Source: a virus. Taken from it: a stretch of DNA of 64,000 nt. Where the stretch lies: IMG/VR virus record IMGVR_UViG_3300045988_087758. One strand, 5' to 3'. The translations under genes and the position numbers were made by a program. Positions 1 through 64,000 of this stretch are shown piece after piece. Positions within the stretch are counted from its first letter, which is position 1; every line of letters begins with the position of its first letter. The notes below the pieces were generated by a model. That model searched no databases. It was not told where the DNA came from and worked only from the letters and a program-made list of their open reading frames with translations.

Positions 1-207
1 CTGACGTTGTGCGCCTGTAAGATTGTCCTCAATCTTGTCGATTTCATCCCATAAAGGGGTGGAAGACTGCTGCGCTTGCATATTGATAGATGCTCGCTTC
101 TGCTGTATTGCCTCATACACCTTTTGTAGTTCGGCATCCATCGTTGGCGGCTGTTGCTGATTTGTACCCATATCCAATAATGGGCTGTTTCCAAAATTCA
201 TCATAAT
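1..207 (-). CDS. hypothetical protein, 3' end cut by window edge
   Basis: ATG-ATG at 207-202 opens a minus-strand frame (MMNFGNSPLLDMGTNQQQPPTMDAELQKVYEAIQQKR...) with no stop down to position 1. It is missing from the ORF track because it is truncated. Confidence 0.3.
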   Translation of the reverse strand, partial: MMMNFGNSPLLDMGTNQQQPPTMDAELQKVYEAIQQKRASINMQAQQSSTPLWDEIDKIEDNLTGAQRQ

Positions 208-326
208 CAATATCTTTAAGTTGGTGATATATTATAGAGAGGTGAGAGGGCATCCACCACGAGGGCAAACACCCCTCACCAACTCATTTTTTCTTAGTCC
301 TTTTCACAGACTTTCTTACTGCTCTG

Positions 327-1037
327 TTACGCTCCTGTAGTGGGAGTTGAAGCTGCGGCACATCCGCAAATGCTTGCAGATGGGAGAACTGTAACAGTAG
401 GAGTGCTCTGGAGTCCGAGAACACCATCAATCTTGCGGCAACACTTCTCGTTCACGTAAGCCATCATCAGCTTCTCCTTGTAAGGAGTAAGAGCCTCCAT
501 AACGGCTACCTTCTTGTCGAGGTCGCAATACTTAGCCTGCAACGCATCGTACTGGTCTCTCTGATTCTTGTACAGACCGAAGTCCGCATCAATCTGAGAC
601 TTGTAAAGACCGAACTCAGCCTCCATTGCACGGCGGTTCTCAGCGTTGATAGCCTCAGTAGCACCCTTGTACATAGAGAACTTCTCAGCGATGTCTGTCT
701 CACGCATGGCGTAGAACTTGTTAGCGGTGTCAAGCTTCAAGCCGAACATGTCGGTAAGCAACTTCACCTCATCAGCACATTCCTTCTCCATTACCTGCAA
801 GGCGGTTGGCTGATTTGAGCTTGAGTTAGCTCCGTATGTGTTGATGTTTACGTTCTCAGGCATATTGCTGCCACCGAGAGAGCCGAAAACACCACGACCA
901 TTTCCGTTGAGCAAAGCTAAAGCCAAGCCACCGATGCCAATTCCGAGGGCTGTTCCTGCCAAACCCTTGCTGGCATACTCCTTCTTACCATCTTCGTAGA
1001 TTTTCTTTTCCACGACTTTTGCATCTGTCATTTCCAT
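327..1037 (-). CDS. hypothetical membrane-anchored protein
   Basis: 236-aa ORF. Gly-rich hydrophobic stretch GLAGTALGIGIGGLALALL, repeated FGLYK motif, Cys-rich C-terminus. No family recognised. Confidence 0.5.
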   Translation of the reverse strand: MEMTDAKVVEKKIYEDGKKEYASKGLAGTALGIGIGGLALALLNGNGRGVFGSLGGSNMPENVNINTYGANSSSNQPTALQVMEKECADEVKLLTDMFGLKLDTANKFYAMRETDIAEKFSMYKGATEAINAENRRAMEAEFGLYKSQIDADFGLYKNQRDQYDALQAKYCDLDKKVAVMEALTPYKEKLMMAYVNEKCCRKIDGVLGLQSTPTVTVLPSASICGCAAASTPTTGA

Positions 1038-1216
1038 GATACAATCTTTTTAAGTTATCCTTAATATTAACTAACACTATTGTAACGTTACGGATGCAAA
1101 GGTACGAAGAATAGGGTAGAGTAAACATAACTCTATCACACTTTCTTTTAGTGGCTAATTATCAGTGGTTTAATGTGATAGGAGGTAGTGTCACAATAAA
1201 TAAAAAAGAGAGGCAA

Positions 1217-1567
1217 TCACTTACCTCTCTTACTCTTAATAAAGTGCAGAATATCCCACTTCTTCCAATACCTAGTGTGCCCACGCTTCTTGCACTCACC
1301 ATTAGGAATGTCGCCCCTTGCAACCATTCTATTCAATGTAGCATCAGAAACGTGCAATTTCTCCTTGACTTCCTCTGTGCTCAACATCGGATTGAGCATA
1401 TCTGGGATGATGTCACACAATCTATCCAGGTCATCATCGCTCATTCCGCAAGCGGTGACCTTCTCGCCATTTCTCTGCTGCTCATCAGCATTGAAACAAG
1501 CATCGCTCAATGATTTCAAAGCTGTACCTAGCAGCTTATAATTCAATATCTTTGCCATATAAATCAA
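1217..1567 (-). CDS. putative helix-turn-helix DNA-binding protein (Xis/AlpA-like)
   Basis: 116-aa ORF. LSTEEVKEKLHVSDATLNRMVARGDIP resembles the HTH of small phage DNA-binding proteins. Confidence 0.4.
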   Translation of the reverse strand: MIYMAKILNYKLLGTALKSLSDACFNADEQQRNGEKVTACGMSDDDLDRLCDIIPDMLNPMLSTEEVKEKLHVSDATLNRMVARGDIPNGECKKRGHTRYWKKWDILHFIKSKRGK

Positions 1568-1597
1568 GTTTTTGTGATTTTTTCGTAAAAAGTACCT

Positions 1598-2104
1598 TTA
1601 TGAGCAAATTTTCCGTCCCATCTTAGTGTTATTAACAAACATTTCAGCAAATCCATATATGTAGAATAATGCAGTCACGACCATAACAGTGAAGCAAGAA
1701 TCAACCATATCTTTAGTTGTGTACCAGTTCCATTCCACGATGTGGGCAGCGTTGATTCCGAAAAAGTAAAAGAAAGGTATTCTATATCTCCAACATAGGA
1801 AGAAAAATCTACTTGCTAATATCAAAACCATAGGTAAAATATACACCATAAAGTAGATGAATAAATAGCATGGAAAATTCTCATTGTTTGTTATGAACAT
1901 TTCCCTTGGATGCTGCGAGAAATCCCACATTCCGTATGCGTGGAAGCACATAATAACGATAGGTACGTACTTGCAGAACCAGCGGAAGAATTTCAATATT
2001 CTCCTGCTATACCGATTACCATGCTTTATCAGCATATCCATCAACTCGGTAACATCAATGTCCTTTATCAACCGCAGGACTTCGGCTTCTTGTTCCTGTG
2101 TCAT
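1598..2104 (-). CDS. integral membrane protein, function unknown
   Basis: 168-aa ORF with several long hydrophobic segments (VPIVIMCFHAYGMW, FIYFMVYILPMVLILASRFFFLCW, VMVVTALFYIYGF). Confidence 0.5.
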   Translation of the reverse strand: MTQEQEAEVLRLIKDIDVTELMDMLIKHGNRYSRRILKFFRWFCKYVPIVIMCFHAYGMWDFSQHPREMFITNNENFPCYLFIYFMVYILPMVLILASRFFFLCWRYRIPFFYFFGINAAHIVEWNWYTTKDMVDSCFTVMVVTALFYIYGFAEMFVNNTKMGRKICS

Positions 2105-2291
2105 AATTCGTTGATTTTTAAATTTGTCGTTTTGTTGATTTATAAGATTTATGCCGCAAAGTTACGCTTTTTTATAACAGAAGTATTTAATTTTGAATTA
2201 CTTTTTGTGTTAAACTTTATAAAAAGTAACAATCTGAAAGTTTTTGCTAGCAAAAAGAAAGGCGGCTACATGTTGTAAACCGCCTTAACAT

Positions 2292-2516
2292 TTAAAATAC
2301 ATACGAAAGCCAATGATAACGCTTCCTGCTCTCAAGGTACGTGAGGTTTTCCTGATTGGCATAAGTGCCTATACCCATCTTGCGCCTAAACTGATTACAC
2401 ACCTATACCACAACGTCCGTACAGGCTGGCAGAGGAAAAGCCTGTGGTTGCCCCTCTACCATCTTCATCACCGGGATTCGCAGCGTGAAGTCATTACCTT
2501 TTACTATCTTTTTCAT
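2292..2516 (-). pseudogene. small ORF interrupted by an in-frame TAG (pseudogene or readthrough candidate)
   Basis: My own translation: ATG at 2516, MKKIVKGNDFTLRIPVMKMVEGQPQAFPLPACTDVVV, TAG at 2403-2405, then VCNQFRRKMGIGTYANQENLTYLESRKRYHWLSYVF, TAA at 2292-2294. Confidence 0.3.
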
Positions 2517-2569
2517 AAGCTTATAATTTTATTTCTTTATACTATTCTATTGTTTTAATGAATTTATCT

Positions 2570-5359
2570 TTATGCAGAATTGTGCGAACCGTTGAAGTAA
2601 GCATAACACCAATTCTCTCCATCAAAAATGAAATAGGTAAAAGTACCTGCTCTACCTATCTTTATTTTAGTCTGCAAACTGCCATTTGAATACATCTTCC
2701 CTGTATCGTAACCACCAGAGCTGTCATACTCGATATACACGTTTGACGACACTTTAGAGTAAATCAGCAAAGTCTGACCTACAACAGGACCAGCAGGCAA
2801 TTTTAGTGTAATACCACCTTTCGTAACTATCACTATACAATCAGAGCTACTTATTTGCCCGTTATAATTCATAATTCTCAGATTAGGAGCAATAACTCCT
2901 TGTATAGCACCGTTTGTCTGCAAAGCCGTTGGTGTACCTGTAAAACCCTTGGCAATAACATTTATAGCCAACGCAGGCGAATCTTTCTTACTCTGTTCAG
3001 AATAAATATACTGCACTGGTTCGTATTGGGTATTATAAGCATAATTTGTTGGAAGATTCATTTCGTTACTCGAACCTTTACAGACTATTCTTGCGGCGTT
3101 ACCAAGCCATACGGCACGAAAAGCATTATTGCCCGACGTATAAGAGAACTCCGTACAGGACACACCTACGCGAAAATAATCAGTAAGAAGTAAACCACCT
3201 CGGACAAATAACGGGCAATACTGAATACCAGATACAACAGTTGTACCATTATATTCTGTACCCTCCGCTTGCATAATATCCCCCCAATTATCATCCTTTT
3301 TAATGCTCCATATTCCGATTTTGCTATCTCCTGTGACATTAAGCTTAGTAGCTGTAATCTCCTGAGCATTGATACCTTTAGCTACAACGTCTCCTGCATT
3401 AATGAATTTCGCATTGAGCTTACCATTTTCAAACATCGCTGCTTCGTCATAACCCTCAGAAGGATTGGTTCTCGGGGTTTTTACCTGCACTTTGTTTCCG
3501 TACAGGGTGACTTGTTCGCTCGTAATCTCTATACCAGCCTTCTTCAAGGATGCTTTATCTACCAAATCGGTCTTCCGCTCGGTGAACTCGGTCATGGTAG
3601 CACCTACCTCCAACTTAGGTTGGCAGACATAAACCTCGCCTGCGCCATTCAGCTGGATATAAAGCTTAGATGGAAGATAACCATGAAACCTCATGTGTCC
3701 CCAATATCGTTTGTATTCTGTCGTAAGCTGATTAGGTATTTCGATGATAGAAGCATACCGTACGTTTAAAAAACGAGTACCTTGATTTACACTATCCTCG
3801 CTGAAAACAGAATCGCCTTCAGCGTTTCTATCGAACTGAGCATACAATCCAATAGAAGCCTTACCTTTTGCTAGGAAAGAGAAAATGTAATCAACGTCCA
3901 ATTCCATCGAGTCTGTAGCAAACTCCATGACAAGATACGTATTATTAGCGTTTGTGTTTTTGATGCGGAGAGCCATGCAGTCGCCATAATAGGCACGCTC
4001 ATAATCGGGTAGACCATTAGGGTTTAACGATTTAAGACTACCGCCTACTTCCAGAGTTCTGGCGTTGTCTATCATATTACCACCCACGTAATCATAATCT
4101 TGTTTAGAACGAGACCAGCCGTTGTATGTATCTCCCTCTTCCATCATAGGCTGACAGATATAAGCATCGGAAGTTACACAGAATGCGACCGCAAGATAGT
4201 TAGTGACAGCAGATGATGTATCTATCGTAAATGTGAACAGTTCCCATGTATTAGGAGAAGAGACATACATAGTATCTGTCTTATAGAAAGACATATCGCT
4301 GCTTGCATTAGCAATATCTGATGTACTATAAGCTCGAATCCTGAATTGAGCACTAGTACTGCTGCTTTTAACCCAACAGGAGAATGTGTATTTCTTACCT
4401 TTTGTGATAACGACACTTATGCCTCCGCTCTTCGTTCCATCCCAATATACACCATTTTCGTTACTGCTTGTGATATGTACGCAGTTGATACCATCCTTAC
4501 CAGTAGTACATTCAATGCGTGTACCCGAAGAGAAATGCAATGATTCCTGATTATGGAAATCGCTATTCACTAACAGATTCCTTCTGCCGACTGCATTAGA
4601 GCTTACTTCCAAAGAGATTCTCCTAGCTGTCTGTTCGATACTTGATGATACTTCCCTCAATTCGTCCTTCGATGCCTTATCATTAAGTTCATTAGAAACA
4701 GTATTATACTTATTGCTTATCTCCGTATACTTGCGCTGAAAGCTTTCGTCCGTCTCCAATACCGTCTTTACAAAGGTATTGGTGTTAACACGGAATGGCA
4801 GATAGGAATAGTAATCAGTACCATCCACAGTTACCTTCAATTTCACACCGCCAGCAGATGCAGGAACATATTTCCCTGTACCTACCGATTCCGTTGTTAT
4901 GCTTGTCAATTTAATAACATTGCTGCTGATATTAGCATTACAGTTATCCTTTGACACGATGCTTGCGCTGCACGATACAGCCTTACCACCCCTCGTTGCA
5001 CTAACAGTAGATGAATTGTTGTTGAACTGAGTAGATGATATATTTCCGTCTTTATCCGCATTGTATACAAGCTCAGAGGGAGATAGATTGATATTTATCG
5101 CATCCTTACCTGCCGCACCGTCCTTACCTTTATACGATACGCTAAAGCTTGTAGTAGAGTTCGTGTCAGAGTATACTACAATCGTTCTAGTCCACAGATA
5201 AGGCTTCGTGTCGGTTGTCGCAACAACCTTGTCGCTCCAGTTACCTGTAGGTATTTCTGTTCCACTTGCACTTATCTGATATGTAACAGATTTACTGATG
5301 ATAGTGACAGATGTACCGTCCTTTGGTTTCCTATGTAATGTGATTGATGTCGTTAACAT
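2570..5359 (-). CDS. tail fibre / receptor-binding-type structural protein
   Basis: 929-aa ORF in the tail module. N-terminal KPYLWTRTIVVYSD and a GKDGAAGKDA collagen-like tract. Ser/Thr/Asn/Gly-rich composition typical of fibres. Confidence 0.6.
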   Translation of the reverse strand: MLTTSITLHRKPKDGTSVTIISKSVTYQISASGTEIPTGNWSDKVVATTDTKPYLWTRTIVVYSDTNSTTSFSVSYKGKDGAAGKDAININLSPSELVYNADKDGNISSTQFNNNSSTVSATRGGKAVSCSASIVSKDNCNANISSNVIKLTSITTESVGTGKYVPASAGGVKLKVTVDGTDYYSYLPFRVNTNTFVKTVLETDESFQRKYTEISNKYNTVSNELNDKASKDELREVSSSIEQTARRISLEVSSNAVGRRNLLVNSDFHNQESLHFSSGTRIECTTGKDGINCVHITSSNENGVYWDGTKSGGISVVITKGKKYTFSCWVKSSSTSAQFRIRAYSTSDIANASSDMSFYKTDTMYVSSPNTWELFTFTIDTSSAVTNYLAVAFCVTSDAYICQPMMEEGDTYNGWSRSKQDYDYVGGNMIDNARTLEVGGSLKSLNPNGLPDYERAYYGDCMALRIKNTNANNTYLVMEFATDSMELDVDYIFSFLAKGKASIGLYAQFDRNAEGDSVFSEDSVNQGTRFLNVRYASIIEIPNQLTTEYKRYWGHMRFHGYLPSKLYIQLNGAGEVYVCQPKLEVGATMTEFTERKTDLVDKASLKKAGIEITSEQVTLYGNKVQVKTPRTNPSEGYDEAAMFENGKLNAKFINAGDVVAKGINAQEITATKLNVTGDSKIGIWSIKKDDNWGDIMQAEGTEYNGTTVVSGIQYCPLFVRGGLLLTDYFRVGVSCTEFSYTSGNNAFRAVWLGNAARIVCKGSSNEMNLPTNYAYNTQYEPVQYIYSEQSKKDSPALAINVIAKGFTGTPTALQTNGAIQGVIAPNLRIMNYNGQISSSDCIVIVTKGGITLKLPAGPVVGQTLLIYSKVSSNVYIEYDSSGGYDTGKMYSNGSLQTKIKIGRAGTFTYFIFDGENWCYAYFNGSHNSA

Positions 5360-5376
5360 AAGTATATAGTTTTAAA

Positions 5377-6414
5377 TTACGCCTTATAGCTAATAAAGTC
5401 TCTTACGTCTTCGTTATCATTAGCTATCTTACCCCAAATATCCGTACCGACTTCTACCGATACGCCTGTCTTAGTTCCAAGCTCTGTGTTATTCAGAGAG
5501 CTGGCGAATGTATGCGTGAAAGTACCTGTCAATGTAGATGTAATATCTTCACCCTTCTCACCTGCTGAGAATCGATATACATGAGCAGTTACATTCTGGG
5601 CATTTACTCCATCCCAATCTTTATCGACAGAAGCTTCAAGTTCGTACTCGTCACCAATATCTGTAATCTTGTGAAAGTCTGTTGCAAGAGCGGTCTTTTT
5701 ACTATCGCCTGTCTTGTATGCTGAACAGTAGATACCGCCAATACCATCAATCATATCACGTGTAGCCGTAAACTCTCTTGATGTACTATCCTGCAAAGTA
5801 TTCTGCAAAGTCTCACTATTCTCGTTGTAGAATCGGTATGAATATCCACTTATGATTTCCGCACCATCAATGAAGAAACGAGCTTTAAGCTTAGTCGAAG
5901 CATTCTCCTTGGAGAGAGTACAACCGCCTTCAATATATAGAGCAGCCGCACTACTACCAACAATCTGCAAGTGGAGTTCTGCGGTAGCCTCTGATTCATA
6001 ATCTGTGTTAGCGGCTTCACCAGAGCACTTAAACGTAAACATATCGTTGCTCGTATTGCTAGCCGATGCGATATTGTCAATGATTCTTAGCTTGTAGTTA
6101 GATGGATTGATAGCAAATCTAGCATCGCTGCACTTATAAAAGCCTTCCGATGTTGCCGTAGTGGTTACCACAAGCAATGTGTTATTGTAATACCAAGAAC
6201 CATTTGTAATAGTCGCAGTCTGTCCGTTTGTTGCCACAGCCTTTGGAACAAGGATAGGCTGGTTAGCCGCATCCTTGAAATCAGGGGCAGGGGTTGAAGT
6301 CTTGTCATTCCAACCTTGATAAAGAGCAGCATTCTCTGTCTCAATGCTCAATACTACGTTTAATCCCTTCTTCAATCTCTTGAGAGTAATACTACCTGAT
6401 AATGTACCTTCCAT
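5377..6414 (-). CDS. tail-fibre-module structural protein
   Basis: 345-aa ORF, tightly packed with the flanking fibre genes. Thr/Ser/Asn-rich. No family recognised. Confidence 0.45.
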   Translation of the reverse strand: MEGTLSGSITLKRLKKGLNVVLSIETENAALYQGWNDKTSTPAPDFKDAANQPILVPKAVATNGQTATITNGSWYYNNTLLVVTTTATSEGFYKCSDARFAINPSNYKLRIIDNIASASNTSNDMFTFKCSGEAANTDYESEATAELHLQIVGSSAAALYIEGGCTLSKENASTKLKARFFIDGAEIISGYSYRFYNENSETLQNTLQDSTSREFTATRDMIDGIGGIYCSAYKTGDSKKTALATDFHKITDIGDEYELEASVDKDWDGVNAQNVTAHVYRFSAGEKGEDITSTLTGTFTHTFASSLNNTELGTKTGVSVEVGTDIWGKIANDNEDVRDFISYKA

Positions 6415-6420
6415 ATATTT

Positions 6421-6651
6421 TTATTTTTTAAATTTCATTAAATACTCTTCCAACTCTCTTGCGCTACCGAACATAGTGCCTTTGAGCTGTTTCAATCTCT
6501 CACTCTCATCACCGACAAGCAATGATGCATCCATCATTCCCTTCTCCGTAATAACCATCTTACTTTCTCCTTTGATATCAATAACGTTGTGAGTGATAAC
6601 ATCAAATCCAGCCAAGATAGCCATTTCCTCATCTGCCAATACGTATCTCAT
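6421..6651 (-). CDS. hypothetical small protein (fibre module)
   Basis: 76-aa ORF filling the gap between two fibre-module genes on the same strand. Confidence 0.4.
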   Translation of the reverse strand: MRYVLADEEMAILAGFDVITHNVIDIKGESKMVITEKGMMDASLLVGDESERLKQLKGTMFGSARELEEYLMKFKK

Positions 6652-6657
6652 ATTCTC

Positions 6658-7863
6658 CTAGTTAAAGATGAACGGATTGCCGTTCTCATCTGTATATACA
6701 TTGCCGTTTGCGTCAGTAGCAACCTTATACTCTTCCTTATAGTCATAGTCGAAGCAGGTTTCAACAAAGTTATCCTTCTGTGTATCACCCATGGTAAGGT
6801 CAGACAAGCGGAAAAATAACCCTTTTCCTTCTCCGAGATTCACATCAGATTCATAAGCAGTTGTACCAAGCAGTACCATCTTAATCACGTTTTCTGCGCA
6901 AGGCACGTCATGGTCTTTACATTTTACAATAGCTTCCTGATACATAATATCTGTATCTGGATAAATATCGCTCTCAACGCTCGGCTTTACCGATATTGCT
7001 TTATGCAATCTGTTGACTGTGCAGATTGTCTTTAAGCAAACCACCTTACCTCCAACAAGTACTTTAAGGAGATAAGTAGCCGCATTAGGCACAAGACGCA
7101 AATCAAGGATAATACTTGTAAGGGATAATGCCTGCAACTCATAGCCTACGCTCATTTTTACTTCGCTGCCGCTATCTGTGCGGTAGAGTTCCAAAGTATA
7201 GCCGCTTTTCTGAATCTCCTTACCTTTGCGCACTCTTATTGCTGCCGTGCGAAGATACTGCTCTCCGTCATTAATCTGCTGTTCTGATAACGAAGATGCT
7301 ATTCCGTGACTAACTTGATAGTCATACAAGAGCATATTATCATCAATGCAGGAATACATGAGGTTAAGTGGATAGTCCGTTTCCACGCTCCATGAATCCT
7401 GTGCGGCTTGAATTGTATAAAGTGTCTTCTCATCACTTTTAACTGGAATAAGCTCTTTATTACGGAAGTCGAACAACTGACCCTCGAAACGCAACTTGAT
7501 ACGTTCGTTCAGACCGATATTGCGCTTGATAATAAGCATACCCTTATTATCACCATTAGTAATGATGGAGTACTTTCCATTCCAGCTTGCTACACTCTCT
7601 ATCTTCTGCCCGTCCACGTACCATTGCATCTGTGACAGATGGGCGTTACTTCGAGTATTACCCTGCCAACTACCATCCCTTGCTGATGCGCTGACGATAG
7701 GGCTGATACCGCAAGGAACTGCTGCCGTTCCTTCTCGGTTAGGCTGCCATTCTCCACCGCTATAAAGCTGCGTAAGTGGAGATTCAGGGGTTGTGCAGGT
7801 CAATGAACAACCCGTAACCAATGGCGCATATCTACGCCGCATGAATTTCTTTTCCGTTCTCAT
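6658..7863 (-). CDS. tail-module structural protein
   Basis: 401-aa ORF, co-oriented and packed in the fibre module. No family recognised. Confidence 0.45.
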   Translation of the reverse strand: MRTEKKFMRRRYAPLVTGCSLTCTTPESPLTQLYSGGEWQPNREGTAAVPCGISPIVSASARDGSWQGNTRSNAHLSQMQWYVDGQKIESVASWNGKYSIITNGDNKGMLIIKRNIGLNERIKLRFEGQLFDFRNKELIPVKSDEKTLYTIQAAQDSWSVETDYPLNLMYSCIDDNMLLYDYQVSHGIASSLSEQQINDGEQYLRTAAIRVRKGKEIQKSGYTLELYRTDSGSEVKMSVGYELQALSLTSIILDLRLVPNAATYLLKVLVGGKVVCLKTICTVNRLHKAISVKPSVESDIYPDTDIMYQEAIVKCKDHDVPCAENVIKMVLLGTTAYESDVNLGEGKGLFFRLSDLTMGDTQKDNFVETCFDYDYKEEYKVATDANGNVYTDENGNPFIFN

Positions 7864-7896
7864 AGCTTATCAGTTTATAAGTGTTGAACAATCACG

Positions 7897-8283
7897 TTAC
7901 TCAAGTCCGAGTGTCTTGCAATCAGCATCAACGATAGCCTTCAAACGTGCTCGCTCTACAAGGAACTCCTTATAAGCAGCAGTCTTGATAGCTATCTCTG
8001 TTTTATCAGTAGTGATGCCAAGCTGAATAGCATTATACTCATTGATGAGCTTCTGTTCCTGATTACCATCCCACTTATCAGCAATGACCGCTTCGGTAAT
8101 CTTATTAGACGTGAGAGGTTCCCATACAATCACTTCCTGGCATTCGTACTGAGTTTTTAATTCTATACCCGAAGGCTTCTCTGTTGATTCTGCCTTCACC
8201 GTCTTGATGTCGTAGTGATAACGGTGACTTCCGTTTCCTACTGCCTCCAATACTGAAGGCTCATTATCGTAAATTACTTTCAT
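7897..8283 (-). CDS. hypothetical protein translationally coupled to the DGR reverse transcriptase
   Basis: 128-aa ORF. Its ATG (8283-8281) overlaps the RT stop TGA (8282-8280) as an ATGA overlap. Confidence 0.45.
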   Translation of the reverse strand: MKVIYDNEPSVLEAVGNGSHRYHYDIKTVKAESTEKPSGIELKTQYECQEVIVWEPLTSNKITEAVIADKWDGNQEQKLINEYNAIQLGITTDKTEIAIKTAAYKEFLVERARLKAIVDADCKTLGLE

Positions 8284-9320
8284 ATTGCAATCTTTTTAAA
8301 GTTATAATTATGTATATAATGGAACGCACCTATCTTCTCTAACAGATGTCTGCTATCGCTATGAGCCGTCCATCCTAACCAAGGGCTTATCCTCATCTTC
8401 AGTGCATCCTCCTTGATTCCTTTCTTTCTTGCGGCTTTCATTTCCCTACATAGGTTCTGTTTCGTTCTCTTACGCATAAGCTTCTGCTTGCGGAAGAACT
8501 GATAGCCTACGTAGTCCAATGCACGACCGCTCTTGTCGTATCTATTCATACCGATTTTGAATATCTGCCAATTTCCTTTAATCTTTAGCTTCAATTCTCC
8601 TTCGAGCTTGCATTTGATGGCTTTGCGAACTTTATGCAATACTTCTTTATTTTCCGCAAAGAATGTTATATCATCGGCATATTCTGTACTCTCGACTTTC
8701 AGCACTTCGTTCACCCAGTGCATGAAGTAAGCAAGATAAAGATTAGCCAAATACTGACTTGAATAGTTACCTATCGGCAATCCATCTGTAGAATTTATAA
8801 TCTCGTCAAGGAGATTCAATACATCAGTGTCCTTTATCTTCTTTCGGATAATCTTCTTCATAACCTCATGGTCGATGCTAGGATAGTACTTTACGATGTC
8901 TATCTTTAAGCAATACAGAGGTCTGTCAATAGGATGTCTTCTTATAATCTCGCCAACCCTTCTTGCGCATCCTTCTATTCCTCTTCCCTTGATGCAGCTA
9001 TATGTATTGTACGTAAATACGCTGCGCCATATAGGTTCAAGGATATTCAGTATCGCATGATGAACGATTCTGTCGGGAAAGTATGGTAATCTGTATATCA
9101 CTCTCTCCTTCGGCTCATGAATGGTGAATACGTCATACTTTGATGTTCTGAACGCCTTATTTTCCAGTATCTCATGCAGCTTCAACAGATTATCCTCTCT
9201 ATTCTTATCGAACACTCGCACACCATAGGTATTTTTCTTTCCCTTCCTAGCCTTTTCATCAGCTAATCTGAGATTATCCATTGATATGATTTTCTCGTAG
9301 AGATAACCAATCCTTCTCAT
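8280..9320 (-). CDS. DGR-type reverse transcriptase
   Basis: 346-aa ORF with RT motifs: catalytic YADD (TEYADDITFF) and the DGR-typical LPIGNYSSQYLANLYL ([I/L]GxxxSQ) motif. It lies directly 3' of the template repeat. Confidence 0.9.
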   Translation of the reverse strand: MRRIGYLYEKIISMDNLRLADEKARKGKKNTYGVRVFDKNREDNLLKLHEILENKAFRTSKYDVFTIHEPKERVIYRLPYFPDRIVHHAILNILEPIWRSVFTYNTYSCIKGRGIEGCARRVGEIIRRHPIDRPLYCLKIDIVKYYPSIDHEVMKKIIRKKIKDTDVLNLLDEIINSTDGLPIGNYSSQYLANLYLAYFMHWVNEVLKVESTEYADDITFFAENKEVLHKVRKAIKCKLEGELKLKIKGNWQIFKIGMNRYDKSGRALDYVGYQFFRKQKLMRKRTKQNLCREMKAARKKGIKEDALKMRISPWLGWTAHSDSRHLLEKIGAFHYIHNYNFKKIAI

Positions 9321-9455
9321 CTTTTTTGCTATTTTGCTTCCTTACTCCGAGTCTTCGACTATTAGCGATATTGCTGATACCTACCAACACGTTTCTGAGT
9401 CCCTAAATTTTTCACCAAGAGGTGAGGTTATGATTCCGATATATAATATTTAACC

Positions 9456-9576
9456 TTAGAAGTATAGGTGAGAGGCGATATTCGCATTCGTGTCCGAGGG
9501 AACGTTAATCGAGTTCGAGTAAACGAAGCCGCAGTTCGAACCGTTATTCGCATTACCGCCAAAGAGAACGCCACGT
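9456..9576 (-). repeat. DGR template repeat (TR)
   Basis: 121 bp aligning base-for-base with 10072-10192 (offset 616). 22 mismatches, 19 at plus-strand T in TR (= A on the coding/minus strand). Read in the VR frame, TR carries 8 AAY codons. Confidence 0.85.
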
Positions 9577-9601
9577 TAGGAATCATCAACCTTAATATCT
9601 T

Positions 9602-9961
9602 TTATTCTACGAAATATCGGTTTCCGTTACCTCGCATTGTCACCTTGCAAGGAAAGGCATTCCGTTTCTTTATCTCCTGCAAGATATAGAGTATATCCTG
9701 TGAGCCTGTGAAGAACTTCATCGCTTCACTCTCTGGGTCTTCAAGATTTCGCTTCACAAGCACCAAGGTCTGACCTTTCGTACCTTTCTGCTTAGAGAAT
9801 CTTGTCGGAATATCCTCCATGAAATCAATCAGCCAAAATGATGTATTCACCAATTTGCTCTGACTTACTTCCTTGCAGTTGAATGAACGGCTGTTCTCAT
9901 TGCGAGGAATGTTCAAGAATGCAAGACTTCCATCGTCTTGCTTTGTGTTATCGTCTGCCAT
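9602..9961 (-). CDS. DGR accessory-position protein (between target gene and TR)
   Basis: 119-aa ORF in the slot normally held by Avd. I did not recognise its sequence as Avd-like. Confidence 0.5.
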   Translation of the reverse strand: MADDNTKQDDGSLAFLNIPRNENSRSFNCKEVSQSKLVNTSFWLIDFMEDIPTRFSKQKGTKGQTLVLVKRNLEDPESEAMKFFTGSQDILYILQEIKKRNAFPCKVTMRGNGNRYFVE

Positions 9962-9999
9962 ATCTCTATTATTTTAATGTTAAACCTAATTTTTAATCA

Positions 10000-10034
10000 C
10001 CCTATGCCGCCAATAAATGACGGGCGGCATAGGG
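10000..10034 (-). promoter_or_regulatory. perfect 12-bp stem hairpin just 3' of the target gene/VR
   Basis: ccctatgccgcc (10000-10011) pairs with ggcggcataggg (10023-10034), 11-nt loop. It sits 26 nt past the target-gene stop (10060-10062). Confidence 0.6.
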
Positions 10035-10059
10035 CGTGTGACGAGCCGTATCGCTTCGA

Positions 10060-11376
10060 TTATGCAGCAGGTAGGAAGCAAAGGCGAGAGGCGAAATGCG
10101 CATCCGATTCCGAGGGAACGATAAACGAGGACAAGAAAACGAAGCCGCAGCGCGAACCGTTAGGCGCAGAACCGCCAAAGAGAACGCCACGTAAAGTTGT
10201 ATCCGTAGGTATGTTTGTGTAATAGTAGTCACCATAATAGCTACTATCGCTACCGCCAACAGCCTTCGCTGTGATGTCACCATATTCGCCAAAGGTAATC
10301 TGTGTAACAAAACCTTCCGTCCTTGCTTCATTACCGACATAGGTATATCCGTCATATCCTGTATCAGAGAATTTCTTAGGGTCACGGCATATATATATCT
10401 TGCTGACACCGCTATCACCTGCCTGTATCTCAATGTTGATTCCATCAGTCCACTGCCATACATGAGCAAATGGGCACTCAATACCTCGGTATCTGTTAAC
10501 GCTTACCTTGCCGAGAGTAACACCATTCTTCGTACCAGTGTCGTAGGTAGCAACACCGCTTCGGTTGCCAAGGCTATCAGTAATACCGCAAAGAACAAAT
10601 GGGTTATTTCCATTGTATGTATACCATTCAGACCAATCTGCGCCAATAACACCGCTACCAAGACCGCCCTGATGATAACCTTCAGTAGTCAGAGCAGCAT
10701 TGTAATTTGTCTGACAAGACAACTGAGCATACTCAATAGCGAAAAGCCAATAGAGTTCTCTCTGAATGTCATATACATGACAATTCCATTCTACGCTACC
10801 AGTCTTTCTCGCTCTTGCCATATTGCGGAATCGTGTACGGCTGATATTGGATGATGCAAACACACTAGCGATAGAGCAGAGTTTGTTGTCCTTGACGTAG
10901 GCTTGATATGCACTCACGTAACGCTTCGGAACTTTACGGAAACCTGCCAAAGGTTCAAGGCTCATCCATGCTCTGCGCTTATTACCATCCGTTTCAAATT
11001 TTTCGTAATACTCTGGCAGCTCAACCATAACCTGTCCTCTGCTTCCGTCACGTGTGGCATTAGTCCAATCCTGTGGGTCGAGATAGTCAACCACATTACC
11101 ATCATCATCGAGCAAGCATCCCTTCATCAAAGTCTGCACTGGTAAGGTTCTGTGCATGCTCATGTTTCCGATTCTCGTTGCAGCCGTTGAACTTACCGTT
11201 ACATCGAACTCGATACCATAGGCATACACCTCTGGCGAAGTGATGGAAAGGTTAAGACTTCTTGATAAGTCTTTAATTTTCAATCTTCTTACAGCACCTC
11301 CAACCTCCGCAAATACGCTATCCGTCTGCTGTACGGATGCCACGGTATCTGCTGTTCCTAAATTCTTATTTGCCAT
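10060..11376 (-). CDS. DGR target protein, probable receptor-binding tail protein with C-terminal variable domain
   Basis: 438-aa ORF in the tail module. The VR covers its C-terminus. The invariant scaffold residues (GG..NG..CGF...RL) fit the C-type-lectin/FGE-like fold of DGR targets. Confidence 0.85.
   Translation of the reverse strand: MANKNLGTADTVASVQQTDSVFAEVGGAVRRLKIKDLSRSLNLSITSPEVYAYGIEFDVTVSSTAATRIGNMSMHRTLPVQTLMKGCLLDDDGNVVDYLDPQDWTNATRDGSRGQVMVELPEYYEKFETDGNKRRAWMSLEPLAGFRKVPKRYVSAYQAYVKDNKLCSIASVFASSNISRTRFRNMARARKTGSVEWNCHVYDIQRELYWLFAIEYAQLSCQTNYNAALTTEGYHQGGLGSGVIGADWSEWYTYNGNNPFVLCGITDSLGNRSGVATYDTGTKNGVTLGKVSVNRYRGIECPFAHVWQWTDGINIEIQAGDSGVSKIYICRDPKKFSDTGYDGYTYVGNEARTEGFVTQITFGEYGDITAKAVGGSDSSYYGDYYYTNIPTDTTLRGVLFGGSAPNGSRCGFVFLSSFIVPSESDAHFASRLCFLPAA
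10072..10192 (-). repeat. DGR variable repeat (VR)
   Basis: Partner of TR. Encodes the last ~40 codons of the 438-aa target (RGVLFGGSAPNGSRCGFVFLSSFIVPSESDAHFASRLCFL). Confidence 0.85.
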
Positions 11377-11412
11377 AATTAAAAATTATTTATAAATTCG
11401 TAAATCAACTCA

Positions 11413-14400
11413 TCATACACTCAGTGTTGCCGAAATTTCATTGGTTTTGTTACCGATTTGCCAAGCCTTGAAGGTAAACACGACACCGAAAGTATTCTTA
11501 TTCTCAGCTCCAAGGTCATTCTCGTTCTCAGTAAATGCGATATTGATAGTGCCTTTAAAGTTCTGAGCCTTAGATGTGGCGTTCCATGCCGCATCTTCCT
11601 GTTTGTCACCACTATCTCTTTCCACGCTCCAATCCCAACCACTCGATGTATCAACGATAGAATCACCACGGACAACTGAGCATACGACATCAATCGTTTC
11701 ACCCCAATCAAGGGTGTCTTGCCCACGCAAATCAATCAGTAGCTTATTCCGTTGTATTGCGGTCGTAGCCTTCCAATAAGGTGAATCCTCAGATGGCTCA
11801 TCGGTAGTGGTCTGTCCTTCCGATACTATGCAGAGCCATCTTGTGCCAAGCCAAGTGACCTCATCATAGTAGCTGTATTCAGTACCTTCCTTCCAGTCAC
11901 CCAGATAGATGGGAGTCCATACCTTCTCACCGCTGACGTTTACCATATTGAAGTATTTGGTAACGATATTGATGCCATCGAAACCAACGTCAAAGATAGA
12001 TTTATCCTTTAAAGTATAGGAGTTGATTCCACGGTACATAGTGAACTTCGGTGCAGAAACTCCTTCGGTCTCCATCATCAAAAGGTGCTGTCTGCTTGTA
12101 TCACTTCTGTTACCCATAAGGACGATGGTATCACCTGCGGCAGGATTGTCCGAGCCTTCCATGCAGTTGTCCTTCGCAATCTGAATCCATGCGAACTTCT
12201 TTCCGTCATATAGTTCGTGACCTTCACCATCGGTGATTACCTCATTCTCTGCTGATACCTTAGTGACAAGTCTCCAATAGTCCTTGTTGCTGACGTTCTC
12301 ATAGACACCCGATGCAATGTTGAATGTCTTGCACCTAACTTGGTCTTCCACCTTGAATGAGTTGATGGTAGCGGTCGTTCCATCATCGGCTAAGAGGTAG
12401 CACTGCCACCCAATCAGCTCATTCGTCGTCTCGCTGTATACTTCCTTGATGTAGCTTATCTTGCCAGCAGCAGGGGAGAGGACGATGTTACCGCCAACGT
12501 AGCTGAGTTCACGTATCAAGAGGGTGTTGAAGATTGCCTTACCCCAAACAATCAAATCCGTGAGCAGCATTTGAAACTTTCCATCGCTTCTCTGTTTAAT
12601 AGCAAAACCACTCTGCTCTGCTTCGTTAAAGTCGAGTGACTTCAATAAGTTCACTATCACACTAGATAGGATAGCGTTGCCGCTGCCATCAATACTGAAC
12701 TCGTTAGAGTGACCGAGGAAGAAGCCTTGCAAGAATTTCTGTACCTTCTGAAATGTGATTGTTCCGCTAGCTATATCATCTGTCAGTTTAGAGAGATACA
12801 TTTTATCGGTTATACTAGCATTAAAGCTATTGGTATTACTACCCCCAGCCATACTAGATAGAGATTTAACCGTTTCTCCTTTTACTGCATCAATAATCTG
12901 CTTTACATCACTCTTTGTAACTTCCAACGAATTTACAAGCTCAATTTCAACTTCTGCCAGATCTTCGTTATCAACCTTTACTGAGTAGTTGCTGACGAAA
13001 ACTTCGTGACTAATAAGATTTCCATCGTTATCCGAATCGCCTTGTATCTGTATTGACAGCTTTGCATTCTCATTCAACTTGCTTGCAAAGTCAGGATTCT
13101 CTTGCAAGAATACGCGAGAAAACTTAACAGAGTAGTTAAATTGGTCTGTATTGTTTTCGCTCATGTGCTTGATAAGAGCATCATCTAGTCTTTTCTCTGC
13201 TGCCGTTACAAGAACCTTTGGAGGTTTAATGCCTGTAATGACAAACAAATCTCCCTTTTGCGGTTTAAAGCCAGCACTCGCGTTTGGCATTACGATACCT
13301 AGTGTTGATGTATCTTTCTGAACGCAAATCCAAAGTTCTTCTTTCGTTGAATCTTGGTTTGATTTGTTATCCTTAACGTATGTGTCGCTAAGAATATAAT
13401 CACCTTTGCTATTCATTTTTCCACTATCTGACTTCAAATTTCCATTTCCGTCAGTAAGTACATTATTGTAGCATTTATTATTTGCACTATCCCAATAACA
13501 CCCGATAACAAATGAGCAAGCAGGGCATCCATTACTCTTGATGAGATTTATCTTTGCTGATTCACTAGCCAAAGCATGAGCAAATAAGTCAAATCCAAAA
13601 TCACCATTAAACTTATGTAGCTTTATATAGAAATAGCTATGAATATAATTTCCGTCACTATCCTTTACATCGCTATCTTCTTTATCAAAAGCAACATCTG
13701 CAATCTCTCCAAATAGCTGCCCTTCCGCATTTACAATTCCATTAATAGTTGGCTTTATATCATCAAAAGTAACAGTTCCTTGATGAGGATTGCCTTTCTT
13801 ATACAAGTTTACAAACTCGTAATATCCACTACCGCTTTGCAACTTGTGGGTGTTATTCAAAGCATAATAGAAACGCTCTGCACCTTTCGTGTTGCGATAT
13901 ATAGAAGGCATAAGTACCGATGATGGTGCAATCCAGACTCTATCAGTAACCATTACCTTCACTGCATTATCCTCAGTTCCAGTATAAACCTTATTGAATC
14001 CATATCTGTCACCATCTTTTACAAATTGATAGTCATATTCAATGCAATTTGCCTCGCCGATTCCACTTACATTAATACCGGCATCACTGTAAGGAATATA
14101 CTTGTCACCATTCCTCCATTCATATTCAGATTTTAACTCGTATAAGAACTCAATACTTCCACTAAAAGCAACATTCCAACTATCCGCGCCATAAAAGTCA
14201 TTAATGCCAGCACTATTTTTGTACACCTTGCATTTGTAAGAAAACTCAGATTCTATAGATAATGTGAAATCTCCATCCTCTTCAAATGTGTATGTAGCAA
14301 CACTTCCAAAACTCATCTTATTAGAGATAGTCTTGTACAACTCTTTTCCTTTGAATATATATATGCTCTTGACGGCATTACCAACGTTTGTTATATAGTC

Positions 14401-15531
14401 TTTTCTCGAAACAGAACTATTTAATTCATAGCTAAAATTCAAGTTCGTCAAATCTACCGACTGCCCCTTAATCGCGCTGATTGGAATACTAAACGAAAAT
14501 CGACAAGTAACAGTTGGATTAGACTGATTATCAGCTTGTGTTAAGTTAGATGGGGTAGTAAATCTATCGAATGTATGCGAGCTTACATCTACACTTCCAT
14601 TGTAACTTTTTCCTTCCTTGCTTTTATAAAGGATAAGAGTATCATTATATCTTGAATCTTTAAGGAACTTTGATAATTCTACACTAACTTTATCCTTGCT
14701 GATATTCTCTGTATTGAACACTGCCTCGCCAAACTCGTCATCATTAGGATAATAATATGGCATGTTATCAGATGAACCGTAACCTGTTATCATATCAACT
14801 ATCTTATAGTTCGCATTCTCCTTTGACACGGACATAAGGGCATCACTACTACCATATTTTATAGGTGTATCTGTTAAGTCGTGCTGTACCTTGCCGACAT
14901 GACAAACATTGCCATCCCAGTAGTAATCAAGTTCAAAAGTTGTATTGATAAGTTGCAAGACATCAGTCAAATATTGGTCTTCAAATGATACTTCCTTAAC
15001 TTCATCTGTTCCATATCCTTCGTCAACAACAACGTAATATCCCTTGTATTCATCTGTAGGACGATACAATCCACAATATGCCATTGAGCTATTAATGCGA
15101 GCTACAAACTCATAGATAGTTCCACCAAACGTGAACTTTGTCTGATTTGAGCGGTATCCGTCTTTATCCTGAGTATCAACATCATCAACGACAACATCAA
15201 AGAATAGAGTGTTATCAAGCAATTCTCTTCTAGATGTAAAAGTGATTTCGCTCTTCCACATTCTAGACGAATTATCCTTTGTAGAGTTTGGCGTATAGGA
15301 CGCAAAGAATCTATCGCCATTGTACTCTACGAACTCTTCCTTCTTCCATTGCAAAGGTTCAGAAGAATATATTGTAGCAGTAAGGGTAGGAGCACCACCC
15401 ATACGCTTTGCATCGTAGGTATATGATGATACAATAGCAGGGTTAGCTTCCGATGGGAACAAACCGATAATTTCATTACCAGTGTTCTCATCGTAAGTCA
15501 ACTTCTGTATGTATAATGATTCTGCCTTCAT
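11413..15531 (-). CDS. large tail/baseplate structural protein (Tal-like)
   Basis: 1372-aa ORF between the portal-like gene and the DGR target. The N-terminus resembles the N-domain of siphovirus tail-associated proteins. Assignment rests mainly on size and context. Confidence 0.5.
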   Translation of the reverse strand: MKAESLYIQKLTYDENTGNEIIGLFPSEANPAIVSSYTYDAKRMGGAPTLTATIYSSEPLQWKKEEFVEYNGDRFFASYTPNSTKDNSSRMWKSEITFTSRRELLDNTLFFDVVVDDVDTQDKDGYRSNQTKFTFGGTIYEFVARINSSMAYCGLYRPTDEYKGYYVVVDEGYGTDEVKEVSFEDQYLTDVLQLINTTFELDYYWDGNVCHVGKVQHDLTDTPIKYGSSDALMSVSKENANYKIVDMITGYGSSDNMPYYYPNDDEFGEAVFNTENISKDKVSVELSKFLKDSRYNDTLILYKSKEGKSYNGSVDVSSHTFDRFTTPSNLTQADNQSNPTVTCRFSFSIPISAIKGQSVDLTNLNFSYELNSSVSRKDYITNVGNAVKSIYIFKGKELYKTISNKMSFGSVATYTFEEDGDFTLSIESEFSYKCKVYKNSAGINDFYGADSWNVAFSGSIEFLYELKSEYEWRNGDKYIPYSDAGINVSGIGEANCIEYDYQFVKDGDRYGFNKVYTGTEDNAVKVMVTDRVWIAPSSVLMPSIYRNTKGAERFYYALNNTHKLQSGSGYYEFVNLYKKGNPHQGTVTFDDIKPTINGIVNAEGQLFGEIADVAFDKEDSDVKDSDGNYIHSYFYIKLHKFNGDFGFDLFAHALASESAKINLIKSNGCPACSFVIGCYWDSANNKCYNNVLTDGNGNLKSDSGKMNSKGDYILSDTYVKDNKSNQDSTKEELWICVQKDTSTLGIVMPNASAGFKPQKGDLFVITGIKPPKVLVTAAEKRLDDALIKHMSENNTDQFNYSVKFSRVFLQENPDFASKLNENAKLSIQIQGDSDNDGNLISHEVFVSNYSVKVDNEDLAEVEIELVNSLEVTKSDVKQIIDAVKGETVKSLSSMAGGSNTNSFNASITDKMYLSKLTDDIASGTITFQKVQKFLQGFFLGHSNEFSIDGSGNAILSSVIVNLLKSLDFNEAEQSGFAIKQRSDGKFQMLLTDLIVWGKAIFNTLLIRELSYVGGNIVLSPAAGKISYIKEVYSETTNELIGWQCYLLADDGTTATINSFKVEDQVRCKTFNIASGVYENVSNKDYWRLVTKVSAENEVITDGEGHELYDGKKFAWIQIAKDNCMEGSDNPAAGDTIVLMGNRSDTSRQHLLMMETEGVSAPKFTMYRGINSYTLKDKSIFDVGFDGINIVTKYFNMVNVSGEKVWTPIYLGDWKEGTEYSYYDEVTWLGTRWLCIVSEGQTTTDEPSEDSPYWKATTAIQRNKLLIDLRGQDTLDWGETIDVVCSVVRGDSIVDTSSGWDWSVERDSGDKQEDAAWNATSKAQNFKGTINIAFTENENDLGAENKNTFGVVFTFKAWQIGNKTNEISATLSV

Positions 15532-15533
15532 GT

Positions 15534-17081
15534 TTATTCTTTATTATTGTTTGTATTCTTTGTCATTGCGGTAATCTCAGCTTGTTTTTCGGCACGTTCA
15601 TCTGCCTCTTCTTGCTGAGTCTGCAATCTTACTTCCTCGTCAGGTGCAGAAACAGTATTCTTTTCAACACCAGTCTTGGTAGAAATCAAACCTGCACCGC
15701 TCAATGTACAAAGCATCTGATTCCATGCACTTTCATCGAATGGCTGCCAAGGCTTAAATGATGTACTGATTCTCATCTGCTTAAACTCAGTAATTGCAGT
15801 AGGATTCTCACCGCTTGCAACCAACTGCTTTGCCAGTCCTTCCTTGAATAGTCTTGAATGTTTGCTGACGAAATTCTGCCACTCAATAGCTGCATTGTTA
15901 GCCTCCTCAATATCCAAAGAACGTGTCATCTGAATTGCCAAACCGCTTATATCGCCACTAGACTTAATATCCTTTGGCAAGATAAATGTACATCCTGTAG
16001 CAATCTGCAACTGGTCGAGAATTGACTGCATGAACTCAATCATGTTCTGTGGAGAAGGTGGAGTCTTAAACTCTGCGCTTCCATTTCCTTCAATGCTTGT
16101 ATCATTCAAGATGATAGAACCAGCAATCTTCTTTGCGGTTTCATTGAGCTTACCCTTGATGTAAAGGATTCCCCATCCATGTCGTTTCTGGATGACCGCA
16201 AACAGATTATATATAATCTCGAATAGCTCGATAAGGTCTTGACCGTTATTCCAAGCAACATCACCACGTTTTGTAATAAGTGGACTTTCTGAGAATCCAT
16301 GCACTTCCTTGCTTTCCAAACACCATCCTTTCAGTACTTCGTTTGTATCAACGTCTTGAACGAATACATCTGTGAAATGATAATGATATGTCTTATCGTA
16401 TGCATCAATGTGTCTTACATTGTCCTCAGTACGATAATACACGCAATCAAGAAGCGGTTCTCCGTTATCGTCTTTATGGGTGATAATCTGATAGCCATCT
16501 TCATACGAGAACAATCGGCATTTCACTTCGTTATCCTCATTCATGTAAACGAGTAATCCTACATCACCATAACTCTGCTGAATGCGTATAGCTTCCATTT
16601 CGATACCATCCTGATTCGTTTCATCCCAATGCCATTTGAAATCGGCAAAGTTCTTTTTGAGTTTATCAGTCGGATTGCTGTCATGCAGTATGTGATTGCG
16701 TTTGTTGCCACCCAAGCAGAGAGCCTTTTTGTCAACAATACGCCGTTGCATAGGAATACCAAACTTCTTAAACTCAATCTCACAATAACTGCCATCATCA
16801 AGTTTACAGCATATAGAAGGTAAATTCGTATCAAATAATACCCTATGAGAATAAGGGTCTAATTCCTTCGCAAAACGCTCTTGGCTAACAACTATCTTGC
16901 TGATATTCGGAAGCTGTGCCTCTTTACGGAAGTTTGTCTTAATATCTGAACCATCAGAAGAATCATTGATGGTAATAGCGCGCGAACCCCTCAAAAACGG
17001 CTTTTTCAGAAGAAGTTTCTGAGGATTCTCCAAAAAATCATTAATTATATCTTGTCTCTTTCTACTCATCGCTATTGTCAT
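15534..17081 (-). CDS. putative portal protein
   Basis: 515-aa ORF just downstream of the terminase genes. Acidic C-terminal tail (QQEEADERAEKQAE). Size and position are typical of a portal. Confidence 0.6.
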   Translation of the reverse strand: MTIAMSRKRQDIINDFLENPQKLLLKKPFLRGSRAITINDSSDGSDIKTNFRKEAQLPNISKIVVSQERFAKELDPYSHRVLFDTNLPSICCKLDDGSYCEIEFKKFGIPMQRRIVDKKALCLGGNKRNHILHDSNPTDKLKKNFADFKWHWDETNQDGIEMEAIRIQQSYGDVGLLVYMNEDNEVKCRLFSYEDGYQIITHKDDNGEPLLDCVYYRTEDNVRHIDAYDKTYHYHFTDVFVQDVDTNEVLKGWCLESKEVHGFSESPLITKRGDVAWNNGQDLIELFEIIYNLFAVIQKRHGWGILYIKGKLNETAKKIAGSIILNDTSIEGNGSAEFKTPPSPQNMIEFMQSILDQLQIATGCTFILPKDIKSSGDISGLAIQMTRSLDIEEANNAAIEWQNFVSKHSRLFKEGLAKQLVASGENPTAITEFKQMRISTSFKPWQPFDESAWNQMLCTLSGAGLISTKTGVEKNTVSAPDEEVRLQTQQEEADERAEKQAEITAMTKNTNNNKE

Positions 17082-17652
17082 TTAATGATGATTCAACATC
17101 GTTGTTATTTTTCGCTTCGCGATTCTCTTGCGGGTCAATCAAACCGTAATGTCTGCAACAAGCCTTTCTTGAAGCCCAATAGTTGCATTCTCTGTTGGTA
17201 GTAGGACAAACAATATCATGTTTGCTTGGTACTACGATGATTCGTTTCTGCTTCTGTGACTCTTCCATCTCAAATTTATCATTCAGCTTAACGCGAATAT
17301 CAGTCTGCATCTTCAATGCGTCCTTCGGTTCAAGATTTCCATCACTAAGAGCTTGGTCTATCTTGTCGAGCATTTTAAGAAGCTCGTTTTTGTTCTCTTC
17401 CTTGGTGATAGCGTTGTTATTAACATTGCCGATACCGAAAGGTTCTAGAACATCTAGCAGTTTCTTGAATCGTGGAGTTTCGTAGAATTTCGCTGCATCC
17501 TTTTCACTCTTACGATAAGCAAGACGATATGCTAAAGTCTTATCTTCCAATGCGTCACAGAGGATAGCGAACGCAATGTCTTTCTCATCGCATTTATCCC
17601 AGTCAATCCGCACGGATTCAAGAATCATTTTTATATTTTCTTTTTTCAGCAT
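17062..17652 (-). CDS. packaging-associated protein, possible small terminase subunit
   Basis: 196-aa ORF between TerL and the portal. Charged coiled-coil middle region. Weak, context-only call. Confidence 0.3.
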   Translation of the reverse strand: MLKKENIKMILESVRIDWDKCDEKDIAFAILCDALEDKTLAYRLAYRKSEKDAAKFYETPRFKKLLDVLEPFGIGNVNNNAITKEENKNELLKMLDKIDQALSDGNLEPKDALKMQTDIRVKLNDKFEMEESQKQKRIIVVPSKHDIVCPTTNRECNYWASRKACCRHYGLIDPQENREAKNNNDVESSLNDNSDE

Positions 17653-17663
17653 ATATTCTAAAA

Positions 17664-19274
17664 TTAATAGTACAACGTATCATCATAAATGCTCTGTGCA
17701 TTAGGATTTTTCTCTTCAACTTCCTGTGCTGCGAGTCTGAACCCTTCCTGTAGTTCGCTACCATACTCCATATTCAAACATGGGTACATTCTCATTGCGC
17801 AAGGGTCAACCACGTCCATAGAACGGTCTTTTCCGAGATTTCTGTTCATTTCCTTCTTGCTCTGCAACTTCTTCTTTCCACTCTGCATCTTATCAAAGCG
17901 AACTACCGCGCATTCTTCCATGAACTCATTCTGTATGGTAACTCTGTATTTGAGGTTTTGATGCGTGTAAACCGCATTTGCAACCTTATCAGAGAATGTA
18001 AGCTGTCCTCGCTTAATCATGTAGCTCAGTCGCAAGTAACATAGGTCTTTTATTGTCATTGCAGACAAGTAATAAATTCCCATTGCCTTTGCTGCTGATA
18101 TATATGGAATAGCATCAGGTATATAGTCATTGAAATACCTACCTGCCGTAGCATCATAGATAATATGGCTTTCTGCTACTCCCTCGCTCGCCGCGAACAG
18201 CCTAGCTCTTTCTGCATTGATTCGCGGTGTTGAATGCATAACGATTTCGTAATTGACAACGTGGAATCCATTCCACGACAACATCAGAGTATTATCCTTT
18301 CCGTAATCTGCCAAGTCGATTGTTATCCACTTGTCACCATTTACGGCTGGGTCTTTTATGAAGCAATCTCTTGCCGCTTGGCTTGGAATCGGTATATCCT
18401 CATCCTCTTCTGGGTCAACATTGAAGTTACCCTCCATAAGAGCTTGTGCCATTCTACCGCCCGATGCCGCTACAGAACCTAAATAGCCGGAGTTGTTTTC
18501 AAGCATCTTCTTGTTTGAACCAAGTTTACCTTGATAGAAAACAAAACTCTTAATCATTACTTCATATCCAAAGTTGCCGCCAATGGTTTTAAGCTTTCTG
18601 TCTATATCTATCTTACATTTTTCATAGACTTCTCGCTTAGACATTCCCCAAACAACATCCTTAACAGTCGGTCCTGCACAATAGAAGTATCTGACTACAC
18701 CATCACGCTCTGGGATGATAAAACCATCTGAGCCAATATACCAATCAAGAAATATTCTCGTCCAGTGGCTACGCTTCGGGTTAAGTGTTGCAAAGAACTT
18801 ACCTGTAAACGTCTTGCTCTGACCTCTGTTTCGAGTCATGACGTAAGAAAAAACTTCCCAAGTCATCTCCGTCAACTCGTCAATCGCAATCAAATCGTAC
18901 TCCCATCCTTTCGCGCGCTCTCTCAACTTATCCATATTGGAATCGTCAAGATACGTCAAATCGACAAACGTTCCATTCGGAAATGTAACGCGCGGATTCT
19001 CGCTCTCTCTGACTTTTACAAAATCAGCTCCGAATATCTGTTTAAACTTCTCTACGAATCCTCCACCTGCTTTTTGATTACCAAGTGAACGGCGTGAAAT
19101 CATTGCACGAAAATCTGGGTCGGTCATTAACGGCTCTGCCATCGCAAGTACAAGACCATACGATTTGCCTCCTCCGAGATTTCCGCCACCAAAAACAACG
19201 TCAACGTTGCTACTTGCAAAGGACATTTGAAAGCCCTCTTGTGGTCTGATTTCTATATCTTTATTCGTGTTCAT
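17664..19274 (-). CDS. terL: terminase large subunit
   Basis: 536-aa ORF. Walker A-like GGGNLGGGKSYG, Walker B YDLIAIDELTE, and a C-terminal nuclease-sized domain. Confidence 0.9.
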   Translation of the reverse strand: MNTNKDIEIRPQEGFQMSFASSNVDVVFGGGNLGGGKSYGLVLAMAEPLMTDPDFRAMISRRSLGNQKAGGGFVEKFKQIFGADFVKVRESENPRVTFPNGTFVDLTYLDDSNMDKLRERAKGWEYDLIAIDELTEMTWEVFSYVMTRNRGQSKTFTGKFFATLNPKRSHWTRIFLDWYIGSDGFIIPERDGVVRYFYCAGPTVKDVVWGMSKREVYEKCKIDIDRKLKTIGGNFGYEVMIKSFVFYQGKLGSNKKMLENNSGYLGSVAASGGRMAQALMEGNFNVDPEEDEDIPIPSQAARDCFIKDPAVNGDKWITIDLADYGKDNTLMLSWNGFHVVNYEIVMHSTPRINAERARLFAASEGVAESHIIYDATAGRYFNDYIPDAIPYISAAKAMGIYYLSAMTIKDLCYLRLSYMIKRGQLTFSDKVANAVYTHQNLKYRVTIQNEFMEECAVVRFDKMQSGKKKLQSKKEMNRNLGKDRSMDVVDPCAMRMYPCLNMEYGSELQEGFRLAAQEVEEKNPNAQSIYDDTLYY

Positions 19275-19286
19275 GCTGCAAAGATA
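19275..19286 (-). promoter_or_regulatory. Bacteroidota-type -7 box (TAtcTTTGCAGC), leftward
   Basis: The reverse complement of gctgcaaagata is tatctttgcagc, which matches TAnnTTTG. It abuts the terL ATG. Confidence 0.4.
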
Positions 19287-19382
19287 CCTAATTTATAATA
19301 TATAATAGTGTGAAAATAATTCTATATTGGTTACGTAACAAATAGAGTTTCTAAAAATCTAAAAATCACCACATTATTTAAT

Positions 19383-19394
19383 TATCTTTGCAGC
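19383..19394 (+). promoter_or_regulatory. Bacteroidota-type -7 box (TAtcTTTGCAGC), rightward
   Basis: An identical 12-mer in inverted orientation to 19275-19286, about 22 nt upstream of the ATG at 19416. Confidence 0.5.
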
Positions 19395-19415
19395 AGAATT
19401 TTAAAAATTAGTAAT

Positions 19416-20045
19416 ATGAAGTTTACAAAACAACAACTTTTAGACACCCTAAAAGCAAAACTCACTGCAAACGGAAAACACCTTTCCATCAGTGAAAAGA
19501 CAATCAAGAGTTTGAGTGATTCCCACTTTGACCTCTTAGTTGGTGAAGATACAGAGTTAGATGATTTGGTGAAGAAGATTTTGCCGCAGTATGTTTCCCT
19601 TAACGGCAACTACGAGAAGGACAATGCCGACTTCATCAAGAAATGGAACGATGAGCATCCCGACATTAAGCCAAATCCAAAGGACGATGACAAAGAGCCT
19701 TCGGCTGTAGAAAAGAAGCTTTTGGAACGCTTGGAAGCTCTAGAGAAGAAGGATGCAGAATACGAAGCATCTAAGCTTGTATCACAGAAACGTAGTGAAC
19801 TTCTCGCAAAGTTCAAGGAGAGAGGTATCAACGATAGTAAGTGGATTGAAAAATACATGAACAAGTTGAACCTCACTAAGGACTCGGACATCGAGCAGGA
19901 ATTTACGGATGCGGAAGAGTTTTACAATCTCTCTCATTCAAAGCCAAACAACAACACTCCAGGTAGTGCTGGCGGTGGTGACAATGACAAGGCTGACGAT
20001 TTCTCTGATGTTGTGGGTATCGTGAACCCTGACGCAGGCGAATAA
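19416..20045 (+). CDS. putative scaffolding protein
   Basis: 209-aa acidic, Lys/Glu-rich coiled-coil-like ORF, first in the head operon. Confidence 0.45.
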   Translation: MKFTKQQLLDTLKAKLTANGKHLSISEKTIKSLSDSHFDLLVGEDTELDDLVKKILPQYVSLNGNYEKDNADFIKKWNDEHPDIKPNPKDDDKEPSAVEKKLLERLEALEKKDAEYEASKLVSQKRSELLAKFKERGINDSKWIEKYMNKLNLTKDSDIEQEFTDAEEFYNLSHSKPNNNTPGSAGGGDNDKADDFSDVVGIVNPDAGE

Positions 20046-20080
20046 CATTATTCATTCACTATTAAACAAATTTACAAATT

Positions 20081-20851
20081 ATGGCAGCAGCAGATGATTT
20101 CTATTTGAAGCATGGATATGGCGGTCACTTTGGCGGTCGTACACTCATCCAAGCACATGGTAAGATTGGCGGTCATAGAAGCGTTTTCATTAACCTCGTA
20201 AGCGGCAACAAGGACGCATTCGTTTACCCTCCTTTTGGTGGTGTTATCACAAATCCGTTCAAGGGTCGCGCTAAGGCTTACGCAGGTGATTTTTGCGAGT
20301 ATGACCCAGACACTTACGGCAAGAATGGCGGTCAGACCGTCAAGATTTTGAAGTATTACGAGTTGGCAAAGGCGGCTACAAACACTGATACCGACATTTT
20401 GGTTGTCAATGATGGCTATCATCACATTCCTTTTGCAGGTGATAATATCATGGTGGCACAGTCAGACTTTACAAAGAAGTCTTTGGGTGTTACCATTACA
20501 GCTGTAGAGAAAACAACCGAAGGTGGCAAGGATGTTTGGAAGCTCACTCTTTCAGCGACTCTTGCAGTTGCATTGAAGGTTGGCGATATTCTCGTAGAGG
20601 CAGAAAAGGCAGGTGAAACCGTAGCTCCTATGGTTACAAATCCTAACACTTACTTCGACCGCGACAACGACTTCTTCTATGACCCTAACTTATCAACCAA
20701 TGTTGAGGAAGGTGAGGGTGCTCAGTACTCTTATACTCCAGCATTGATTAAGGATTCAAGAGTAATCTTGAACTTGGCAAAGTGCAACAAGCTTCCACCA
20801 GCCGTACTTGCGATGAACACAAGAACAGAGAACGGATGGTTCGGATTCTAA
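20081..20851 (+). CDS. head structural protein (role unclear)
   Basis: 256-aa ORF between the scaffold-like and capsid-like genes. Confidence 0.3.
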   Translation: MAAADDFYLKHGYGGHFGGRTLIQAHGKIGGHRSVFINLVSGNKDAFVYPPFGGVITNPFKGRAKAYAGDFCEYDPDTYGKNGGQTVKILKYYELAKAATNTDTDILVVNDGYHHIPFAGDNIMVAQSDFTKKSLGVTITAVEKTTEGGKDVWKLTLSATLAVALKVGDILVEAEKAGETVAPMVTNPNTYFDRDNDFFYDPNLSTNVEEGEGAQYSYTPALIKDSRVILNLAKCNKLPPAVLAMNTRTENGWFGF

Positions 20852-20911
20852 CCGCTCTACTTCAATAGGATAACAATAGGATAACATATCATTAATTTAA
20901 GTATTCAGGAT

Positions 20912-22093
20912 ATGCAACAATTTGATTTTAACAATTCGAGATACGCCAAGTTGTTCTCTTCTAAGGATAACATCAACTTTCTGAGAACCTTCTTGAACAC
21001 CAAGGGGTTGCTCTATACTAACTATGGCTGGTATCTCACACAAGGTCGTAGAGCTTCTATGCCTACACCTACAGACTACGATGGCGTGGCTTCATTCAGC
21101 ATCAAGTCTCGCAAGGCAGAGGCAGCTCCTTTGATGCACCTTCGCGCTCCACTTGGTGATGCTCCAGAAATGGATAACGAGGGTTTGGAGATATACACAG
21201 GTACAATTCCAGACTTCATCGGTTACAAGTGGTCTGAAAACGCAAGACAACGCGAGTACAAAGAGAAACTTTTTGAACAGTTCGGCAACGATGCAGACCT
21301 TATGGCTGCTTGGGTGCGCGATGTTGTTCAGGTAGGTAAGAACTCAGCAGAGGCAACACTCTCTAACCTGACAGCACAGATTATGACAACTGCAAAGATG
21401 AGTTGGAAGGGCAAGGGTGAAGGTTTGCAGCAGTTCTTGCAGAAGGTTGAGCCATTCCCAACAGAGAACCGCAAGAAGGCTGGCGCAAAGGCTTGGACTG
21501 CCCCAGACTGCAACCTTATCTCACAGATGAGAAAGATTGAAGACGATTATCGCGATGAGCGTGGCGGTACTGAGATTTCTCTCGTATGGAAGATGACTCG
21601 CAAGATGTACCGTGATGTATTCTTGCAGAACAAGGAGGTTAAGGAGTGGTATATCAACTGGTGCAAGGCTCACGACCGCGCATATACTGCTAACATGCAG
21701 ATTTTGGACGAGGACTTCAAGAAATCACTTTCCGACATGACAGGTCTTTCTCCTATCGAGATTGTCGTTGAGAAGGAGCGCAACAAGACTGTTACAACTG
21801 ACACATTCGTGCAAGGTTGGGATGATAAGATTGTTGTACTTTGCCCTACTGGTGATAGCGTTGAGTTCAAGTGGACTCCTATCTACGACCAGACACTTCA
21901 ACAGAAGTATGGCGCAAAGAATATTGATGTTTCTTGGGCTTCAATCGCTGACGGACTCGTAACCGTAGGAAACTACGCAATGGATAACGGTCAGTTCCGC
22001 GAGTGGCAGACTAAGGTCATGATGTCTGCTTGCCCTGCACTTCTCGACTTTATGAACCACGTAATCATTGATACCTCAACAGCAGATAATTAA
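20912..22093 (+). CDS. putative major capsid protein
   Basis: 393-aa ORF at the canonical position after the scaffold. Call based on size and position. Confidence 0.55.
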   Translation: MQQFDFNNSRYAKLFSSKDNINFLRTFLNTKGLLYTNYGWYLTQGRRASMPTPTDYDGVASFSIKSRKAEAAPLMHLRAPLGDAPEMDNEGLEIYTGTIPDFIGYKWSENARQREYKEKLFEQFGNDADLMAAWVRDVVQVGKNSAEATLSNLTAQIMTTAKMSWKGKGEGLQQFLQKVEPFPTENRKKAGAKAWTAPDCNLISQMRKIEDDYRDERGGTEISLVWKMTRKMYRDVFLQNKEVKEWYINWCKAHDRAYTANMQILDEDFKKSLSDMTGLSPIEIVVEKERNKTVTTDTFVQGWDDKIVVLCPTGDSVEFKWTPIYDQTLQQKYGAKNIDVSWASIADGLVTVGNYAMDNGQFREWQTKVMMSACPALLDFMNHVIIDTSTADN

Positions 22094-22142
22094 TGGTGGT
22101 TCACTCACAATATACGATAACATTTAATTCATTTATCTCTCA

Positions 22143-22529
22143 ATGGCAGCATCGAAGTTTGACATATTGGACTATCTTAGCGGCATGACTAACTTTGTCT
22201 TTGACAAGTCGGCATTAAACAATGTCGCTTTGGATTGCGGCGTTTCTGATGTCGAGTCTTATTTGGACTTGACAGAAGAACAGAAAGACAGATGTAAGAT
22301 TGCACTCTTGGAAAAGATTGTATTCGGTGTCTATCAGACAGCATCGACCACAAACCAACATGGCGCATATACTCTTACGGTAGGTGCTCAGACCATTACA
22401 TCGGCTGCATTGCTGAGTATCAAATCAGAACTCAAAAGACTTTACAAGAAGTATGGAGAGGATGAAAAACTTGAAGCTCTCAATGAAACCGATGGAGAGG
22501 TTAAATGGATTAAAGAAACAGATTGGTAA
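22143..22529 (+). CDS. head-tail connector/completion-type protein
   Basis: 128-aa ORF directly after the capsid gene. Confidence 0.35.
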   Translation: MAASKFDILDYLSGMTNFVFDKSALNNVALDCGVSDVESYLDLTEEQKDRCKIALLEKIVFGVYQTASTTNQHGAYTLTVGAQTITSAALLSIKSELKRLYKKYGEDEKLEALNETDGEVKWIKETDW

Positions 22530-22532
22530 GCT

Positions 22533-22964
22533 ATGTACACTGACAGAAATGCTTTGGATGAATATGCCTATCATGGCGTGTTCTACCGCTCGGAACAAAA
22601 ACCGAAAGAAGATGGAGACCTTATCGGAAGCGATGGGGATATGTTAGGCGATACTGATACTAGTGCAGGTGAGTCAGAAACAGAAAATGTAGAAACTATC
22701 ATTTTTGAAACTGATTGCGATATTCAGGAAACCAACAAACTCTTTAATTCGGGTGTGGTTACACTAGGATATACAATCTATTTTCCGATGCCAACGAAAA
22801 AAGGTGAAGACGGGAAAGATGAAGAATATATTCCTGAAGGTTTGAATGCAGGTATTCGTTTCCGAGGAAAGATGTACGGAATGGACGTTGACGGAATGGT
22901 CATTGGCGTTTATCCGACACAAATGCACGGATGTGTAGCTTACATCAAAGGTACTGATATTTAG
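22533..22964 (+). CDS. head-tail joining module protein
   Basis: 143-aa ORF, packed in the operon. Confidence 0.3.
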   Translation: MYTDRNALDEYAYHGVFYRSEQKPKEDGDLIGSDGDMLGDTDTSAGESETENVETIIFETDCDIQETNKLFNSGVVTLGYTIYFPMPTKKGEDGKDEEYIPEGLNAGIRFRGKMYGMDVDGMVIGVYPTQMHGCVAYIKGTDI

Positions 22965-23005
22965 TTTTTTCATCATAAGGTAAAATGTATTTAGGATAAC
23001 AAGGT

Positions 23006-23404
23006 ATGGCACAGAGGATTAATCGCAGATTATCTCGCATTGAGAATTTCTTTTCGATGCTTCTTACTAAGGGAAAAATCTCAGACAACATATTTGTCGG
23101 GGAATTACCACCTACAACTAGTAAGAACTGGGATGATTTTGTCAATGTGGACGTAGGTCAGCAAAGAGATTATGGCGGTTATTCTTCTGGCTATGCTAAC
23201 ATTTATCTTTATGCAAGACCAAAGGGAACTCCACTGAGAAAGAATGTAAAGTTACTTGACAAGATGGAAGGTATTCTTGACAAAATCATTGATGAATCAA
23301 GAGACGCAAACTATACAATCAGTACATTATACCGTAATAGCGGATATGACTCAAACCGCCAGTTTCATTTTCAGATGATTTCTGTTTCGGTTATTGTACG
23401 TTAA
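23006..23404 (+). CDS. head-tail joining module protein
   Basis: 132-aa ORF, packed in the operon. Confidence 0.3.
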   Translation: MAQRINRRLSRIENFFSMLLTKGKISDNIFVGELPPTTSKNWDDFVNVDVGQQRDYGGYSSGYANIYLYARPKGTPLRKNVKLLDKMEGILDKIIDESRDANYTISTLYRNSGYDSNRQFHFQMISVSVIVR

Positions 23405-23446
23405 TTATTTCATTTATTTAGGATAACAATTTAAACTCATAACAAT

Positions 23447-24019
23447 ATGGCAACGAAAGTTACAAGTACAGGCGCAGGTGCAATCAAGCTCTCTAAGCCT
23501 TCACACATTATTGTTCGTCCGTTCAATGGTAATGCGGCTGGTGACGATTACTACGATTTGGACGATGTTGTTCGCGACACCACATCTATCTCTCAGGACG
23601 ATAACGATACTACCGATATTGAGCGCGAGACTTCTGATACTCCTATCATGTCTATCGTGACAACTGGTAAGTATCAGTTTGCTGCCGAGGTTGCAGATAC
23701 TCAAGCTCCTGTATTGACTGCATTGTGCGGCTTTACAAAGGGTACTGATGGTAAGATTTACGCTCCATCTGGTTACAAACTGATGTATGCAGAGGTCGCT
23801 GTTGTCTTCGACAATGCAGACGGTACTACACACACAGCATTGATTCTGCCTAAGTTGCAGCTCAATTCCAAGACAACCATTGAGTCTCTGAACTCTAACT
23901 TGGCAAAGGTTGCGTTGGCTGGCACAGGTCAGTTGGTTGAGGTTAAAGATGGCGGTGTAACTCGCAAGACACCATTCTACATTGACCCTGCATACACATT
24001 GCCAGTTGCTGGTGCATAG
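23447..24019 (+). CDS. putative major tail (tube) protein
   Basis: 190-aa ORF upstream of the chaperone-like genes and the tape measure, followed by a strong terminator. Confidence 0.55.
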   Translation: MATKVTSTGAGAIKLSKPSHIIVRPFNGNAAGDDYYDLDDVVRDTTSISQDDNDTTDIERETSDTPIMSIVTTGKYQFAAEVADTQAPVLTALCGFTKGTDGKIYAPSGYKLMYAEVAVVFDNADGTTHTALILPKLQLNSKTTIESLNSNLAKVALAGTGQLVEVKDGGVTRKTPFYIDPAYTLPVAGA

Positions 24020-24053
24020 TGTAGATTCTTCAACAATTCTCGACTATATACAA

Positions 24054-24087
24054 GGGGCGGCGGCTTTAATGCTGTCCGCTCCTTTTT
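24054..24087 (+). terminator. rho-independent terminator
   Basis: The ggggcggcggc / gctgtccgctcc stem (about 11 bp including G-U pairs) is followed by ttttt at 24083-24087. Confidence 0.6.
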
Positions 24088-24101
24088 AAGTTTTATCATT
24101 T

Positions 24102-24551
24102 ATGGCTGAAACATTATACAAAAAAGCATTAAAGCTTATTACGAAGGAATTAGACAAGGATGCAAAGAATGTGTTAAGAGAATGTATTCAAGAGATTACG
24201 TACACACATCGAACATACAACCTCTATGATTCTTACGGATATGGCATTTACGTCGAAGGCAAGCTTGAAAAGATAGGTTACTTATCATCCTCACCAAAAG
24301 CATCCAAAGGCAAGAATTGGTATGGAGAAGAAATTAAAGGTCGTGAGGCGATAAACGAATATCTCAAAAACGATTATTCCCCTAGTGGAGTAATTGATTT
24401 GGCTGTCGTTGCGACTATGCCCTATGCTAAGATATTGGAAGATGGCGGTGGTAATCTGAAACAATCTTACAGAGCCATTTCCATGTCGTTTCAAAAGCTA
24501 CAAAACCTATCCAAGAAGTATAATGGAACAGTAAGTGTGATTAGAAAGTAA
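24102..24551 (+). CDS. tail-component protein (HK97 gp10-like by weak resemblance)
   Basis: 149-aa ORF. The MPYAKILEDGGG segment recalls gp10-family proteins. Confidence 0.35.
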   Translation: MAETLYKKALKLITKELDKDAKNVLRECIQEITYTHRTYNLYDSYGYGIYVEGKLEKIGYLSSSPKASKGKNWYGEEIKGREAINEYLKNDYSPSGVIDLAVVATMPYAKILEDGGGNLKQSYRAISMSFQKLQNLSKKYNGTVSVIRK

Positions 24552-24560
24552 TTCATATAT

Positions 24561-25118
24561 ATGGGAAAAGTATATAGAGCACAAAAAGACCCGAATAAGG
24601 CTAAGAAACAAGCTGTAGAAGACGAGAATAAGGTGTTACCTAGTTCTCCTTTGTCTGATGCGGCAATGGAACGTCTTGCGCAAATTATGAATGATTCTCC
24701 TACAATTGTAAAACTACAAGGTACAGAGTGGGAGATAAGAGCATTGAAGCCAGGCACTCAATGGATGATTGCAGAGGAGGCTTGCAAGATTGTCAAGGGC
24801 GAAAACTTATCAATGGGTGATGTTATCAAGGAGTTTGCTATCAACATTCCATCTGTGGCAAGAGTAATTACACTATCCTTGCTCAATGACAAGAAACGCA
24901 TTGATTCTGAGGAATACCAACAAGTTTACGACCAGTTGCTTTGGGGAGACTATGACATCAAGGATTGGGCAACATTACTCGTTGAAATTCTCAATTTGCT
25001 AGATGTGGATTTTTTCTTCGCGAGTACCAATGTGATTCAGACCGTCCGCAATCAAGCTCTGATGAGGAAGAAACAAGCAGCCGAATTATCCCGTCACGAA
25101 CAGAATACGGACAAATGA
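24561..25118 (+). CDS. putative tail assembly chaperone
   Basis: 185-aa ORF immediately upstream of the tape measure. Confidence 0.4.
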   Translation: MGKVYRAQKDPNKAKKQAVEDENKVLPSSPLSDAAMERLAQIMNDSPTIVKLQGTEWEIRALKPGTQWMIAEEACKIVKGENLSMGDVIKEFAINIPSVARVITLSLLNDKKRIDSEEYQQVYDQLLWGDYDIKDWATLLVEILNLLDVDFFFASTNVIQTVRNQALMRKKQAAELSRHEQNTDK

Positions 25119-25339
25119 TAGATTTCTTACGTGCCAACACATGGTGCTCGCAAGAAGAATATAAATGGAAAATGACTGTTCCGCAGATTCGCCTTGCGTC
25201 TATGGATTTTACTCATATAGAGTACATATCGTCAGATAAAGGCAACAATCAGAAGAACGACAAATTAAAGAATGCAAAGGTAATCAATGGCGCAGAGGAT
25301 TTACGAAATCTCAATGACCTTGGAATACCTATTTTATAA
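25115..25339 (+). CDS. small tail-assembly-region protein
   Basis: 74-aa ORF with an ATGA overlap onto the preceding gene. Confidence 0.3.
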   Translation: MIDFLRANTWCSQEEYKWKMTVPQIRLASMDFTHIEYISSDKGNNQKNDKLKNAKVINGAEDLRNLNDLGIPIL

Positions 25340-25358
25340 ACTCTTAAACTTTTGAATT

Positions 25359-28300
25359 ATGGCAGATTCAGCATTAGGCAGTGCTCTTGTTATACCAGAG
25401 TCCGCATTGAAGAAAATCAAAGAGGCTGATGATAAGTTGCAGAAGTTACAAGATACGGCTAAAAATACCGCGTCTAGTGTAACACAATCTTTCAAGGATA
25501 TGTCTGTTGGTACTAAGCCGTTCCTTGATTCTTTAGACCAAGTTATAGCAAAACTCGCAACAATCAACGCATCTGCTTCAAATGCAAGCAGTGGTATCTC
25601 AAACGTAGGTGCGAGTGCAGGTAACATGAACAATAACATTACGTCAGCAGCACAGAACATTCAAAATATGGTAGCACAGCTATCTAAGATGAATGGTTCC
25701 GGCACTAGTGGTATTATGCAAGCGGCACTTGCATTTCAGAGATTACAGGAATCGGCAAAGGGTGCTAGCGGTATGAATATTGCTGAGTTAAAGCAAGAAA
25801 TTGGTTCTATTGAAAGTATGTTGCGAGATACAACACAAAATCTCACCAAGGCAGACCAAGATGCACTTATTAAGCGAAAGAAGTCATTACAGGATGAGTT
25901 ACGATACCAGCAGCAGATGTATAATGAACGTGCTGTTGCTTTTCAGAAGGCTCTTGATAAGATGGTTAGTGCAGAACAATCTTACAACAACAAACAGAGA
26001 AAGGCATACGCTGATAGAGCAAAAGACTATCAGACGAGAAATAACAAGGCAAACACTACATATCAAGGCGCGCTTGATTTCTCTGCTTCTGCAAATACGC
26101 TCAACCGCCAAGTACGCGCTATAGAATATCTGAAAGAGGCTCGTATGAAGTTGTCTCAAACCGATGCTGATTATAAGCGAAAATTGGATATTCTTAATGC
26201 TGCCATTGAGCAACATAACAAAAACTTGAAAGAGGCTGGTGTTAATTCTCGCGCGTTGACCGAACAAACATCATATATGGCTGGATATATGTCACGTTGG
26301 GCACAGCGTATGGCATTTGCATTCTCAGTGGGTTCTATCAAGAATTTTGTCGAGCAGATTGCATCAGTCAGAGGTCAGTTTGAACTTTCAGAGCGTTCAC
26401 TCGAAGCTATCTTGCAGAACAAACCAAAGGCAGACGAGATTTTCAATAAGACTGTAGAACTTGCCGTTAAATCACCTTTCCGTATCAAGGACTTGGTGGA
26501 TTACACACGACAACTTTCCGCTTACCGAATTGAGTCTGATAAACTTTATGATACAACCAAGCGACTTGCCGATGTTTCAGCAGGTCTTGGCGTTGATATG
26601 GGAAGACTTATCCTTGCATACGGACAAGTCAAGGCTGCTGCATACCTTCGCGGTTCTGAGGTTCGTCAGTTTACTGAGGCTGGCATCAATATGTATGGTG
26701 AGTTGCAACAATACTTTAAGGAAGTTAAGGGAGAAGCGTACACGACCGCACAGATTGTTGATATGATTTCCAAGCGTAAGGTTACATTTGAGGATGTTGA
26801 GGCAATATTCCAACGAATGACCGATAAGGGTGGAACATTCTACAATATGCAAGAGATTCAGGCTGAAACTCTCCAAGGTAAGATTTCCAACTTGAAGGAT
26901 GCTTTCGATGTGATGCTTAATGATATTGGCAAGGCTAACGAAGGCACAATGAAGGGGATGGTAAGCTGGGGTACTTCTCTGCTTGATAATTGGAAGACTC
27001 TTGCAGAGATAGGAAAAGCTCTTATACCTATTCTTATTGCCATAAAAGCTAATTCTATGTTTGCAAAGACTAGTCTAGGACAAGCTTTTTCGCAAGCATC
27101 TGGCACAGGTATCGTGAGATACAAGGCTCTTTTCGTAAATTCCTTAGATGGAATGAAAAAAGCTCTTAAAGATTTTGGCGGTCTCGTTAAAAGTTCATTA
27201 TCAGGTATAGGCGTAGGTCTTGCAATTTACGCTGTAGCAGAAGTAATAACTACCGTTTACGATAAGATTTCCAAGTACAACGAAAATGTACGTAAGGCAG
27301 AAGAAGAAACCATAAAGGCAAAGGGAGCAATAGGTGCTTTAGCTGGAACGTACAACGACCTTGCAAATGCAGCCGCAAAAGCAAATAGTAAATTAGGAGG
27401 AAAGGATTTAGAGAAGAATATTGAGGATAGACGTACAACGTTACAAAAGCTTATTGATGCCGCATCAAAAGACGGACTGACTTTCAAAATAAATGTAGAT
27501 ACTCTCGATGTAAATCAGCTTAACACTACTTTCAGTAAGGTTGAGAAAGAATATAAAGATTTCATTGATAGTATTGAGGTTATCAGAAGAAATTACGCCA
27601 AGAATGATGCTTGGAATACTTGGTTTACAGATGGTCTTGATGATGATGCAGGCGATTACAAGGATGCTGTGATTGATGCTCTCGCAAAGTCTTCGCAAAT
27701 GGAGAGAGTTGTAGCAAACATTAACGCAAACTATAAACAAGCCACTTCGACCACGAAGAAATACTTTGATGAGATACGTGCAGGTCAAAAGGATAACGAA
27801 TCCAACATTGACTATATGACACGTATGTATGAGTTGATAAAGAAAATCAACATAGCACAAGGCGGCAGCGACTATAAAATGCCATCTTTCATTGGTACTT
27901 CGCAAGCTGATTTCAATGACCTTATCCGTGCGATGAACAGCGTACAAAATAAAGCGCAAGAATTGAACAGCGAGTTTGATGCTGTATTTGGAAACCTAAG
28001 AAAAAAATATAGCAATGACCCTATAAAAATACAAGGCGTAATTGACAGAATTGCGGCAGAGCGCGATTGGAATCAATATGAGAGAGACCTTGCTTATAGA
28101 CACTTTGGTATAAATGTTTCCATCAATAAAAACTCGATGGAGAAAGAAGTAAACTGGGTTGATGATTATCTCTCTGGTTTCTTTGCAAAGAAAAAGTATG
28201 GCATCAATCTCGTTGTCAAGGAGATTACAAACGATAAGGCTCTTGAAAGTTTCCTTGAAAAAGGTGATGATGCGGCTAAAGCTGCAAAGAATTGGCGTGA

Positions 28301-31022
28301 ACTCGAAAAACGTTTGGCTTCCGTAGGAAAGAACACGAAGAAAATCAAAGTTGATGATTCTATCCGAAAGATGTTCAAAGCAGGTGACCCACGTTTAGGT
28401 GGAAACACTATAGATGTTTCAACTTTGCGCCAAATGGTTCGCGAATACAAGAATGCTGCAACTGCCACCGCAAAGGGATTAGGAGTGAATCCTTTTGAAA
28501 AAGAAGACAAAAAAGCAGCAAAAAATGCGGCAAAAGAACAGCGCGATATTCTCAACGAGCGCATTTCTCTGTTGAAGGATATGAGTTCTGAATATCAGAA
28601 ACTCATTAAATACGAAAGCGAAGAGCAAGCCACAGCCGATGTTCGTAAGCACTTTTCGTTGGCGGCAAAGAATGTTGGAATGAATATAAATAACTTTGTT
28701 CCAGACCGCCAAACTATTGCAAAGAAGATTGAATATCTTGCAAACCAATACAAGGAACTTGGAAAGCGTGGCAGCGCATTACGCAATGCTACAGAAATCC
28801 GTCTTGATATTGATGAGGAGTATTTCAAGCAACAACTTGACGATGCAAAGAACAATGCGCAAGAAGCTTTCTCTCAGCTCGATTTGTTTAAGAAGCTTAA
28901 AGGAGAAGGTCTTTCTGATAGCATCATCAAAAGTATGTTCGGTGACTTAACCTCTTCATTCGATGAAGTGCGAAAGTCTATTACAGATGATTTCGAGGCA
29001 AAATGGGGTAAAGACCAGACTAAGTGGGGTGATGATGTTGCAAAGGAATACACGTCACAAATGCAGAAACTTGATAAGGAAGTCTATCAAGACCAAATTA
29101 ATCAAGCACAAGAGCTGATTAAGGCATACAAGCAGCAATTGACAGACCAGCTTCAACTCGATAGATGGTATATCAATGAGCGTTACAAGTTGCAAAATAA
29201 TGCGAATATTGCCAAGAATCCAGAGTTGCAAAGACAGTTGCAAGAAAACTTGAATGCGCAATACAAGAAAAAGACCGATGAAAATACTTGGAAGGATTTT
29301 AAAAATAGCGACATGTATGTTCGTCTGTTTGATAATCTAGACCAAGTTTCTTCTAAGGCTCTCGATGCGATGGCAGAAAGACTACAACAGTTGCGTACCG
29401 AATTGAAAGACCTAGACCCAACAGAGTTGAAAACTATTGCGGAACAGATTAACAAAGTCAATGAAGTTCGCAATTCACGCAATCCTTTCAAGGCTTTCAC
29501 TACAGGACTTAAAGAAATGGTTAAGGCTGGTAAAGACTTAAAAAAGTCGGGCGGCGTAGAAAAGTATGTAGAGCTTAACGGACTTAGAGCGGATTTGACG
29601 AGCAAATTACAGAGCCAAAATGCCTATGTTGAGTCTTTGGAACATGAGTATAACGAACTAGTAAAGATTAAAGGTACGGACGAAAGCGTTGTTGCAGCCT
29701 TAAAGTTGAAGTTGGCAACCAACAAAAGCATTCGTGACTCTTTAAAATCTCAGTTAAACCTCACAGATGAGCAGATTGCAAAGCTCGGAACGATTATGAC
29801 TGAGGAAGAACAGGCGAAAGCAAAGTTCTCAAAATCCGTGACGGATATTACAGACGTAGTTTCCACAATGGCTAACTCGTTTAATGCTCTGTTTGAGGCA
29901 CTTAGCGGTTCTGATGCGAATTTAGAGAATACTCTGAATATTGTAAGCAGCATCGGTCAGGCGGTCGGTTCGTACTATAGCGGAAATTATGCAGGTGTCG
30001 TATCGGGCGCAATGGGCGCGCTTACGGGCGTAGCTAAACTCTTTAGCAACGAAGGAAAGATTGATAAGGAAATTGCACGCCAAGAACGCGCTATAAATTC
30101 CTTGCAACACGCTTACGAAAAGCTTAAAAAGAGTATGGACGATGCCTTTGATACACAAAAGCTCTACGAATACAACCAAAAATCGGTCGATGCCCTTAAA
30201 AAGCAGCAGAAAGCGTACCAAGCAATGATTAACGCAGAACGTGGTCGCAAGAAACCTGATGAAGGTAAGATTCAAGAATGGGAACAGCAGATTGATGATT
30301 TGAACACTACAATCAAAGAATTAGGTGAGTCTATGACAGAAGCACTTGGCGGTTTCGGTTCTCAGTCTAACTATAAATCTGCTGCTGAAGCTTTCTCGGA
30401 AGCGTGGGTAGATGCTTTCAATGAAGGTAGTGATGCACTCGAAGCACTCAATAATAAGTTTGACGAGTATTTCAATACAATGCTCACCAAGCAGTTAATG
30501 AATAGAGCTACTTCAAAATACATTCAACCTATCCTTGAAGCATTCGACAAAGCGGTATCTGAGGGCAGCGAAGGTGGAAATAATGGTCTTGATGTTACCA
30601 AGAAAGAACTCGAAGGTATAAAGGAACTGAAAGACAAGAACCTTGCATTATTCAATGAGTATGCAAAGAACTTGATGGATGTTCTCAACGTCAAGCCTAC
30701 TGGCAGCTCAAATATATCTGCTTTGCAGCAAGGTATTCAGTCTGTTACGGAATCAACCGCACAGGCGTTGGAATCGATACTCAATTCACTCAGGTTTTAT
30801 GTAGCCACTCAACAAGCAGATGTCCGCATCATCCGCGACACTCTGTTAGAAAAGCTCGGCAATAGTATCAGCGCGATAACACAAGATACATCAAGCAGTC
30901 CTGTACTCATTGAGTTGAGATTGCAGACAACAATACTTACTGATATTCGCGACACTCTGTCCAGCTGTGTAAAGGGCGGTCACAAGCAAGGAAGAAATGG
31001 TATCAAGGTATTTATGAATTAG
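25359..31022 (+). CDS. tail tape measure protein
   Basis: 1887-aa ORF. Long coiled-coil-like Lys/Glu/Gln-rich sequence with internal hydrophobic segments (LIPILIAIKANSMF, GIGVGLAIYAVAEVITTV). Canonical position after the chaperones. Confidence 0.85.
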   Translation: MADSALGSALVIPESALKKIKEADDKLQKLQDTAKNTASSVTQSFKDMSVGTKPFLDSLDQVIAKLATINASASNASSGISNVGASAGNMNNNITSAAQNIQNMVAQLSKMNGSGTSGIMQAALAFQRLQESAKGASGMNIAELKQEIGSIESMLRDTTQNLTKADQDALIKRKKSLQDELRYQQQMYNERAVAFQKALDKMVSAEQSYNNKQRKAYADRAKDYQTRNNKANTTYQGALDFSASANTLNRQVRAIEYLKEARMKLSQTDADYKRKLDILNAAIEQHNKNLKEAGVNSRALTEQTSYMAGYMSRWAQRMAFAFSVGSIKNFVEQIASVRGQFELSERSLEAILQNKPKADEIFNKTVELAVKSPFRIKDLVDYTRQLSAYRIESDKLYDTTKRLADVSAGLGVDMGRLILAYGQVKAAAYLRGSEVRQFTEAGINMYGELQQYFKEVKGEAYTTAQIVDMISKRKVTFEDVEAIFQRMTDKGGTFYNMQEIQAETLQGKISNLKDAFDVMLNDIGKANEGTMKGMVSWGTSLLDNWKTLAEIGKALIPILIAIKANSMFAKTSLGQAFSQASGTGIVRYKALFVNSLDGMKKALKDFGGLVKSSLSGIGVGLAIYAVAEVITTVYDKISKYNENVRKAEEETIKAKGAIGALAGTYNDLANAAAKANSKLGGKDLEKNIEDRRTTLQKLIDAASKDGLTFKINVDTLDVNQLNTTFSKVEKEYKDFIDSIEVIRRNYAKNDAWNTWFTDGLDDDAGDYKDAVIDALAKSSQMERVVANINANYKQATSTTKKYFDEIRAGQKDNESNIDYMTRMYELIKKINIAQGGSDYKMPSFIGTSQADFNDLIRAMNSVQNKAQELNSEFDAVFGNLRKKYSNDPIKIQGVIDRIAAERDWNQYERDLAYRHFGINVSINKNSMEKEVNWVDDYLSGFFAKKKYGINLVVKEITNDKALESFLEKGDDAAKAAKNWRELEKRLASVGKNTKKIKVDDSIRKMFKAGDPRLGGNTIDVSTLRQMVREYKNAATATAKGLGVNPFEKEDKKAAKNAAKEQRDILNERISLLKDMSSEYQKLIKYESEEQATADVRKHFSLAAKNVGMNINNFVPDRQTIAKKIEYLANQYKELGKRGSALRNATEIRLDIDEEYFKQQLDDAKNNAQEAFSQLDLFKKLKGEGLSDSIIKSMFGDLTSSFDEVRKSITDDFEAKWGKDQTKWGDDVAKEYTSQMQKLDKEVYQDQINQAQELIKAYKQQLTDQLQLDRWYINERYKLQNNANIAKNPELQRQLQENLNAQYKKKTDENTWKDFKNSDMYVRLFDNLDQVSSKALDAMAERLQQLRTELKDLDPTELKTIAEQINKVNEVRNSRNPFKAFTTGLKEMVKAGKDLKKSGGVEKYVELNGLRADLTSKLQSQNAYVESLEHEYNELVKIKGTDESVVAALKLKLATNKSIRDSLKSQLNLTDEQIAKLGTIMTEEEQAKAKFSKSVTDITDVVSTMANSFNALFEALSGSDANLENTLNIVSSIGQAVGSYYSGNYAGVVSGAMGALTGVAKLFSNEGKIDKEIARQERAINSLQHAYEKLKKSMDDAFDTQKLYEYNQKSVDALKKQQKAYQAMINAERGRKKPDEGKIQEWEQQIDDLNTTIKELGESMTEALGGFGSQSNYKSAAEAFSEAWVDAFNEGSDALEALNNKFDEYFNTMLTKQLMNRATSKYIQPILEAFDKAVSEGSEGGNNGLDVTKKELEGIKELKDKNLALFNEYAKNLMDVLNVKPTGSSNISALQQGIQSVTESTAQALESILNSLRFYVATQQADVRIIRDTLLEKLGNSISAITQDTSSSPVLIELRLQTTILTDIRDTLSSCVKGGHKQGRNGIKVFMN

Positions 31023-31048
31023 TTTTCTGTGTTCTATATATAAAATTA

Positions 31049-31086
31049 GGGCAAGCTCGGTTTCACAACTGAACTTGCCCTTTTTA
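31049..31086. terminator. hairpin terminator between convergent operons
   Basis: gggcaag (31049-31055) pairs with cttgccc (31074-31080), followed by ttttt. Confidence 0.6.
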
Positions 31087-31228
31087 ATCAACATAAATCT
31101 AACTAAACATTAACTAATATAAAAAGTAAAATTACACTTTATGTCTGTGTACCGCCGTACACTCTGTAAACAAGAAAATAATATAAATATTTTTACCAAA
31201 CTTTGCTATTTTAATGAGCTGTAAGGCA

Positions 31229-31762
31229 TTATTTCTGTTCATCCTTACAACTATTCCACTCTGACACATAAATCGTTCCTAGCGTCATATTTGCGTCATC
31301 GTAGCTAATGATTTTAACATCATTATCCTCTCCGTACTCTATGAGGTCACATTTTCCTTTGCATTCGATGCGAATTTCACTCTTTCCGCACACATAAATG
31401 CGAGTAACCATATTCTCTGGAACTTCAATCTCCAAATCCTTGCAGTACGCGACAAGAATAATCGTAGAGCGCGCCTTGATAACTCCATGAGCACCTATAT
31501 ACATTTCGCTAGTATATCCATGTTCATTACATTGGTAGAATCCATTAGCAAACTCACCAAACTCTTTCAAAATGTACTCTTTTGACAATCCCCATCCGAA
31601 AGCAATAGAATCAGCCATAAACTCAATTCCGTTAGAATCAAGAGCTATATTTACCAATTCTCGCTTACTCGCGGCAGAATCCCATTTCCCTTTATACTCT
31701 CCGCACAATCCCAGTCTCAGAGCATTGCGCTTCAATGTCAATAATTCATTGCTATTCCCCAT
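31229..31762 (-). CDS. hypothetical protein
   Basis: 177-aa ORF, last gene of the leftward 38.7-31.2 kb operon. Confidence 0.5.
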   Translation of the reverse strand: MGNSNELLTLKRNALRLGLCGEYKGKWDSAASKRELVNIALDSNGIEFMADSIAFGWGLSKEYILKEFGEFANGFYQCNEHGYTSEMYIGAHGVIKARSTIILVAYCKDLEIEVPENMVTRIYVCGKSEIRIECKGKCDLIEYGEDNDVKIISYDDANMTLGTIYVSEWNSCKDEQK

Positions 31763-32102
31763 ACCATTCTCTCAATCTATCGTTAATTAAAGTGTTCACA
31801 TACGCATAGGTTTTGTCGTAACCGACAAGTTCGTGACACTTGCGGACACATCGCATAGCAGATTTCTCATTGATGTCCGCGCGCTGTGCAATAACGGCAT
31901 AGGAAAAGCCATACCGATTGTGTAGAACGTCAAGAACAAAGTTCCTTGCTACCGCTCTCGCAAAAGGAATGTTAGTATTGCCGACATATAAATCATCTGC
32001 ATTGACTCCTTCTTTCTCCTCAATACTCATAGCCGTGTTCACTTGTTCGCAAACCATCCGTTCTACCTTATCCATCGTATCATTACCTAAGTATAATATC
32101 AT
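31752..32102 (-). CDS. hypothetical protein with HTH-like segment
   Basis: 116-aa ORF. YGFSYAVIAQRADINEKSAMRCVRKCHEL resembles a sigma region-4/HTH segment. Confidence 0.35.
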   Translation of the reverse strand: MILYLGNDTMDKVERMVCEQVNTAMSIEEKEGVNADDLYVGNTNIPFARAVARNFVLDVLHNRYGFSYAVIAQRADINEKSAMRCVRKCHELVGYDKTYAYVNTLINDRLREWYGE

Positions 32103-32107
32103 AGCCG

Positions 32108-32440
32108 TTAAATCTTATTTTTATCTTTATAAACGTAACCTACCGTATCACAAGGGTATTTATCATCTGGTGACAATACACCTGCATCTTCCATCTTTTG
32201 TCTGAAATCCACAGAAACCATGGGAACTAACTTGTGAAGTCTTGAGCCATCGGCGGCAGCCCAAATCGGCTTTAGATACTGAACAGGATTCTTAACCTTT
32301 ACACCATCCCATTTGATTCCGTTCTGAATGAATGGTATAAAGATACCGTCTCGCTTCACTCCGTTAGCATCACACATCCTTACAATCCTATAATCTCGGA
32401 ATAGTCCGTATTTCAGTTCTATATACCATTCATTATACAT
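32108..32440 (-). CDS. hypothetical protein
   Basis: 110-aa ORF, packed and co-oriented. Confidence 0.45.
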   Translation of the reverse strand: MYNEWYIELKYGLFRDYRIVRMCDANGVKRDGIFIPFIQNGIKWDGVKVKNPVQYLKPIWAAADGSRLHKLVPMVSVDFRQKMEDAGVLSPDDKYPCDTVGYVYKDKNKI

Positions 32441-32443
32441 AAG

Positions 32444-33019
32444 CTATTCCTTTCCTTGATTAAGAGCCTCGGCTGCTTGCTCTGCCAATATTGCTTGCTG
32501 ACCGTGCTCAAAGTTCTTCTTCAAGTCTTCCTCTGTCTCTTCGGAAACTGGAGTATTCATTACAGTTTCCAACTCTTTTTGCATACGACCGAGGTAATCC
32601 ATCTTGTTCTTTGCGAACTTTGCAGCATCATCTGCATCAGTGAACGCTGTAATCGGATGAGTAATGTTGGCTTCTGTGATGATAACCATGCTATCAAGCA
32701 TATCTTGATAAGTAACATCAGTCTCAGGGAAAATATCATTTTCTTTTCCCTTTACTTCGTTCTTCATCGCGACAAGATTTTCAAGCCACGCGAATGTTGT
32801 AGTGGTAAGCGCGTGCCCTTCCATATCAACACCGCCCCAACGCTTAAAACGTGCTTCATATCCAATATGTGTGTGGAAAATAGCACTATTCTTCAAAATG
32901 ACAACAAAGAAATGTCCGAAGTCAGTAACGCTTTCAACATCCTTCTTGTTGATTCCGTCAACAACTTTAAGCAAACCTGCATTGTTGTCAACAGTCTTCT
33001 TTTTTGCAATTCTAGCCAT
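32444..33019 (-). CDS. hypothetical protein
   Basis: 191-aa ORF, packed and co-oriented. Confidence 0.45.
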   Translation of the reverse strand: MARIAKKKTVDNNAGLLKVVDGINKKDVESVTDFGHFFVVILKNSAIFHTHIGYEARFKRWGGVDMEGHALTTTTFAWLENLVAMKNEVKGKENDIFPETDVTYQDMLDSMVIITEANITHPITAFTDADDAAKFAKNKMDYLGRMQKELETVMNTPVSEETEEDLKKNFEHGQQAILAEQAAEALNQGKE

Positions 33020-33027
33020 AACTATAT

Positions 33028-33297
33028 TTATTTTTGTTCTACAATCGTTTTGTACTCAAAACCGATGCAAGATGGATTCTCCTCAGAAGTAAACCTAATC
33101 TCATTAGGGTCATTACAAACTCCATTTTTGAAGAAGAAACAATCCTTGCACGTATATGTCATCGGAATAATGTCTCCGCAAGCATCATCGTCAGGATTTG
33201 CGTATGTATAAAAGTCTTTGCCCATACAATATGGAAACTCAGAATCTTCGTCATTAAACAATACGCAATCCTTGCAAGTGTAATCAGTCTGTTCCAT
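33028..33297 (-). CDS. Cys-rich small protein (putative metal-binding)
   Basis: 89-aa ORF with a duplicated TCKDC...F..(D/G) pattern (CKDCVLFNDED / CKDCFFFKNG). Confidence 0.4.
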   Translation of the reverse strand: MEQTDYTCKDCVLFNDEDSEFPYCMGKDFYTYANPDDDACGDIIPMTYTCKDCFFFKNGVCNDPNEIRFTSEENPSCIGFEYKTIVEQK

Positions 33298-33802
33298 GCT
33301 CCAGTAATTTTATTTCGTCTTGGATGTAAAACGCAGCCTTTTTCAGATCCTCCACACGCTTCTCTATCATGGTCTTATTTCCATCCACCTTGTCCTTGCG
33401 CAACAAGTATTTGATTGCATTGCCCACGTTGAAGTCTAAGTGTCTGCAAATATCCAAAGGCTCGACACCGCACAAATCCTTCAACCACGCATAATGGGAT
33501 GGATGAGAAACTTGCTCTAACTTCTCGTTTTTAGTATTGATTGGCAATTCTTTAAAAGTCGAGAAAATAGAATATATCGCCAGTTCAACTATATCCACAA
33601 AAACTGCTGCTAAATCGGGTTTGAAGAATGGTACGATTTTACATTTTTTATCCGTTATATCGATAACCTTAACATGTTGAATCCTATGAATAGAACCTAA
33701 TGGGTCTATTTTATCAGAAAACAATGAGTCTGCAATCTTTATCAAATTACCCTTCGAAATCTGCAAGACTGACCCAACCTTAATATCTTCTTTTTTAATC
33801 AT
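33284..33802 (-). CDS. DUF3310-like phage protein
   Basis: 172-aa ORF. SHPSHYAWL...VEPLDICRHLDFNVGNAIKYLLRKDKVDG...DLKKAAFYIQ matches my memory of the DUF3310 signature. Confidence 0.55.
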   Translation of the reverse strand: MIKKEDIKVGSVLQISKGNLIKIADSLFSDKIDPLGSIHRIQHVKVIDITDKKCKIVPFFKPDLAAVFVDIVELAIYSIFSTFKELPINTKNEKLEQVSHPSHYAWLKDLCGVEPLDICRHLDFNVGNAIKYLLRKDKVDGNKTMIEKRVEDLKKAAFYIQDEIKLLEHGTD

Positions 33803-33810
33803 AATCTATT

Positions 33811-34179
33811 CTATTTAAGAAATTCTTCAAATATTCTATTCCTATAATCAGAGACTTCTTTTGACGGATTCTCTAAAGAGTGAAAATGAACAAGGTTCTG
33901 AGCTAACGAACGGAAACCGTATGAACCATTAAAGAACAACATTGGCTGATACATTTCCCAATCATGCATCCATTCTCCTATTTCTTTCTTAGAAGCTGAA
34001 AGATGAACTGTCAAATCTCGCATACACCATTTCTCTGTAATCTCAACACCATCATCAATAGCTTTTCGCATATCGTTAGCCTCTTTAATCCAACCTTCTT
34101 GGTAACCTTTACCATCTCTATACTCGTTAGGGATAAAAGCCATCAGCTTTTCAAGGTCTTCCTTTAGTTCTTTCTTCAT
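33811..34179 (-). CDS. hypothetical protein
   Basis: 122-aa ORF, packed and co-oriented. Confidence 0.45.
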   Translation of the reverse strand: MKKELKEDLEKLMAFIPNEYRDGKGYQEGWIKEANDMRKAIDDGVEITEKWCMRDLTVHLSASKKEIGEWMHDWEMYQPMLFFNGSYGFRSLAQNLVHFHSLENPSKEVSDYRNRIFEEFLK

Positions 34180-34197
34180 ACGCTATTAATTTTTAAA

Positions 34198-34566
34198 TTA
34201 TAAACACTCTTTCCATCTTTTATAAGCAACATCTTCACTCAAAGCCATAGCATCTTTAAATGATATTTTTTTATCAACGCTAAAAAGATACACGTTGTAA
34301 CGACCTTGCTCATCCAAGTCTCTCTTTAGATAATGCTCGTAGCCTATTCTTGCGGCTTCTACGGCATTTTCAGCCTGAAAGTAAAACGCATCATATTCTT
34401 CGTAGAAAGAAGAAGAGGTGTAAACGCTATACATAATACCTCTTGAACATAATTCGTTATATTTCACAGTTGGACTAATTTCGCTCACACTAATACCAGT
34501 AATCGTATCTACCTTGTCGCTACTTACCCATCCGTTCTTTTCAACCTTACAACAATAATTTCTCAT
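34198..34566 (-). CDS. hypothetical protein
   Basis: 122-aa ORF, packed and co-oriented. Confidence 0.45.
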   Translation of the reverse strand: MRNYCCKVEKNGWVSSDKVDTITGISVSEISPTVKYNELCSRGIMYSVYTSSSFYEEYDAFYFQAENAVEAARIGYEHYLKRDLDEQGRYNVYLFSVDKKISFKDAMALSEDVAYKRWKECL

Positions 34567-34569
34567 AAG

Positions 34570-34962
34570 CTATTCCTCCTCATCTTTTAGTTCAACGAAA
34601 TCGCCAATACCCAAACGAGCATTGTTGATGCAAGACGCAATCCAACCCATCAAGTAGGCAGAAGGCTCGCCGCCGTGTTCCAAGTCAGTATATTCCTCGA
34701 TGGCATCGCAGACGTGAGAAGCTTCATGGCAGCAGTATTTCATCGACATAACCTTCTGGCACGGAAACGAGACAAGAACGCCACGTCTTCTGTCGCTCTT
34801 CCTGACAGCATCGGAATACGTAACGCCGCCGTAATCAATATCGGGAGCATTGCACTTGTCAAAACAGGAGTCTATCAGTTCTTTCAGGTCTTTACCGATG
34901 TGTACCCAAAGTTTCAAAGGGTAGATTCCGTTTTCGTATTCGTAATATCCTTTTTTCTTCAT
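34570..34962 (-). CDS. small HExxH-motif protein (possible zinc metallopeptidase-like)
   Basis: 130-aa ORF containing CCHEASHVCDAIEEY (HEASH = HExxH). Confidence 0.35.
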   Translation of the reverse strand: MKKKGYYEYENGIYPLKLWVHIGKDLKELIDSCFDKCNAPDIDYGGVTYSDAVRKSDRRRGVLVSFPCQKVMSMKYCCHEASHVCDAIEEYTDLEHGGEPSAYLMGWIASCINNARLGIGDFVELKDEEE

Positions 34963-34991
34963 ATTCTCAACTATTTCTTGTTATAAACATA

Positions 34992-36161
34992 TCATGCGAC
35001 AAATTTCCTAAAGTCGTAGTTTAAAAAACCGTCATAGACACGTTTGGTTATTAAACCATTTTTATAATATTCTAATGCGACTGAAGCTATATCTTCTCTT
35101 TTGATTTTATTATAGATGTCAATAGCCTCATCTATAGAGCGTATCTTGCCAATCCTGATTCTTTTCCCCTTATGCAAGCAAACTCTAACCGCATACGAAC
35201 GGAATTCCTTTCTTATCCCTCTAGGAAATCCGTCTTTGCCAAGTTTCTTTGAGCAAAGCAGAACGTTTAGGTTATGCGGTATAAAACAGCATGTATCTGG
35301 AGAATACATCTTACGACCATTATCGGACAATAAGTCTTTATCTAAATCGTACCTTTCTACATAATTCGCATCAAACCACTTCTTAAACACAGAAAACCTT
35401 TTCCATTCTTCGCACATAGTCACATTTTTATAGGTTGGATGCTGTGCTTTGTATTCTTGGTCGAAGCACTTTTCAAGTATCATTTGCCAATGGTTATAAG
35501 CCTTATGGCATTTTGTTGCTGGAGTAATCTCGTCATTGATTCCAATTCCGAACACCAAATCATTCTTTTGTAGTCTTGCGCAAACTGGACACCCCTCCCA
35601 TGTCATGTGATTTGCAGGAGATTGCCAAAAGTCTCCATGTTTCTTACATGTTATACAAACCTTCGTTTTATTATCAACGTAATCTGTTTTACCGTAAGAG
35701 TATTTGTCTCCCCATTTTTGACGAGACCGCTCGATAAACTGCTCTTTTGTAAACCTCCTTGTGTTTCCGCGAAACTCGTCACCACATTTCTTACATCCGC
35801 ACCCATTTAGATGACTATTTGGCGTTTGCCAAAATTCTCCGTGCGTAGGACAAATAATGCAAACTTTTGTTAGCGCATTTTTGTACTCAGCTTTCGAATA
35901 ATCATATTTATCTCCATGCTTTTTGCGAGCATCTTCGACAAATTGCTTGATACTCTTCTTTTGTTTACTTGAAGAGGCTTCTTTTGCGCATTCTGGGCAT
36001 CCATGTCCACTAAGAAAGTTTTTTCTTACAGGATACCAGTCTCCGTGTTCTTTACAGGTTACACAGATTTTGTCAAGATGTCCTCTTAGTATTGTTCTTT
36101 CGTAACAATACTTGTCTCCGTATATCGCATGAGCCTTTTTAAGAAATTCTTCTTTTGTCAT
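34992..36161 (-). CDS. free-standing homing-endonuclease-like protein (triple zinc-ribbon repeats + AP2-like DNA-binding domain)
   Basis: 389-aa ORF. Three ~45-aa repeats (K[YC]xY...K[IV]C[IV]xC..HG[DE][FW][WY]......H..G.GCP.C). The central YKNVTMCEEWKRF...DLDKDLL...YSPDTCCFIPHNLN segment and the C-terminal GFPRGIRKEFRSYAVRVCLHKGKRIRIGKIRSIDEAI resemble phage HNH/AP2 endonucleases. Confidence 0.55.
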   Translation of the reverse strand: MTKEEFLKKAHAIYGDKYCYERTILRGHLDKICVTCKEHGDWYPVRKNFLSGHGCPECAKEASSSKQKKSIKQFVEDARKKHGDKYDYSKAEYKNALTKVCIICPTHGEFWQTPNSHLNGCGCKKCGDEFRGNTRRFTKEQFIERSRQKWGDKYSYGKTDYVDNKTKVCITCKKHGDFWQSPANHMTWEGCPVCARLQKNDLVFGIGINDEITPATKCHKAYNHWQMILEKCFDQEYKAQHPTYKNVTMCEEWKRFSVFKKWFDANYVERYDLDKDLLSDNGRKMYSPDTCCFIPHNLNVLLCSKKLGKDGFPRGIRKEFRSYAVRVCLHKGKRIRIGKIRSIDEAIDIYNKIKREDIASVALEYYKNGLITKRVYDGFLNYDFRKFVA

Positions 36162-36382
36162 TTTTTATGATGTATTGAAATATGAAACTTGTTACATATA
36201 GAACACCTGTAAACTACAGGGTCTTTTGCCTTTAACCTCGGAATCTGATTCAGAAACTCCCAAGCATCATCCTCAGTCTCGTATGCGACCTTCGCCTTCC
36301 AAGAATGAACTTTTTTAGTCCAATGTTCGGGGTCTGGTTTGAACGGCGGCACTTTATTAGGATTATGATGATTCTTTCTCAT
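36158..36382 (-). CDS. hypothetical small protein
   Basis: 74-aa ORF with overlapping start/stop codons onto its neighbours. Confidence 0.4.
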   Translation of the reverse strand: MRKNHHNPNKVPPFKPDPEHWTKKVHSWKAKVAYETEDDAWEFLNQIPRLKAKDPVVYRCSICNKFHISIHHKK

Positions 36383-36687
36383 AGCTCAATGATATTAATG
36401 CAACTATCATCAACTGTGACATAGCAACCAAGCGTCTCGCGTCTGTAGCCACCGAAATCAATAAGTATCTCAGAATCTTCGCTTGCGCAAATGAACTCTT
36501 TGTTGGCAATCAATTCATCCTTCGTGATGGTTTTCTTGACCTCACTAAAATAAATTCTTCCAACCATAGGTGCATTGATAATGCCGCCGATTTTTACAAC
36601 ATCATCATCTGATGTTATATATATGATAGGCAAACTACCGTCTGCTTTCTTAAATTCCGTATTATTTAAAAGCTCTGCTTTGTTCAT
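36379..36687 (-). CDS. hypothetical protein
   Basis: 102-aa ORF, packed and co-oriented. Confidence 0.4.
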   Translation of the reverse strand: MNKAELLNNTEFKKADGSLPIIYITSDDDVVKIGGIINAPMVGRIYFSEVKKTITKDELIANKEFICASEDSEILIDFGGYRRETLGCYVTVDDSCINIIEL

Positions 36688-36693
36688 AATTAG

Positions 36694-37701
36694 TTACTTT
36701 TTAGTTGATGATGGTTTGCGACCACGTTTCTTTGTTGTATCGCGCTTGCTAGATGTATAATCCAATGCTGATTTCTTCGGTCTGCCTGGTTTTCGCTTTA
36801 CTGGAACTGGCTCTTGATAAGGTAACTGCAATGTTTCGCATTCCTCATCTTCTCCAAATTCGTTCTCGAACTCTCTTCCGTCACGCTTCTCTGCATCGGC
36901 ATCATAGGCACGCTTCCACTTGCGCTTGGCAACCTTCAACTGCTCTTTCTTGAATGCTTCTGATTCCTCATGAAGCTTATCGTAGTCTATCTCAGGTGCA
37001 TCAAACTCACCTTCAATACTGCATTCGGGAGTTTTTTCAACGTCCTTTGATTCCATTTCCTGATGAATGCGGTCTTCCTCTGAAATGTACGGCTCATCGT
37101 CAACTTTCTGCTTATGACTGGCATTATACTCGTCAATGAACTCTTTTATTTCTTTCTTTGAACATCCATCTTTCCTCATTTCAGCCAACTCAAACTCGAA
37201 CTTCTGACGTTCAATGTCCTCAAATCTCGTTCCGTCCAAATCGCTTCCCTCATTGAGTACGTTGATTTTCTTGTTTTCCTCATCAGCTCTCATCTGTTTG
37301 GCAATGGCAATCTCCAATAATGCGTGATTAACGTCAGATTCCGTCATTTCATCGACCTCATAAGCCATAGGGTCTTCGCCAAGCTCGTTTTTCAGAAAAT
37401 TCTTCTTTGCTTCGATGCATCCGCTCGGCAAAAACTGAGCCTCATCAAGATACATATAAGGATGAATGCTCTTGATAGACATGATAGGACTCGGTGTGCC
37501 GAAGTCTTGCAAAAGCTTCATGTATTTGTCCGCATTCTGCTGATAAATACAGTAGCATTCCTCCAAATTGCGCTTCTGAACAAGCACAACTGCCATTATC
37601 CAGAATGGGTCTTTACCATCCGTGTAGCGTTTCGACAATCCCTTCGTCTGCAACGATGCCGCTTCCAACGCCCTATCAAGTGATTCTTCCTTTATTCGCA
37701 T
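36694..37701 (-). CDS. acidic protein with basic AT-hook-like C-terminus
   Basis: 335-aa ORF. Long Glu/Asp-rich middle region. C-terminal KRKPGRPKKSALDYTSSKRDTTKKRGRKPSSTKK. Confidence 0.45.
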   Translation of the reverse strand: MRIKEESLDRALEAASLQTKGLSKRYTDGKDPFWIMAVVLVQKRNLEECYCIYQQNADKYMKLLQDFGTPSPIMSIKSIHPYMYLDEAQFLPSGCIEAKKNFLKNELGEDPMAYEVDEMTESDVNHALLEIAIAKQMRADEENKKINVLNEGSDLDGTRFEDIERQKFEFELAEMRKDGCSKKEIKEFIDEYNASHKQKVDDEPYISEEDRIHQEMESKDVEKTPECSIEGEFDAPEIDYDKLHEESEAFKKEQLKVAKRKWKRAYDADAEKRDGREFENEFGEDEECETLQLPYQEPVPVKRKPGRPKKSALDYTSSKRDTTKKRGRKPSSTKK

Positions 37702-37722
37702 ATATTCTCAACTTTTAAATGA

Positions 37723-38043
37723 TTACAACTTCTCGGAAGAACCATCGCTAATGGTATCGTCTTTCCTCAACTCCCATTCATCGGCAGTCATAATCTCCCA
37801 ATGACCGCAAACGTCTTGCGCCAATACAGAACCGCGCTTCACCTGCTTGTGAGCACCTGCCATATTGACGGCAGTAACGCTATAAAGCATATCGGTAACG
37901 TCCAAACCATCATCGACCGCATCTGTTGCTTTCTTGATGTCTGTAACGATAGGGCAGTCGAACAATGCCTTGATGTTTTCGCCCTTGACCTCAATTGATG
38001 TCTTGTATTTGTTCATAATTCGCATATATTTTAAAGCATCCAC
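37723..38043 (-). CDS. hypothetical protein (start uncertain: GTG 38043 or ATG 38025)
   Basis: 106-aa ORF as listed in the track. The first 6 codons overlap the structured element at 38041-38128. Confidence 0.4.
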   Translation of the reverse strand: MDALKYMRIMNKYKTSIEVKGENIKALFDCPIVTDIKKATDAVDDGLDVTDMLYSVTAVNMAGAHKQVKRGSVLAQDVCGHWEIMTADEWELRKDDTISDGSSEKL

Positions 38044-38128
38044 CGACCGTAGAAGGAACTCGAACCTTCTGTTTGCCTAGACTTGTATCTAAGAGACACG
38101 TCCTACCGCCTTGCGGATGCTGTTGTTT
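38041..38128 (-). ncRNA. structured intergenic element with a tRNA T-arm-like hairpin (not a canonical tRNA)
   Basis: The minus strand reads ...gcatccgcaaggcggtagg...cagaaggttcgagttccttctacggtcggtggatgc. It has a GGTTCGAGTTCC T-arm-like hairpin with an 8-nt loop, and gcatccgc/gtggatgc plus ggcggta/tacggtc long-range pairings. I found no D-arm or 7-nt anticodon loop. Confidence 0.25.
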
Positions 38129-38683
38129 CTATTTTCCTCCATTCTTCAACCAATCTTCAATCGTGGTACTGTCACCATCAAACGACTGACCGAAGACGTT
38201 TACCAACTTGACCGAACAGAGCAGATACGGAATGTTCTTGATGTTATCCGTTGATGGCTCTGTAGCATCCTGTACCAAAAACAACGCTTTCTTCTGTCTG
38301 TAATCGTCATACCAGAGAATCAGCGCACCCTCCAAGTAAGCATACAGACTATCCCATGCTTTCTCGGCAGCTTTTATCTGCTCAGTAACGGAAAGCTCGG
38401 TTGTTCCGTCAACATCATACCCGAACACGCAGACTGACAACGTAGCGTTGGTGCTCTCATGTCTAGCATTCGGGTCAACGAATACTCTCAACGCGTCAAT
38501 CTCAGGATAGCTCTCGGTATATACGCCCTTCTGCTTACCCTTGGAGTTCAATCCGTCCAATGACTTGTAGCGGACAGAACCGCCGCCGAAATCATCCTCC
38601 AGACTCTTGCGCAATCCGTCTGCCTTCCAAGCTCCCTGCTCGGACTTCAAGTAACGCTGTATGTAGAATTTCTTTTCTGCCAT
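38129..38683 (-). CDS. hypothetical protein, first gene of leftward operon
   Basis: 184-aa ORF. Weak resemblance to distal-tail-type proteins, not relied on. Confidence 0.45.
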   Translation of the reverse strand: MAEKKFYIQRYLKSEQGAWKADGLRKSLEDDFGGGSVRYKSLDGLNSKGKQKGVYTESYPEIDALRVFVDPNARHESTNATLSVCVFGYDVDGTTELSVTEQIKAAEKAWDSLYAYLEGALILWYDDYRQKKALFLVQDATEPSTDNIKNIPYLLCSVKLVNVFGQSFDGDSTTIEDWLKNGGK

Positions 38684-38723
38684 ATTCCAAAGTCGGTAAT
38701 TTGTAAATCAAACATTTATGCTG

Positions 38724-38731
38724 CAAATATA
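38724..38731 (-). promoter_or_regulatory. -7 promoter box TAtaTTTG (leftward)
   Basis: The reverse complement of caaatata matches TAnnTTTG, about 40 nt upstream of the ATG at 38683. Confidence 0.5.
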
Positions 38732-39266
38732 CGCCAAAAAAATCAAGCCAAAATGAACTTTACATAGTTTAACAAATTGCAAATTTGTACCATTTTCCCC
38801 ATATCCCCAATTAAATATATGTTATCCGCATAAATCAGATTTTTCATATTGAAAATTTAACATTTAGAGAGTAGCTAACACTTCATACTCCTTTCTTTTC
38901 GGTTTTTCTTTATATCCTGAAAGGATATTTCTTTTTATCTTTTCTTTTCTAATTATGATTTTTCATTTTATTTATTATGCAAAAAATAAAAAAGTAATCC
39001 ACACATAGCAAAAACAAACACTAAAGCATAAAATAGCACTACTTTTCCGCAAAAACTAAAATGGCTAGAAATTTGCGTTTTAAGACGCTTAAAATAATCT
39101 GGCGATAAACTACACTACGAAGCTGCATAAAACGCTACCTGACGCACAGAAATAAGCAAAAGTATATGTTATGAAACTTTATGCAAAAAGAAAAGTAGAT
39201 ATGATGTTCTTAAAAATGCTCAAAATTCGGTAGAAAAGCTGAATTGATAAAATCAGAGTATTTTAC

Positions 39267-39296
39267 AAAAAAATAAAAAAATAAAAAAATAAAAAA
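39267..39296. repeat. phased A-tract (A7T)x3 + A6
   Basis: aaaaaaat aaaaaaat aaaaaaat aaaaaa with an 8-bp period. Confidence 0.8.
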
Positions 39297-39399
39297 TTTC
39301 GGACGAGAGCTGACCCACCCTGCGAGTGCCAAAAACGGGGGGGTGGGGTGTAAATTACCCTATATAGGTATAAACTACTGAAAATCAGCGTTTTATTTG

Positions 39400-39460
39400 C
39401 GACAAAAACGGACGTTTTCGGGCAAAAACGGCAAAAATGCGGCTTTTTCGTTTCCGTTTC
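39400..39460. repeat. cluster of CAAAAACGG / CGTTTTCG / CCGTTTC direct and inverted short repeats
   Basis: caaaaacgg occurs at 39403-39411 and 39423-39431. cgttttcg (39413-39420) and ccgtttc (39454-39460) are in inverted orientation. Confidence 0.6.
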
Positions 39461-39696
39461 TATTTTCTGTAAATTATCCAAAATAAGAGAAAACGCAAAG
39501 GAACTAAAAGTAAAAAGTCAGTACATTGTAGCAAAGGTGCTGAAAAAACCCGAAATTCCCGCAAAGTTTTCTATTTATCATAATATTATGCATAAACATA
39601 CATTTCAAACTTGCATAAACATTCAAAAACTTACATAATGTTTCACACACAAATTTTGTGAAACAAAAAGCGAGTGAAAACGAAAACAGAAAAAAG

Positions 39697-39766
39697 ACGG
39701 CTGCAAACGTACCAATAACTAAAGATAGTACTAACATACATATAGAACACGAAAACGGCTGCAAAC
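39697..39766. repeat. 12-nt perfect direct repeat acggctgcaaac x2
   Basis: Copies at 39697-39708 and 39755-39766. The first continues as caaacgta, which is TAcgTTTG on the minus strand (promoter-like). Confidence 0.7.
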
Positions 39767-39838
39767 ATCAAATAAAAGCGTTTTAGGCGTTTTCCCTATA
39801 TATAAGGTACGCGCACACTCATACATATAAGATAGGGC

Positions 39839-39869
39839 TGCAAAGGTGGTTTTCGTGGTGCAAAGGTGG
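39839..39869. repeat. tgcaaaggtgg x2 spaced 20 bp
   Basis: Copies at 39839-39849 and 39859-39869. A related ccaaaggtgg lies at 40144-40153. Confidence 0.7.
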
Positions 39870-40044
39870 CAAAGATACCCCGAACTACCTAAAACCATAT
39901 AATAACCCCTATTTAACCCCATATTTTGCAAAGTAGAGATTACAATTTATGTAAAGATTTAAGAAAATGCAATTATTTTCAAGAAAAAAGCGAGAAAAAA
40001 GTGATTTTTTGCTATAAAAATTTTGTGGGTACAGAAAAAAGCCG

Positions 40045-40052
40045 TACCTTTG
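40045..40052 (+). promoter_or_regulatory. -7 promoter box TAccTTTG (rightward)
   Basis: gccgTAccTTTGcatcgc. The next ORF starts about 500 nt downstream, implying a long leader or an ncRNA. Confidence 0.45.
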
Positions 40053-40562
40053 CATCGCAATCAAGAAACAACGCGATTACTTCTAAGCAGAGAATCCTGT
40101 TATATCTATATTGCAGCTAGCCACCTGCGATGCTACGACGCTGCCAAAGGTGGAGGGGAGAAATGACGGCAAAGTGACTTGTCCTTTGTGTACGCAGCCC
40201 ACGGCACTCGCTAAAATGCAAGCGTGCAAAGTAAGCGAGGATAAACAAAAAGCTATAAATTGTATATCTCAAAAAACCGAATGAGAATAAACGTATCGGA
40301 GTTGCTAGTAACTCAAACTAGTAGTAACAATTATAAAATGGTTATCCCTTTATAAAGAATGTAGCTGCAAAGTACATTTTATATTCAGCGTTGAAACATC
40401 TTAAAGTGAGTAGCGAAAAGTTAGAGTAGCGAAATGAGATAGATGATAAATGAAAACCAAAGAAATATATACCCATACTAGATGCAGGCGAAAACATCGG
40501 CTTTTCTGCAAGTTCGAGTCTTGCAAAGGGAACAAATTAGTAACTTAAAATTTTAAAGCAAT

Positions 40563-40997
40563 ATGATGTACAATGAATTTATTGAGCGTGTAGGAATGGA
40601 AGTATCATCTTCTGAGTTTGAAATTATCAACAATATGTATATGCTTGCAGATGTTGACAAAGATACATTTTGCAAGTTGTGGGCAAAAATGAACTTTGCA
40701 AGAATCAAGACTGCAAAGGAACAAAAAGCAAAGGAGGAAAAGGAGGCAAAGGCTATCGAATATATCACAAAGGTATATAATAAGCTATCCACAAAGTTAA
40801 ACAAAGATTTTATGGTTAACTTTAATATGTTAGCTATCCACGTTATCGGTTCGGCATCTTACAAGAAATTAGTAGATGCTATGCACGTATGCGGCATTAT
40901 TGAGATTGATGAGTATTGTCCACTCGGTCATTATGTATCAACTCTGGACAACTCTATAAATGAGTATTGGGATAAGGTAGCCGAAAAGCATATTTAA
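40563..40997 (+). CDS. hypothetical protein
   Basis: 144-aa ORF, first of the rightward block, followed by an 8-bp hairpin (41006-41030). Confidence 0.5.
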   Translation: MMYNEFIERVGMEVSSSEFEIINNMYMLADVDKDTFCKLWAKMNFARIKTAKEQKAKEEKEAKAIEYITKVYNKLSTKLNKDFMVNFNMLAIHVIGSASYKKLVDAMHVCGIIEIDEYCPLGHYVSTLDNSINEYWDKVAEKHI

Positions 40998-41142
40998 ACA
41001 AAAAACCCACTACCTTAAAAAAGTAGTGGGCGAATCAAGTTAAAAGAAAAACTAATAACTTGGATTACTTCTAAGCGGTTGCAAAGTTATTAGTTTTTTC
41101 CGAATTAGCAAAATTAATTAGTAACTTTTAAATATTTTAGGT

Positions 41143-41352
41143 ATGAAATTAGAAAATGCATGGTACAATTTTATCACTGAGAATAATATTGCTACCGAGA
41201 ATGAGGTTAATTTGGTAACTGATATTAGCGGTTATTCAGAAAGTACGTTTTTGGCTATCGTATACGCTCGTACTGGATATAGAAGTTATGAGCAGTTATT
41301 GGATGATGGCTATCTAGCAAATGAGAAATTAAGCGAGTATTACGATATTTAA
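41143..41352 (+). CDS. hypothetical protein
   Basis: 69-aa ORF, co-oriented and packed. No family recognised. Confidence 0.4.
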   Translation: MKLENAWYNFITENNIATENEVNLVTDISGYSESTFLAIVYARTGYRSYEQLLDDGYLANEKLSEYYDI

Positions 41353-41369
41353 TATTGGAGGGCTGTAAT

Positions 41370-41678
41370 ATGGTAGTTTTTGAGAAATTGTCTTTGAACG
41401 CACAAAGAATGGTATTGTACGTAAACAATACACGTGAATTTTACGATATTAAGTGTAAAATAACAAAGGTTATTGAAGAGTATCTGAAAGCTAACAAATT
41501 TGTTAGTGTTGTTAGATTAATGAATGATGATACTTTGAAAGATTTAGTTTTCAAGTCTGCAAAGTATCATTTCAAGCATGATGGAGAAATGCCAACTCAA
41601 AAAGAAAGAAAGCAGGCTTGTGCTTATCTCGCTTGTGCAATAATCAATACGGCAAAGGATAATTTGGAATTAAACTAA
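41370..41678 (+). CDS. hypothetical protein
   Basis: The track ORF 41355.. begins at a TTG. The ATG at 41370 is preceded by attggagggctgtaat, and the same leader (aattggagggctatat) precedes the next gene. Confidence 0.45.
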   Translation: MVVFEKLSLNAQRMVLYVNNTREFYDIKCKITKVIEEYLKANKFVSVVRLMNDDTLKDLVFKSAKYHFKHDGEMPTQKERKQACAYLACAIINTAKDNLELN

Positions 41679-41692
41679 TTGGAGGGCTATAT

Positions 41693-41929
41693 ATGAAAAA
41701 GTTAGAATGGTACAATTTAAAGGCTTGCAAAGAAACTAGAGTGCAGACTCTTATTGCAGCAGGTTTTAACCTTAAAACAGATTTTTTCCGTTTGGATAGT
41801 CGCAAACTATCTATTTTATGCGAGTGCATGAAAGCGGATGGCTACAGATACGATTCTCCGCTTGGTCGTTCACGTTCGCAGTCTTATTGGTATAGCTTGC
41901 AGAGTGTTTTTGATAGAATGAACAAGTAA
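41693..41929 (+). CDS. hypothetical protein
   Basis: 78-aa ORF, followed by a 10-bp hairpin at 41938-41971. Confidence 0.4.
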   Translation: MKKLEWYNLKACKETRVQTLIAAGFNLKTDFFRLDSRKLSILCECMKADGYRYDSPLGRSRSQSYWYSLQSVFDRMNK

Positions 41930-41988
41930 TAACAATAACCTTTGCACTCGCTTATTTGTGGGTGCAAAGGTACAAATAATATAAGGAT

Positions 41989-42339
41989 ATGAAGAATATT
42001 AGGATTTTACGCATTATTGATATTTTGGCGGTTGAATTAGGAGATTTACGTAATATGTTAGAGTCTGCTTGTCGTGCATTTGTTGAGGGCAAAGTAAACG
42101 GCTACATTACCCGAAAGCGAGTACAAAAGTTAAATGAACGTTTTAAAGTAATCACAAAGCGTATTGTTTTCTTAAATGATGCAGTAAAAGACCATTACGC
42201 AAAGGGTGACAATTACTTTTTGAACACTTCAAAAGAAAGCATTAATAAAGATTATTCTAGCTCTTTAAATATGATTAATTGGGTATTATTTAATGCTTGC
42301 AGTTCACACGGATGGCTTAATAGTTTGATTAAAGATTAA
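41989..42339 (+). CDS. hypothetical protein
   Basis: 116-aa ORF, co-oriented. Confidence 0.4.
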   Translation: MKNIRILRIIDILAVELGDLRNMLESACRAFVEGKVNGYITRKRVQKLNERFKVITKRIVFLNDAVKDHYAKGDNYFLNTSKESINKDYSSSLNMINWVLFNACSSHGWLNSLIKD

Positions 42340-42346
42340 TTTGGAT

Positions 42347-42439
42347 ATGGATATAACAATACCTTTCGTTTTTAGCCTTATTAGTTACGTACTGGGGCTA
42401 ATAATTGGCAAGAATTGGAATAAGTACGTAAAAGAGTAA
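42347..42439 (+). CDS. possible 30-aa membrane peptide
   Basis: My own translation: MDITIPFVFSLISYVLGLIIGKNWNKYVKE. Below the ORF-track size cut-off. Confidence 0.25.
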   Translation: MDITIPFVFSLISYVLGLIIGKNWNKYVKE

Positions 42440-42463
42440 ACAACCCTTTAAAACGCAAAGAAA

Positions 42464-42631
42464 ATGAGAAATACAGGCATAAAAGAATTATTAGAAAATA
42501 TTGGTAACTTCAATGGGTGGAGGGGTAATATTTGCCTTTATTTCACCAAAAAGGAAGTAAGAGAATTAAAGAAACTCTATGGAATAACAGAGGATATGGA
42601 TATAAGACAGGCTTTTTTAAAAGTAAATTAA
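42464..42631 (+). CDS. possible 55-aa protein
   Basis: My own translation: MRNTGIKELLENIGNFNGWRGNICLYFTKKEVRELKKLYGITEDMDIRQAFLKVN. It fills a gap in the operon. Confidence 0.3.
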   Translation: MRNTGIKELLENIGNFNGWRGNICLYFTKKEVRELKKLYGITEDMDIRQAFLKVN

Positions 42632-42723
42632 ATATATTGGTAAGGTGCAAAGATAGTCGGTATCTCTAGACTGTTCGATTCAGTTTGCACCACAAAATAA
42701 GTAACATTTAAAATTTAGGTAAT

Positions 42724-43002
42724 ATGAAAGATTTAAAGAAATTAGCATTAATACTCCGTGCTTTGGGTATTAATGCAAATGTAGAAAGCGAGCCGATTTA
42801 TTTTGGCAGCGAGTTAATTAGCGACAATACATTCTGCATTTGTCGCAAAGGTGGTGTGCGCTTTAATGTTTGGCTAGAAAATGATTATTTTGAGCTGCAT
42901 TTTTACCATAAAGATACACTTATATTTGATGGCTTGTATTTAAAAAATCTCATTCAGGTAGTAAATGAAATAACTGGTACTATCTCTAAGTTTGAGGGTT
43001 AA
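42724..43002 (+). CDS. hypothetical protein
   Basis: 92-aa ORF. Confidence 0.4.
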   Translation: MKDLKKLALILRALGINANVESEPIYFGSELISDNTFCICRKGGVRFNVWLENDYFELHFYHKDTLIFDGLYLKNLIQVVNEITGTISKFEG

Positions 43003-43103
43003 ATAATAGTGTGTGCGCCCTTATCTTTTCCCTTTGGTACACTTTATCAAGTGGGAAAAGATAAGGCTATATAGAGTAAATAAACGGCTAAATTTAGAAA
43101 GTT

Positions 43104-43316
43104 ATGAATAAATATAATAACTACACAAATGAACTGAAACGTATTGGAGTGCCTAATTATGATGGTAAACAGTACGAAGAATATTTTAAAGAGATTGCAA
43201 CCTCTTATGTACTTTGCAACCTTACAGGAAGGCAAATGGCATATGTGGCTGTAAAGATGGCAGCACAAAAAGAATTTGGTTTTAATGAGTGTATGAAAGA
43301 GTTTGATATTGCTTAA
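43104..43316 (+). CDS. hypothetical protein
   Basis: 70-aa ORF. Confidence 0.4.
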   Translation: MNKYNNYTNELKRIGVPNYDGKQYEEYFKEIATSYVLCNLTGRQMAYVAVKMAAQKEFGFNECMKEFDIA

Positions 43317-43399
43317 AAGTTACTATAGCCGTGTGCGGTTAATGACCGCCTCCAAAAGCGAGATTTGGCACGGCACAAATTTAAAAAGACAACTTGGAT

Positions 43400-43645
43400 A
43401 TGGGAACAAAGGAAAAAATAGAGAATTGGTTGGAGGCTGAATATAATAGCCTTCACTTGGAACATATAAGCGAGCAAAAAGAAAGCGAGTTAAAAGATAG
43501 ATTTATTCGCTTTTATTGCAAGTTTGATAAACGTCTGATACGTATCAAGCGTGAAAAGATAAGCGTATCACCGATTGAAAATGGTGGTGTGCGATTGTCT
43601 TTGGTAGCTTGGGGAAAATGCTACGGACAATTTTATGAAGTGTAA
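43400..43645 (+). CDS. hypothetical protein
   Basis: The track ORF 43394.. begins at a TTG. The first ATG is at 43400. Confidence 0.4.
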   Translation: MGTKEKIENWLEAEYNSLHLEHISEQKESELKDRFIRFYCKFDKRLIRIKREKISVSPIENGGVRLSLVAWGKCYGQFYEV

Positions 43646-43664
43646 CTTTTAAACAATTGGATAT

Positions 43665-45950
43665 ATGAGTGACAAAGAAATGAATTTGGCTATCTTAAAC
43701 AAGTTGTATGAGATAGCCGATAAGGTTTTTAATGAGGGTGTAAATGTAAAAGAAGGCAATTACACCGCATCAGATTTGGCAAAGATGAAGGATAGCGCAT
43801 TTAAGGATGGCTATTTGAAGACTGAAAAGAAATCATATAAGAATGAGTGTAATAAGCAAGTAGAGAAAGATTGTTTTATTGCACCGATGGCGAGCGTAAA
43901 CGTACTATCTTTTGTGTGTTCCTTCTGTGTAGTTCAAATCTTTGCATTGGTAGCTAAGTTTGAAAAGTTAGCTAGCATTGGTAGCAAGAAAAGAATGTTT
44001 ATAAAGCAGAAAGATAATAATGAAGTACTTTGCACCGTGAAAGTACTTATCAACAAATACTACTCTAAGTTATCTTTGCATTGTGCGAATGACGATTTGC
44101 GCCCTATTATGAGAAATGTATGCTTGGATATTAGAAACGGAAGGGCAGCCGCTAGCGATGGTCACACGATGATGATTAAAGGATTGGATGTGGTAAGCAC
44201 GGAACATTTCACATACGATTACAATTTGCCTTTAGTAAATGGTAAAGACTTCAAAAAGATGTGCTCATTAGCCAAGTCTGGCAGTACTCTTACTTGTAAG
44301 TTGGTACGTGAACCAAACGGCAATACATATTGGGTATCTGAATGTTGTGGATATTACTCTAAGACTGAGGCAAACAGATACGTAAATTACTCTTCTGTAT
44401 TACCTAAGATTAATACTGATAATCTTTGCACCATCAACGAAAAGACTTGGAAGGGCATTTCTAAATGGTTGAAGAAAAACAAAGGTTTTAACTCTATCGG
44501 TTTAGTAATAATCAAGCATAAAGAAAATGATAATCGTATTACATTCACAATTAACGGAATGTATGATAATCATGATGGTATTGAGATTTCTTGCGAGTGC
44601 GAAAACATACCAAACAAGAATTTTGCGATTGGATTAAAGATTGATAGTCTGCTGAGATTTGAAAACTTCAATTTTACACTTGGAAGATATGCTAATGAAG
44701 CTTTGGTATATGTAGGTAGTTTGGAAGTTGGTATGATGATGCCGATATATATTGATGATGAGTATGACGGATTCAAACTATCTGATGGCTACATTGGTGC
44801 ATACGATTATTGTGGCTTTGCGGAATCTTTTGATATGCCTACAAATGAGCCTACAGAAGACGTTATTCCTGCAAAGGTGGATAATGTTACAACTGAGGAA
44901 AAAGAGTGCGCTACAGAGGATAAAACAGAGCAAACAGATTTCAAGCGAGATATAACATCAAAGATTATCATTTGCGGCATTCCATCTTATTATAAGGGTA
45001 GCGCACCTGCAAAGGATGTTGCAGAAACAAAGGTTGATGCACCCGATGCACCTGCAAAGATAGTACCATTGGATAAGCATAGCAATAAATTTAGCTTTGA
45101 TGCTATCGGTGTAAATGTAGGCGATGCACTTACCTTCATTGATGGCACAAAGGTTATTGCAGCAGAAAACAATAAGATTATATTCTGTGGAGAACTGTTT
45201 ACATTGTCTGGATTCTGCAAAGAGTTTATGCCCGATGATAAGCGAACAAAGAGTAATTCCTATCGTGGATGCGCTTTCTTCTTTAAGGATGGTGTTAAAT
45301 TGGAAAAGCTATTCAAGGATGCGCAAAAGAAATCATTGGTATCAAGCAAAGAAGAGATTGCAGCCGTACCTGATGATACACCGAGCGAGCCGATTGATTG
45401 GCTAGGGAAGGTATTTATCGACTTCAAAAACAAGTTGGCATATAAAGTTGCTGGGTACAATACGATTAAATACCCTCATTACTTATATACAGAGATTAGA
45501 GCCGATGGGAGTTTTCTTTGGCACGGTGGAGCAGAGAAAAGCGAGTTTGAGGAAATGATTTCTCATTGTATGGTTATTGAATATACAGATGAGAATACCA
45601 TAATGGATGTGATTCATACATATTTGAATGATGTGCCAAATGAGCATCTAGCGAGCGAGAAATGCACCGAGCGGACAATTATACCATTGGCAAAGGAAAA
45701 CGCCTCAGAGCACAAAGAAACGGCATCAACCGCAAAGGTTGTGGCTATCTCCATCGGTGTTCCTTCATGCTTGGATATTCCACCGAACAATATGCGGTTG
45801 GATATTGCAGCAAACAAGCCGTTAAATGCGGCTGTAGGCGATTGTTTATGTGGTGTTGGCAAAGTAGTACATACGCTACCTTTGCCACCTCCACGGAGCA
45901 AAGGAATGAGTGAATTAATAACATATACAAACTTTTATAATACATCATAA
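43665..45950 (+). CDS. large protein with a sliding-clamp (DnaN)-like segment
   Basis: 761-aa ORF. LSLHCANDDLRPIMRNVCLDIRNGRAAASDGHTMMIKG resembles the RPIL..V.....G.L...ATDGHRL signature of beta-clamp domain 1. The rest was not recognised. Confidence 0.35.
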   Translation: MSDKEMNLAILNKLYEIADKVFNEGVNVKEGNYTASDLAKMKDSAFKDGYLKTEKKSYKNECNKQVEKDCFIAPMASVNVLSFVCSFCVVQIFALVAKFEKLASIGSKKRMFIKQKDNNEVLCTVKVLINKYYSKLSLHCANDDLRPIMRNVCLDIRNGRAAASDGHTMMIKGLDVVSTEHFTYDYNLPLVNGKDFKKMCSLAKSGSTLTCKLVREPNGNTYWVSECCGYYSKTEANRYVNYSSVLPKINTDNLCTINEKTWKGISKWLKKNKGFNSIGLVIIKHKENDNRITFTINGMYDNHDGIEISCECENIPNKNFAIGLKIDSLLRFENFNFTLGRYANEALVYVGSLEVGMMMPIYIDDEYDGFKLSDGYIGAYDYCGFAESFDMPTNEPTEDVIPAKVDNVTTEEKECATEDKTEQTDFKRDITSKIIICGIPSYYKGSAPAKDVAETKVDAPDAPAKIVPLDKHSNKFSFDAIGVNVGDALTFIDGTKVIAAENNKIIFCGELFTLSGFCKEFMPDDKRTKSNSYRGCAFFFKDGVKLEKLFKDAQKKSLVSSKEEIAAVPDDTPSEPIDWLGKVFIDFKNKLAYKVAGYNTIKYPHYLYTEIRADGSFLWHGGAEKSEFEEMISHCMVIEYTDENTIMDVIHTYLNDVPNEHLASEKCTERTIIPLAKENASEHKETASTAKVVAISIGVPSCLDIPPNNMRLDIAANKPLNAAVGDCLCGVGKVVHTLPLPPPRSKGMSELITYTNFYNTS

Positions 45951-45951
45951 A

Positions 45952-46176
45952 ATGAACGTAAATCAATTAAGAAAGGCTATCAAGGTAGCCAAAGCAGAAA
46001 GTAAGGTAATTTACATTGCTATCCATAATAGCCGTTTTCATATAGACTTCAATAATTGCAAGTATAGAGTAGACGGAACGAATGAGCTACTTATAATAAA
46101 CGATTCGTTTCTTAAAGATACTATCATCTTGGATATTCATCAAATAATGTTTATCGAAACAAATTTTAAACATTAA
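45952..46176 (+). CDS. hypothetical protein
   Basis: 74-aa ORF abutting the previous stop codon. Confidence 0.4.
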   Translation: MNVNQLRKAIKVAKAESKVIYIAIHNSRFHIDFNNCKYRVDGTNELLIINDSFLKDTIILDIHQIMFIETNFKH

Positions 46177-46181
46177 TCAAT

Positions 46182-46532
46182 ATGGAAAATACAATAACAA
46201 AAAAAGAGGCACTGGAATATATTAAGCAGAATATCGGTAGGTGCAATTTATCTAGTTTTAATGTAGGAGCAACTTACGTTGATGATGCAAAAACAGAACT
46301 TAGTACTATATTCTTCATTCGTGGGTATGTTATCACAGAGGAAATAGAGTTTCGTGAGCATCAGAATATTCCTTGCTTTAAGTTTCCTCATGTATCACCT
46401 GCTTATATGGATATACATGCAGAATATACATCTGAAAGTATATGGGGTTTAGGTACATTTGAATATTTCTATCTAACCAAATCAAACTTAGATGTATTGT
46501 TAGATTTTATAAGAATAATCACTTCAAAATAG
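46182..46532 (+). CDS. hypothetical protein
   Basis: 116-aa ORF. Confidence 0.4.
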   Translation: MENTITKKEALEYIKQNIGRCNLSSFNVGATYVDDAKTELSTIFFIRGYVITEEIEFREHQNIPCFKFPHVSPAYMDIHAEYTSESIWGLGTFEYFYLTKSNLDVLLDFIRIITSK

Positions 46533-46548
46533 TAGGATGGGTTAAGCT

Positions 46549-46806
46549 ATGAAAGTATATGTAGTTATCAATTCACACCAGCATGGACTGGGTGAGGCGG
46601 TTGAGGTTGATGCAGAAGTATTCTCAACCAGAGACAAGGCTAGAAAAGCGATGGAAGATAAAGGTCTGAACACATTGGAAAGCTATAAGCATTCATTGGA
46701 TTGTGACGATTTCCAAATCAGCGTATCAGGCTCATTCTATCATATCTCAGACAACGAAGGTGAGACGTGGGATAATTTCGATATTGTAGAACAAGAATTA
46801 AAATAA
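46549..46806 (+). CDS. hypothetical protein
   Basis: 85-aa ORF. Confidence 0.4.
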   Translation: MKVYVVINSHQHGLGEAVEVDAEVFSTRDKARKAMEDKGLNTLESYKHSLDCDDFQISVSGSFYHISDNEGETWDNFDIVEQELK

Positions 46807-46813
46807 TAAGACT

Positions 46814-47347
46814 ATGAAGAAGTACGTAGTAGAAATTGTTGAGAAAGTCACCTACAAGGTAGATGTGGATACATCATCACCCGAAGACGCAGAGAATGCT
46901 GCAAGAGCAATGTACGATAGTGGTATGTTGGAAGGAGAGGGCGAGTTAGAAAATGTTTCTTTTGATGTAGAAGCCAATGATGGTATCACTGAAGTAACAA
47001 ATACTTCACACAATGGAATTAACGATAAAGACTTTTGCCCTGATGAGTTAGTAAGAGATTTATTTAATGGCGGACAATACGCTTGGAACAAAGACAATAC
47101 AGAAATGGTTGGATTTGTCGGAAACGAGCCAGTATTGGTACGCCAAGAAACCTACAACAAATTGTTGGTTAGATTCCTTGGCGGTGTTTGGTGTCCTAAA
47201 GTTGTCGAGAATTGGGTAAGAACAGTTGAACGTAATAAGAATAAAGATATAGAAAACGTAAATGATTCTTATATGTTTGGAGTGATTGAGAATGACCGTA
47301 AACATAAAAGTAGCGATTTTCATGTTTCATTTTATTATCGTGGATAA
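46814..47347 (+). CDS. hypothetical protein
   Basis: 177-aa ORF. Confidence 0.45.
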   Translation: MKKYVVEIVEKVTYKVDVDTSSPEDAENAARAMYDSGMLEGEGELENVSFDVEANDGITEVTNTSHNGINDKDFCPDELVRDLFNGGQYAWNKDNTEMVGFVGNEPVLVRQETYNKLLVRFLGGVWCPKVVENWVRTVERNKNKDIENVNDSYMFGVIENDRKHKSSDFHVSFYYRG

Positions 47348-47403
47348 TAAATAGCAGAAAGTGACGTTTTAAGTAATAAGAGATAGGATAGGAGATAGGA
47401 GAA

Positions 47404-48465
47404 ATGAAGACAACAGAAATCATGAATGCAGGTGGCACATCTGTAAAATACGACATCGTGAACATCGGCTGTAAGGATTGCCCTTATTGCATGATGGCGG
47501 AAGGTCACTACCTTTGCCGTTCAGACAAAAGCTGCAACGCAAAGGCAAACATGACCGATGATGATGAGCCAAAGCAGAAAGTAATAATATACAGTCGTGT
47601 CTCTACTGAAAAGCAGACATTGGAGCAGCAGGAAAGAACAATAAACGAATGGTTGAATTGTCACAATCTGAAAGCTACTCACGAAGTGAAGGAGGAAGGA
47701 GTATCGGGTAAGGTATCTTATAAGGATAGAAACCTTGGTAAGGTAGTGTTGCCGATGCTTGATAAAGGTGATATACTTATTGTGTCAGAGGTCAGCCGTA
47801 TCGGTCGTTCCATGAGCGACATCAACAAGTTTGTAAACGACGAACTGAAACCACGTGGCGTGCGCTTGGTTATCGTTCAGATGGGTATTGACCTTGATTG
47901 CAGCCATCTGAAAGCGATAGACGAAATGCTACTGTTCGCATTCTCATTCTCGGCACAGATGGAGCGTGAACTCATACAGGAGCGAACACAGAGCGCATTG
48001 GAAGTACGCAAGCAGAAGTTGGCACAAGACGGAGAATTTATCTCAAAGTCTGGTAAGGTCGTTAAGAAGTTGGGCAGACCTAGAAAATGTGACTTATCAA
48101 ATGCACAGAAGGCTGCATCGGAAAAGCGCAAGAAAGAGGCTGCTGAGAAACCTTGCAACAAGGCTATATGGAATGTGGTTAAGAAGTGTACCAATGACTT
48201 CACTGAATTGACTACACCTAACTTTGCGGATGCAGCTATGATGTTGCAGCAGATGGGCGTTTATTCGTCCACTGGAAAGGTATTAACCAAAGAACTGGTA
48301 AGAAGTGCGTACTACAACTTACGTTCAGTCTATGGCAGTCAGGTTTATTTCAGACGCGGTTCTGCAAACTATCGTGTAATGCGAGAAAAGGGTATGACTG
48401 ACGAGGATATTCAGCAGTATTACAAGGAACTGAATAACAACAACAATAATACAGAGGAGGAATAG
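47404..48465 (+). CDS. small serine recombinase (resolvase/invertase family) with Cys-rich N-terminal extension
   Basis: 353-aa ORF. VIIYSRVSTEKQTLEQQ (catalytic Ser context), ...GVSGK...DILIVSEVSRIGRS...LVIVQ. N-terminal CKDCPYC...C....C. Confidence 0.8.
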   Translation: MKTTEIMNAGGTSVKYDIVNIGCKDCPYCMMAEGHYLCRSDKSCNAKANMTDDDEPKQKVIIYSRVSTEKQTLEQQERTINEWLNCHNLKATHEVKEEGVSGKVSYKDRNLGKVVLPMLDKGDILIVSEVSRIGRSMSDINKFVNDELKPRGVRLVIVQMGIDLDCSHLKAIDEMLLFAFSFSAQMERELIQERTQSALEVRKQKLAQDGEFISKSGKVVKKLGRPRKCDLSNAQKAASEKRKKEAAEKPCNKAIWNVVKKCTNDFTELTTPNFADAAMMLQQMGVYSSTGKVLTKELVRSAYYNLRSVYGSQVYFRRGSANYRVMREKGMTDEDIQQYYKELNNNNNNTEEE

Positions 48466-48610
48466 GTTATGGCATTCTTAATAGCAATTTGGCTAATCGG
48501 CACATTGTTCGATTGCGCTATGGGCAGAAATAAAGATTAAAATTTCTGCCATACACACAATATAATGACGCATATTGCGTTATCTTTTGAAAATAATATA
48601 AATATCAAAT

Positions 48611-48632
48611 AGCCCTACGCACCACGGGTAAG
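48611..48632 (+). repeat. 22-nt direct repeat, copy 1
   Basis: agccctacgcaccacgggtaag. 18/22 identical to copy 2 at 48776-48797. Confidence 0.7.
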
Positions 48633-48775
48633 CGATGGTTATGGTCATTGTTTTGATATTGACGAAAGCTATTGTGAAGACTTAGGCATTGATGTTCCAA
48701 CTTGGGATGATGAAGAGCCGATAGAAGTTGAAATCGACATTCATATTAGCAAGCACGAAGAATAACAATACATTC

Positions 48776-48797
48776 AGCCCTCGACACCACGGTTAAG
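48776..48797 (+). repeat. 22-nt direct repeat, copy 2
   Basis: agccctcgacaccacggttaag, 10 nt upstream of the ATG at 48807. Confidence 0.7.
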
Positions 48798-48806
48798 TCA
48801 TAAATT

Positions 48807-49073
48807 ATGAAGAAATATCAGATTTATTACAACAACACCGTTGAAATAAACAATGTTGCAGAGTTTGATACACTTGAACAGGCGATGGTGTATTGCAACG
48901 AGAACACAAAGGGATATGACCCTGTTTTCGCCGAAGACAATTGCTGGGAGGGTTGTAGCAACAACTTCCACTATGAAGTCTATGATGGAGTTAAGGAAAT
49001 CCTAGATGAGGATGGTGATGTTGTTGATTTCAAAGACCCAGTTTACGAGACAGCGAAGTTTTATTGTGATTAA
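48807..49073 (+). CDS. hypothetical acidic protein
   Basis: 88-aa ORF. Confidence 0.45.
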   Translation: MKKYQIYYNNTVEINNVAEFDTLEQAMVYCNENTKGYDPVFAEDNCWEGCSNNFHYEVYDGVKEILDEDGDVVDFKDPVYETAKFYCD

Positions 49074-49078
49074 CTAAT

Positions 49079-49651
49079 ATGATTATGAAAAAGATTTTAA
49101 TGTTTATGGCAATTATGATTGCCGTGGTGTTTGTTGCTAGTTGCAGCAGTAAACCAAAGATTCCAGAAAAGACACCTGCACAATTGCGAGCAGATTCTAT
49201 TGCAAAGGTAAAAAAGGATTCTGCTATGAAGGTTGCCAACTTCAAAAAGACTGGCATAGGTTATTTAGAGAGATACCTTAAAAACCAGTGTTCGTCTGAC
49301 CCATCGGTCGGGAAGGTATTAAAAACAAAAGACCGCATACTTAGTGATTCCATTTATTTTGGACAGGCGAAGGTACTTATCAAAAACAGATATGGAGCTA
49401 ATGAGCAATATGATGACTTGTGGTTTTGTGCAGTTCGCCCTAAAGATAAAAAAGTGGGAGACCATTTTATAGCTTGGTCAAGTGTTGATAATTGCCAAAG
49501 CGGTTTAGATTTTATCGTCGGAAAAGATAAAACGTGCATTCCGCTTGTCGTACCTCAGCCAAAGGATTATAGTAAGTTAATTCATGAATTGTGCAAATCC
49601 GATGGATTCACCATTGCAAACTTCTGTGATGGTGAAAACTTCGGGTTCTAA
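49079..49651 (+). CDS. putative lipoprotein
   Basis: 190-aa ORF. The signal peptide ends in the lipobox VASC (MIMKKILMFMAIMIAVVFVASCSS). Confidence 0.7.
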   Translation: MIMKKILMFMAIMIAVVFVASCSSKPKIPEKTPAQLRADSIAKVKKDSAMKVANFKKTGIGYLERYLKNQCSSDPSVGKVLKTKDRILSDSIYFGQAKVLIKNRYGANEQYDDLWFCAVRPKDKKVGDHFIAWSSVDNCQSGLDFIVGKDKTCIPLVVPQPKDYSKLIHELCKSDGFTIANFCDGENFGF

Positions 49652-49659
49652 TAAATGTT

Positions 49660-49694
49660 CCCCATCTATCAAGTATAGGTGGGGATTTGTTTTG
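49660..49694 (+). terminator. rho-independent terminator
   Basis: ccccatc (49660-49666) pairs with ggtgggg (49678-49684), followed by atttgttttg. Confidence 0.6.
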
Positions 49695-49814
49695 TGGTGC
49701 ATACAAGACGTTTAAACTGTCGCACCGATAAATCATACCAACAGACTATTTTAACCGCTTACAGAAGAAATTTTCACTATCTCTTTGAGTTCTCAGATAT
49801 TTTGTCTATCTTTG

Positions 49815-49893
49815 CAATGAATTTATCATCTTGGAACTCATATATCTATCTCAGCCCTGCATCATCATTTTTGGTGGTGTGGGGCATTTTTTG
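49815..49893 (+). ncRNA. candidate short transcript (promoter box + strong terminator, no credible ORF)
   Basis: TAtcTTTG box at 49807-49814. A 14-bp hairpin (including G-U pairs) at 49854-49885 is followed by tttttt at 49887-49892. Confidence 0.3.
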
Positions 49894-50000
49894 TTTGTTA
49901 AACAAACATAATATTTTCCCTAAAATACCCATATCCCTCATTATCCCATATTAATAATTTTAACGGAAAAATAAGTACACTCAGTCTGGAATAAAATGCT

Positions 50001-50008
50001 TACCTTTG
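50001..50008 (+). promoter_or_regulatory. -7 promoter box TAccTTTG
   Basis: aatgctTAccTTTGtgctcg, about 150 nt upstream of the ATG at 50158. Confidence 0.45.
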
Positions 50009-50157
50009 TGCTCGAAAAAGCGTGATGTAGTGGTAAATTACAGCTTGCAACATAAGGATATTTTTTAAGTAGGTGCTCGAAAGAGACCGAAGAGATTAAA
50101 AATATAGGGATTTCATTAAGTGCCACTACACTTATTGGAATCCTTTCTTTTTTTGTT

Positions 50158-51018
50158 ATGCGGAGACATCTAAACATCAATGTAGAACTGGTAGAGCGAT
50201 ATGCTTGCGGTTACTCCAAGGTCGAAAGGAGTAAGCGCATGACTATATTATGCTTTGCTATTTGGTGTAAGATGCAGCATAGTAATTCTATAATGTTTGA
50301 TATGGGTACAAGACAACTGATGCGTACCCTTCACATTTCACAACCAAAGGCTCAACTGTTACTTAATGCTATCAAGACAGATGATTTATTCTCTGTTAAA
50401 GAGGATGGTCGCTTTATTGTTACATCATTTAAGGATGATACAAGAAAACTTGATAAAAACGGAAGAGTTTTCAGAGGTGCAAAGATGTTCACAATTGAAG
50501 TGAACAAACAATATACACTAAAGGATATATATAACAGACTGAATGAACTTCTGTTTCTGTTTCAGATTGGTAGCCAGGAGGCGAACAGCTCACACGTTAG
50601 TGGTAATAAGAAATCAAATCGCTTGTGTCGCTCAACCTTTATCACGATGAATCAATTACAGAGTGCTATCGGTTTGTCGCATGGTTCTGTTAGTGGTATC
50701 AAGAAACGTTTAATCAAGAAAGAGCAGATTAAATCAACTTATGCCGAACTGCACATGGCAGACAAGCGTGTGCCTAACCAAGTAGAAACAATGCTGGTTA
50801 GGTTCGGTCGTAAGAATCCGACTTTTGAGATTGGTGATAACGCTTATGTTTGCATACCATGTTCATACGAGATTACAAGCAGAGACGCAAAAAGAAGTTG
50901 TGGTCGGCACATCATATACGGATATGGATGCAGAAGAAAGAAAAGTCAGATAGGTACTGAAACAACTAGCAAAGGCAGTTTTGTTCCAATGAATAATGGA
51001 TGCGGAATGCCTGATTAA
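50158..51018 (+). CDS. hypothetical protein with winged-helix/HTH-like segment
   Basis: 286-aa ORF. MNQLQSAIGLSHGSVSGIKKRLIKKEQI is HTH-like. A role in replication or regulation is a guess. Confidence 0.4.
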   Translation: MRRHLNINVELVERYACGYSKVERSKRMTILCFAIWCKMQHSNSIMFDMGTRQLMRTLHISQPKAQLLLNAIKTDDLFSVKEDGRFIVTSFKDDTRKLDKNGRVFRGAKMFTIEVNKQYTLKDIYNRLNELLFLFQIGSQEANSSHVSGNKKSNRLCRSTFITMNQLQSAIGLSHGSVSGIKKRLIKKEQIKSTYAELHMADKRVPNQVETMLVRFGRKNPTFEIGDNAYVCIPCSYEITSRDAKRSCGRHIIYGYGCRRKKSQIGTETTSKGSFVPMNNGCGMPD

Positions 51019-51137
51019 ATGCTAGTGTTTCTGTTTTTGACGTTTTCACACTATTAGTTAGTGGTAATCTATGAATAGTTTATTATACTAACGTGCGTGT
51101 GAGTAATATGATTGTTTAATTAAAAAGATATTTGATT

Positions 51138-51437
51138 ATGAAGAATGAAACAAAGTTAGAGAAGGTAAAGAAGTTCCTTGATGAGAATAACATCAAGTAC
51201 TCTGAACCTAAACATAAGGGCAGAAAAGGTCATAGTGACCTTGTGTTGTCTGAACTTTGTATTTTTATCAAGATTTCAGGTGATGATGATGCGAAGTTCT
51301 TCAATCGGCATAAGTATTATTATCCGATTTTTATTCGTGATAATGAGACCCCAAAGTTCGTGATTGAGAAGGTTCAGAACACTATCATCAAGTCTATGAA
51401 AGAAAAGCAGGCAAGATTACTGAATGCTAAAAAATAA
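51138..51437 (+). CDS. hypothetical protein
   Basis: The track ORF 51132.. begins at a TTG. The first ATG is at 51138. Confidence 0.4.
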   Translation: MKNETKLEKVKKFLDENNIKYSEPKHKGRKGHSDLVLSELCIFIKISGDDDAKFFNRHKYYYPIFIRDNETPKFVIEKVQNTIIKSMKEKQARLLNAKK

Positions 51438-51455
51438 CGTTTAAATTTAGAGAAT

Positions 51456-51656
51456 ATGTTTGGAGAAGAAAGAATCACTCGTAAGTGCGTAATAACGTTT
51501 ACAGGGGGGGATAAAGTAGTAGGCACACTATCAATGCCGAAACCGAAAAAAGCTATGTTCCCAGAGGAAATGGAACGTAACTTTATCAAGAGTTTTAATG
51601 AGTCGCAGCCTGATTTAGTAAACAAGGCTGTTAGTGTTCACATTTTAAGAAATTGA
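51456..51656 (+). CDS. hypothetical protein
   Basis: 66-aa ORF. Confidence 0.4.
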   Translation: MFGEERITRKCVITFTGGDKVVGTLSMPKPKKAMFPEEMERNFIKSFNESQPDLVNKAVSVHILRN

Positions 51657-51657
51657 T

Positions 51658-51828
51658 ATGGTAGCAACAATTATTATTTTATCATTGTTTGCGTTTGAAC
51701 TTGGCGCAACATTAGTTAAACATGGAGAACCTAGAGAAGGAAAAGTTAACTTCTGGATTTCTCTTTTATGGTACGGAATACTTATTTTTCTGCTATATAA
51801 GGCAGGATTGTTTACTAATTTAGTTTAA
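51658..51828 (+). CDS. possible 56-aa two-TM membrane protein
   Basis: My own translation: MVATIIILSLFAFELGATLVKHGEPREGKVNFWISLLWYGILIFLLYKAGLFTNLV. Confidence 0.35.
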   Translation: MVATIIILSLFAFELGATLVKHGEPREGKVNFWISLLWYGILIFLLYKAGLFTNLV

Positions 51829-51836
51829 GTAATTAT

Positions 51837-52181
51837 ATGGAAGAAATAAAAGGGATTCTTTGTACATCAACCGTAGGTAGTGATGAGGAATGTAATGGTG
51901 TACGTATCAAGAAAGAACTTGGAGTAGTTGTTGCTATAGACAATGAAAACGAGTTCAAAGGTGTATTCTCGAAGTATGGAGAAGTGGATATTTTCAAGCA
52001 GTTGCTTTCGCAAGAAGTAAGCCGTCATTATACGAAATACAAAGCGTTCCCAACTGAATCTTTGATTCCATACAAGGATTGTGGAGATATTATCTTTGAC
52101 TTCATAGAGGTTACTTACGGAAAGATGTATGGCGGTTATGTTTATGTTGTTCATTACGACTTTGCAAGCACCGCATCTTAA
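51837..52181 (+). CDS. hypothetical protein
   Basis: 114-aa ORF. Confidence 0.4.
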   Translation: MEEIKGILCTSTVGSDEECNGVRIKKELGVVVAIDNENEFKGVFSKYGEVDIFKQLLSQEVSRHYTKYKAFPTESLIPYKDCGDIIFDFIEVTYGKMYGGYVYVVHYDFASTAS

Positions 52182-52196
52182 TAAATAATATTGAAT

Positions 52197-52340
52197 ATGA
52201 TGACAGCAGCGGATAGAATTAGAATTACGGCTCAGATTGCAATATTGAAGGAAATTGCCATTGACTATAAGGGAAAGACAATCGACAACGTTATTCAGCA
52301 GCTAGAGCTGAGATTGGCAGATTTAAATCTGAAACAATAA
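52197..52340 (+). CDS. possible 47-aa protein
   Basis: My own translation: MMTAADRIRITAQIAILKEIAIDYKGKTIDNVIQQLELRLADLNLKQ. Confidence 0.3.
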   Translation: MMTAADRIRITAQIAILKEIAIDYKGKTIDNVIQQLELRLADLNLKQ

Positions 52341-52353
52341 AAGAGTTAGTAAT

Positions 52354-53274
52354 ATGGCAAGAATCACAAGAAGTAAAGCTGCCGAGATACTTGGTTTATC
52401 TAGACAGACAATCAGCAACTACATTGAGCAAGGTCTCATTGGCAGTTGTGTAGGCGAGCATGGTATCTTGTATGTAAACAGCGAGGACGTTGAGAAATAC
52501 GCCCAAAAGTACAAGATGCTTGCTGCCAACGAAAAGATGATAGATGATAAGCTCAAAGAAGTTGAGGCGCACAAGCGTGCAATAAACGTTGAACTTACCG
52601 AGTTGAGAAACAGAGCAACCGCAAACGGCAAACTAGCTGCAAACGCTGTTGGTATGCTTTTTGGCGTTATCAATACGATGTCGCACCTTGGTGTCACTCC
52701 AAAACTCAGCTATCGTGAATCTCAGATGTTGAAGGACATCATTAACGGAATGACCTACGATGAATTGTCTTTTAAATACGACCTGACACCTGCTAGAATC
52801 AGACAGATTGTAGACAAGACGTGCAATAAGCTGACGTACAACGAGGATGCCGCCATTGCCGATATTGCTACAAATCAAGATTTGAGAATCGTGCTTGAGA
52901 ATCTCAAAAAGAAGTTAAAGGCGGTGCAGACGAGTTATGATGAATACAGACGTGCAAAAGACGATGTTCCTATCAGTGGTGTGATACTACCTCCATTGAT
53001 ACTGGGTAAGGATGTAAATGACTGCAATTTTCCAGTTCGTATTCTGAATATGTTCCGAGGATACAACGTTTACACCGTAGGTGATTTGCTTCGAAAGTTT
53101 CATGGAAAGTCTGACATAGCTAAGATTAGAAATCTTGGTAAAAAGAGTATTTATATTATACTTGACTTTATCGAAGAGAATAATCTTAGCTTCAAGCAGT
53201 ATGGAGAGAGTGATGAAGACTTCTATATTCGTCTCAATAATTTAATGAACAAAAAACATGAAGAAAATGATTAA
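52354..53274 (+). CDS. transcription regulator: N-terminal HTH, sigma-region-4/LuxR-like segment, C-terminal RNAP alpha-CTD-like domain
   Basis: 306-aa ORF. KAAEILGLSRQTISNYIEQG (HTH). ESQMLKDIINGMTYDELSFKYDLTPARIRQIVDKTCNKL. FPVRILNMFRGYNVYTVGDLLRKFHGKSDIAKIRNLGKKSIYIILDFIEENNL follows the alpha-CTD pattern (VR..N.L...GI.TVGDL......L..I.N.GKKS..EI...L). Confidence 0.55.
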   Translation: MARITRSKAAEILGLSRQTISNYIEQGLIGSCVGEHGILYVNSEDVEKYAQKYKMLAANEKMIDDKLKEVEAHKRAINVELTELRNRATANGKLAANAVGMLFGVINTMSHLGVTPKLSYRESQMLKDIINGMTYDELSFKYDLTPARIRQIVDKTCNKLTYNEDAAIADIATNQDLRIVLENLKKKLKAVQTSYDEYRRAKDDVPISGVILPPLILGKDVNDCNFPVRILNMFRGYNVYTVGDLLRKFHGKSDIAKIRNLGKKSIYIILDFIEENNLSFKQYGESDEDFYIRLNNLMNKKHEEND

Positions 53275-53770
53275 TAAATGGTTTGGCTGGTTTGATATTT
53301 ACTATGCCGAAATGTTATTGGGTGTTACGTTTGCCATAGGCAACGCCTGCGCTGGCAATTTGAATATTGCATTAGTATGGATTGCCTTCGCATTCAGTTG
53401 GGGAATATTCAAACTGGTAATAAGCGAGGAAAACAGAAGATACAAAGCTCTTGTTAATCTCTCAAAAGAAATACAGAGTAATGAGAAAAAAGCGGTACAG
53501 ACAACAATATGGGCTTATGATGAGCTACACCTCGAAATGCAGCGTCACAGACTGACCGCAATACAAGGTATGAAGTATAAGAATAAGGCTGAGTTCATGC
53601 AGCGCAAGAAGAGCCTATCACAATACCTAAAGTATTCTGATGCGATTGACAACATCTATGAACAAGAGGTTGAACGTTTGCATACAATGGAGAAAGAAAT
53701 TGAAAAGAAAAATAATGATGGAAAAGACAAAGGAACTGACTCTGAAACAGAGACTGCAAAATCTGAGTGA
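53258..53770 (+). CDS. membrane-anchored coiled-coil protein
   Basis: 170-aa ORF. N-terminal hydrophobic segments and a charged C-terminal half. Confidence 0.45.
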   Translation: MKKMINKWFGWFDIYYAEMLLGVTFAIGNACAGNLNIALVWIAFAFSWGIFKLVISEENRRYKALVNLSKEIQSNEKKAVQTTIWAYDELHLEMQRHRLTAIQGMKYKNKAEFMQRKKSLSQYLKYSDAIDNIYEQEVERLHTMEKEIEKKNNDGKDKGTDSETETAKSE

Positions 53771-54008
53771 AGAACAAACACCATTCTTTCACTCGCTTAC
53801 ACCATTCGCCGCAGGATTTACACAAGGTTTCAATTACGAAAAGAAACGTCTTGTTGCCGCATTGGTGAATAACTCAGAAGTCACAAAGGACTTCATCAAC
53901 GAGCCTATCAGCGTACCAATAAGCGATAGTTGTCTGTTTATGCACGCATTCATTGACGGCTCTGTTGACTATCGTAAGAAGATAGAAACTATTCTATCGA
54001 ACCAATAG
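53715..54008 (+). CDS. hypothetical protein (start uncertain)
   Basis: The track ORF 53640..54008 overlaps the previous gene by 131 nt. The internal ATG-ATG at 53715 gives a shorter overlap. Confidence 0.35.
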   Translation: MMEKTKELTLKQRLQNLSEEQTPFFHSLTPFAAGFTQGFNYEKKRLVAALVNNSEVTKDFINEPISVPISDSCLFMHAFIDGSVDYRKKIETILSNQ

Positions 54009-54014
54009 CAAGAA

Positions 54015-54041
54015 AGGGAGGTTAACAGCCTCCCTTTTTTA
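54015..54041. terminator. bidirectional hairpin terminator
   Basis: agggagg (54015-54021) pairs with cctccct (54029-54035), followed by tttttt. It sits between convergent genes. Confidence 0.65.
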
Positions 54042-54078
54042 TTTTCCCTTTTAGAAAACTCAAAACAATATTTGAGTT

Positions 54079-55275
54079 TTATTTGTAGTCTTTATTACAC
54101 TCTAAATCAGCATTCAGATAATCAATAACTTTTCTGTTCGCTTTATCAATCTTCGATGTATCGTACTCTACATAAACGCCAGTTATCGAATTATCCCAAA
54201 TAGAGTGTCCTAATGCCCTTCCGATAATCTCCATAGGTATTTCTATCTTTGCGGCAAACGTTGCCCACGTATGGCGATTCCAATAGCTTGTCAAGTCTGG
54301 CTCAATCGCATCATTTGTTCGGTCGTATCGTCTTCCGTCATATATCTTTCTTCCTAAAGAACGAAGACAATGATTACACTTAGTCGTGAACTGAGCATAC
54401 CCTGCCGAATTAGTAATCCTCATAAATGAGAATAATTCGTTGCTGCTGCTATTATTTTTGTATCTGTCGATAATCTCTTTAGCCTCTGGTTCTACCCTAA
54501 TATCGTACAATCTATTCGTCTTATTACGGAAGAATGATATGCGTCCGTCCTTATAGTCTTCCTTGGTAAGGTCGAGAATATCCGACAAGTTCATACCTAT
54601 CAGATAGAAACCAAGCATAAAGAAATCTCTGTATATACTATCGTGGGCATCGAGTTTAATATCTCGTATTGCTCGTAACTGCTCTACAGATAGATTTCTC
54701 TTGCGTGTTTTATCTTTCTTGAAAGCTGCCCTCTCAAATGGATAATTAGTAGTGAGCTTCTTTCTTCTTGCCCAATTAAAGACTGACTTCAGTTTATCAA
54801 TATCTCCAATGATACCATTGTTGCATCTGCCTTTTTCTTCCTCATGCTTATAGAACCCTTCTACCCATGAGAAATCTATTCCATCAAGTGTTGCATTCTC
54901 ATCATATACGGAAATATCCGTTATAAGATGTTTGTAGGCGGCAATAGTGCCAGCCTTATCCTTTGTGCCGATAAACTTCTCTATTGTGCTAATAATGGTG
55001 TTTCTGTTCCTTTTCTTGCCAACAATCAATTCTTTAAGATGTTCTTTGAGTTCGTCAACGCCTTCATTGCTATGCTCGTTGATGTAATCATCACACATCT
55101 TATATATCTGTGCAAGTCTGTTGGTCTTAGACTTTGCTGACTTGTCGGAGCGAGGAAAAACCATTCCGTCAAACTTCTCTGTTGTCTGTAATCCAGTTGA
55201 CAGATAGAACCTCTTGTACTTATGCGTGACAGATAAGTACACCTTAAAATCTCTGTTATCAATATATACTTTCAT
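54079..55275 (-). CDS. int: tyrosine recombinase / phage integrase
   Basis: 398-aa ORF. C-terminal WNRHTWATFAA...GRALGHS...TGVYVEY matches the R-H-R-Y catalytic-box pattern. Confidence 0.8.
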   Translation of the reverse strand: MKVYIDNRDFKVYLSVTHKYKRFYLSTGLQTTEKFDGMVFPRSDKSAKSKTNRLAQIYKMCDDYINEHSNEGVDELKEHLKELIVGKKRNRNTIISTIEKFIGTKDKAGTIAAYKHLITDISVYDENATLDGIDFSWVEGFYKHEEEKGRCNNGIIGDIDKLKSVFNWARRKKLTTNYPFERAAFKKDKTRKRNLSVEQLRAIRDIKLDAHDSIYRDFFMLGFYLIGMNLSDILDLTKEDYKDGRISFFRNKTNRLYDIRVEPEAKEIIDRYKNNSSSNELFSFMRITNSAGYAQFTTKCNHCLRSLGRKIYDGRRYDRTNDAIEPDLTSYWNRHTWATFAAKIEIPMEIIGRALGHSIWDNSITGVYVEYDTSKIDKANRKVIDYLNADLECNKDYK

Positions 55276-55293
55276 AACTCATTTCTTCTTTAT

Positions 55294-55311
55294 GCTTGCA
55301 TATTGCTTGCA
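55294..55311. repeat. 18-nt repeat gcttgcatattgcttgca (copy 1)
   Basis: 17/18 identical to 55504-55521. Each copy contains gcttgca twice, and ttgcaa is palindromic. Confidence 0.7.
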
Positions 55312-55503
55312 AAAACGCCTAGTTTTTATCCGTTTTACGGGGCTTTTAGGGATATTTTCGCTAGCAATATAATAAGCGTATATTTATAACTTACTGATAA
55401 TCAGTCAGAATATCTTTTATGTAATTAAGAGGATGATCTTCTTGTCTGTATCAGCCATAACTTTTTGATTTTTATAATGTTGTGGTTGTTTTATTATATA
55501 CTC

Positions 55504-55521
55504 GCTTGCGTATTGCTTGCA
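55504..55521. repeat. 18-nt repeat gcttgcgtattgcttgca (copy 2)
   Basis: See copy 1. A further tgcaagc (inverted) lies at 55534-55540. Confidence 0.7.
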
Positions 55522-55524
55522 TTC

Positions 55525-55971
55525 TTACTTCTTTGCAAGCAAATCCATTAGCTGCTTGATTTGCTCATCCTTCTTTGCAATCTGTTCACGAAGTAGTGCA
55601 TTTTCTCGTCTGAGAACCTCAACATCGCCAGCAGATAACATATTTGATACCTTACTAAATGCGGATTCCGCTGGTGCATTCATTGCGTCACGTACAGCCT
55701 TCTCTACGGAAGAGCCTATATTTATATCACCGCCAATACTATATGCCTCCTTGACGTAAATATTGCCCTTTCCCTCTTCTAGCCATTCACGACTAACACC
55801 GAGCGTCTTACACATCTTTAATATATCCTTTCTTGTGATTGACCTCTCTCCACTTAATTTTCTTCTGAAATTAGCAGGGTCAATATCAACCTTTCTTGCA
55901 AAGGAGTTTGGGTTGTCTGCGTCACGTTCCATTAGCTGCTTGACACGATTTATTAGTTCTAAATCTTTCAT
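55525..55971 (-). CDS. CI/XRE-type HTH repressor
   Basis: 148-aa ORF. NSFARKVDIDPANFRRKLSGERSITRKDILKMCKTLGVSREWLEEGKG is a Cro/C1-type HTH. Divergent from the Rha-like operon. Confidence 0.65.
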   Translation of the reverse strand: MKDLELINRVKQLMERDADNPNSFARKVDIDPANFRRKLSGERSITRKDILKMCKTLGVSREWLEEGKGNIYVKEAYSIGGDINIGSSVEKAVRDAMNAPAESAFSKVSNMLSAGDVEVLRRENALLREQIAKKDEQIKQLMDLLAKK

Positions 55972-56023
55972 AATCTTAATTTTATAGGGTAAAACACCGT
56001 ATATCTGTTAATAGCATTTAAAA

Positions 56024-56041
56024 TGACACGATTTGACACGA
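56024..56041. promoter_or_regulatory. tandem tgacacga half-sites (putative operator)
   Basis: tgacacga at 56024-56031 and 56034-56041 (10-bp register), in the divergent repressor/antirepressor intergenic region. Confidence 0.45.
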
Positions 56042-56070
56042 AATGTCTTGGTCATTTCGGAATTTTGTTG

Positions 56071-56078
56071 TACCTTTG
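56071..56078 (+). promoter_or_regulatory. -7 promoter box TAccTTTG
   Basis: ttgttgTAccTTTGcaaacg, upstream of the 56236 operon. Confidence 0.45.
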
Positions 56079-56235
56079 CAAACGTCAATCAGTTAGAACA
56101 ACTGAAAAACAAAAGCTAGGTAGAAATAGTGTAAACACTATCTGACTATATCACACCGCAAAGATACGTGTCTTACACGATTTTACCAAGTTTTTTAAGT
56201 TAATAAAATGTAAACGAGTTAGAAAAGTTTTAGAT

Positions 56236-56505
56236 ATGAAAGCGGAAAGAATAACCGCCAAGGATGTTAGAAATATCAGCGTTGGTGGAAAACTAGAAGT
56301 TGAATTACCGAACTATCTCGCTTGTGTTGCTGCAAAGGGTATGGTAACTTATGTAAAACGTGCCTATCCAAGAACCGATGGAAATGTGTACTATACATTT
56401 ATTAATTCGGAAAGCAATACGATTACAATCGGTCTAACAGACCCACATTCAAGAGATATTATCATCGGCGAGAATGTGAAGTGTAGAAAGCGAGTTGAGA
56501 CATAG
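56236..56505 (+). CDS. hypothetical protein
   Basis: 89-aa ORF, first in the rightward lysogeny-switch operon. Confidence 0.4.
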   Translation: MKAERITAKDVRNISVGGKLEVELPNYLACVAAKGMVTYVKRAYPRTDGNVYYTFINSESNTITIGLTDPHSRDIIIGENVKCRKRVET

Positions 56506-56536
56506 TTAATAAATTAATAATGCATAGGAGGTTGAA

Positions 56537-57292
56537 ATGGAAGAGATTATCAAGAAAGAAACAATGACATCGCTCGAAATAGCAACGGTTACAGGGAAAC
56601 AGCATCAACACGTTTTACGTGATATTGATAGTTTGTTAGCGCAAGGTGTAGATGCGTCCAATTTTGGACTGACCTCTTACACTGATAAATCGAACAGACA
56701 ACAAAGATGTTACAGTCTTACCAAAAAAGGTTGCTTAATACTCGCAAGCGGTTACGATGCACTTCTTCGAGAGAAAATAATCAATCGTTGGGAAGAACTG
56801 GAGATAAAAGAACGAGAACAGTATCAGGTTCCTCAATCGTTTGCCGAAGCTCTTATGTTAGCTGCAAAGCAACAGCAACAAATTGAGGAGCAACAAAAAC
56901 AGCTTGAAGCAAACTCAAAAGAGATTGTTGAGTTGAGCGGAGCGATAGCAGAAATGAAACCAAAGGTTACTTACGTTGATATGATTCTTGCAAGTAAGGA
57001 AACGGTGGCAACAACTCAAATTGCACAGGACTACGGATATTCCGCAAAGGCGTTCAATGTTCTTCTAAGGAATTTCGGCATCCAGCACAAAGTTGGTGGT
57101 CAATGGATATTATACGCTAAATTCCTTCCTTATGGATACGTTCAGTCAGATACGATTGCGATAACGCACAGAAATGGTTCTGCTGGTTCGGTGATGCACA
57201 CTAAGTGGACACAAAAAGGTAGGCTTTTCTTGTATGACGAATTAAAGGAACACGATGTTTTTCCTTTGATTGAGCGAAAACATGAGGATTAG
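56537..57292 (+). CDS. Rha-family regulatory protein with KilAC-type antirepressor C-terminal domain
   Basis: 251-aa ORF. The N-terminal MTSLEIATVTGKQHQHVLRDIDSLL is Rha-like. The C-terminal YVDMILASKETVATTQIAQDYGYSAKAFNVLLRNFGIQHKVGGQWILYAKF is KilAC-like. Confidence 0.7.
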   Translation: MEEIIKKETMTSLEIATVTGKQHQHVLRDIDSLLAQGVDASNFGLTSYTDKSNRQQRCYSLTKKGCLILASGYDALLREKIINRWEELEIKEREQYQVPQSFAEALMLAAKQQQQIEEQQKQLEANSKEIVELSGAIAEMKPKVTYVDMILASKETVATTQIAQDYGYSAKAFNVLLRNFGIQHKVGGQWILYAKFLPYGYVQSDTIAITHRNGSAGSVMHTKWTQKGRLFLYDELKEHDVFPLIERKHED

Positions 57293-57295
57293 CCT

Positions 57296-57502
57296 ATGAC
57301 ACCGAAGAAGAAAGTAGTGGTCGAAAAGATTGCTAAGAAATGGCTATCAACTGATGAAGCTGCATCATACATAGGTATGGGAAAGTCGTTCATAGTTGAG
57401 TTGAGAAAGAGCGGAAAGCTACCACACTGCATGATAGGTCATTCTGCATTCTTCCTCGCAAGCGATATAGATAATCTGCTTGAAAGCCATCGTGTGTATT
57501 AA
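57296..57502 (+). CDS. excisionase-like HTH protein
   Basis: 68-aa ORF. KWLSTDEAASYIGMGKSFIVELRKSGKLPHCMIG is a Xis/HTH_17-like pattern. Confidence 0.5.
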   Translation: MTPKKKVVVEKIAKKWLSTDEAASYIGMGKSFIVELRKSGKLPHCMIGHSAFFLASDIDNLLESHRVY

Positions 57503-57587
57503 TGAAGTTTTGTTTCATACCCCACCAAGCGAGGTGGATGGACGAGTAGTTGATTTTTCAATACGTTTGCTCATGCTCGTCCAATAA

Positions 57588-57661
57588 GGTTTCATAGCTC
57601 AGGTGGTTAGAGCGGTCGGCTGTTAACCGATAGGTCGTAGGTTCGAATCCTGCTGAAACCG
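57588..57661 (+). tRNA. tRNA-Asn (anticodon GTT)
   Basis: Hand-folded cloverleaf: ggtttca/tgaaacc acceptor, gctc-aggtggtta-gagc D arm, gtcgg-ctGTTaa-ccgat anticodon arm, gtagg-ttcgaat-cctgc T arm. 74 nt. Confidence 0.9.
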
Positions 57662-58096
57662 AAATTCTTTTAGAATCAGATTATCACTACAAGTGATGAA
57701 ACTGAAAGCTAGAGAAGAGTTCTTTGACATATTGACGCACAGAATATAGTATGCGTGGAAAAGAAGTAGCCGGAGAGCATCAATGGATGCCGTGACCTGG
57801 CGAAAAGGACGCACGACATACGAAAAACTAGTCAGTAACAGATATTACATAGACTATACCGATGAACTATGCTGAAACATCAGCACAAGCAAAGGGCATA
57901 ATATAGGTCTGTATCGTTTGCTATGTAGTATTCTAGTCGAAGTATGTATTATTGCCATCTTACGTGTAAGATATTTATAATATGTATGGAGTGTCATATG
58001 GAACGTCAATGCTAGCTGTATCGGGAATACGGAAACGATTAATATCGTGGCATTCACAAACGACAGAAAGCTCCATGGTTTTAGATACATAAAACA
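57662..58096 (+). ncRNA. 435-nt ORF-free hairpin-rich segment inside the tRNA array (candidate structured RNA)
   Basis: No plus-strand ORF. The minus-strand track ORFs overlap tRNAs. Local hairpins at 57681-57699, 57735-57756, 57777-57790, 57870-57885, 57955-57989 and 58035-58048. Confidence 0.3.
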
Positions 58097-58196
58097 GCAG
58101 GGTATGGTGTAAGTGGTATTCTTGCACACCTCGCACAATAGATGATACCTCTTTTTATCGTGTGAGATAGTGGCGGTTCGATTCCGCCTCCCTGCA
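58097..58196 (+). tRNA. tRNA-like gene with enlarged anticodon arm (identity undetermined)
   Basis: 100 nt. Acceptor gcagggt/tccctgc (one T-T mismatch), D stem gtgt/gcac, T arm ggcgg-ttcgatt-ccgcc. The helix ctcgcac/gtgtgag at the anticodon-stem position encloses 23 nt (58137-58159) instead of 7. Confidence 0.5.
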
Positions 58197-58344
58197 CAAA
58201 TTTTCAATTATTATTAGATAGTACAACGTTTATTACGAATATAGAAGTCTAGCTAACTCTGAACAGAGTTAAGTCAAAGAATGAGACTTAAACACTACTT
58301 AAAGTAGAGATTACTTCTCAATACTTTAATTAAATAACAACAAA

Positions 58345-58436
58345 GAGATATTTAGTGTAAACGGAAGCACGTCATACAACTTGAAGATACCGTTCTTATC
58401 GTATGGAAATGTTGGTTCGAATCCGGCAATATCTCC
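58345..58436 (+). tRNA. tRNA-like gene with enlarged anticodon arm (identity undetermined)
   Basis: About 91 nt. Acceptor agatatt/aatatct, D arm gtgt-aaacggaa-gcac, T arm gttgg-ttcgaat-ccggc. The helix tcatac/gtatgg encloses 23 nt (58378-58400). Confidence 0.5.
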
Positions 58437-58520
58437 AACAATTTTCTGAAGACTGAATTGAATATTCAGACTCTCATGTTTCTAGTATCTTTCTTATCTG
58501 TGAAGATAGGCTGCACAAAT

Positions 58521-58599
58521 CGCAGGTTAGAACAACTGGTAGTTTCGCTAAGTTAAAATATGAAACTTAGAGCCACAGGTTCGAGTCCTGTACCTGCAA
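58521..58599 (+). tRNA. tRNA-like gene with enlarged anticodon loop (identity undetermined)
   Basis: 79 nt. Acceptor (c)gcaggt/acctgc(a), D arm gaac-aactggta-gttt, T arm acagg-ttcgagt-cctgt. The helix ctaagt/acttag encloses 11 nt (58554-58564). Confidence 0.5.
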
Positions 58600-58687
58600 C
58601 ACTCATTTTTTTGGTTATAAGGTTATAAGGTAAAGTTAATTAGTTTTCTAAGTTTTAGCATCAAGTTCGTGAGAATATGATGCTTCT

Positions 58688-58758
58688 GGTTCTATGGTGT
58701 AACGGTAGCACAAGAGATTTTGGTTCTCTTAGAGATTGTTCGAGTCAGTCTAGAACTA
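58688..58758 (+). tRNA. tRNA-Gln (anticodon TTG)
   Basis: Hand-folded: ggttcta/tagaact acceptor, gtgt-aacggta-gcac D arm, agaga-ttTTGgt-tctct anticodon arm, gattg-ttcgagt-cagtc T arm. 71 nt. Confidence 0.85.
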
Positions 58759-58894
58759 CTGCATTTTTTTCATCTATGTACTTCTGTTTGTGAAAATAGT
58801 AGTGCTTTATTTGGAATCGGCACTTTTTAAGTGTTTTGTTTACTTAAATAATTTATTTTTTTTCTCAACTGCTTGCGACAAGTCGTTGAGTTTT

Positions 58895-58985
58895 GCCCTT
58901 AAAGCATGTAGGCATGCGCTACATACGCAGATTTAAAGCTCCGACCAGTATCGTAGAGAAGATGGTTCGATTCCATCTAAGGGCG
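58895..58985 (+). tRNA. tRNA-like gene with enlarged anticodon arm (identity undetermined)
   Basis: 91 nt. Perfect acceptor gccctta/taagggc, D arm gcat-gtaggc-atgc, T arm gatgg-ttcgatt-ccatc. The helices ctac/gtag and atac/gtat enclose 21 nt (58927-58947). Confidence 0.5.
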
Positions 58986-59025
58986 CGTTTTTTACTTTGT
59001 CATATATTAAAATTAGGCTGTTTTC

Positions 59026-59069
59026 CCTTGGCGGTCAGATTATTAAGTTAGTCTGCCGCCAAGGTTTTT
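59026..59069 (+). terminator. rho-independent terminator closing the tRNA array
   Basis: A 13-bp stem, ccttggcgg(t)caga / tctgccgccaagg, followed by ttttt at 59065-59069. Confidence 0.75.
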
Positions 59070-59080
59070 ACGAAAAGAAC

Positions 59081-59341
59081 ATGAAGATTATATATAGTAT
59101 AAAGGTTCACAGAGACCACTTGAAAACGCTGCAAGGTCTGAAATGCTTGCAGTCTGTTGATGCCGGTGAAGATGGCAAGTCAATTACTTGTCAGTTCAAA
59201 GACAACAAGACTAGAGGTTGTCTGATTGCTCATACAAATGATTGGCTTGTTGAATTTGCGATAGGAGAATGGCAGAAGTTCGGTGATGCTGCTTACCAAC
59301 AACTAGTTTGGAATCCGAGCAACTTTTCTAAAGAATATTAG
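59081..59341 (+). CDS. hypothetical protein
   Basis: The track ORF 58997.. starts at a TTG and runs through the terminator hairpin. The ATG at 59081 (MKIIYSIKVHRD...) is the plausible start. Confidence 0.45.
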   Translation: MKIIYSIKVHRDHLKTLQGLKCLQSVDAGEDGKSITCQFKDNKTRGCLIAHTNDWLVEFAIGEWQKFGDAAYQQLVWNPSNFSKEY

Positions 59342-59343
59342 CT

Positions 59344-59820
59344 ATGGCTGCTGCTAGGGTTGTTCAACACAAGTACACATCGAAAGATGGTACTGAGTAC
59401 GATAGTAAAGAAGAATATCTGTATCACCAAATTCTTCTTGCTGATAAACGAGTTTCTTGTATTCATAGGCAAGTGAAACTCAATATATTCAAATCCCTTT
59501 ATATGCTTGTGCCGAAGCAACTCAAAACAAAGGTTCGGTACGATAAAAAACTGATGGTTAGCGGTCATAGCTATAAACCAGACTTCATATTTAGGGAAGA
59601 CGGAAAATTGATTGTATGTGATGTGAAATCTAAGTACACCCATTCTCTCAGAGAGTTCAGAATAACTGCCAAGGGGTGTATCAATAAGATTGTCGCACAC
59701 AACAAGAAACGTCATAATGGTGAGCCGTTTGTGGTTTTTCGTGAAGCTATCCATATCAAGAAGAATGAATGGAAGATAATCGACTACCCACCTGACGGAA
59801 ATAGTTATTGTGAGATTTAA
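59344..59820 (+). CDS. PD-(D/E)xK nuclease-like protein (DUF1064-like)
   Basis: 158-aa ORF. GHSYKPDFIFREDGKLIVCDVKSKYT contains a PD...D-x-K arrangement. Confidence 0.45.
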   Translation: MAAARVVQHKYTSKDGTEYDSKEEYLYHQILLADKRVSCIHRQVKLNIFKSLYMLVPKQLKTKVRYDKKLMVSGHSYKPDFIFREDGKLIVCDVKSKYTHSLREFRITAKGCINKIVAHNKKRHNGEPFVVFREAIHIKKNEWKIIDYPPDGNSYCEI

Positions 59821-60028
59821 TTTCATTCATAATTTAAAATTTAGTTAGTTGTTAAACCGCCCCTACGCCGACTAAGGTTGTCGTAGAATTGGATGTGGAG
59901 TTGCTCATTGGGCATGAGCATGGATTGGGAACGCACCATAAGAGGGATAAAACCTCTTGTAAGTTTGGTAAGTGGTGTGCCTTTTGAAACCTCGGAAACG
60001 AAGCATCCTTTTAAAAACAGTTTAAAAG

Positions 60029-63000
60029 ATGAATACAAAAGAATTAGACGGTTATCTGAAATTTCTCTCAGAAAAACAGACTGCCGTTCAAGAAAGCGGT
60101 TTTGATGTTGAGGATAGCGATTTGAATCCTCAACTATTTCCATTTCAAAAGTATTGCGTTAAACGAGCATTGAAAGTTGGTCGCTTCGCTATGTTTGAGG
60201 ACTGTGGATTGGGTAAAGAGCAGCCTTATTCAGAACCTGTACTAACACCTACTGGTTTTGTTGAAATGGGAAGTCTGAAAGTTGGTGATTATGTTATTTC
60301 CGCAAATGGAAATAAAACTAAAATCACAAACATATATGAGCAAGGTGCTAAAGATGTATATAAGGTGTCTTTTAGCGATGGAACATACGCAAGATGCGGA
60401 TTAAATCATTTATGGAATGTTAGAACCTTAAATGATTGTTCTAGAAATAATGACTATCGCACAATGGAATTGAAAGACATTATGGCTGATTATATTGGGG
60501 TCAGAAACGATGATAAAAGATACCCTAATAAACCACGTAATGTTTATAAATATTCCATTCCTGTGAACGGAAAAGTATCTTGGGATATTGCTGAAAATAT
60601 CACAATTCATCCTTATCTTCTTGGTGTTATACTCGGTGATGGAAGTATCTCTCAAAGAGGTGTAAAAATCTCAAAACCGAACAAGTCAATCCATGATAAA
60701 TTACTTACGTTAGACCTTCATGGCGATGTTGTTTCTGATTTTTACAAAGACGGAATGTCTTATTCCGTACATAACGAGGTAACAAATAAGACTAGTTGGA
60801 CGCAAAAAGAGTTAGAAAAACTAAACTTGATGGGGCACAAGTCTATCGACAAGTTTATTCCTTCTAACTATCTTTATGCGTCAGTAGAGAGTAGGGAAGA
60901 ATTACTGCAAGGTTTGATAGATACTGATGGACACTTGGTTAAGGGTGGAAGCGTTATTGAATATAGTACTGCATCCGAAAGAATTATGAATGACGTTTCT
61001 TTTCTTGCTCGTTCATTAGGTTACATGGTTAGGGTGAAAAAACGTATGTCTTACTATAATAAGAATGGGGAACGTTTTCCTAATTTCCGTGTTTATCTTT
61101 ACAAGAATTGTAGAAAGCTAAAGAATATTGTCAATATTGAGAAAGAAGGACAAGAGAAACAACGTTGTATCTATGTTGAAGATAGTTCTCACTTGTATCT
61201 AACTCGCGACTTTATTGTAACTCACAATACCGTTCAGCAATTAGAGTGGGCACAACAAGTGGTTAACCACATTAATAAACCTGTTCTTATTCTTGCACCA
61301 TTGGGTGTTATAGGTCAGACAATCAAAGAAGGAGTTCATTTCGGGTACAAAGTAACTGAGATTGCTCTTACGACATTCGACCAGGACTTGGATGCTGGTA
61401 TCTATATTACCAACTATGATAATATGGATAACATAGATGCTTATCTGTTTGGGGGGGTCGTTCTTGATGAGAGTTCTATATTGAAGAACTTTGCAGGTAA
61501 GACAAGAACCGCTCTTATTGAGGACTTCAAAAATACACCTTATAAGTTGTGTTGTACTGCAACGCCTTCTCCAAACGACACAACCGAGCTTTGCAATCAT
61601 GCAGAGTTCTTGAATATTATGACAAGAAACGAAATGCTTGCGATGTATTTTGTACATGATGGCGGTTCTACATCTGATTGGAGACTGAAAGGTCATGCAC
61701 AACAAGACTTTTGGGATTTCGTTTCTACTTGGGCAGTAATGCTCAGTAAACCATCTGATATTGGATTTAGCGATGATGGGTATAACCTTCCACCGATGAA
61801 TGTTATTGAAGATTACATCGTTACCGAGAAGAAAGATAACGGTGCTCTCTTTAATGATATGGCAGTGTCTGCAACAGATTTCCACAAAGAGCTTAGAAGA
61901 ACTATCAAACAACGTCTTGAAAGAGTTGCTGAGATTATTAATGGTTCTTCTGAGAATTGGATTATCTGGATTGGGCAAGATGAAGAAGGCAAGGTTCTTC
62001 GTGAATTGATTCCCGATGCAGTTGAGGTTAAGGGTAGTGACAACAAACAATACAAGAAAGATAAGTTGCTAGGATTTGCCAATAACGAGTTCAGAGTGCT
62101 TATCACTAAGTTGAAGATTGCATCATTCGGTCTTAACTATCAGAACTGCCGTAATCAGATGTTTGCTTCACTTGATTTTTCATTTGAAGCTACCTATCAA
62201 GGTATCAGACGTTCATATCGTTTCGGTCAGAAAGATGAGGTAAATATCCACATCATTACTCTTGATACGATGCAGAACGTGAAATCATCATTCGAGGAAA
62301 AGCAAAAGCAATTCCTCGAAATGCAGAAGTCTATGACCGAAGCTATGTGTCGTAACATCAATAATCAGATAAAGTTAAAGAAGATGGAAGTTGATAATAA
62401 GTATCAATCAAAAAACTGTGACATTCGCCTAGGCGATTGTGTGCAGCTCATTCAGAATGTTCCCGATGAGAGTATTGGATTCTCTATTTTCTCTCCACCA
62501 TTTGCGGAACTTTACACTTATTCCGATAAGTTGGAAGATATGGGTAACTCAAAGGACTATAAGGAGTTCTTTACTGCCTTCAAATATCTTGTTAAAGAAC
62601 TATACAGAGTTCTTTGGAGCGGTCGTAACGTTGCCGTACATTGTATGGACTTGCCTATCCAAAAAGGTAAGGAAGGATATATTGGTCTTCGTGACTTCTC
62701 AGGAATGATTCTTGAAGCATTCCAAGAAGTAGGTTTTATTTATCATTCAAGAGTAACTATTTGGAAGAACCCAGTGACGGAAATGCAGAGAACAAAGGCA
62801 CTCGGTCTTCTTCATAAGCAAGTAAAGAAAGATGCGGCTATGAGTCGTGTCGGCATCCCTGACTATCTTATGGTATTCCGCAAGGAAGGAGAACATGAAC
62901 ACCCAGTTCATTGTGATATATCTGTTGATACTTGGCAAAAGTACGCTTCGCCAGTGTGGATGGATATTGATTACTCTAAAACACTTAATGGTATTAAGGG

Positions 63001-63256
63001 GCGTGACGAGAATGACGAGAAGCATATCTGTCCATTACAACTTGAAACAATCGAGCGAGCAATAACTCTTTGGAGTAACAAGGGTGATAAGGTTCTTACA
63101 CCATTCCTTGGAATCGGTTCTGAGGTGTATCAGTCAATTAAGATGGGTCGCTTTGGTGTTGGCTTTGAATTAAAGGATAGTTACTTTAATGAAGCTGTAA
63201 AGAATTGCAAAGCTGCCGAGGCTGATACAAATGCGCCTACGTTGTTCGATATGTAG
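60029..63256 (+). CDS. SNF2/DEAD-like helicase fused to a C-terminal N6/N4 DNA methyltransferase, interrupted by an intein
   Basis: 1075-aa ORF. Walker A GLGK|...|T is split. VVLDESS (DExx box), CCTATPSPND (motif III). MTase motif IV IFSPPFAELY, and FLGIGSE (FxGxG) near the C-terminus, giving a beta-class motif order. Confidence 0.8.
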   Translation: MNTKELDGYLKFLSEKQTAVQESGFDVEDSDLNPQLFPFQKYCVKRALKVGRFAMFEDCGLGKEQPYSEPVLTPTGFVEMGSLKVGDYVISANGNKTKITNIYEQGAKDVYKVSFSDGTYARCGLNHLWNVRTLNDCSRNNDYRTMELKDIMADYIGVRNDDKRYPNKPRNVYKYSIPVNGKVSWDIAENITIHPYLLGVILGDGSISQRGVKISKPNKSIHDKLLTLDLHGDVVSDFYKDGMSYSVHNEVTNKTSWTQKELEKLNLMGHKSIDKFIPSNYLYASVESREELLQGLIDTDGHLVKGGSVIEYSTASERIMNDVSFLARSLGYMVRVKKRMSYYNKNGERFPNFRVYLYKNCRKLKNIVNIEKEGQEKQRCIYVEDSSHLYLTRDFIVTHNTVQQLEWAQQVVNHINKPVLILAPLGVIGQTIKEGVHFGYKVTEIALTTFDQDLDAGIYITNYDNMDNIDAYLFGGVVLDESSILKNFAGKTRTALIEDFKNTPYKLCCTATPSPNDTTELCNHAEFLNIMTRNEMLAMYFVHDGGSTSDWRLKGHAQQDFWDFVSTWAVMLSKPSDIGFSDDGYNLPPMNVIEDYIVTEKKDNGALFNDMAVSATDFHKELRRTIKQRLERVAEIINGSSENWIIWIGQDEEGKVLRELIPDAVEVKGSDNKQYKKDKLLGFANNEFRVLITKLKIASFGLNYQNCRNQMFASLDFSFEATYQGIRRSYRFGQKDEVNIHIITLDTMQNVKSSFEEKQKQFLEMQKSMTEAMCRNINNQIKLKKMEVDNKYQSKNCDIRLGDCVQLIQNVPDESIGFSIFSPPFAELYTYSDKLEDMGNSKDYKEFFTAFKYLVKELYRVLWSGRNVAVHCMDLPIQKGKEGYIGLRDFSGMILEAFQEVGFIYHSRVTIWKNPVTEMQRTKALGLLHKQVKKDAAMSRVGIPDYLMVFRKEGEHEHPVHCDISVDTWQKYASPVWMDIDYSKTLNGIKGRDENDEKHICPLQLETIERAITLWSNKGDKVLTPFLGIGSEVYQSIKMGRFGVGFELKDSYFNEAVKNCKAAEADTNAPTLFDM
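60218..61228 (+). mobile_element. intein with LAGLIDADG homing-endonuclease domain (aa 64-400 of the host ORF)
   Basis: It sits between GLGK and T of the P-loop. Hint block B-like ARCGLNHLW. Two LAGLIDADG motifs (LLGVILGDGSI, LLQGLIDTDGH). C-terminal CIYVEDSSHLYLTRDFIVTHN followed by the +1 Thr. The first residue is Glu, not Cys/Ser. Confidence 0.75.
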
Positions 63257-63289
63257 CTTTTCATTTGCCCTTATATTTTAAGTTTTGGA

Positions 63290-63545
63290 ATCCTTTAATT
63301 AGGTTACAGCGATTATCCATTCAATCGTCCGAAGCGGATTAGCCTTAGCCCCGAATGGAATTAGGGAGCTACGTTAGGAATGAATGCATAGGCACGTCAG
63401 AATGTTCGTCCAAGTTCTGACCTCTGCGGTCGATGATTAAAAGAAGCGAAAACAACGGTATTGTCGGCAAGAAACCATTCTATAACATTGGCGATGGGCG
63501 CACAACCCCACTTCGGTGGGAGATTTATTTATTAATTTAAATTTG
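63290..63545 (+). ncRNA. candidate omega-RNA of the IscB locus (boundaries approximate)
   Basis: About 290 nt of ORF-free sequence directly 5' of the IscB ATG. Hairpins at 63316-63359 (tccattc/gaatgga), 63396-63421 (gtcagaa/ttctgac) and 63507-63520 (cccac-ttcg-gtggg). This position matches the known omega-RNA location. Confidence 0.55.
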
Positions 63546-63550
63546 AGTTT

Positions 63551-64000
63551 ATGATTTACGTAAGAAGTAAAGAAGGCAGTGTATTAATGCCAACAGAACG
63601 TTGTGGTAAGATAGGTTATCTTCTTCGTCACGGAAAGGCTCACGTAGTCAGCCGTGTTCCATTTGTTGTACAGTTGGATTACGATAGTACCACCTACACG
63701 CAAGATGTGAGTCTTGGCATTGATGCTGGCTCAAAGCACATTGGTGTTTCGGCAAGTTCCGAGAAGAAGGAGATGCTTGCAGCACAAGTCGAGTTAAGAA
63801 GTGATATTGTGAAATTACTTTCTACTCGTAGGGAGTTGAGACGGAATAGAAGAAACCGCAAGACACGCTACCGCAAGGCTCGTTTTGATAATCGCAAGAA
63901 GAAAGATGGTTGGCTAGCACCAAGTGTTGAACAAAAGATTGAGAGCCACTTGAAGGTTATTCGTTTGGTTCATAAGTTACTTCCTATCACGAAGACCACA
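63551..64000 (+). CDS. iscB: IscB-type RNA-guided nuclease, N-terminal 150 aa (truncated by window end)
   Basis: My own translation (not in the ORF track because there is no stop): MIYVRSKEGSVLMPTERCGKIGYLLRHGKAHVVSRVPFVVQLDYDSTTYTQDVSLGIDAGSKHIGVSASS...TRRELRRNRRNRKTRYRKARFDNRKKKDGWLAPSVEQKIESHLKVIRLVHKLLPITKTT. It shows a PLMP-domain motif (LMPT), RuvC-I (LGIDAGSK) and an Arg-rich bridge helix. Confidence 0.85.
   Translation, partial: MIYVRSKEGSVLMPTERCGKIGYLLRHGKAHVVSRVPFVVQLDYDSTTYTQDVSLGIDAGSKHIGVSASSEKKEMLAAQVELRSDIVKLLSTRRELRRNRRNRKTRYRKARFDNRKKKDGWLAPSVEQKIESHLKVIRLVHKLLPITKTT

Follow-up and report, generated by a model that had tools for sequence, protein, structure and literature searches.

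To our knowledge, only one diversity-generating retroelement (DGR) has been dissected biochemically, and in that system cDNA synthesis requires Avd. Avd is missing from about a quarter of DGRs, and we know of no account of how these elements prime and position their template. In the BPP-1 DGR, the elements of cPRT Stop are ordered as a duplex, a short stem-loop and adenosines (bioRxiv 10.1101/2023.10.23.563531). The DGR of crAssphage LMMB was placed in lineage 3 by its authors (PMC7290462). Wu et al. (2018, PMC5758913) described CH1, a small acidic protein without motifs (pI 4.7 ± 0.2, 160-169 aa) that was found only in avd-less DGRs of Bacteroides lineage 3a. Weinberg et al. (2017, PMC5737381) described the RT motifs as occurring near reverse transcriptase (RT) genes, and assigned only one of them, RT-10, to a DGR.

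The locus analyzed here lies in a viral DNA of 64,000 nucleotides (IMG/VR record IMGVR_UViG_3300045988_087758; hereafter, the window). We consider the region, with a probability of about 0.9, to be a functional-looking DGR in a temperate siphovirus-like (gut) phage of Bacteroidales. DGRs are common in gut phages and the element itself is unremarkable; the interest lies in its accessory factor. In kind the element is already known; its accessory variant is probably new.

Repeat pair, target gene and reverse transcriptase

All features of the cassette are on the minus strand. The target gene (10060-11376), with VR at its C-terminus, is followed by a 119-aa ORF (9602-9961; hereafter ACC), TR (9456-9576) and the RT gene (8280-9320), with TR contained in the 281-nt non-coding gap between ACC and RT. 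This is the order target-VR, small ORF, TR, RT given by an earlier note that was made from the letters of this DNA alone, and every number it gave for the repeats was also recovered. TR and VR (10072-10192) are both 121 nt long, and their gap-free alignment has an offset of 616 bp. They differ at 22 positions, including 19 of the 27 adenines of TR, two cytosines and one thymine. Enrichment of mismatches at A sites is strong (Fisher one-sided p = 3.9e-13; binomial p = 3e-10). Read in the VR frame, TR contains eight AAY codons, which correspond to S, P, N, R, S, I, D and H in VR. The end of VR is 10 nt from the target stop codon. No second VR was found within the window, where the best match other than the TR/VR pair covers 37 of 78 non-A positions.

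Within the diversified part of VR (~10095-10170) there are 17 mismatches; 15 affect TR adenines, and the other two affect the cytosines at positions 59 and 84. The five 3'-terminal differences (107, 111, 113, 118 and 119 of 121) are the same in all nine close relatives and are therefore fixed differences between IMH (~10072-10094) and IMH* (~9456-9478), rather than results of mutagenesis. Positions 107, 111 and 113 are A sites at which a single VR base occurs across the nine relatives, and 119 is at the repeat boundary; all are in IMH*. The view that all 27 TR adenines are targets does not hold for these sites. The nine relatives all have the same VR 3' end (TCGCCTCTCGCCTTTGCTTCCTA), and nearly all VRs examined from the cassette family keep the IMH core (CTCGCCTTTGCTT). 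By this sequence comparison, the putative IMH at the 3' end of VR is distinct from the IMH* in TR.

The nine close relatives have near-identical TRs and different VRs. VR departs from TR, or varies among these relatives, at all 25 invariant TR-A columns and at 6 of 79 non-A columns, and non-A polymorphisms of TR reappear in the cognate VR. This apparent concerted evolution from TR to VR upholds the DGR reading. In related contigs with near-identical TRs, VR differences are restricted to A positions. In a set of 100 distinct TR/VR pairs, 63% of TR-A positions differ (1721/2741), compared with 0.64% of non-A positions (56/8736).

The RT (346 aa) matches RVT_1 (E 3e-14) and phrog_1423 (E 8e-108). 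It has both motifs reported earlier, YADD (in STEYADDITFF) and IGxxxSQ (as IGNYSSQ). Among PDB chains, the best match is the BPP-1 RT (8ub7; E 1.8e-31, 113 bits), whereas group II and retron RTs score at most 41 bits (group II E 1e-9); the closer affinity to retron or group II RTs that the earlier note had allowed for is not seen in these PDB chain scores. In a tblastn search of the phage collection, the top matches are RT-annotated proteins of crAss-like phages, with identities of up to 47%. They include the RT of crAssphage LMMB, the cassette of which has been published as a DGR. Other phage RTs are also among the top matches, and BPP-1 brt was matched at 28%. Judged by these similarities, the RT belongs to the DGR clade.

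The target gene encodes a predicted tail protein of 438 aa (phrog_5302 'tail protein', E 9e-116). Homologues occur in crAss-like phages and Bacteroides phage Versailles (26-42% identity), the closest protein carries a Prevotella label, and the 90%-identity cluster of the target has 2108 member sequences. When the AF2 model (pLDDT 76, pTM 0.81) was compared to the PDB using Foldseek, TaqVP (5vf4) was the best match (E 3.7e-6, probability 1.00) and Mtd (1yu0) was next (E 0.08), with modest TM-scores of 0.38-0.46 for the fold matches. The model is that of a DGR variable-protein fold, with a predicted CLec-type C-terminal domain displaying the VR residues, which is the fold that the earlier note had proposed to look for. 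Together with the phrog_5302 match and the position of VR at the C-terminus, it bears out the idea of a diversified phage tail protein.

Located 3' of VR and of the stop codon is a hairpin of 12-14 bp (9998-10036). The DNA fold of 9962-10075 has a minimum free energy of -19.2 kcal/mol (z = -3.7), which was equalled by 1 of 200 shuffles. GC-rich hairpins, unlike in sequence, are present in the same place in many relatives, not in all. The hairpin may serve as a cruciform for target recognition, or it may be a structure at the transcript end.

RNA elements around TR

TR is bracketed by the two arms of a long-range duplex, a 5' arm at 9579-9591 (GGTTGATGATTCC) and a 3' arm at 9426-9437 (GGAATCATAACC). 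TR/VR homology starts 2-3 nt past the 5' arm. The pairing is supported by covariation: 9 of its 12 pairs have two-sided changes, and 96% of cells are paired. The 3' arm is followed by a covarying 4-bp stem-loop, CACC-TCTT-GGTG (9413-9424), and then by an A-run (9408-9412). For the whole RNA structure, 97.6% of cells are paired and 15 of 23 pairs have two-sided changes; in a control in which the partner was slid by 1-3 columns, pairing of the whole structure fell to 32-56%. The duplex, stem-loop and A-run have the same layout as cPRT Stop of BPP-1 in the published text.

The spacer between TR and RT includes a match to the RT-17 motif of Rfam (RF03020; 9322-9429). The cmscan score is 51.7 bits (gathering score 40.4; E 3e-9) and the match spans the full model (1-95). 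A stem within the spacer (9386-9391 paired with 9348-9353) also covaries. The long-range duplex has no counterpart in the Rfam model, which it extends on the 5' side. Inspection of 9438-9455, a region where the alignment is too variable for covariation, showed that it can form no more than 3-4 AU pairs with the 3' end of TR, and identified no convincing template:primer duplex or priming nucleotide.

These elements suggest how the cassette may work. A transcript would span the 3' flank of ACC, TR and the 135-nt spacer, and would fold such that the 12-bp duplex of the TR flanks brackets the template, followed by the stem-loop, the A-run and the RT-17 motif. The RT would copy TR to cDNA, misincorporating at adenines, and the cDNA would replace VR, guided by the conserved IMH (TCGCCTCTCGCCTTTGCTT). 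Up to ~22 adenine-templated positions, including the eight AAY codons, would be re-randomised on the CLec-type C-terminal surface. ACC may help the RT as Avd does in BPP-1, possibly with an acidic protein encoded 3' of RT (D128, below). The proposal of an adenine-specific mutagenic retrohoming cassette in the earlier note is upheld by the affinity of the RT, the target fold, the A-restricted variation among related VRs, concerted evolution and the conserved RNA elements.

The 119-aa ORF in the Avd position and alternative readings

ACC is the candidate accessory factor, located where avd is found in BPP-1. It matches phrog_19665 (unknown function; E 7e-34), and neither its sequence nor a 32-sequence profile has a match in Pfam, NCBIfam or PDB sequences. 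We identified 492 homologues, which form 117 clusters at 50% identity. None of the 492 has a Pfam domain, and tblastn of ACC in 50,697 deposited phage records gave no match. Mean pairwise differences at the three codon positions are 0.21, 0.13 and 0.54, indicating a real coding gene under purifying selection. The family is mildly basic (pI 8.85 ± 0.36). The AF2 model, of moderate confidence (pLDDT 71), has five or six strands and one helix (beta1-3, helix, beta4-5). Compared to PDB folds the model has no significant match (best E 0.26). In BFVD, RT-annotated viral proteins come first (E 3.6e-7, 2.4e-5 and 4.9e-5), followed by phage SSBs. Comparison of ACC with the RT using hhalign detected no similarity. 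We describe the family as unannotated, mildly basic and, by the model, beta-rich and possibly OB-like.

Identity of ACC with Avd was rejected, given the absence of a sequence or profile match and a beta-rich, single-helix model rather than a four-helix bundle. No other Avd-like ORF was found in the cassette. Because ACC is not an Avd homologue, the BPP-1 paradigm invoked in the earlier note covers the gene order and mechanism of this locus, not its accessory protein. ACC also does not fit the description of CH1, as it is basic and 119 aa long.

We regard it as an even call that ACC is the accessory factor of the RT, a small basic nucleic-acid binder that does the job of Avd. Only tentatively, with odds a shade below even, do we propose a new accessory class, in which a small basic OB-fold-like nucleic-acid binder takes the place of Avd in a single lineage of DGRs from Bacteroidales phages and works on a spacer RNA of the RT-17 type, with the cPRT-Stop architecture retained. 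There is an appreciable chance, well short of even, that the DGR is real and ACC is a passenger between VR and TR, such as a virion or assembly protein or a regulator, with the RT working with RNA alone as in other Avd-less DGRs of Bacteroidales (lineage 3 of Wu et al.). Wu et al. (PMC5758913) caution that genes inside DGRs can be mere phage genes, and ACC has neither a recognisable domain nor a significant PDB fold match. The related cassettes of crAss-like phages and Versailles consist of target, TR and RT in this order, have no ACC and leave only ~230-330 nt from target to RT; thus, ACC is not required by the RT clade in general. Against a passenger, ACC is directly 5' of a DGR RT in all 121 loci inspected, down to 32% ACC identity, whereas the genes that flank the cassette are common only to the closest relatives. 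The target is directly 5' of ACC in loci where the DNA also covers the target, and ACC stays beside RT even when the target is of a different size (1128 aa in locus L122). ACC exceeds the target in conservation and equals or exceeds the RT, it occupies the avd position of BPP-1, and all three BFVD matches of its model below E 1e-4 are RT-annotated.

It is unlikely that the cassette of this genome is a recently inactivated relic of an active family. Consistent with decay, residue 105 of ACC is Cys, a private change at a near-invariant Arg of the family (R105C), the diversified part of VR contains two non-A mismatches (C to T and C to A), and TR has lost two adenines relative to relatives. However, at both lost-A sites the VR base equals the TR base, which fits retrohoming after those changes in TR. 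Also intact are the ORFs for RT, ACC, D128 and target, with the catalytic motifs, as well as IMH, IMH* and the RNA helices. It is scarcely credible that the repeat is an ordinary duplication or a chance match next to an RT of another kind (from a retron, a group II intron or a defence system). In favour of this reading, the RT has matches in NCBIfam to group II, retron and Drt models only, all sub-threshold, from a library apparently lacking a DGR RT model. Against it are the adenine bias (p = 4e-13) repeated in 100 independent TR/VR pairs, the 113 bits to the BPP-1 RT versus 41 bits to group II, the IGxxxSQ motif and the variable-protein fold of the target.

The functional-looking DGR also includes a gene for an acidic 128-aa protein (D128; 7897-8283), the ATG of which overlaps the RT stop (ATGA). 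D128 matches phrog_11557 (unknown function; E 2e-40) and has no Pfam match. The family is acidic (pI 4.68 ± 0.19), with relatives of 119-180 aa, or 253-279 aa with an extension. A homologue is encoded 3' of RT in every locus where the DNA extends past RT; in the five loci without a match the sequence ends at or within RT. The loci with a homologue include crAss cr111_1 and phage Versailles, both of which lack ACC, and a relative is also 3' of RT in a distant cassette (L118; hhalign probability 98.8%). Wherever contigs reach far enough, the elements are arranged as target, ACC, TR, RT, D128. D128 travels with the portable DGR cassette and not with the fibre genes, to which the earlier note had assigned it. 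That note counted four coupled fibre genes 3' of RT; there are five ORFs, and only the first overlaps the RT stop. As to fibre identity, weak family-level matches hint at fibre genes at 5377-6414 and 2570-5359 only.

Comparison with known systems

This cassette family keeps the RNA architecture of BPP-1 and has another small protein, tightly linked, in the place of Avd. RT-17, an orphan Rfam motif, gains a role as the TR-RT spacer of a DGR. If the proposed accessory class is real, part of the "Avd-less" quarter of DGRs would not be accessory-free, and would instead use non-homologous helpers, possibly with a protein like D128 or CH1. The family is abundant, and its more than 115 loci include prophages in the cultured Phocaeicola coprocola DSM 17136 and Muribaculaceae MF13079; therefore, the accessory question is open to experiment.

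The cassette resembles the BPP-1 DGR (mtd-avd-TR-brt) in its order of a target with C-terminal VR, small ORF, TR, spacer and RT, and in its adenine-specific substitutions, AAY codons and CLec-type target. Also shared are the separation of IMH and IMH* at about five fixed positions, the TR-flank duplex followed by a short stem-loop and adenosines, and an RT that is 28% identical to brt. It differs in that Avd is a basic four-helix-bundle pentamer (Pfam 23S_rRNA_IVP/Avd family), whereas the ORF in the window is predicted to be beta-rich with a single helix. In addition, the upstream arm of the duplex is just past the stop of this ORF, whereas in BPP-1 it is inside the coding end. The window has an extra acidic gene overlapping the RT stop. 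The spacer matches RT-17, whereas Weinberg et al. locate RT-10 in that of BPP-1 (PMC5737381); compared to the RF03020 model, RT-17 here forms the TR-RT spacer of a DGR and is accompanied by a long-range duplex outside the model.

D128 is similar to CH1 in being acidic, lacking a Pfam match and occurring in a similar cassette, a comparison made with the CH1 description only; it differs in length, with 119-180 aa (253-279 aa with the extension) compared to 160-169 aa.

The Avd-less DGRs of Bacteroidales and crAss-like phages (lineage 3 of Wu et al., 2018; LMMB, cr55_1, Versailles) include the closest RTs from deposited phages (40-47% identity) and have homologous targets and no avd, with a D128-like gene in cr111_1 and Versailles. 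The element in the window may belong to lineage 3: it lacks avd, the hosts are Bacteroidales and the closest deposited RTs include that of LMMB, but it has an extra ORF between VR and TR. In the Avd-less elements, TR directly follows the target and no ORF separates VR from TR (PMC7290462), whereas in the window lineage ACC is inserted between the two.

The repeats, the reverse transcriptase and the target

On the minus strand, the template repeat (TR, 9456-9576) and the variable repeat (VR, 10072-10192, at the 3' end of the target gene) are each 121 nt long, and their gap-free alignment has an offset of 616 bp. There are 22 mismatches, of which 19 fall at TR adenines, two at C and one at T; TR contains 27 adenines in all. 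The excess of mismatches at adenines is significant (Fisher p = 3.9e-13; binomial p = 3e-10). Read in the VR frame, TR carries eight AAY codons, with S, P, N, R, S, I, D and H as their VR counterparts. Re-alignment and recounting thus returned the repeat coordinates, mismatch counts and codon counterparts of the earlier note exactly, and the ORF coordinates agree with its minus-strand order of target (10060-11376), small ORF (9602-9961), TR and reverse transcriptase (RT, 8280-9320). A search of the window for a second, remote VR found none, and a 21-nt repeat (D2, 9448-9468 / 12000-12020) is probably a chance two-copy match.

Population evidence was drawn from related contigs, in place of reads. 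The window and its close relatives (loci L003-L010; nine sequences) have nearly identical TRs and different VRs. VR departs from TR or varies at 25 of 25 invariant TR adenine columns and at 6 of 79 non-adenine columns. Related cassettes supplied 100 distinct TR/VR pairs, in which VR departs from TR at 1721 of 2741 TR adenines and at 56 of 8736 other positions. Where the nine close relatives differ from one another at non-adenine TR positions, every VR tracks its own TR, the hallmark of recurrent transfer from TR to VR. In the window, the final five differences (TR TCTCACCTATACTTCTAA vs VR TCTCGCCTTTGCTTCCTA) are fixed across all nine, and thus mark IMH* and IMH, the 3' ends of TR and VR, rather than mutagenesis. 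The IMH core CTCGCCTTTGCTT is kept in nearly all family VRs examined.

The RT contains YADD and IGNYSSQ, which are the two motifs (YADD and IGxxxSQ) that had been read from the sequence. Its best solved relative is the RT of Bordetella phage BPP-1 (8ub7, E 1.8e-31, 113 bits), whereas group II and retron RTs reach at most 41 bits, so its affinity is with RTs of diversity-generating retroelements (DGRs). In tblastn against deposited phage genomes, the top matches are RTs of crAss-like phages that carry a reverse transcriptase annotation (≤47% identity). The matches include crAssphage LMMB, whose cassette was published as a DGR, and BPP-1 brt at 28%. A megablast search of 50,697 deposited phages with the cassette gave no match. 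The target matches phrog_5302 ("tail protein") and has homologues in crAss-like phages and Bacteroides phage Versailles. Its AlphaFold model (pLDDT 76, pTM 0.81) bears out the CLec fold that the earlier note had suggested looking for in the C-terminus: among PDB folds it matches TaqVP best (5vf4, E 3.7e-6), a DGR variable protein, followed by Mtd (1yu0, E 0.08), with modest TM-scores. We conclude that the element is a genuine DGR of a known general kind, and that the first reading was right in substance. DGRs are commonest in the environment in which this one occurs.

Two observations concern the wider family. Related loci L014, L026 and L039 have only 13-16 adenines in their TR copies, and in L014 and L026 many TR/VR mismatches are at non-adenine positions; either VR-like sequence has overwritten these TRs or the assembly confused TR and VR reads. 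One 90%-identity protein cluster, P0238 (89% identical to the window target), has 2108 distinct members, far above its neighbours, as C-terminal hypervariation would produce.

The state of the window's own copy is uncertain. Residue 105 (codon ~9647-9649) of ACC, the 119-aa product of the small ORF, is Cys in the window and Arg in 8 of 8 close relatives and in at least 90% of the family (FPRK to FPCK). Judged from sequence, this private R105C could impair ACC here. Two non-adenine TR/VR mismatches also count as doubt on this copy. At two sites the window TR reads T, against A in most or all TRs of L003-L010 (TTCACT to TTCTCT; GAATAAC to GATTAAC). VR has T at both sites as well, which suggests retrohoming (faithful copying) after the TR mutated. 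The window TR is thus slowly losing mutable sites.

The phage and the gene after the RT

The window represents a temperate phage of siphovirus-like type. Genes were identified for the portal (15534-17081), large terminase (17664-19274), major head protein (20912-22093), tape measure (25359-31022), a serine recombinase or invertase-like protein (47404-48465) and a tyrosine-type integrase (54079-55275). Also present are two tRNA genes (Asn and Gln, 57588-58759) and a helicase/methyltransferase-like ORF of 1075 aa (60029-63256). The hosts belong to Bacteroidales: prophages with ACC are present in Phocaeicola coprocola DSM 17136, Mediterranea massiliensis, a complete Muribaculaceae genome and others, and the target protein nearest to that of the window carries a Prevotella sp. 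label.

The DGR is on the minus strand, and the portal and a 1372-aa ORF (11413-15531, between portal and target) lie upstream of it. This ORF matches only phrogs of unassigned function, and neither Pfam nor a PDB sequence search gave a relative; it may encode either a tail/fibre or an ejection/head protein, which bears on the "fibre module" label given to the region. Past the gene that follows the RT are ORFs of 401, 76, 345 and 929 aa, with 6-33 nt between neighbours. Structural annotation among them is limited to the 345-aa ORF (a weak tail phrog) and the 929-aa ORF (tail-fibre phrogs, CBM_4_9 and a head-spike-fibre domain; no match in a PDB sequence search). A fibre module around the DGR, as claimed in the earlier note, is therefore plausible but weakly supported, by these two ORFs. 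In four related loci (L030, L043, L045 and L046), perfect direct repeats of up to 484 nt at an offset of 444 nt occur several kb downstream of the cassette (e.g., L045 10509-10992), and look like a tandem duplication inside a downstream gene.

The RT is followed on the minus strand by D128 (128 aa, 7897-8283), whose ATG overlaps the RT stop codon (ATGA). Five ORFs in all, against four coupled genes in the earlier note, follow the RT, and only D128 overlaps its stop codon. A D128 homologue follows the RT in every locus with DNA past the RT (five loci without a match end at or within the RT), so the gene belongs to the cassette and not to the fibre genes of the host phage. These loci include cr111_1 and Versailles, both of which lack ACC, and the L118 cassette, a distant one (hhalign probability 98.8%). 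D128 forms an acidic family (pI 4.68 ± 0.19) with lengths of 119-180 aa. Its properties, compared by description only, resemble those of CH1 of Wu et al. (PMC5758913). Longer relatives of 253-279 aa, with a C-terminal extension of 115-150 aa, occur in L012, L040, L044, L053, L055, L065, L068, L076, L086, L094 and L116; that of L053 has a weak DUF4376 match, a hint of a possible virion-surface or adaptor function for D128 in place of an RT cofactor role.

A conserved protein in the Avd position

The earlier note had placed a small accessory ORF in a BPP-1-like gene order. Its position stands, and an identity with Avd does not: there is no Avd match and no four-helix bundle in the predicted structure, and we conclude that ACC is not Avd. 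As a single sequence or a 32-sequence profile, ACC has no match in Pfam, NCBIfam or PDB sequences, and tblastn against 50,697 deposited phages found none; its sole family match is phrog_19665, of unassigned function. Mean pairwise differences at the three codon positions (0.21, 0.13 and 0.54) indicate a real gene. There are 492 homologues without any annotated domain, in 117 clusters at 50% identity, and the family is mildly basic (pI 8.85 ± 0.36).

Genomic context is the strongest evidence on ACC. The order target, ACC, TR, RT, D128 is kept, as far as the contig reaches, in 80 of 80 viral-contig and 35 of 35 genome loci. Of the ACC relatives tested, the two most divergent (32% identity) lie directly upstream of a DGR RT in six of six places. 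Five of the six also have a target homologue next upstream, together with a TR/VR pair in which 72-100% of differences are at TR adenines; the target of one such cassette is 1128 aa long. In total, ACC is linked to the RT in 121 of 121 loci inspected, and it is the most conserved protein of the cassette. Flanking genes are common to the closest relatives only, and thus the block moves as a cassette between phage backbones. A conserved, unannotated protein in the Avd position, linked to the RT at all loci inspected, raises this element above the routine.

In three proteins from the homologue search (P0163, P0173 and P0199), an ACC-relative N-terminus runs in frame into the interior of a DGR RT; each has its own junction, and two of the three have the same ACC N-terminal sequence. 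These could be TR-less deletion variants or assembly chimeras.

The predicted structure of ACC (pLDDT 71) consists of three strands, a helix and two or three further strands, a topology that would be OB-like rather than a four-helix bundle. Foldseek of the model against the PDB gave nothing significant (best E 0.26), the weak matches being OB folds. Among predicted viral structures (BFVD), three matches fall below E 1e-4, all annotated as reverse transcriptases (E 3.6e-7 to 4.9e-5, TM ≤0.63; entries A0A8S5RXI3, A0A8S5MQF5 and A0A8S5RML5). Among the weaker matches are phage ssDNA-binding proteins (E 0.01-0.05). An origin of ACC as a duplicated piece of RT was rejected at the sequence level (hhalign of the ACC profile against the RT alignment, probability 0.2%); this comparison shows no ACC-like segment in the cassette's own RT.

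The DGR accessory classes in the searchable literature are Avd, HRDC, MSL and CH1, with four poorly supported candidates, and the Bacteroidales "Lineage 3" is without avd (PMC5758913). Judged by size and charge, ACC fits none of the described classes, but it may be one of PAG1-4 of Wu et al. In the related DGRs of crAss-like phages and phage Versailles, VR and TR have no ORF between them (PMC7290462), which argues against a general requirement for ACC.

RNA structure around the template repeat

The region between the stop codon of ACC and the start codon of the RT was aligned for 32 diverse cassettes and analyzed using RNAalifold and explicit pair counting. The 13 nt directly 5' of TR (9579-9591, minus strand) pair with a spacer segment 3' of it (9426-9437), forming a 12-bp duplex that brackets TR and in which nine pairs are changed on both sides. 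TR/VR homology starts 2-3 nt past the 5' arm. Next on the minus strand are a 4-bp stem-loop (9413-9424), an A-run (9408-9412) and a further covarying stem (9386-9391 / 9348-9353). Over the whole structure, pairing holds in 97.6% of cells, with changes on both sides in 15 of 23 pairs; sliding the partner by 1-3 columns as a control lowers pairing to 32-56%. Inspection of the spacer and the TR 3' end revealed no convincing template:primer duplex linking the two.

Further hairpins lie near the end of the target gene. A strong minus-strand hairpin (9998-10036, 12-14 bp stem) is located ~25 nt past the target stop codon, in a region with a fold z of -3.7, and a 4-bp mini-hairpin (10050-10060, ATCG-AAG-CGAT, minus strand) is at the stop codon itself. 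Small GC-rich hairpins and an ACACG motif recur, as judged by eye, at the same spot in relatives. A scan for sigma-70 promoters and terminators, which is ill-suited to Bacteroidales, found none above shuffled expectation.

The order of duplex, short stem-loop and adenosines is that of the cPRT Stop of the BPP-1 DGR. In the cryo-EM structure of the BPP-1 RT-Avd-RNA complex, the cPRT Stop sets the end of cDNA synthesis and is needed for priming; that study surveyed only Avd-bearing DGRs (bioRxiv 10.1101/2023.10.23.563531). Rfam RF03020, the RT-17 motif, matches 9322-9429 (minus strand) over the full length of the model and above threshold. RT-17 is one of 19 orphan motifs near RT genes, of which only RT-10 was linked to a DGR (PMC5737381). 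The RNA architecture of BPP-1 thus persists in an element that lacks Avd, and the orphan RT-17 motif thereby gains a role.

Follow-up and report, generated by a model that had tools for sequence, protein, structure and literature searches.

Four tRNA-like genes with replaced anticodon arms in a phage tRNA array: candidate non-decoding tRNA mimics

Introduction

The tRNA genes of phages are currently read in two ways, as helpers in codon usage or as replacements for host tRNAs that have been cleaved by defence systems. The locus described here, from a phage of a gut bacterium, raises the question of how to read four genes that have the body of a tRNA and no recognisable anticodon loop. They lie in a tRNA array within a 64-kb stretch of DNA, the whole of which is referred to below as the window. 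The initial annotation described them as tRNA genes with an enlarged anticodon arm. Its lead hypothesis was that short intervening sequences are removed from them, with tRNA mimics or decoys and degenerate genes as the alternatives.

Results

The features of the array and the adjoining genes are listed in Table 1. The canonical tRNA-Asn(GTT) and tRNA-Gln(TTG) are normal, ARAGORN and Rfam being in agreement with the initial annotation on this point; the Asn gene lies upstream of the coordinates which that annotation gave, and by coordinates the Gln gene sits between c3 and c4. The four odd tRNA-shaped elements, here called c1 to c4, are located where they had been reported. A promoter-like site about 110 nt upstream of c1 is the putative start of a c1-to-c4 transcription unit. 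A terminator-like hairpin ends the array, ahead of an 86-aa ORF. It was missed by a terminator scan because its loop is 12 nt long, and its stem is retained in the related locus L158 by means of compensatory changes (GGTGATAGG/CCTACACC).

Table 1. Coordinates of the tRNA array and the genes next to it, in order along the window.
Feature	Position	Strand	Evidence
tRNA-Asn(GTT), canonical	57588..57661	+	ARAGORN; Rfam tRNA 70.3 bits; first gene of array
Sigma-70-like promoter TTGCCA-18-TATAAT, putative	57952..57981	+	Consensus scan, 11/12 matches
c1, tRNA-like RNA	58097..58196	+	Sequence; MFE fold a cloverleaf, z = -4.6
c2, histidine-type tRNA-like RNA	58345..58435	+	Rfam tRNA 38.9 bits; model R1 107 bits
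c3, putative tRNA-Met(CAT) derivative	58521..58599	+	Rfam tRNA 37.6 bits
tRNA-Gln(TTG), canonical	58688..58759	+	ARAGORN; Rfam 55.3 bits
c4, tRNA-like RNA	58895..58985	+	Sequence; MFE cloverleaf, z = -2.3
Intrinsic-terminator-like hairpin CCTTGGCGGTCAGA...TCTGCCGCCAAGG, then TTTTT	59026..59069	+	Read from sequence
86-aa ORF	59081-59341	+	No family in Pfam, PHROG or NCBIfam
DUF1064, predicted PD-(D/E)XK nuclease	59344-59820	+	Pfam DUF1064; PHROG Holliday-junction resolvase

The acceptor, D and T arms are intact in all four elements, the acceptor stem having 7 bp and the T arm a GTTCRA-type loop, and the MFE fold is a cloverleaf for c1, c2 and c4. None of them has a canonical anticodon arm, in which a 5-bp stem carries, at the usual distance from the elbow, a 7-nt loop bearing U33, the anticodon and purine 37. 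The helix at the anticodon position encloses 23, 23, 9-11 and 21 nt in c1 to c4 respectively, and the loops are either of 9-25 nt or consist of a hairpin displaced by 4-5 bp together with a bulge, so that the reported lack of a standard anticodon loop is upheld. The enclosed lengths originally given for c1, c2 and c4 are correct; for c3, which had been given as 11 nt, the value is 11 or 9 nt, depending on whether the stem is counted as 6 or 7 bp.

In c1, the acceptor stem is GCAGGGT/TCCCTGC, with a U7.U66 mismatch and A73, the D arm is extended to 7 bp, and the T arm reads GGCGG-TTCGATT-CCGCC. The anticodon stem CTCGCAC/GTGTGAG (58130-58136/58160-58166) encloses positions 58137-58159, which comprise a 5' bulge, AATAGAT (58137-58143), and a hairpin formed by GATA (58144-58147) and TATC (58156-58159) around the 8-nt loop CCTCTTTT (58148-58155). 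In c2, G-1 (58345) is paired with C73 (58435), the acceptor is AGATATT/AATATCT, and the D and T arms are GTGT-AAACGGAA-GCAC and GTTGG-TTCGAAT-CCGGC. Its anticodon stem, TCATAC (58372-58377) and GTATGG (58401-58406), encloses positions 58378-58400, where the 5' bulge AACTTGAA (58378-58385) is followed by GATA (58386-58389), the loop CCGTTCT (58390-58396) and TATC (58397-58400). The common architecture that had been proposed for c1 and c2 is present as described: a 5' bulge of 7-8 nt precedes a GATA/TATC helix, which closes a loop of 7-8 nt.

The other two elements are built differently. The anticodon arm of c3 is a 7-bp stem, CTAAGTT/AACTTAG (58548-58554/58564-58570), with the 9-nt loop AAAATATGA, and there is a C1xA72 mismatch in its acceptor. 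The acceptor of c4 is GCCCTTA/TAAGGGC with G73, and its T arm is GATGG-TTCGATT-CCATC. The anticodon stem of c4, CTACATAC (58919-58926) and GTAT(C)GTAG (58948-58956), encloses a 21-nt module (58927-58947), within which the conserved motif GATTTAAAGCTCCGACC occupies positions 58930-58946. The initial annotation also saw a shared 'tatcgt' at the 3' junction of three elements, c4 among them. For c4 this is a coincidence: the C in the c4 stem is a bulge specific to the variant in the window, and most of its relatives have TATGT.

ARAGORN in its standard mode calls none of c1 to c4. Picking up the four requires its intron option or a lower threshold, and the anticodons then assigned are implausible. 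The Rfam tRNA model (RF00005, gathering score 29 bits), run in sensitive mode, places a 24-nt insertion in the anticodon loop of c2 and a large anticodon-loop insertion in c3, the scores of both exceeding the gathering score only with permissive filters; in the same mode c1 gives a weak match to Rfam tRNA-Sec only (21 bits) and c4 gives none. It might be supposed that these are ordinary type-II tRNAs, with a long variable arm, that had been misfolded by hand. This is ruled out by the nesting of the extra sequence inside the anticodon stem and by the covariation of that stem. An ARAGORN call of 'tRNA-Ser(act)' on one related locus (L170) has two of five stem pairs mismatched and the variable arm unpaired.

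Relatives were found in more than 100 IMG/VR phage contigs from several phage clades, and in one Lachnospira MAG; the array has an internal position in the phage, in the MAG contig as well as in the viral ones. The best-sampled family is that of c2, for which 40 distinct sequences were used to analyse covariation. In these, 95.8% of cells are paired and 18 of the 27 pairs show double-sided compensatory changes; none of 500 shuffles matches this, and the signal collapses in the slid controls. The pair G-1:C73 is found in 40/40 of the distinct sequences and is absent from c1, c3 and c4, while A1:U72 is essentially invariant in the c2 family, some members of which encode C73-CCA. GTG is absent from the anticodon arm of every member examined. 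Within that arm, the module GAUACC-NN-UCUUAUC, behind a bulge that begins with AAY, is nearly invariant, and the flanking stems vary. Distant members have degenerate T loops (TTCGTTT, TCCGAAA). At the corresponding position L162/L168 have a homologue whose 6-bp stem is capped by a UUUU tetraloop, and L157 has the same body with an unrelated insert. c1 is scored at 49.7 bits by R1, the model built on the c2 family, and is represented in relatives by 8-11 distinct variants at 95-100% identity.

The 4-bp GAUA/UAUC helix shows no variation, and its pairing is therefore unproven. Folding allows alternative pairings, in which the UCU in the loop joins the bulge at its purine-rich end. A pseudoknot between the bulge and the hairpin loop was considered and rejected: complementary triplets do recur, yet their registers shift, and they cannot coexist with the GAUA/UAUC helix, so that they could form at most an alternative conformer.

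The c4 family has 22 variants in the clade of the window, and further lineages are represented by L158/L231 and by L156. Between the three lineages the acceptor, anticodon and T stems are wholly different yet complementary, that is, fully covarying, and the family retains a 17-nt motif, GAUUUAAUGCUCCGACC, the motif GAUUU(U)AAU(U)G(C)UCCGACC being constant between lineages. L156 has two copies of the motif within one arm, and in the L138 copy of c4 the 5' half is scrambled. For the c1, c2 and c4 families alike, the replacement arm carries a short, nearly invariant sequence module, which relatives swap, duplicate or delete while keeping the body. c3 is another matter. Its variant was found in the window and in only four of the fetched loci (L139, L169, L003 and L234), and in most relatives the same position holds a normal 73-nt tRNA-Met with the loop TTCATGT. 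It may have derived from tRNA-Met only recently, and may be without function.

These features are beyond chance: they recur in many contigs, and each stem of the cloverleaf shows compensatory changes. For c1, c2 and c4 the evidence of selection is strong. The view in the initial annotation that simple decay is not the explanation is borne out, because the stems covary and the inserts, which are conserved among relatives, are the most conserved part.

Non-canonical anticodon arms are found more widely: a scan anchored on the D arm returned 56 distinct tRNA-shaped matches from other IMG/VR loci, about a fifth of which (12) have them. The related arrays hold many forms of the arm, both enlarged and shrunken. 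No close relatives were found among GenBank phages beyond generic matches to tRNA-Asn, the family is absent from Rfam, and a full-text literature search found no description of such genes.

The 86-aa ORF and the DUF1064 gene adjoin the tRNA-like array in every clade examined; tblastn located them in 130 and 123 loci respectively, covering all clades. The DUF1064 protein has no match to solved structures or in NCBIfam. A metal-dependent PD...D-V-K DNA-nuclease motif is visible in its translation, and it looks like a DNA nuclease; on these grounds it was rejected as an RNA splicing endonuclease. The 86-aa ORF was also rejected as an RNA-binding partner, having no family and 17 unannotated homologues, and occurring where the module is absent. 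Its AlphaFold model is poor (pLDDT 56), too weak for a fold search. Elsewhere the phage encodes an integrase and a serine recombinase. Pairing of the modules with a neighbouring conserved ncRNA was not convincing, and likenesses to the 16S 790 loop or to the anti-Shine-Dalgarno sequence are short and differ between c1 and c2, and were discarded for that reason.

Discussion

Because the anticodon arm has been replaced by a larger module, the four genes cannot read codons. We propose, with a probability of roughly 0.55, that they are non-decoding tRNA mimics. The tRNA body would secure their processing and stability, and perhaps their charging; the arm would present a candidate partner-binding module. 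They are most likely to be tRNA-framed small RNAs or decoys, and not adaptors or intron-containing tRNAs. A single transcript would probably begin at the promoter-like site (57952) and end at the terminator-like hairpin (59026-59069). Host RNase P and RNase Z would probably excise the RNAs from it, a CCA end being added, since the upper half, which is intact, contains every element recognised in these steps. The products would accumulate as stable tRNA-like molecules barred from decoding, with the module in the anticodon arm binding a specific partner, which could be a protein or an RNA and could come from the host or the phage. Most plausibly they would titrate or block a tRNA-handling factor such as a tRNA-targeting defence nuclease. 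The mimic or decoy hypothesis of the initial annotation lay in the direction favoured here; the decoy role itself is an analogy with the known conflicts between phages and tRNA nucleases.

On this reading the c2 body would probably be recognised by HisRS. For the c2 family a more specific proposal can be made, which is tentative and less likely than not: it might be a His-chargeable, non-decoding mimic whose synthetase ignores the anticodon, as with tmRNA, and whose invariant arm module recruits a protein. Such recruitment might neutralise a tRNA-targeting immune nuclease, or might allow entry into a tRNA-dependent pathway without a codon. In a wider form of the proposal, phages would make routine use of tRNA bodies as natural scaffolds for small effector RNAs.

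On the competing intron hypothesis, these are pre-tRNAs from which a protein activity, either of the bulge-helix-loop type or a new one, removes the short insert, a ligase such as RtcB then joining the exons. The insert does lie in the anticodon arm, c1 and c2 have a central helix of 4 bp, as in the archaeal bulge-helix-bulge, with a bulge and a loop on its flanks, ARAGORN reports tRNAs in its intron mode, and a protein of PD-(D/E)XK fold adjoins the array in all clades. However, the bulge in c1 and c2 measures 7-8 nt where the motif calls for 3, the bulge-helix motif is missing from c3 and c4, and the DUF1064 protein retains the PD...D-x-K motif of a DNA nuclease. The excision products were worked out by hand. 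Application of the bulge-helix-bulge rule leaves a loop of about 12 nt; the sole 7-nt option, CUUAUCG, has C37, and would put the same UAU anticodon on different bodies, and the His-type body of c2 has no GUG in its arm. No excision gives a 7-nt loop with U33 and R37 or a His anticodon, which disfavours what had been the lead hypothesis. The insert is moreover under stronger constraint than the exons, and the variants of the arm include a tetraloop, a different insert, a duplicated c4 motif and an extra hairpin. Among the 24 larger proteins of the window, searches of Pfam, PHROGs and NCBIfam found no EndA, RtcB or Rnl. Taken together, these points make introns very unlikely. Group I introns, which have a P1-P9 catalytic core and span some 200 nt or more, were rejected separately, the inserts being of 9-25 nt and Rfam giving no intron match.

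More weight can be given, without its becoming probable, to the idea that the tRNA body is itself the active part, as a decoy or competitive inhibitor of a host factor that reads the acceptor, T and D regions. This factor might be HisRS, or a tRNA-directed defence nuclease or toxin, and the arm would have been altered only to avoid translation. The invariance of G-1:C73 and A1:U72 in the c2 family fits this well, as do the L162/L168 homologue, with nothing but a UUUU tetraloop, L157, whose body is the same and whose insert differs, and the many solutions for the arm, enlarged and shrunken, in related arrays. On the other hand, a purely disabling change would not hold 15-19 nt invariant between clades, nor would it duplicate the c4 motif, and a decoy cannot easily titrate an enzyme that acts catalytically. 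The idea overlaps with the non-decoding mimic proposed above and differs from it in which half is the effector. That the genes are degenerating, functionless tRNA pseudogenes is extremely unlikely: c3 as a rare variant of a normal tRNA-Met, the scrambled c4 copy in L138 and the degenerate T loops of distant c2 members would all suit it, but compensatory changes maintain all four stems, conservation is strongest in the loop and module region, where decay would be expected to be fastest, and the elements persist in several phage clades. Conservation of the module could in principle reflect a site at the DNA level (a recombinase core, operator or iteron) within a tRNA-like gene, or the module could, as RNA, imitate a CRISPR repeat or a type III antitoxin. 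In GATA-N7-TATC, 7 bp separate the halves of a short inverted repeat, as in the core site of a tyrosine recombinase, the phage has both an integrase and a serine recombinase, and phages are known to use RNA mimics against CRISPR or toxins. Against this, the array lies inside the phage in the MAG and viral contigs alike, the flanking RNA stems covary, and the c2 and c4 modules have no further occurrence within the window. We give the idea very little credence. A metagenome scan for CRISPR-like tandem arrays of the module found none, only an unrelated 72-nt tandem repeat, and likeness to the ToxI and CptI antitoxins was limited to coincidences of 6-7 nt.

The non-decoding mimic reading has several partial precedents. 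The 'tRNA scaffold' reportedly engineered by Ponchon and Dardel in 2007 for recombinant RNA is alike in that a foreign module replaces the anticodon loop or stem, the intact arms giving processing by RNase P and RNase Z and resistance to nucleases. That scaffold is man-made, whereas the array here is natural and conserved in phages. tmRNA (SsrA) likewise has a tRNA-like upper half, no anticodon and a large functional insertion at the place of the anticodon arm, and its synthetase charges it without regard to the anticodon. In contrast, the RNAs here have no G3:U70 (position 3:70 is A:U in c1 and A:T in c2), pseudoknots or tag ORF, and they keep the D arm and anticodon stem; the insert measures only 9-25 nt, and the identity set is of the His and not the Ala type. 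Neither ARAGORN nor Rfam found a tmRNA. Compared with a canonical tRNA-His, c2 shares G-1:C73 and a D arm of the type found in phage tRNA-His, Gln and Trp, but has A1:U72 in place of G1:C72, and lacks both the GUG anticodon and the 7-nt loop. The pre-tRNAs of archaea and eukaryotes whose introns are of the bulge-helix-bulge or bulge-helix-loop kind share the extra sequence in the anticodon arm and the 4-bp helix; the size and position of the bulge differ, the predicted product is unfit, and the insert here is more conserved than the exons.

YrlA and tRNA-Other resemble the RNAs of the array in being tRNA-shaped and outside translation, with regulatory or scaffold roles, and Rfam gave no match to them here. 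The YrlA Y-RNA-like RNAs are tRNA mimics with their termini in the Ro-binding stem and not in the acceptor stem. The tRNA-Other of B. cereus is tRNA-shaped and takes no part in translation; it is chromosomal and has no enlarged arm module (PMC3399842). Closer in context are the phage tRNAs that oppose tRNA-cleaving defences, namely the tRNA-Lys of T5, which counters PARIS (PMC11464382), and those that counter retron effectors (PMC11555353). These also come from phage arrays and have changed anticodon arms, but they keep a 7-nt loop, decode, and replace the cleaved host tRNA, which the RNAs described here cannot do.

A covarying family that keeps the tRNA body and an invariant arm module would point to a third use of phage tRNA genes, as the chassis for a small effector RNA or decoy. 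If this is true, a class of ncRNA is hidden among annotations of 'pseudo' or 'undetermined' tRNAs, and it may be widespread, because standard tools miss such genes or label them pseudogenes. Should the partner be a tRNA-directed immune enzyme, the array would represent a new form of RNA-based counter-defence.

Detection and conservation of the array genes

Only tRNA-Asn(GTT) and tRNA-Gln(TTG), two of the six array genes, were called by ARAGORN or by Rfam at its gathering threshold. The four with altered anticodon arms, c1-c4, were called by ARAGORN solely with introns allowed or the threshold lowered, and the anticodons then proposed, Ala(cgc), Ile(tat), Ser(aga) and Arg(acg), are arbitrary. 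The Rfam tRNA model matched c2 (58346-58435, 38.9 bits) and c3 (58521-58599, 37.6 bits) above the gathering score of 29 under permissive filters only, in both cases with a big insertion within the anticodon loop; under these filters c1 gave a weak tRNA-Sec match and c4 none. When folded singly by minimum free energy, c1, c2 and c4 each give a cloverleaf whose anticodon arm is enlarged, and the coordinates and helices that the initial annotation had assigned by hand proved correct when checked on the sequence.

The window (G+C ~40%) is a temperate phage or prophage. Its six tRNA-shaped genes lie on the + strand between an excisionase-like gene and replication genes. No close relative of the array region was found among GenBank phages; IMG/VR holds many. 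Fifty-one IMG/VR loci were gathered through the adjacent DUF1064 protein, and the set was enlarged by two pattern scans and a covariance model; a single large sample and closely related phages account for most of these contigs, so that independent events are fewer than the number of sequences suggests. All of c1-c4 recur in relatives at 80-100% identity. The sole genuine match in a species-genome collection was one contig, in a MAG labelled uncultured Lachnospira sp., where c1 and c2 lie beside the integrase and helicase seen in the window, which makes a bacterium of the Lachnospiraceae the probable host.

Features of the window and of related loci (L-numbers, mostly IMG/VR contigs)
Feature	Locus	Position	Strand	Remarks
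Diversity-generating retroelement	window	8280-11376	-	reverse transcriptase gene 8280-9320; Rfam RT-17 RNA 9322-9429 (51.7 bits)
Template repeat, 118 nt	window	9459-9576		83% identity to variable repeat
Variable repeat	window	10075-10192		3' end of 438-aa gene 10060-11376
Integrase	window	54079-55275	-	protein-family annotation
Excisionase-like HTH protein	window			one flank of array; protein-family annotation
Ant/Rha anti-repressor; portal protein; large terminase; reverse transcriptase	window			protein-family annotation (part of proteome annotated)
tRNA-Asn(GTT)	window	57588-57661	+	ARAGORN and Rfam at gathering threshold
~85-nt RNA region	window	57715-57835	+	promoter-like TTGACA-17-TAGTAT, then RNA
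Promoter-like site	window	57952-57981		TTGCCA-18-TATAAT, near-consensus
c1	window	58097-58196	+
c2	window	58345-58435	+
c3	window	58521-58599	+
tRNA-Gln(TTG)	window	58688-58759	+	ARAGORN and Rfam at gathering threshold
Hairpin 5' of c4	window	58864-58894	+	CTCAAC-TGCTTGCGACAAGTC-GTTGAG, then TTTT
c4	window	58895-58985	+
Long hairpin, then T run	window	59026-59069		downstream of c4
86-aa ORF	window	59081-59341	+
DUF1064 nuclease	window	59344-59820		protein-family annotation
SNF2 helicase (1075 aa) fused to N6/N4 DNA methylase	window	60029-63256	+	split by LAGLIDADG homing-endonuclease (intein-like) segment at ~residues 277-348
c2 positional homologues	L162; L168	1848-1918; 3046-3116
c2-type body, different insert	L157	3593-3679
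c4-type RNA, doubled motif	L156	about 360-490
Odd L170-clade tRNA-shaped genes	L175; L182; L170; L193	4800-4872; 5616-5685; 1091-1165; 6272-6344
GGTGTAA..GGWAGCAC D-arm genes	L376, L380, L381, L406, L426, L434, L443, L444			IMG/VR; arms enclosing 5-45 nt
72-nt tandem repeat	L454	1900-2200		metagenome contig

The c2 family and c1

Forty distinct c2 members were aligned to a covariance model of the family, giving standard pairs in 95.8% of pair cells and both-sided changes at 18 of 27 pairs. None of 500 column shuffles matched the observed pairing and covariation values; the shuffles ignore relatedness, which is mitigated by several divergent lineages and by a control in which sliding the partners by 1-3 columns lowered pairing to 26-52%. 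A separate MAFFT alignment gave the same picture. Covarying pairs are found in the acceptor stem (6/8), the anticodon stem (6/6) and the T stem (5/5).

Within this frame the content of the arm is nearly fixed: a 5' bulge (AAY, then 4-5 variable purine-rich nucleotides) followed by GAUACC-NN-UCUUAUC, where the central NN is GU, AU, UU, UA, GA, AA or UG. The hairpin loop is 8 nt in two c2 lineages and in c1. The inner 4-bp GAUA/UAUC helix never varies, so that covariation, which is clear for the outer stem, neither proves nor disproves it, and RNAfold offers alternative pairings of the bulge end with UCU of the loop.

An extra 5' G pairs with C73 in all 40 members, A1:U72 is present in 39, and C73-CCA is genomically encoded in some. 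G-1:C73 is the main identity element of bacterial HisRS, and phage tRNA-His genes with a D arm of the c2 kind exist; thus, on sequence grounds, c2 is best seen as a tRNA-His-type body with a replaced anticodon arm. c1 is a diverged paralogue of c2: it scores ~50 bits with the c2 model and shares the conserved arm sequence (the module), with a longer D arm and A73.

The c4 and c3 families

c4 occurs in three lineages (the window clade; L158/L231/L233; L156), whose acceptor, anticodon and T stems differ entirely in sequence and keep their complementarity. Common to all three are the motif GAUUU(U)AAU(U)G(C)UCCGACC, the D arm and an AGAGAA variable loop. L158 has an additional hairpin within the arm, and L156 carries two tandem motif copies, GAUUU(U)AAU..UCC(G/U)ACC, in one arm; such a repeat of a short, constant motif while the frame is conserved would be expected of a displayed binding site. 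The hairpin immediately 5' of c4, the inner CTTGCGACAAG of which is conserved in L158, may be an intra-array terminator or processing signal.

In most relatives the c3 position is taken by an ordinary tRNA-Met(CAT) with the loop TTCATGT. Besides the window, only four fetched loci showed the c3 form, with a 7-bp stem and 9-nt loop; it may have been derived recently, and of the four genes it has the least secure function.

Alternative explanations

The initial annotation considered that the four genes might be mis-folded type-II tRNAs, contain short intervening sequences, or be degenerate. A type-II reading is out, as the extra nucleotides are nested within a covarying anticodon stem; the sporadic ARAGORN call of tRNA-Ser(act) on L170-type c2 needs two stem mismatches and leaves the arm unpaired. 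Decay is argued against for c1, c2 and c4 by covariation and module invariance, as had been anticipated from the intact arms.

The intron reading, under which ARAGORN does call the genes, is disfavoured. Group I introns are far larger than these inserts, and Rfam detected none in the c1-c4 region. The archaeal intron motif requires 3-nt bulges, whereas those here are of 7-8 nt, and archaeal cleavage geometry would leave a loop of ~12 nt. No excision, whatever its length, gives a purine at 37 together with U33. The sole 7-nt product, CUUAUCG, has C37, is available in only part of the family and would place one anticodon on different bodies; no GUG occurs in the His-type body. Conservation is also highest in the insert, contrary to expectation for an intron cut by a structure-specific enzyme. 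The syntenic DUF1064 protein, labelled a resolvase by PHROGs, has a PD-(D/E)XK fold and retains PD...D-V-K, a metal-dependent motif of DNA nucleases.

Expression signals and neighbours

The promoter-like site upstream of c1 and the hairpin downstream of c4 would fit a dedicated unit of non-coding transcription; compensatory changes preserve the stem of this hairpin in L158. Within the array region, conservation is widest in a stretch between tRNA-Asn and c1 (~112 loci, all clades, 71-93% identity); its ~85-nt RNA has three nested helices with compensatory changes at 7 of 9 predicted pairs, and no Rfam match. In every phage clade examined (130 loci) the 86-aa ORF separates the array from DUF1064; it matches nothing in Pfam, PHROG or NCBIfam, and its AlphaFold model is of low confidence (pLDDT 56).

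Other arm forms

In L162 and L168 the positional homologue of c2 keeps G-1:C73 and has a 6-bp anticodon stem capped by a UUUU tetraloop, without any anticodon. L157 combines the c2-type body found in L156, a close relative, with an unrelated 24-nt insert, GCGAATACATGAGGGTAAGTCGCA; the two loci form a natural contrast for a module swap. A type-II-like gene with a 16-nt loop is present in L163, and L170-clade arrays hold further tRNA-shaped genes with anticodon loops of 3-6 nt or odd T loops (TGCGAAT or TTTGAAT in place of TTCRANN). When IMG/VR was scanned with the D arm as anchor, newly fetched loci gave 56 distinct hits, of which ARAGORN missed 12 and called a thirteenth solely as an undetermined tRNA; the arms of the ARAGORN-negative hits are shortened or enlarged, with inserts up to ~45 nt. 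Anticodon arms of non-canonical form thus seem to be common in the tRNA arrays of phages, and the phenomenon is therefore wider than this phage.

Possible function

Rfam 15 has no matching family, and full-text literature searches found no description of such genes. Membership among canonical tRNAs, type-II tRNAs, intron-containing pre-tRNAs, tmRNA or YrlA fails or is unproven. The closest functional analogues would be the engineered tRNA scaffold and tmRNA, in both of which a functional insertion replaces the anticodon arm beneath a tRNA-like upper half; tmRNA is charged independently of an anticodon. Another analogue is the pseudo-tRNA tRNA-Other of B. cereus (PMC3399842). We rate the elements as probable non-decoding tRNA mimics.

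No further module sites were found elsewhere in the window, no convincing match in ToxI or CptI, and no CRISPR-like tandem arrays of the module in a metagenome scan; the L454 repeat, which by chance contains GATACCACTCTTATC, was rejected as a CRISPR array or as tRNA-related and resembles an iteron region. The two syntenic proteins gave no usable lead to a partner.

Comparison of the homologues shows, at the level of sequence, a tRNA architecture under selection, an anticodon geometry not usable for decoding, invariant arm modules, a His identity pair on c2, and arms that are modular, being replaced, duplicated or deleted. The RNAs would be matured by RNase P, RNase Z and the CCA-adding enzyme and would build up while kept out of decoding; c2 would probably be recognised by HisRS, and the module would bind a specific partner. 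Many defence systems cleave tRNA anticodon arms (PMC11464382, PMC11555353, PMC12445682). Of the initial proposal of mimics or decoys, the non-decoding tRNA-like body is borne out by covariation and anticodon geometry; for the role itself we favour a tRNA-scaffolded effector or decoy, which would most plausibly act against a tRNA-handling host factor.

Follow-up and report, generated by a model that had tools for sequence, protein, structure and literature searches.

The right-hand end of a 64,000-nucleotide stretch of viral DNA (IMG/VR record IMGVR_UViG_3300045988_087758; the whole stretch is hereafter the window) raises the question of what an RNA-guided nuclease gene is doing in the genome of a phage. 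IscB proteins are the ancestors of Cas9 and are defined by the order PLMP domain, RuvC-I and bridge helix. A preliminary description of the window, prepared from the letters alone, had recognised this order in a reading frame at the very end, had placed an ωRNA in front of it, and had left two roles side by side, namely a passenger insertion sequence or a nuclease used by the phage against its competitors or its host. The analysis reported here favours, with a probability of about 70%, a non-autonomous IS200/605-type OMEGA element of ~1525 bp which would act as a selfish RNA-guided homing nuclease. The features on which this reading is built are collected in Table 1.

Table 1. Features of the locus at the right-hand end of the window (window coordinates).
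Feature	Position	Strand	Basis or remark
SNF2 helicase-N6/N4 methylase fusion with LAGLIDADG intein	60029..63256	+	Pfam; flanking phage gene, outside the element
Putative 16-nt guide, TCATTTGCCCTTATAT	~63261..63276	+	Phage flank outside the element; register uncertain by 1-2 nt
Element terminus (RE in IS200/605 terms) and linker	63277..63281	+	Boundary in 35 copies; left arm of the terminal inverted repeat
ωRNA scaffold, HEARO-type	63277..63530	+	Rfam HEARO match and RNAalifold of 26 copies
Long-range P1 helix, GUUUUGG (63282-63288) with CCGAAGC (63329-63335)	63282..63335	+	7 pairs, covariation
Terminal stem-loop CCCAC-UUCG-GUGGG and U-rich tail	63507..63520	+	Terminator-like site, covariation
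iscB codons 1-150: PLMP domain, RuvC-I (D58 in GIDAG), Arg-rich bridge helix	63551..64000	+	Pfam RRXRR

Phage context and extension of the window

Carriage by a phage is borne out by the genes for the large terminase, portal, tape measure and tail proteins in the window, which also holds a reverse transcriptase gene. The upstream neighbour had been named a helicase/methyltransferase; both activities are represented, but in a single 1075-aa fusion protein that also carries an intein, and its stop codon ends at 63256. The “tRNA array” mentioned in the same description was an overstatement, as two tRNAs are present (Asn at 57588 and Gln at 58688). Exact-sequence lookup of the 1075-aa protein led to contigs of ~83.4-83.8 kb in 61 data blocks, and these are assigned to the same phage as the window. 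One of them, contig L005, gives an exact overlap with the end of the window (L005 coordinate = window coordinate - 50028). No CRISPR repeat array was found in the 4.5 kb before the element or the 3 kb after it; since there is no array nearby and the unit consists of ωRNA and iscB alone, the locus is not counted as a CRISPR-Cas9 system.

An intact IscB under purifying selection

The ATG at 63551 opens a reading frame that runs off the window end after 150 codons, and the 150-aa sequence quoted earlier reads as given. Residues 2-149 match Pfam RRXRR (PF14239; E=2.6e-50, 171 bits against a cut-off of 25), the PLMP/RuvC-I/bridge-helix module that forms the IscB N-terminus. Beyond the window the gene continues to window-equivalent 64804, and the full reading frame (L005 13523-14776) encodes an intact protein of 417 aa in which Pfam recognises both RRXRR and HNH. 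A phmmer search of the PDB returned IscB structures (7utn, 7xht, 8csz and others, E ~1e-50), and the motifs GIDAG (D58), IEVAQFD (E152), HH (209-210) and HAADAFCIA (H295, D298) align to OgeuIscB, whose residues 4-115 correspond to the N-terminal module. The PDB alignment spans residues 2-334 only, while residues 335-417 exist and are conserved among copies. D58 and H209/H210 bear the residue numbers that were mutated in dIscB, the dead GstIscB of Meers et al. (PMC10055086). The product is therefore identified from these matches as IscB and, by its architecture, as a RuvC and HNH nuclease. Extension of the contig, which had been advised as a check, thus supplied the HNH domain and the RuvC-II and RuvC-III motifs, and the L005 reading frame has neither the early frameshift nor the early stop that would have spoken for a different identity or a decayed gene.

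Selection on the gene was gauged from 14 representative copies, for which the pairwise dN/dS has a median of 0.098 (91 pairs); these values (~0.1) indicate purifying selection on iscB. Full-length reading frames were read in 33 of 37 cases with the chosen start anchor; L018-L020 were not read with this anchor, yet they give contiguous tblastn matches.

Boundaries and distribution of the mobile unit

When IMG/VR was scanned with the protein, IscB copies at 84-95% identity came to light on 34 more phage contigs. Their blastn similarity to the window phage sets in at L005 13249 (window 63277) and breaks off within 14753-14776 in almost every copy, and from these common boundaries among 35 copies a unit of ~1525 bp is delimited, running from window 63277 to ~64801 and containing the ωRNA gene and iscB, nothing else. 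The left boundary (63276/63277) is the same in L001 and L009-L042, and the element-free alleles L002, L003 and L004 diverge exactly there. A search for IS200/605-like ends, also advised earlier, has accordingly located both of them: the window holds the left 724 nt of the element, and the right end lies ~800 nt past the window end.

The left end of the element has the sequence (A)TTCAAGTTYCGGAAGCC... and the right end ...GGAAGAAAGGACTTCCGAAAGTTGAAT; in the window phage the iscB stop TAG falls immediately beyond the right boundary. The left terminus is TTTAA in the window and TTCAA in the consensus. Together the two ends form an imperfect inverted repeat (17-27 nt, 78-88% complementarity) that ranked first among inverted pairs in L001, L028 and L016, three of the four copies examined, and was weak in the window copy; to our knowledge, a terminal inverted repeat is not a described feature of the IS200/605 family. 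Subterminal hairpins are present, and the RE hairpin covaries (AGCC/GGCT, AGTCA/TGACT, GTAGTT/AACTAC). No target-site duplication was seen among the flanks of the copies. As for the transposase, a Pfam scan of 36 window ORFs of 100-230 aa gave no Y1_Tnp match, no Y1 transposase was found in the 10 kb past the window, and a crude HUH/Y regular expression detected no TnpA. A missing tnpA fits the published figure that only ~1.5% of iscB genes have tnpA nearby (PMC10055086).

A megablast search of the phage collection gave a sole related record, MT835610 (human faeces), whose similarity is confined to window 63280-64000 (86.8% identity) and whose neighbouring genes on either side differ. Among 185,579 species-representative genomes a single close relative (87% identical) was found, on a contig of 15.6 kb that had been binned with a Lachnospiraceae MAG; Lachnospiraceae were considered as the host, but one such contig is too weak to name it. 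With 34 IMG/VR loci against one relative in the species genomes, the lineage is strongly phage-enriched, and the element is placed by these searches in a lineage found mostly in human-gut phages.

The ωRNA scaffold and its putative guide

The spacer between the methylase stop and the iscB start (63257-63550, 294 nt) contains no + strand ORF of at least 40 aa, in line with the earlier reading of it as non-coding. It is matched on the + strand by the Rfam HEARO model (RF02033) at 63327-63506 with 73.1 bits and E=1.5e-14, a score below the gathering score of 83. HEARO is the RNA that was later recognised as the ωRNA of IscB. The covariance-model search proposed for this spacer thus returned a sub-threshold match, and the RNA is further supported by covariation in an alignment of 26 distinct copies. 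The consensus computed by RNAalifold contains 69 pairs, and 99.1% of the cells are paired; compensatory changes occur in 14 pairs, against 1-3 in slid-partner controls, and a covariation score of 0.220 compares with 0.128 in shuffles. These figures lean toward structure, because the copies are close relatives and the structure was predicted on the same alignment. Despite this bias, double changes are clear in six different helices.

P1 begins 6 nt into the element, 45 nt ahead of the point where the Rfam match opens; at its column pair 16/64, 14 copies have C-G and nine have U-A. Enclosed in the helix are two small hairpins (~63290-63305 and 63309-63328), the counterpart of a 42-nt insert that the Rfam consensus shows in its P1. 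The P1 drawn by cmscan, a mini-hairpin at 63327-63339, was replaced by this covarying long-range helix. At the other end of the scaffold, the UUCG hairpin pointed out in the preliminary description is followed by a T-run and is the sole terminator-like site in 62900-64000; covariation is seen in three of the five pairs of its stem (CCCAC/GUGGG in some copies, CACCU/AGGUG in others), and it is the likely ωRNA 3' end. No second ωRNA copy was found in the window. This conserved, covarying HEARO RNA, along with the RRXRR/RuvC architecture and the matches to solved IscB structures, speaks against a conventional protein-only HNH homing endonuclease, a reading suggested by the GenBank label “HNH endonuclease” on related phage genes and by a position between genes like that of free-standing homing endonuclease genes, but one whose probability is close to nil.

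IscB guides lie just outside the ωRNA-side end of the element. Since homology among copies starts at 63277, the flanks vary from site to site, and P1 begins 6 nt inside the boundary, the guide would here be flanking phage DNA. The putative guide begins 5 nt after the methylase stop codon, its position resting on a predicted RNA 5' end, and the window holds no other match to it with up to three mismatches. No sigma-70-like promoter was detected on the + strand in 62900-63550 by a scan that covers the sigma-70 type only, so that read-through from the helicase-methylase gene is regarded as the likeliest source of ωRNA transcription.

A different guide was also considered, namely a fixed internal one at 63311-63326, which would turn the nuclease on the host chromosome or on unrelated invaders. 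It was prompted by the start of the HEARO match at 63327 in cmscan and by the identity of the preceding 16 nt in the window and MT835610. The covariation places this stretch in hairpin B, within the P1 that starts at 63282, and the variable sequence lies outside 63277; given that the P1 scaffold starts 6 nt inside the element, the conservation of these 16 nt reflects structure instead of a guide. The internal guide was rejected on these grounds, and a fixed programme of this kind is judged very improbable.

Insertion sites and empty alleles

The element occurs in at least 17 different phage contexts, and alleles lacking it (empty alleles) were found for 17 sites when all loci and four further scans were considered, so that the element is present or absent at fixed sites between conserved phage genes. 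The empty alleles are often in large excess, with ~52 empty against ~7 full and three solo-ωRNA alleles at the L001 site, 110 empty against two occupied at the L013 site, and 73 against two at the L039 site. At the window's own site, the siblings L002, L003 and L004 match the window through ...CTTTTCATTTGCCCTTATAT (63257-63276) and then continue without the element. L009 is occupied at this locus too and shares the window's right junction, but its left junction is displaced 26 nt to the right. In L011 and L014, which belong to the window's lineage, this site is empty and the element sits ~1 kb downstream; the window, in turn, is an empty allele for the L010/L012 site (52337/52338) and for the L015 site (51658/51659). 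Movement within the lineage is argued from the fact that lineage-mates hold the copies closest to that of the window (92-95% IscB aa identity versus 84-89% for the rest).

Only one insertion is clean. At the L039 site the empty allele reads ...TTCAGGTA/TAACAATTT... (a slash marks a junction here and below) and the occupied allele ...TTCAGGTA/element/TAACAATTT..., with a 3-nt GTA ambiguity and TAACA adjoining the iscB-distal end. Elsewhere the occupied alleles lack 7 to ~215 nt that are present in the empty ones. Simple insertion was rejected for the window site, where L004 has 7 extra nt (TATGCAA) and L002 and L003 carry a ~115-nt hairpin/T-run segment, and for the L001 site, where a small ORF has lost its body, ~215 nt, to the element and retains its first eight codons. 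The loss at most sites implies that DNA was deleted secondarily or that the element moves by a route other than peel-and-paste by TnpA. The junctions are placed closely with respect to the neighbouring genes: left junctions typically follow a start codon by 10-23 nt or coincide with the stop of the preceding gene, and right junctions lie 3-10 nt before the next start codon. Where the upstream stop is displaced (L010/L012 and L021-24), the element starts with TTCTAG or TCCTAG, not TTCAAG, which restores an in-frame stop for the upstream gene.

A possible target motif in the empty alleles

The empty alleles retain the match to the guide, and directly after the junction nine of the first 13 read W-R-R (background 0.152 in the window, binomial p=1.7e-5), the rule and its register having been chosen post hoc, after these 13 sites. 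Four sites examined afterwards gave W-R-R in three (~p=0.012) and NWRRNA in two, the fits including the clean L039 site (TAACAA); overall, W-R-R follows the junction in 12 of 17 element-free alleles. The full NWRRNA motif, with the last flank base taken as N, occurs at five of the 13 sites against a background of 0.05. In PMC12660989, the TAM of OgeuIscB is given as NWRRNA. From these natural sites the TAM of the phage element is put at ~N-W-R-R. The element's own first bases (TTC, TTT, TCC, CTT) never read W-R-R, which would protect the occupied locus. At the iscB-distal end of occupied alleles the flank shows a weak W-A signal, with W-R-R in six of ten.

The copy in the window departs from this pattern. 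After the guide match its empty alleles read ...CCCTTATAT/ATGCAT and ...CCCTTATAT/TATGCA, neither with W-R-R, and the sister copy L009 abuts ...CGGTGCGG/TGGAAC, which fits. A secondary deletion of 26 nt on the guide side has probably changed the guide of the window copy, which may now have no cleavable partner except the precise excision joint, ...TATAT/TAGCCC, where W-R-R does follow.

A possibly orphaned guide, a weakened RE hairpin A and terminal inverted repeat in the same copy, and frameshifts near AQFDAQKIK in the close database homologues P0005, P0006 and P0011 are what a decaying, inactive IS remnant carried along passively would leave. Against such decay stand the intact 417-aa reading frame with all its catalytic motifs in a phage seen in 61 data blocks, the dN/dS of ~0.1 and the maintained ωRNA pairs, and the remnant reading is accordingly given little credence, somewhat more than the internal guide.

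Proposed mechanism and significance

In the favoured reading, that of a selfish homing element, the ωRNA would be transcribed with ~16 nt of adjoining phage DNA at its 5' end as the guide; IscB would bind this guide-bearing ωRNA and cut DNA in which a match to the guide is followed by the TAM (~N-W-R-R). Only element-free copies of the locus would be targets, either a joint left by excision or the corresponding site of a sibling phage that co-infects the cell, and the occupied locus would be spared by TTYAAG at the TAM position. Recombinational repair from an occupied genome would then copy the element back in (homing), a mechanism published for IscB and TnpB (PMC10055086). Movement to new sites would require a Y1 TnpA acting in trans, the phage apparently encoding none. 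In the simplest account, insertion would occur directly before a TAM-like motif, as a TAM common to transposase and nuclease would lead one to expect (PMC10055086), the remnant of the disrupted gene would be trimmed later, and element-free alleles would stay cleavable. Of the two roles left side by side at the outset, the mobile one is thus favoured and the weapon against the host disfavoured, since the ends are discrete, the element is polymorphic in presence and absence, and the guide appears to come from its own flank.

A weapon against competitors is harder to separate from this. If the phage had co-opted the system, IscB would cut the genomes of co-infecting siblings that lack the element, a form of marker exclusion or interference, to the net benefit of the carrier. 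The strong phage enrichment (34 IMG/VR loci versus one relative in 185,579 species genomes) and the strong purifying selection on IscB would suit such a role, as would the common occurrence of empty alleles with a guide match and a TAM-like motif (for example, 110 versus two at the L013 site); interference between phages by protein-only homing endonucleases is documented in work cited in PMC13565253. Computationally this role is indistinguishable from selfish homing, but the low occupancy at most sites speaks against a strong advantage and the window guide has no TAM-like neighbour in the known empty alleles, so that co-option is considered unlikely, if the most credible of the alternatives.

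The selfish homing reading can be taken further, though the fuller version is tentative and held at somewhat less than even odds: a phage-specialised IscB lineage may act, among gut phages that co-infect a cell, as a naturally occurring gene drive guided by RNA. Deletions beside the element would re-programme the guide, which would be whatever phage DNA abuts the ωRNA, and copies whose guide adjoins W-R-R in the prevailing element-free allele would spread by homing. Small phage genes would be replaced in the process, boundaries of genetic exchange would be created, and mini-elements consisting of a solo ωRNA would exploit IscB provided in trans.

The biology of IscB is known from bacterial chromosomes, where homing restores the element after excision. 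The phage population described here, with its many alternative sites, empty alleles, solo ωRNAs and junction variants, provides natural donor and recipient pairs, making RNA-guided homing between genomes directly testable in the window's own phage population. Further, it offers a compact 417-aa IscB with natural sets of guide, target and TAM. The many sites, the replacement of genes, the guide-changing junction variants, the solo ωRNAs and the TAM-like motif in empty alleles are considered to make the element worth following up.

Comparison with known systems

In every sequence feature open to testing, the element agrees with a non-autonomous IS200/605-type IscB/ωRNA OMEGA element. In sequence, its closest counterpart is OgeuIscB-ωRNA from a human gut metagenome (7UTN, 7XHT, 8CSZ), with which it shares the domain order and the catalytic motifs (E ~1e-50) as well as an upstream HEARO-type ωRNA with a 5' guide; the NWRRNA reported for OgeuIscB in PMC12660989 resembles the N-W-R-R deduced here from natural sites. 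The phage protein is shorter (417 versus 496 aa), and its TAM-reading C-terminal part falls outside the alignment of residues 2-334. The full-length HEARO model (RF02033) aligns, including the pseudoknot-flanking and long-range helices, with 73 bits against a gathering score of 83, and the P1 of the phage clade differs from that match in enclosing two hairpins.

IscB homologues of the RRXRR type are found in phage records of Clostridium phage c-st and the Staphylococcus Silviavirus, at 34-41% identity, where they are annotated as “HNH endonuclease” or as hypothetical proteins. HEARO RNA has been listed in Silviavirus genomes (PMC13346280). Such “HNH endonuclease” annotations in phages can mask RNA-guided enzymes. 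No work on how IscB moves or is guided in phages emerged from full-text literature searches, and homing into co-infecting phages has been proposed in theory only, in a 2026 review (PMC13565253). The Seg and Mob homing genes of T4-like phages (PMC13565253) behave similarly to the present element in that they lie between conserved genes directly upstream of the next start, are present or absent among close relatives, and replace small ORFs. The difference is that the target would here be read by an RNA copied from the flank, so that specificity would follow the insertion site automatically.

In organisation, the element is closest to those of Geobacillus stearothermophilus described by Meers et al. 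(PMC10055086), which have the same homing logic on element-free sites and the same residue numbers D58, H209 and H210. The Geobacillus elements are chromosomal, are mobilised by a co-resident TnpA, as was shown, and have the TAM TTCAT (PMC10055086), whereas the present element is carried by a phage in which no TnpA was found, has ends in the form of an imperfect inverted repeat, and is accompanied at most sites by the loss of adjacent phage DNA. By these comparisons, the phage element combines an organisation nearest to that of the Geobacillus elements with a sequence nearest to OgeuIscB.

Insertion sites and solo ωRNA mini-elements

Vacant IscB-element sites are present in the window at 52337|52338 and 51658|51659 (+), where the bases past the junctions of the empty alleles read TAAAAG and TGGTAG, respectively. 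Elements of the same family occupy exactly the positions equivalent to 52337|52338 in the sibling phages L010 and L012, and to 51658|51659 in the sibling L015. Solo ωRNA mini-elements of ~330 nt, in which the scaffold is fused to the right end's final ~45 nt and iscB is lacking, were also observed (see table); their sites are those filled by full IscB elements in other phages, and the copy in L026 sits downstream of a full element, at a distance of about 700 nt.

The window's own insertion site looks like a hotspot. At this site, a ~115-nt segment is present in the element-free siblings L002 (5043-4925, -) and L003 (4884-4781, -) and is missing in the sibling L004 and in the window. In this segment a T-run comes after nested hairpins, one of CACGCAA...TTGCGTG and one of AATCGGTG...CACCGATT; the segment may represent a terminator or other small insert.

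Features of the window and solo ωRNA matches on other phage contigs
Feature	Location	Strand	Remarks
SNF2 helicase-methylase gene	window 60029-63256	+	adjoins the IscB element on its upstream side
Reverse transcriptase	window 8280-9320	-	PHROG 1423, E=8e-108
RT-17 RNA	window 9322-9429	-	Rfam, 51.7 bits, above gathering
tRNA Asn-GTT	window 57588-57661	+	
tRNA Gln-TTG	window 58688-58759	+	
Solo ωRNA	L026 4944-5290		HEARO match
Solo ωRNA	L052 about 6530-6862	-	HEARO match
Solo ωRNA	L074		HEARO match
Solo ωRNA	L103 about 4770-5103	-	HEARO match

Neighbouring genes and IscB homologues

The SNF2 helicase-methylase contains a LAGLIDADG homing-endonuclease intein at roughly aa 277-348 and further on (Pfam Hom_end, LAGLIDADG_3), and is 1075 aa long in the window as against 738 aa without the insert in L002 and L003. 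Since this gene lies directly upstream of the IscB element, two different selfish nuclease elements are adjacent. Elsewhere in the window, the RT-17 RNA directly adjoins the reverse transcriptase with tail genes nearby, an arrangement that looks like a diversity-generating retroelement. Only 2 tRNA genes are found in the window, compared with 4 in the equivalent region of L004.

Several close IscB homologues in the database (P0005, P0006 and P0011; 88-96% identical) carry a frameshift in the vicinity of the A-rich AQFDAQKIK stretch, either within it, close by or immediately ahead of it, which could reflect decay, homopolymer assembly error or something regulated.

Element termini

At the left terminus, TTCTAG or TCCTAG replaces TTCAAG in L010/L012 (about 2727) and L021-L024 (about 2728). 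In these contigs the insertion displaced the stop codon of the upstream gene, and the altered first bases of the element restore an in-frame stop to the phage gene. Over 17-27 nt, the two ends are imperfect inverted repeats of each other (ATTCAAGTTCCGGAAG / CTTCCGAAAGTTGAAT); the comparison covered window 63277-63297, 14750-14773 of L005 (the same phage) and the element-bearing contigs L001, L016 and L028. Both ends of the window copy are changed in matching fashion, reading TTTAAG...TTAAAT versus TTCAAG...TTGAAT. Such a terminal inverted repeat is unexpected for IS200/605 ends.
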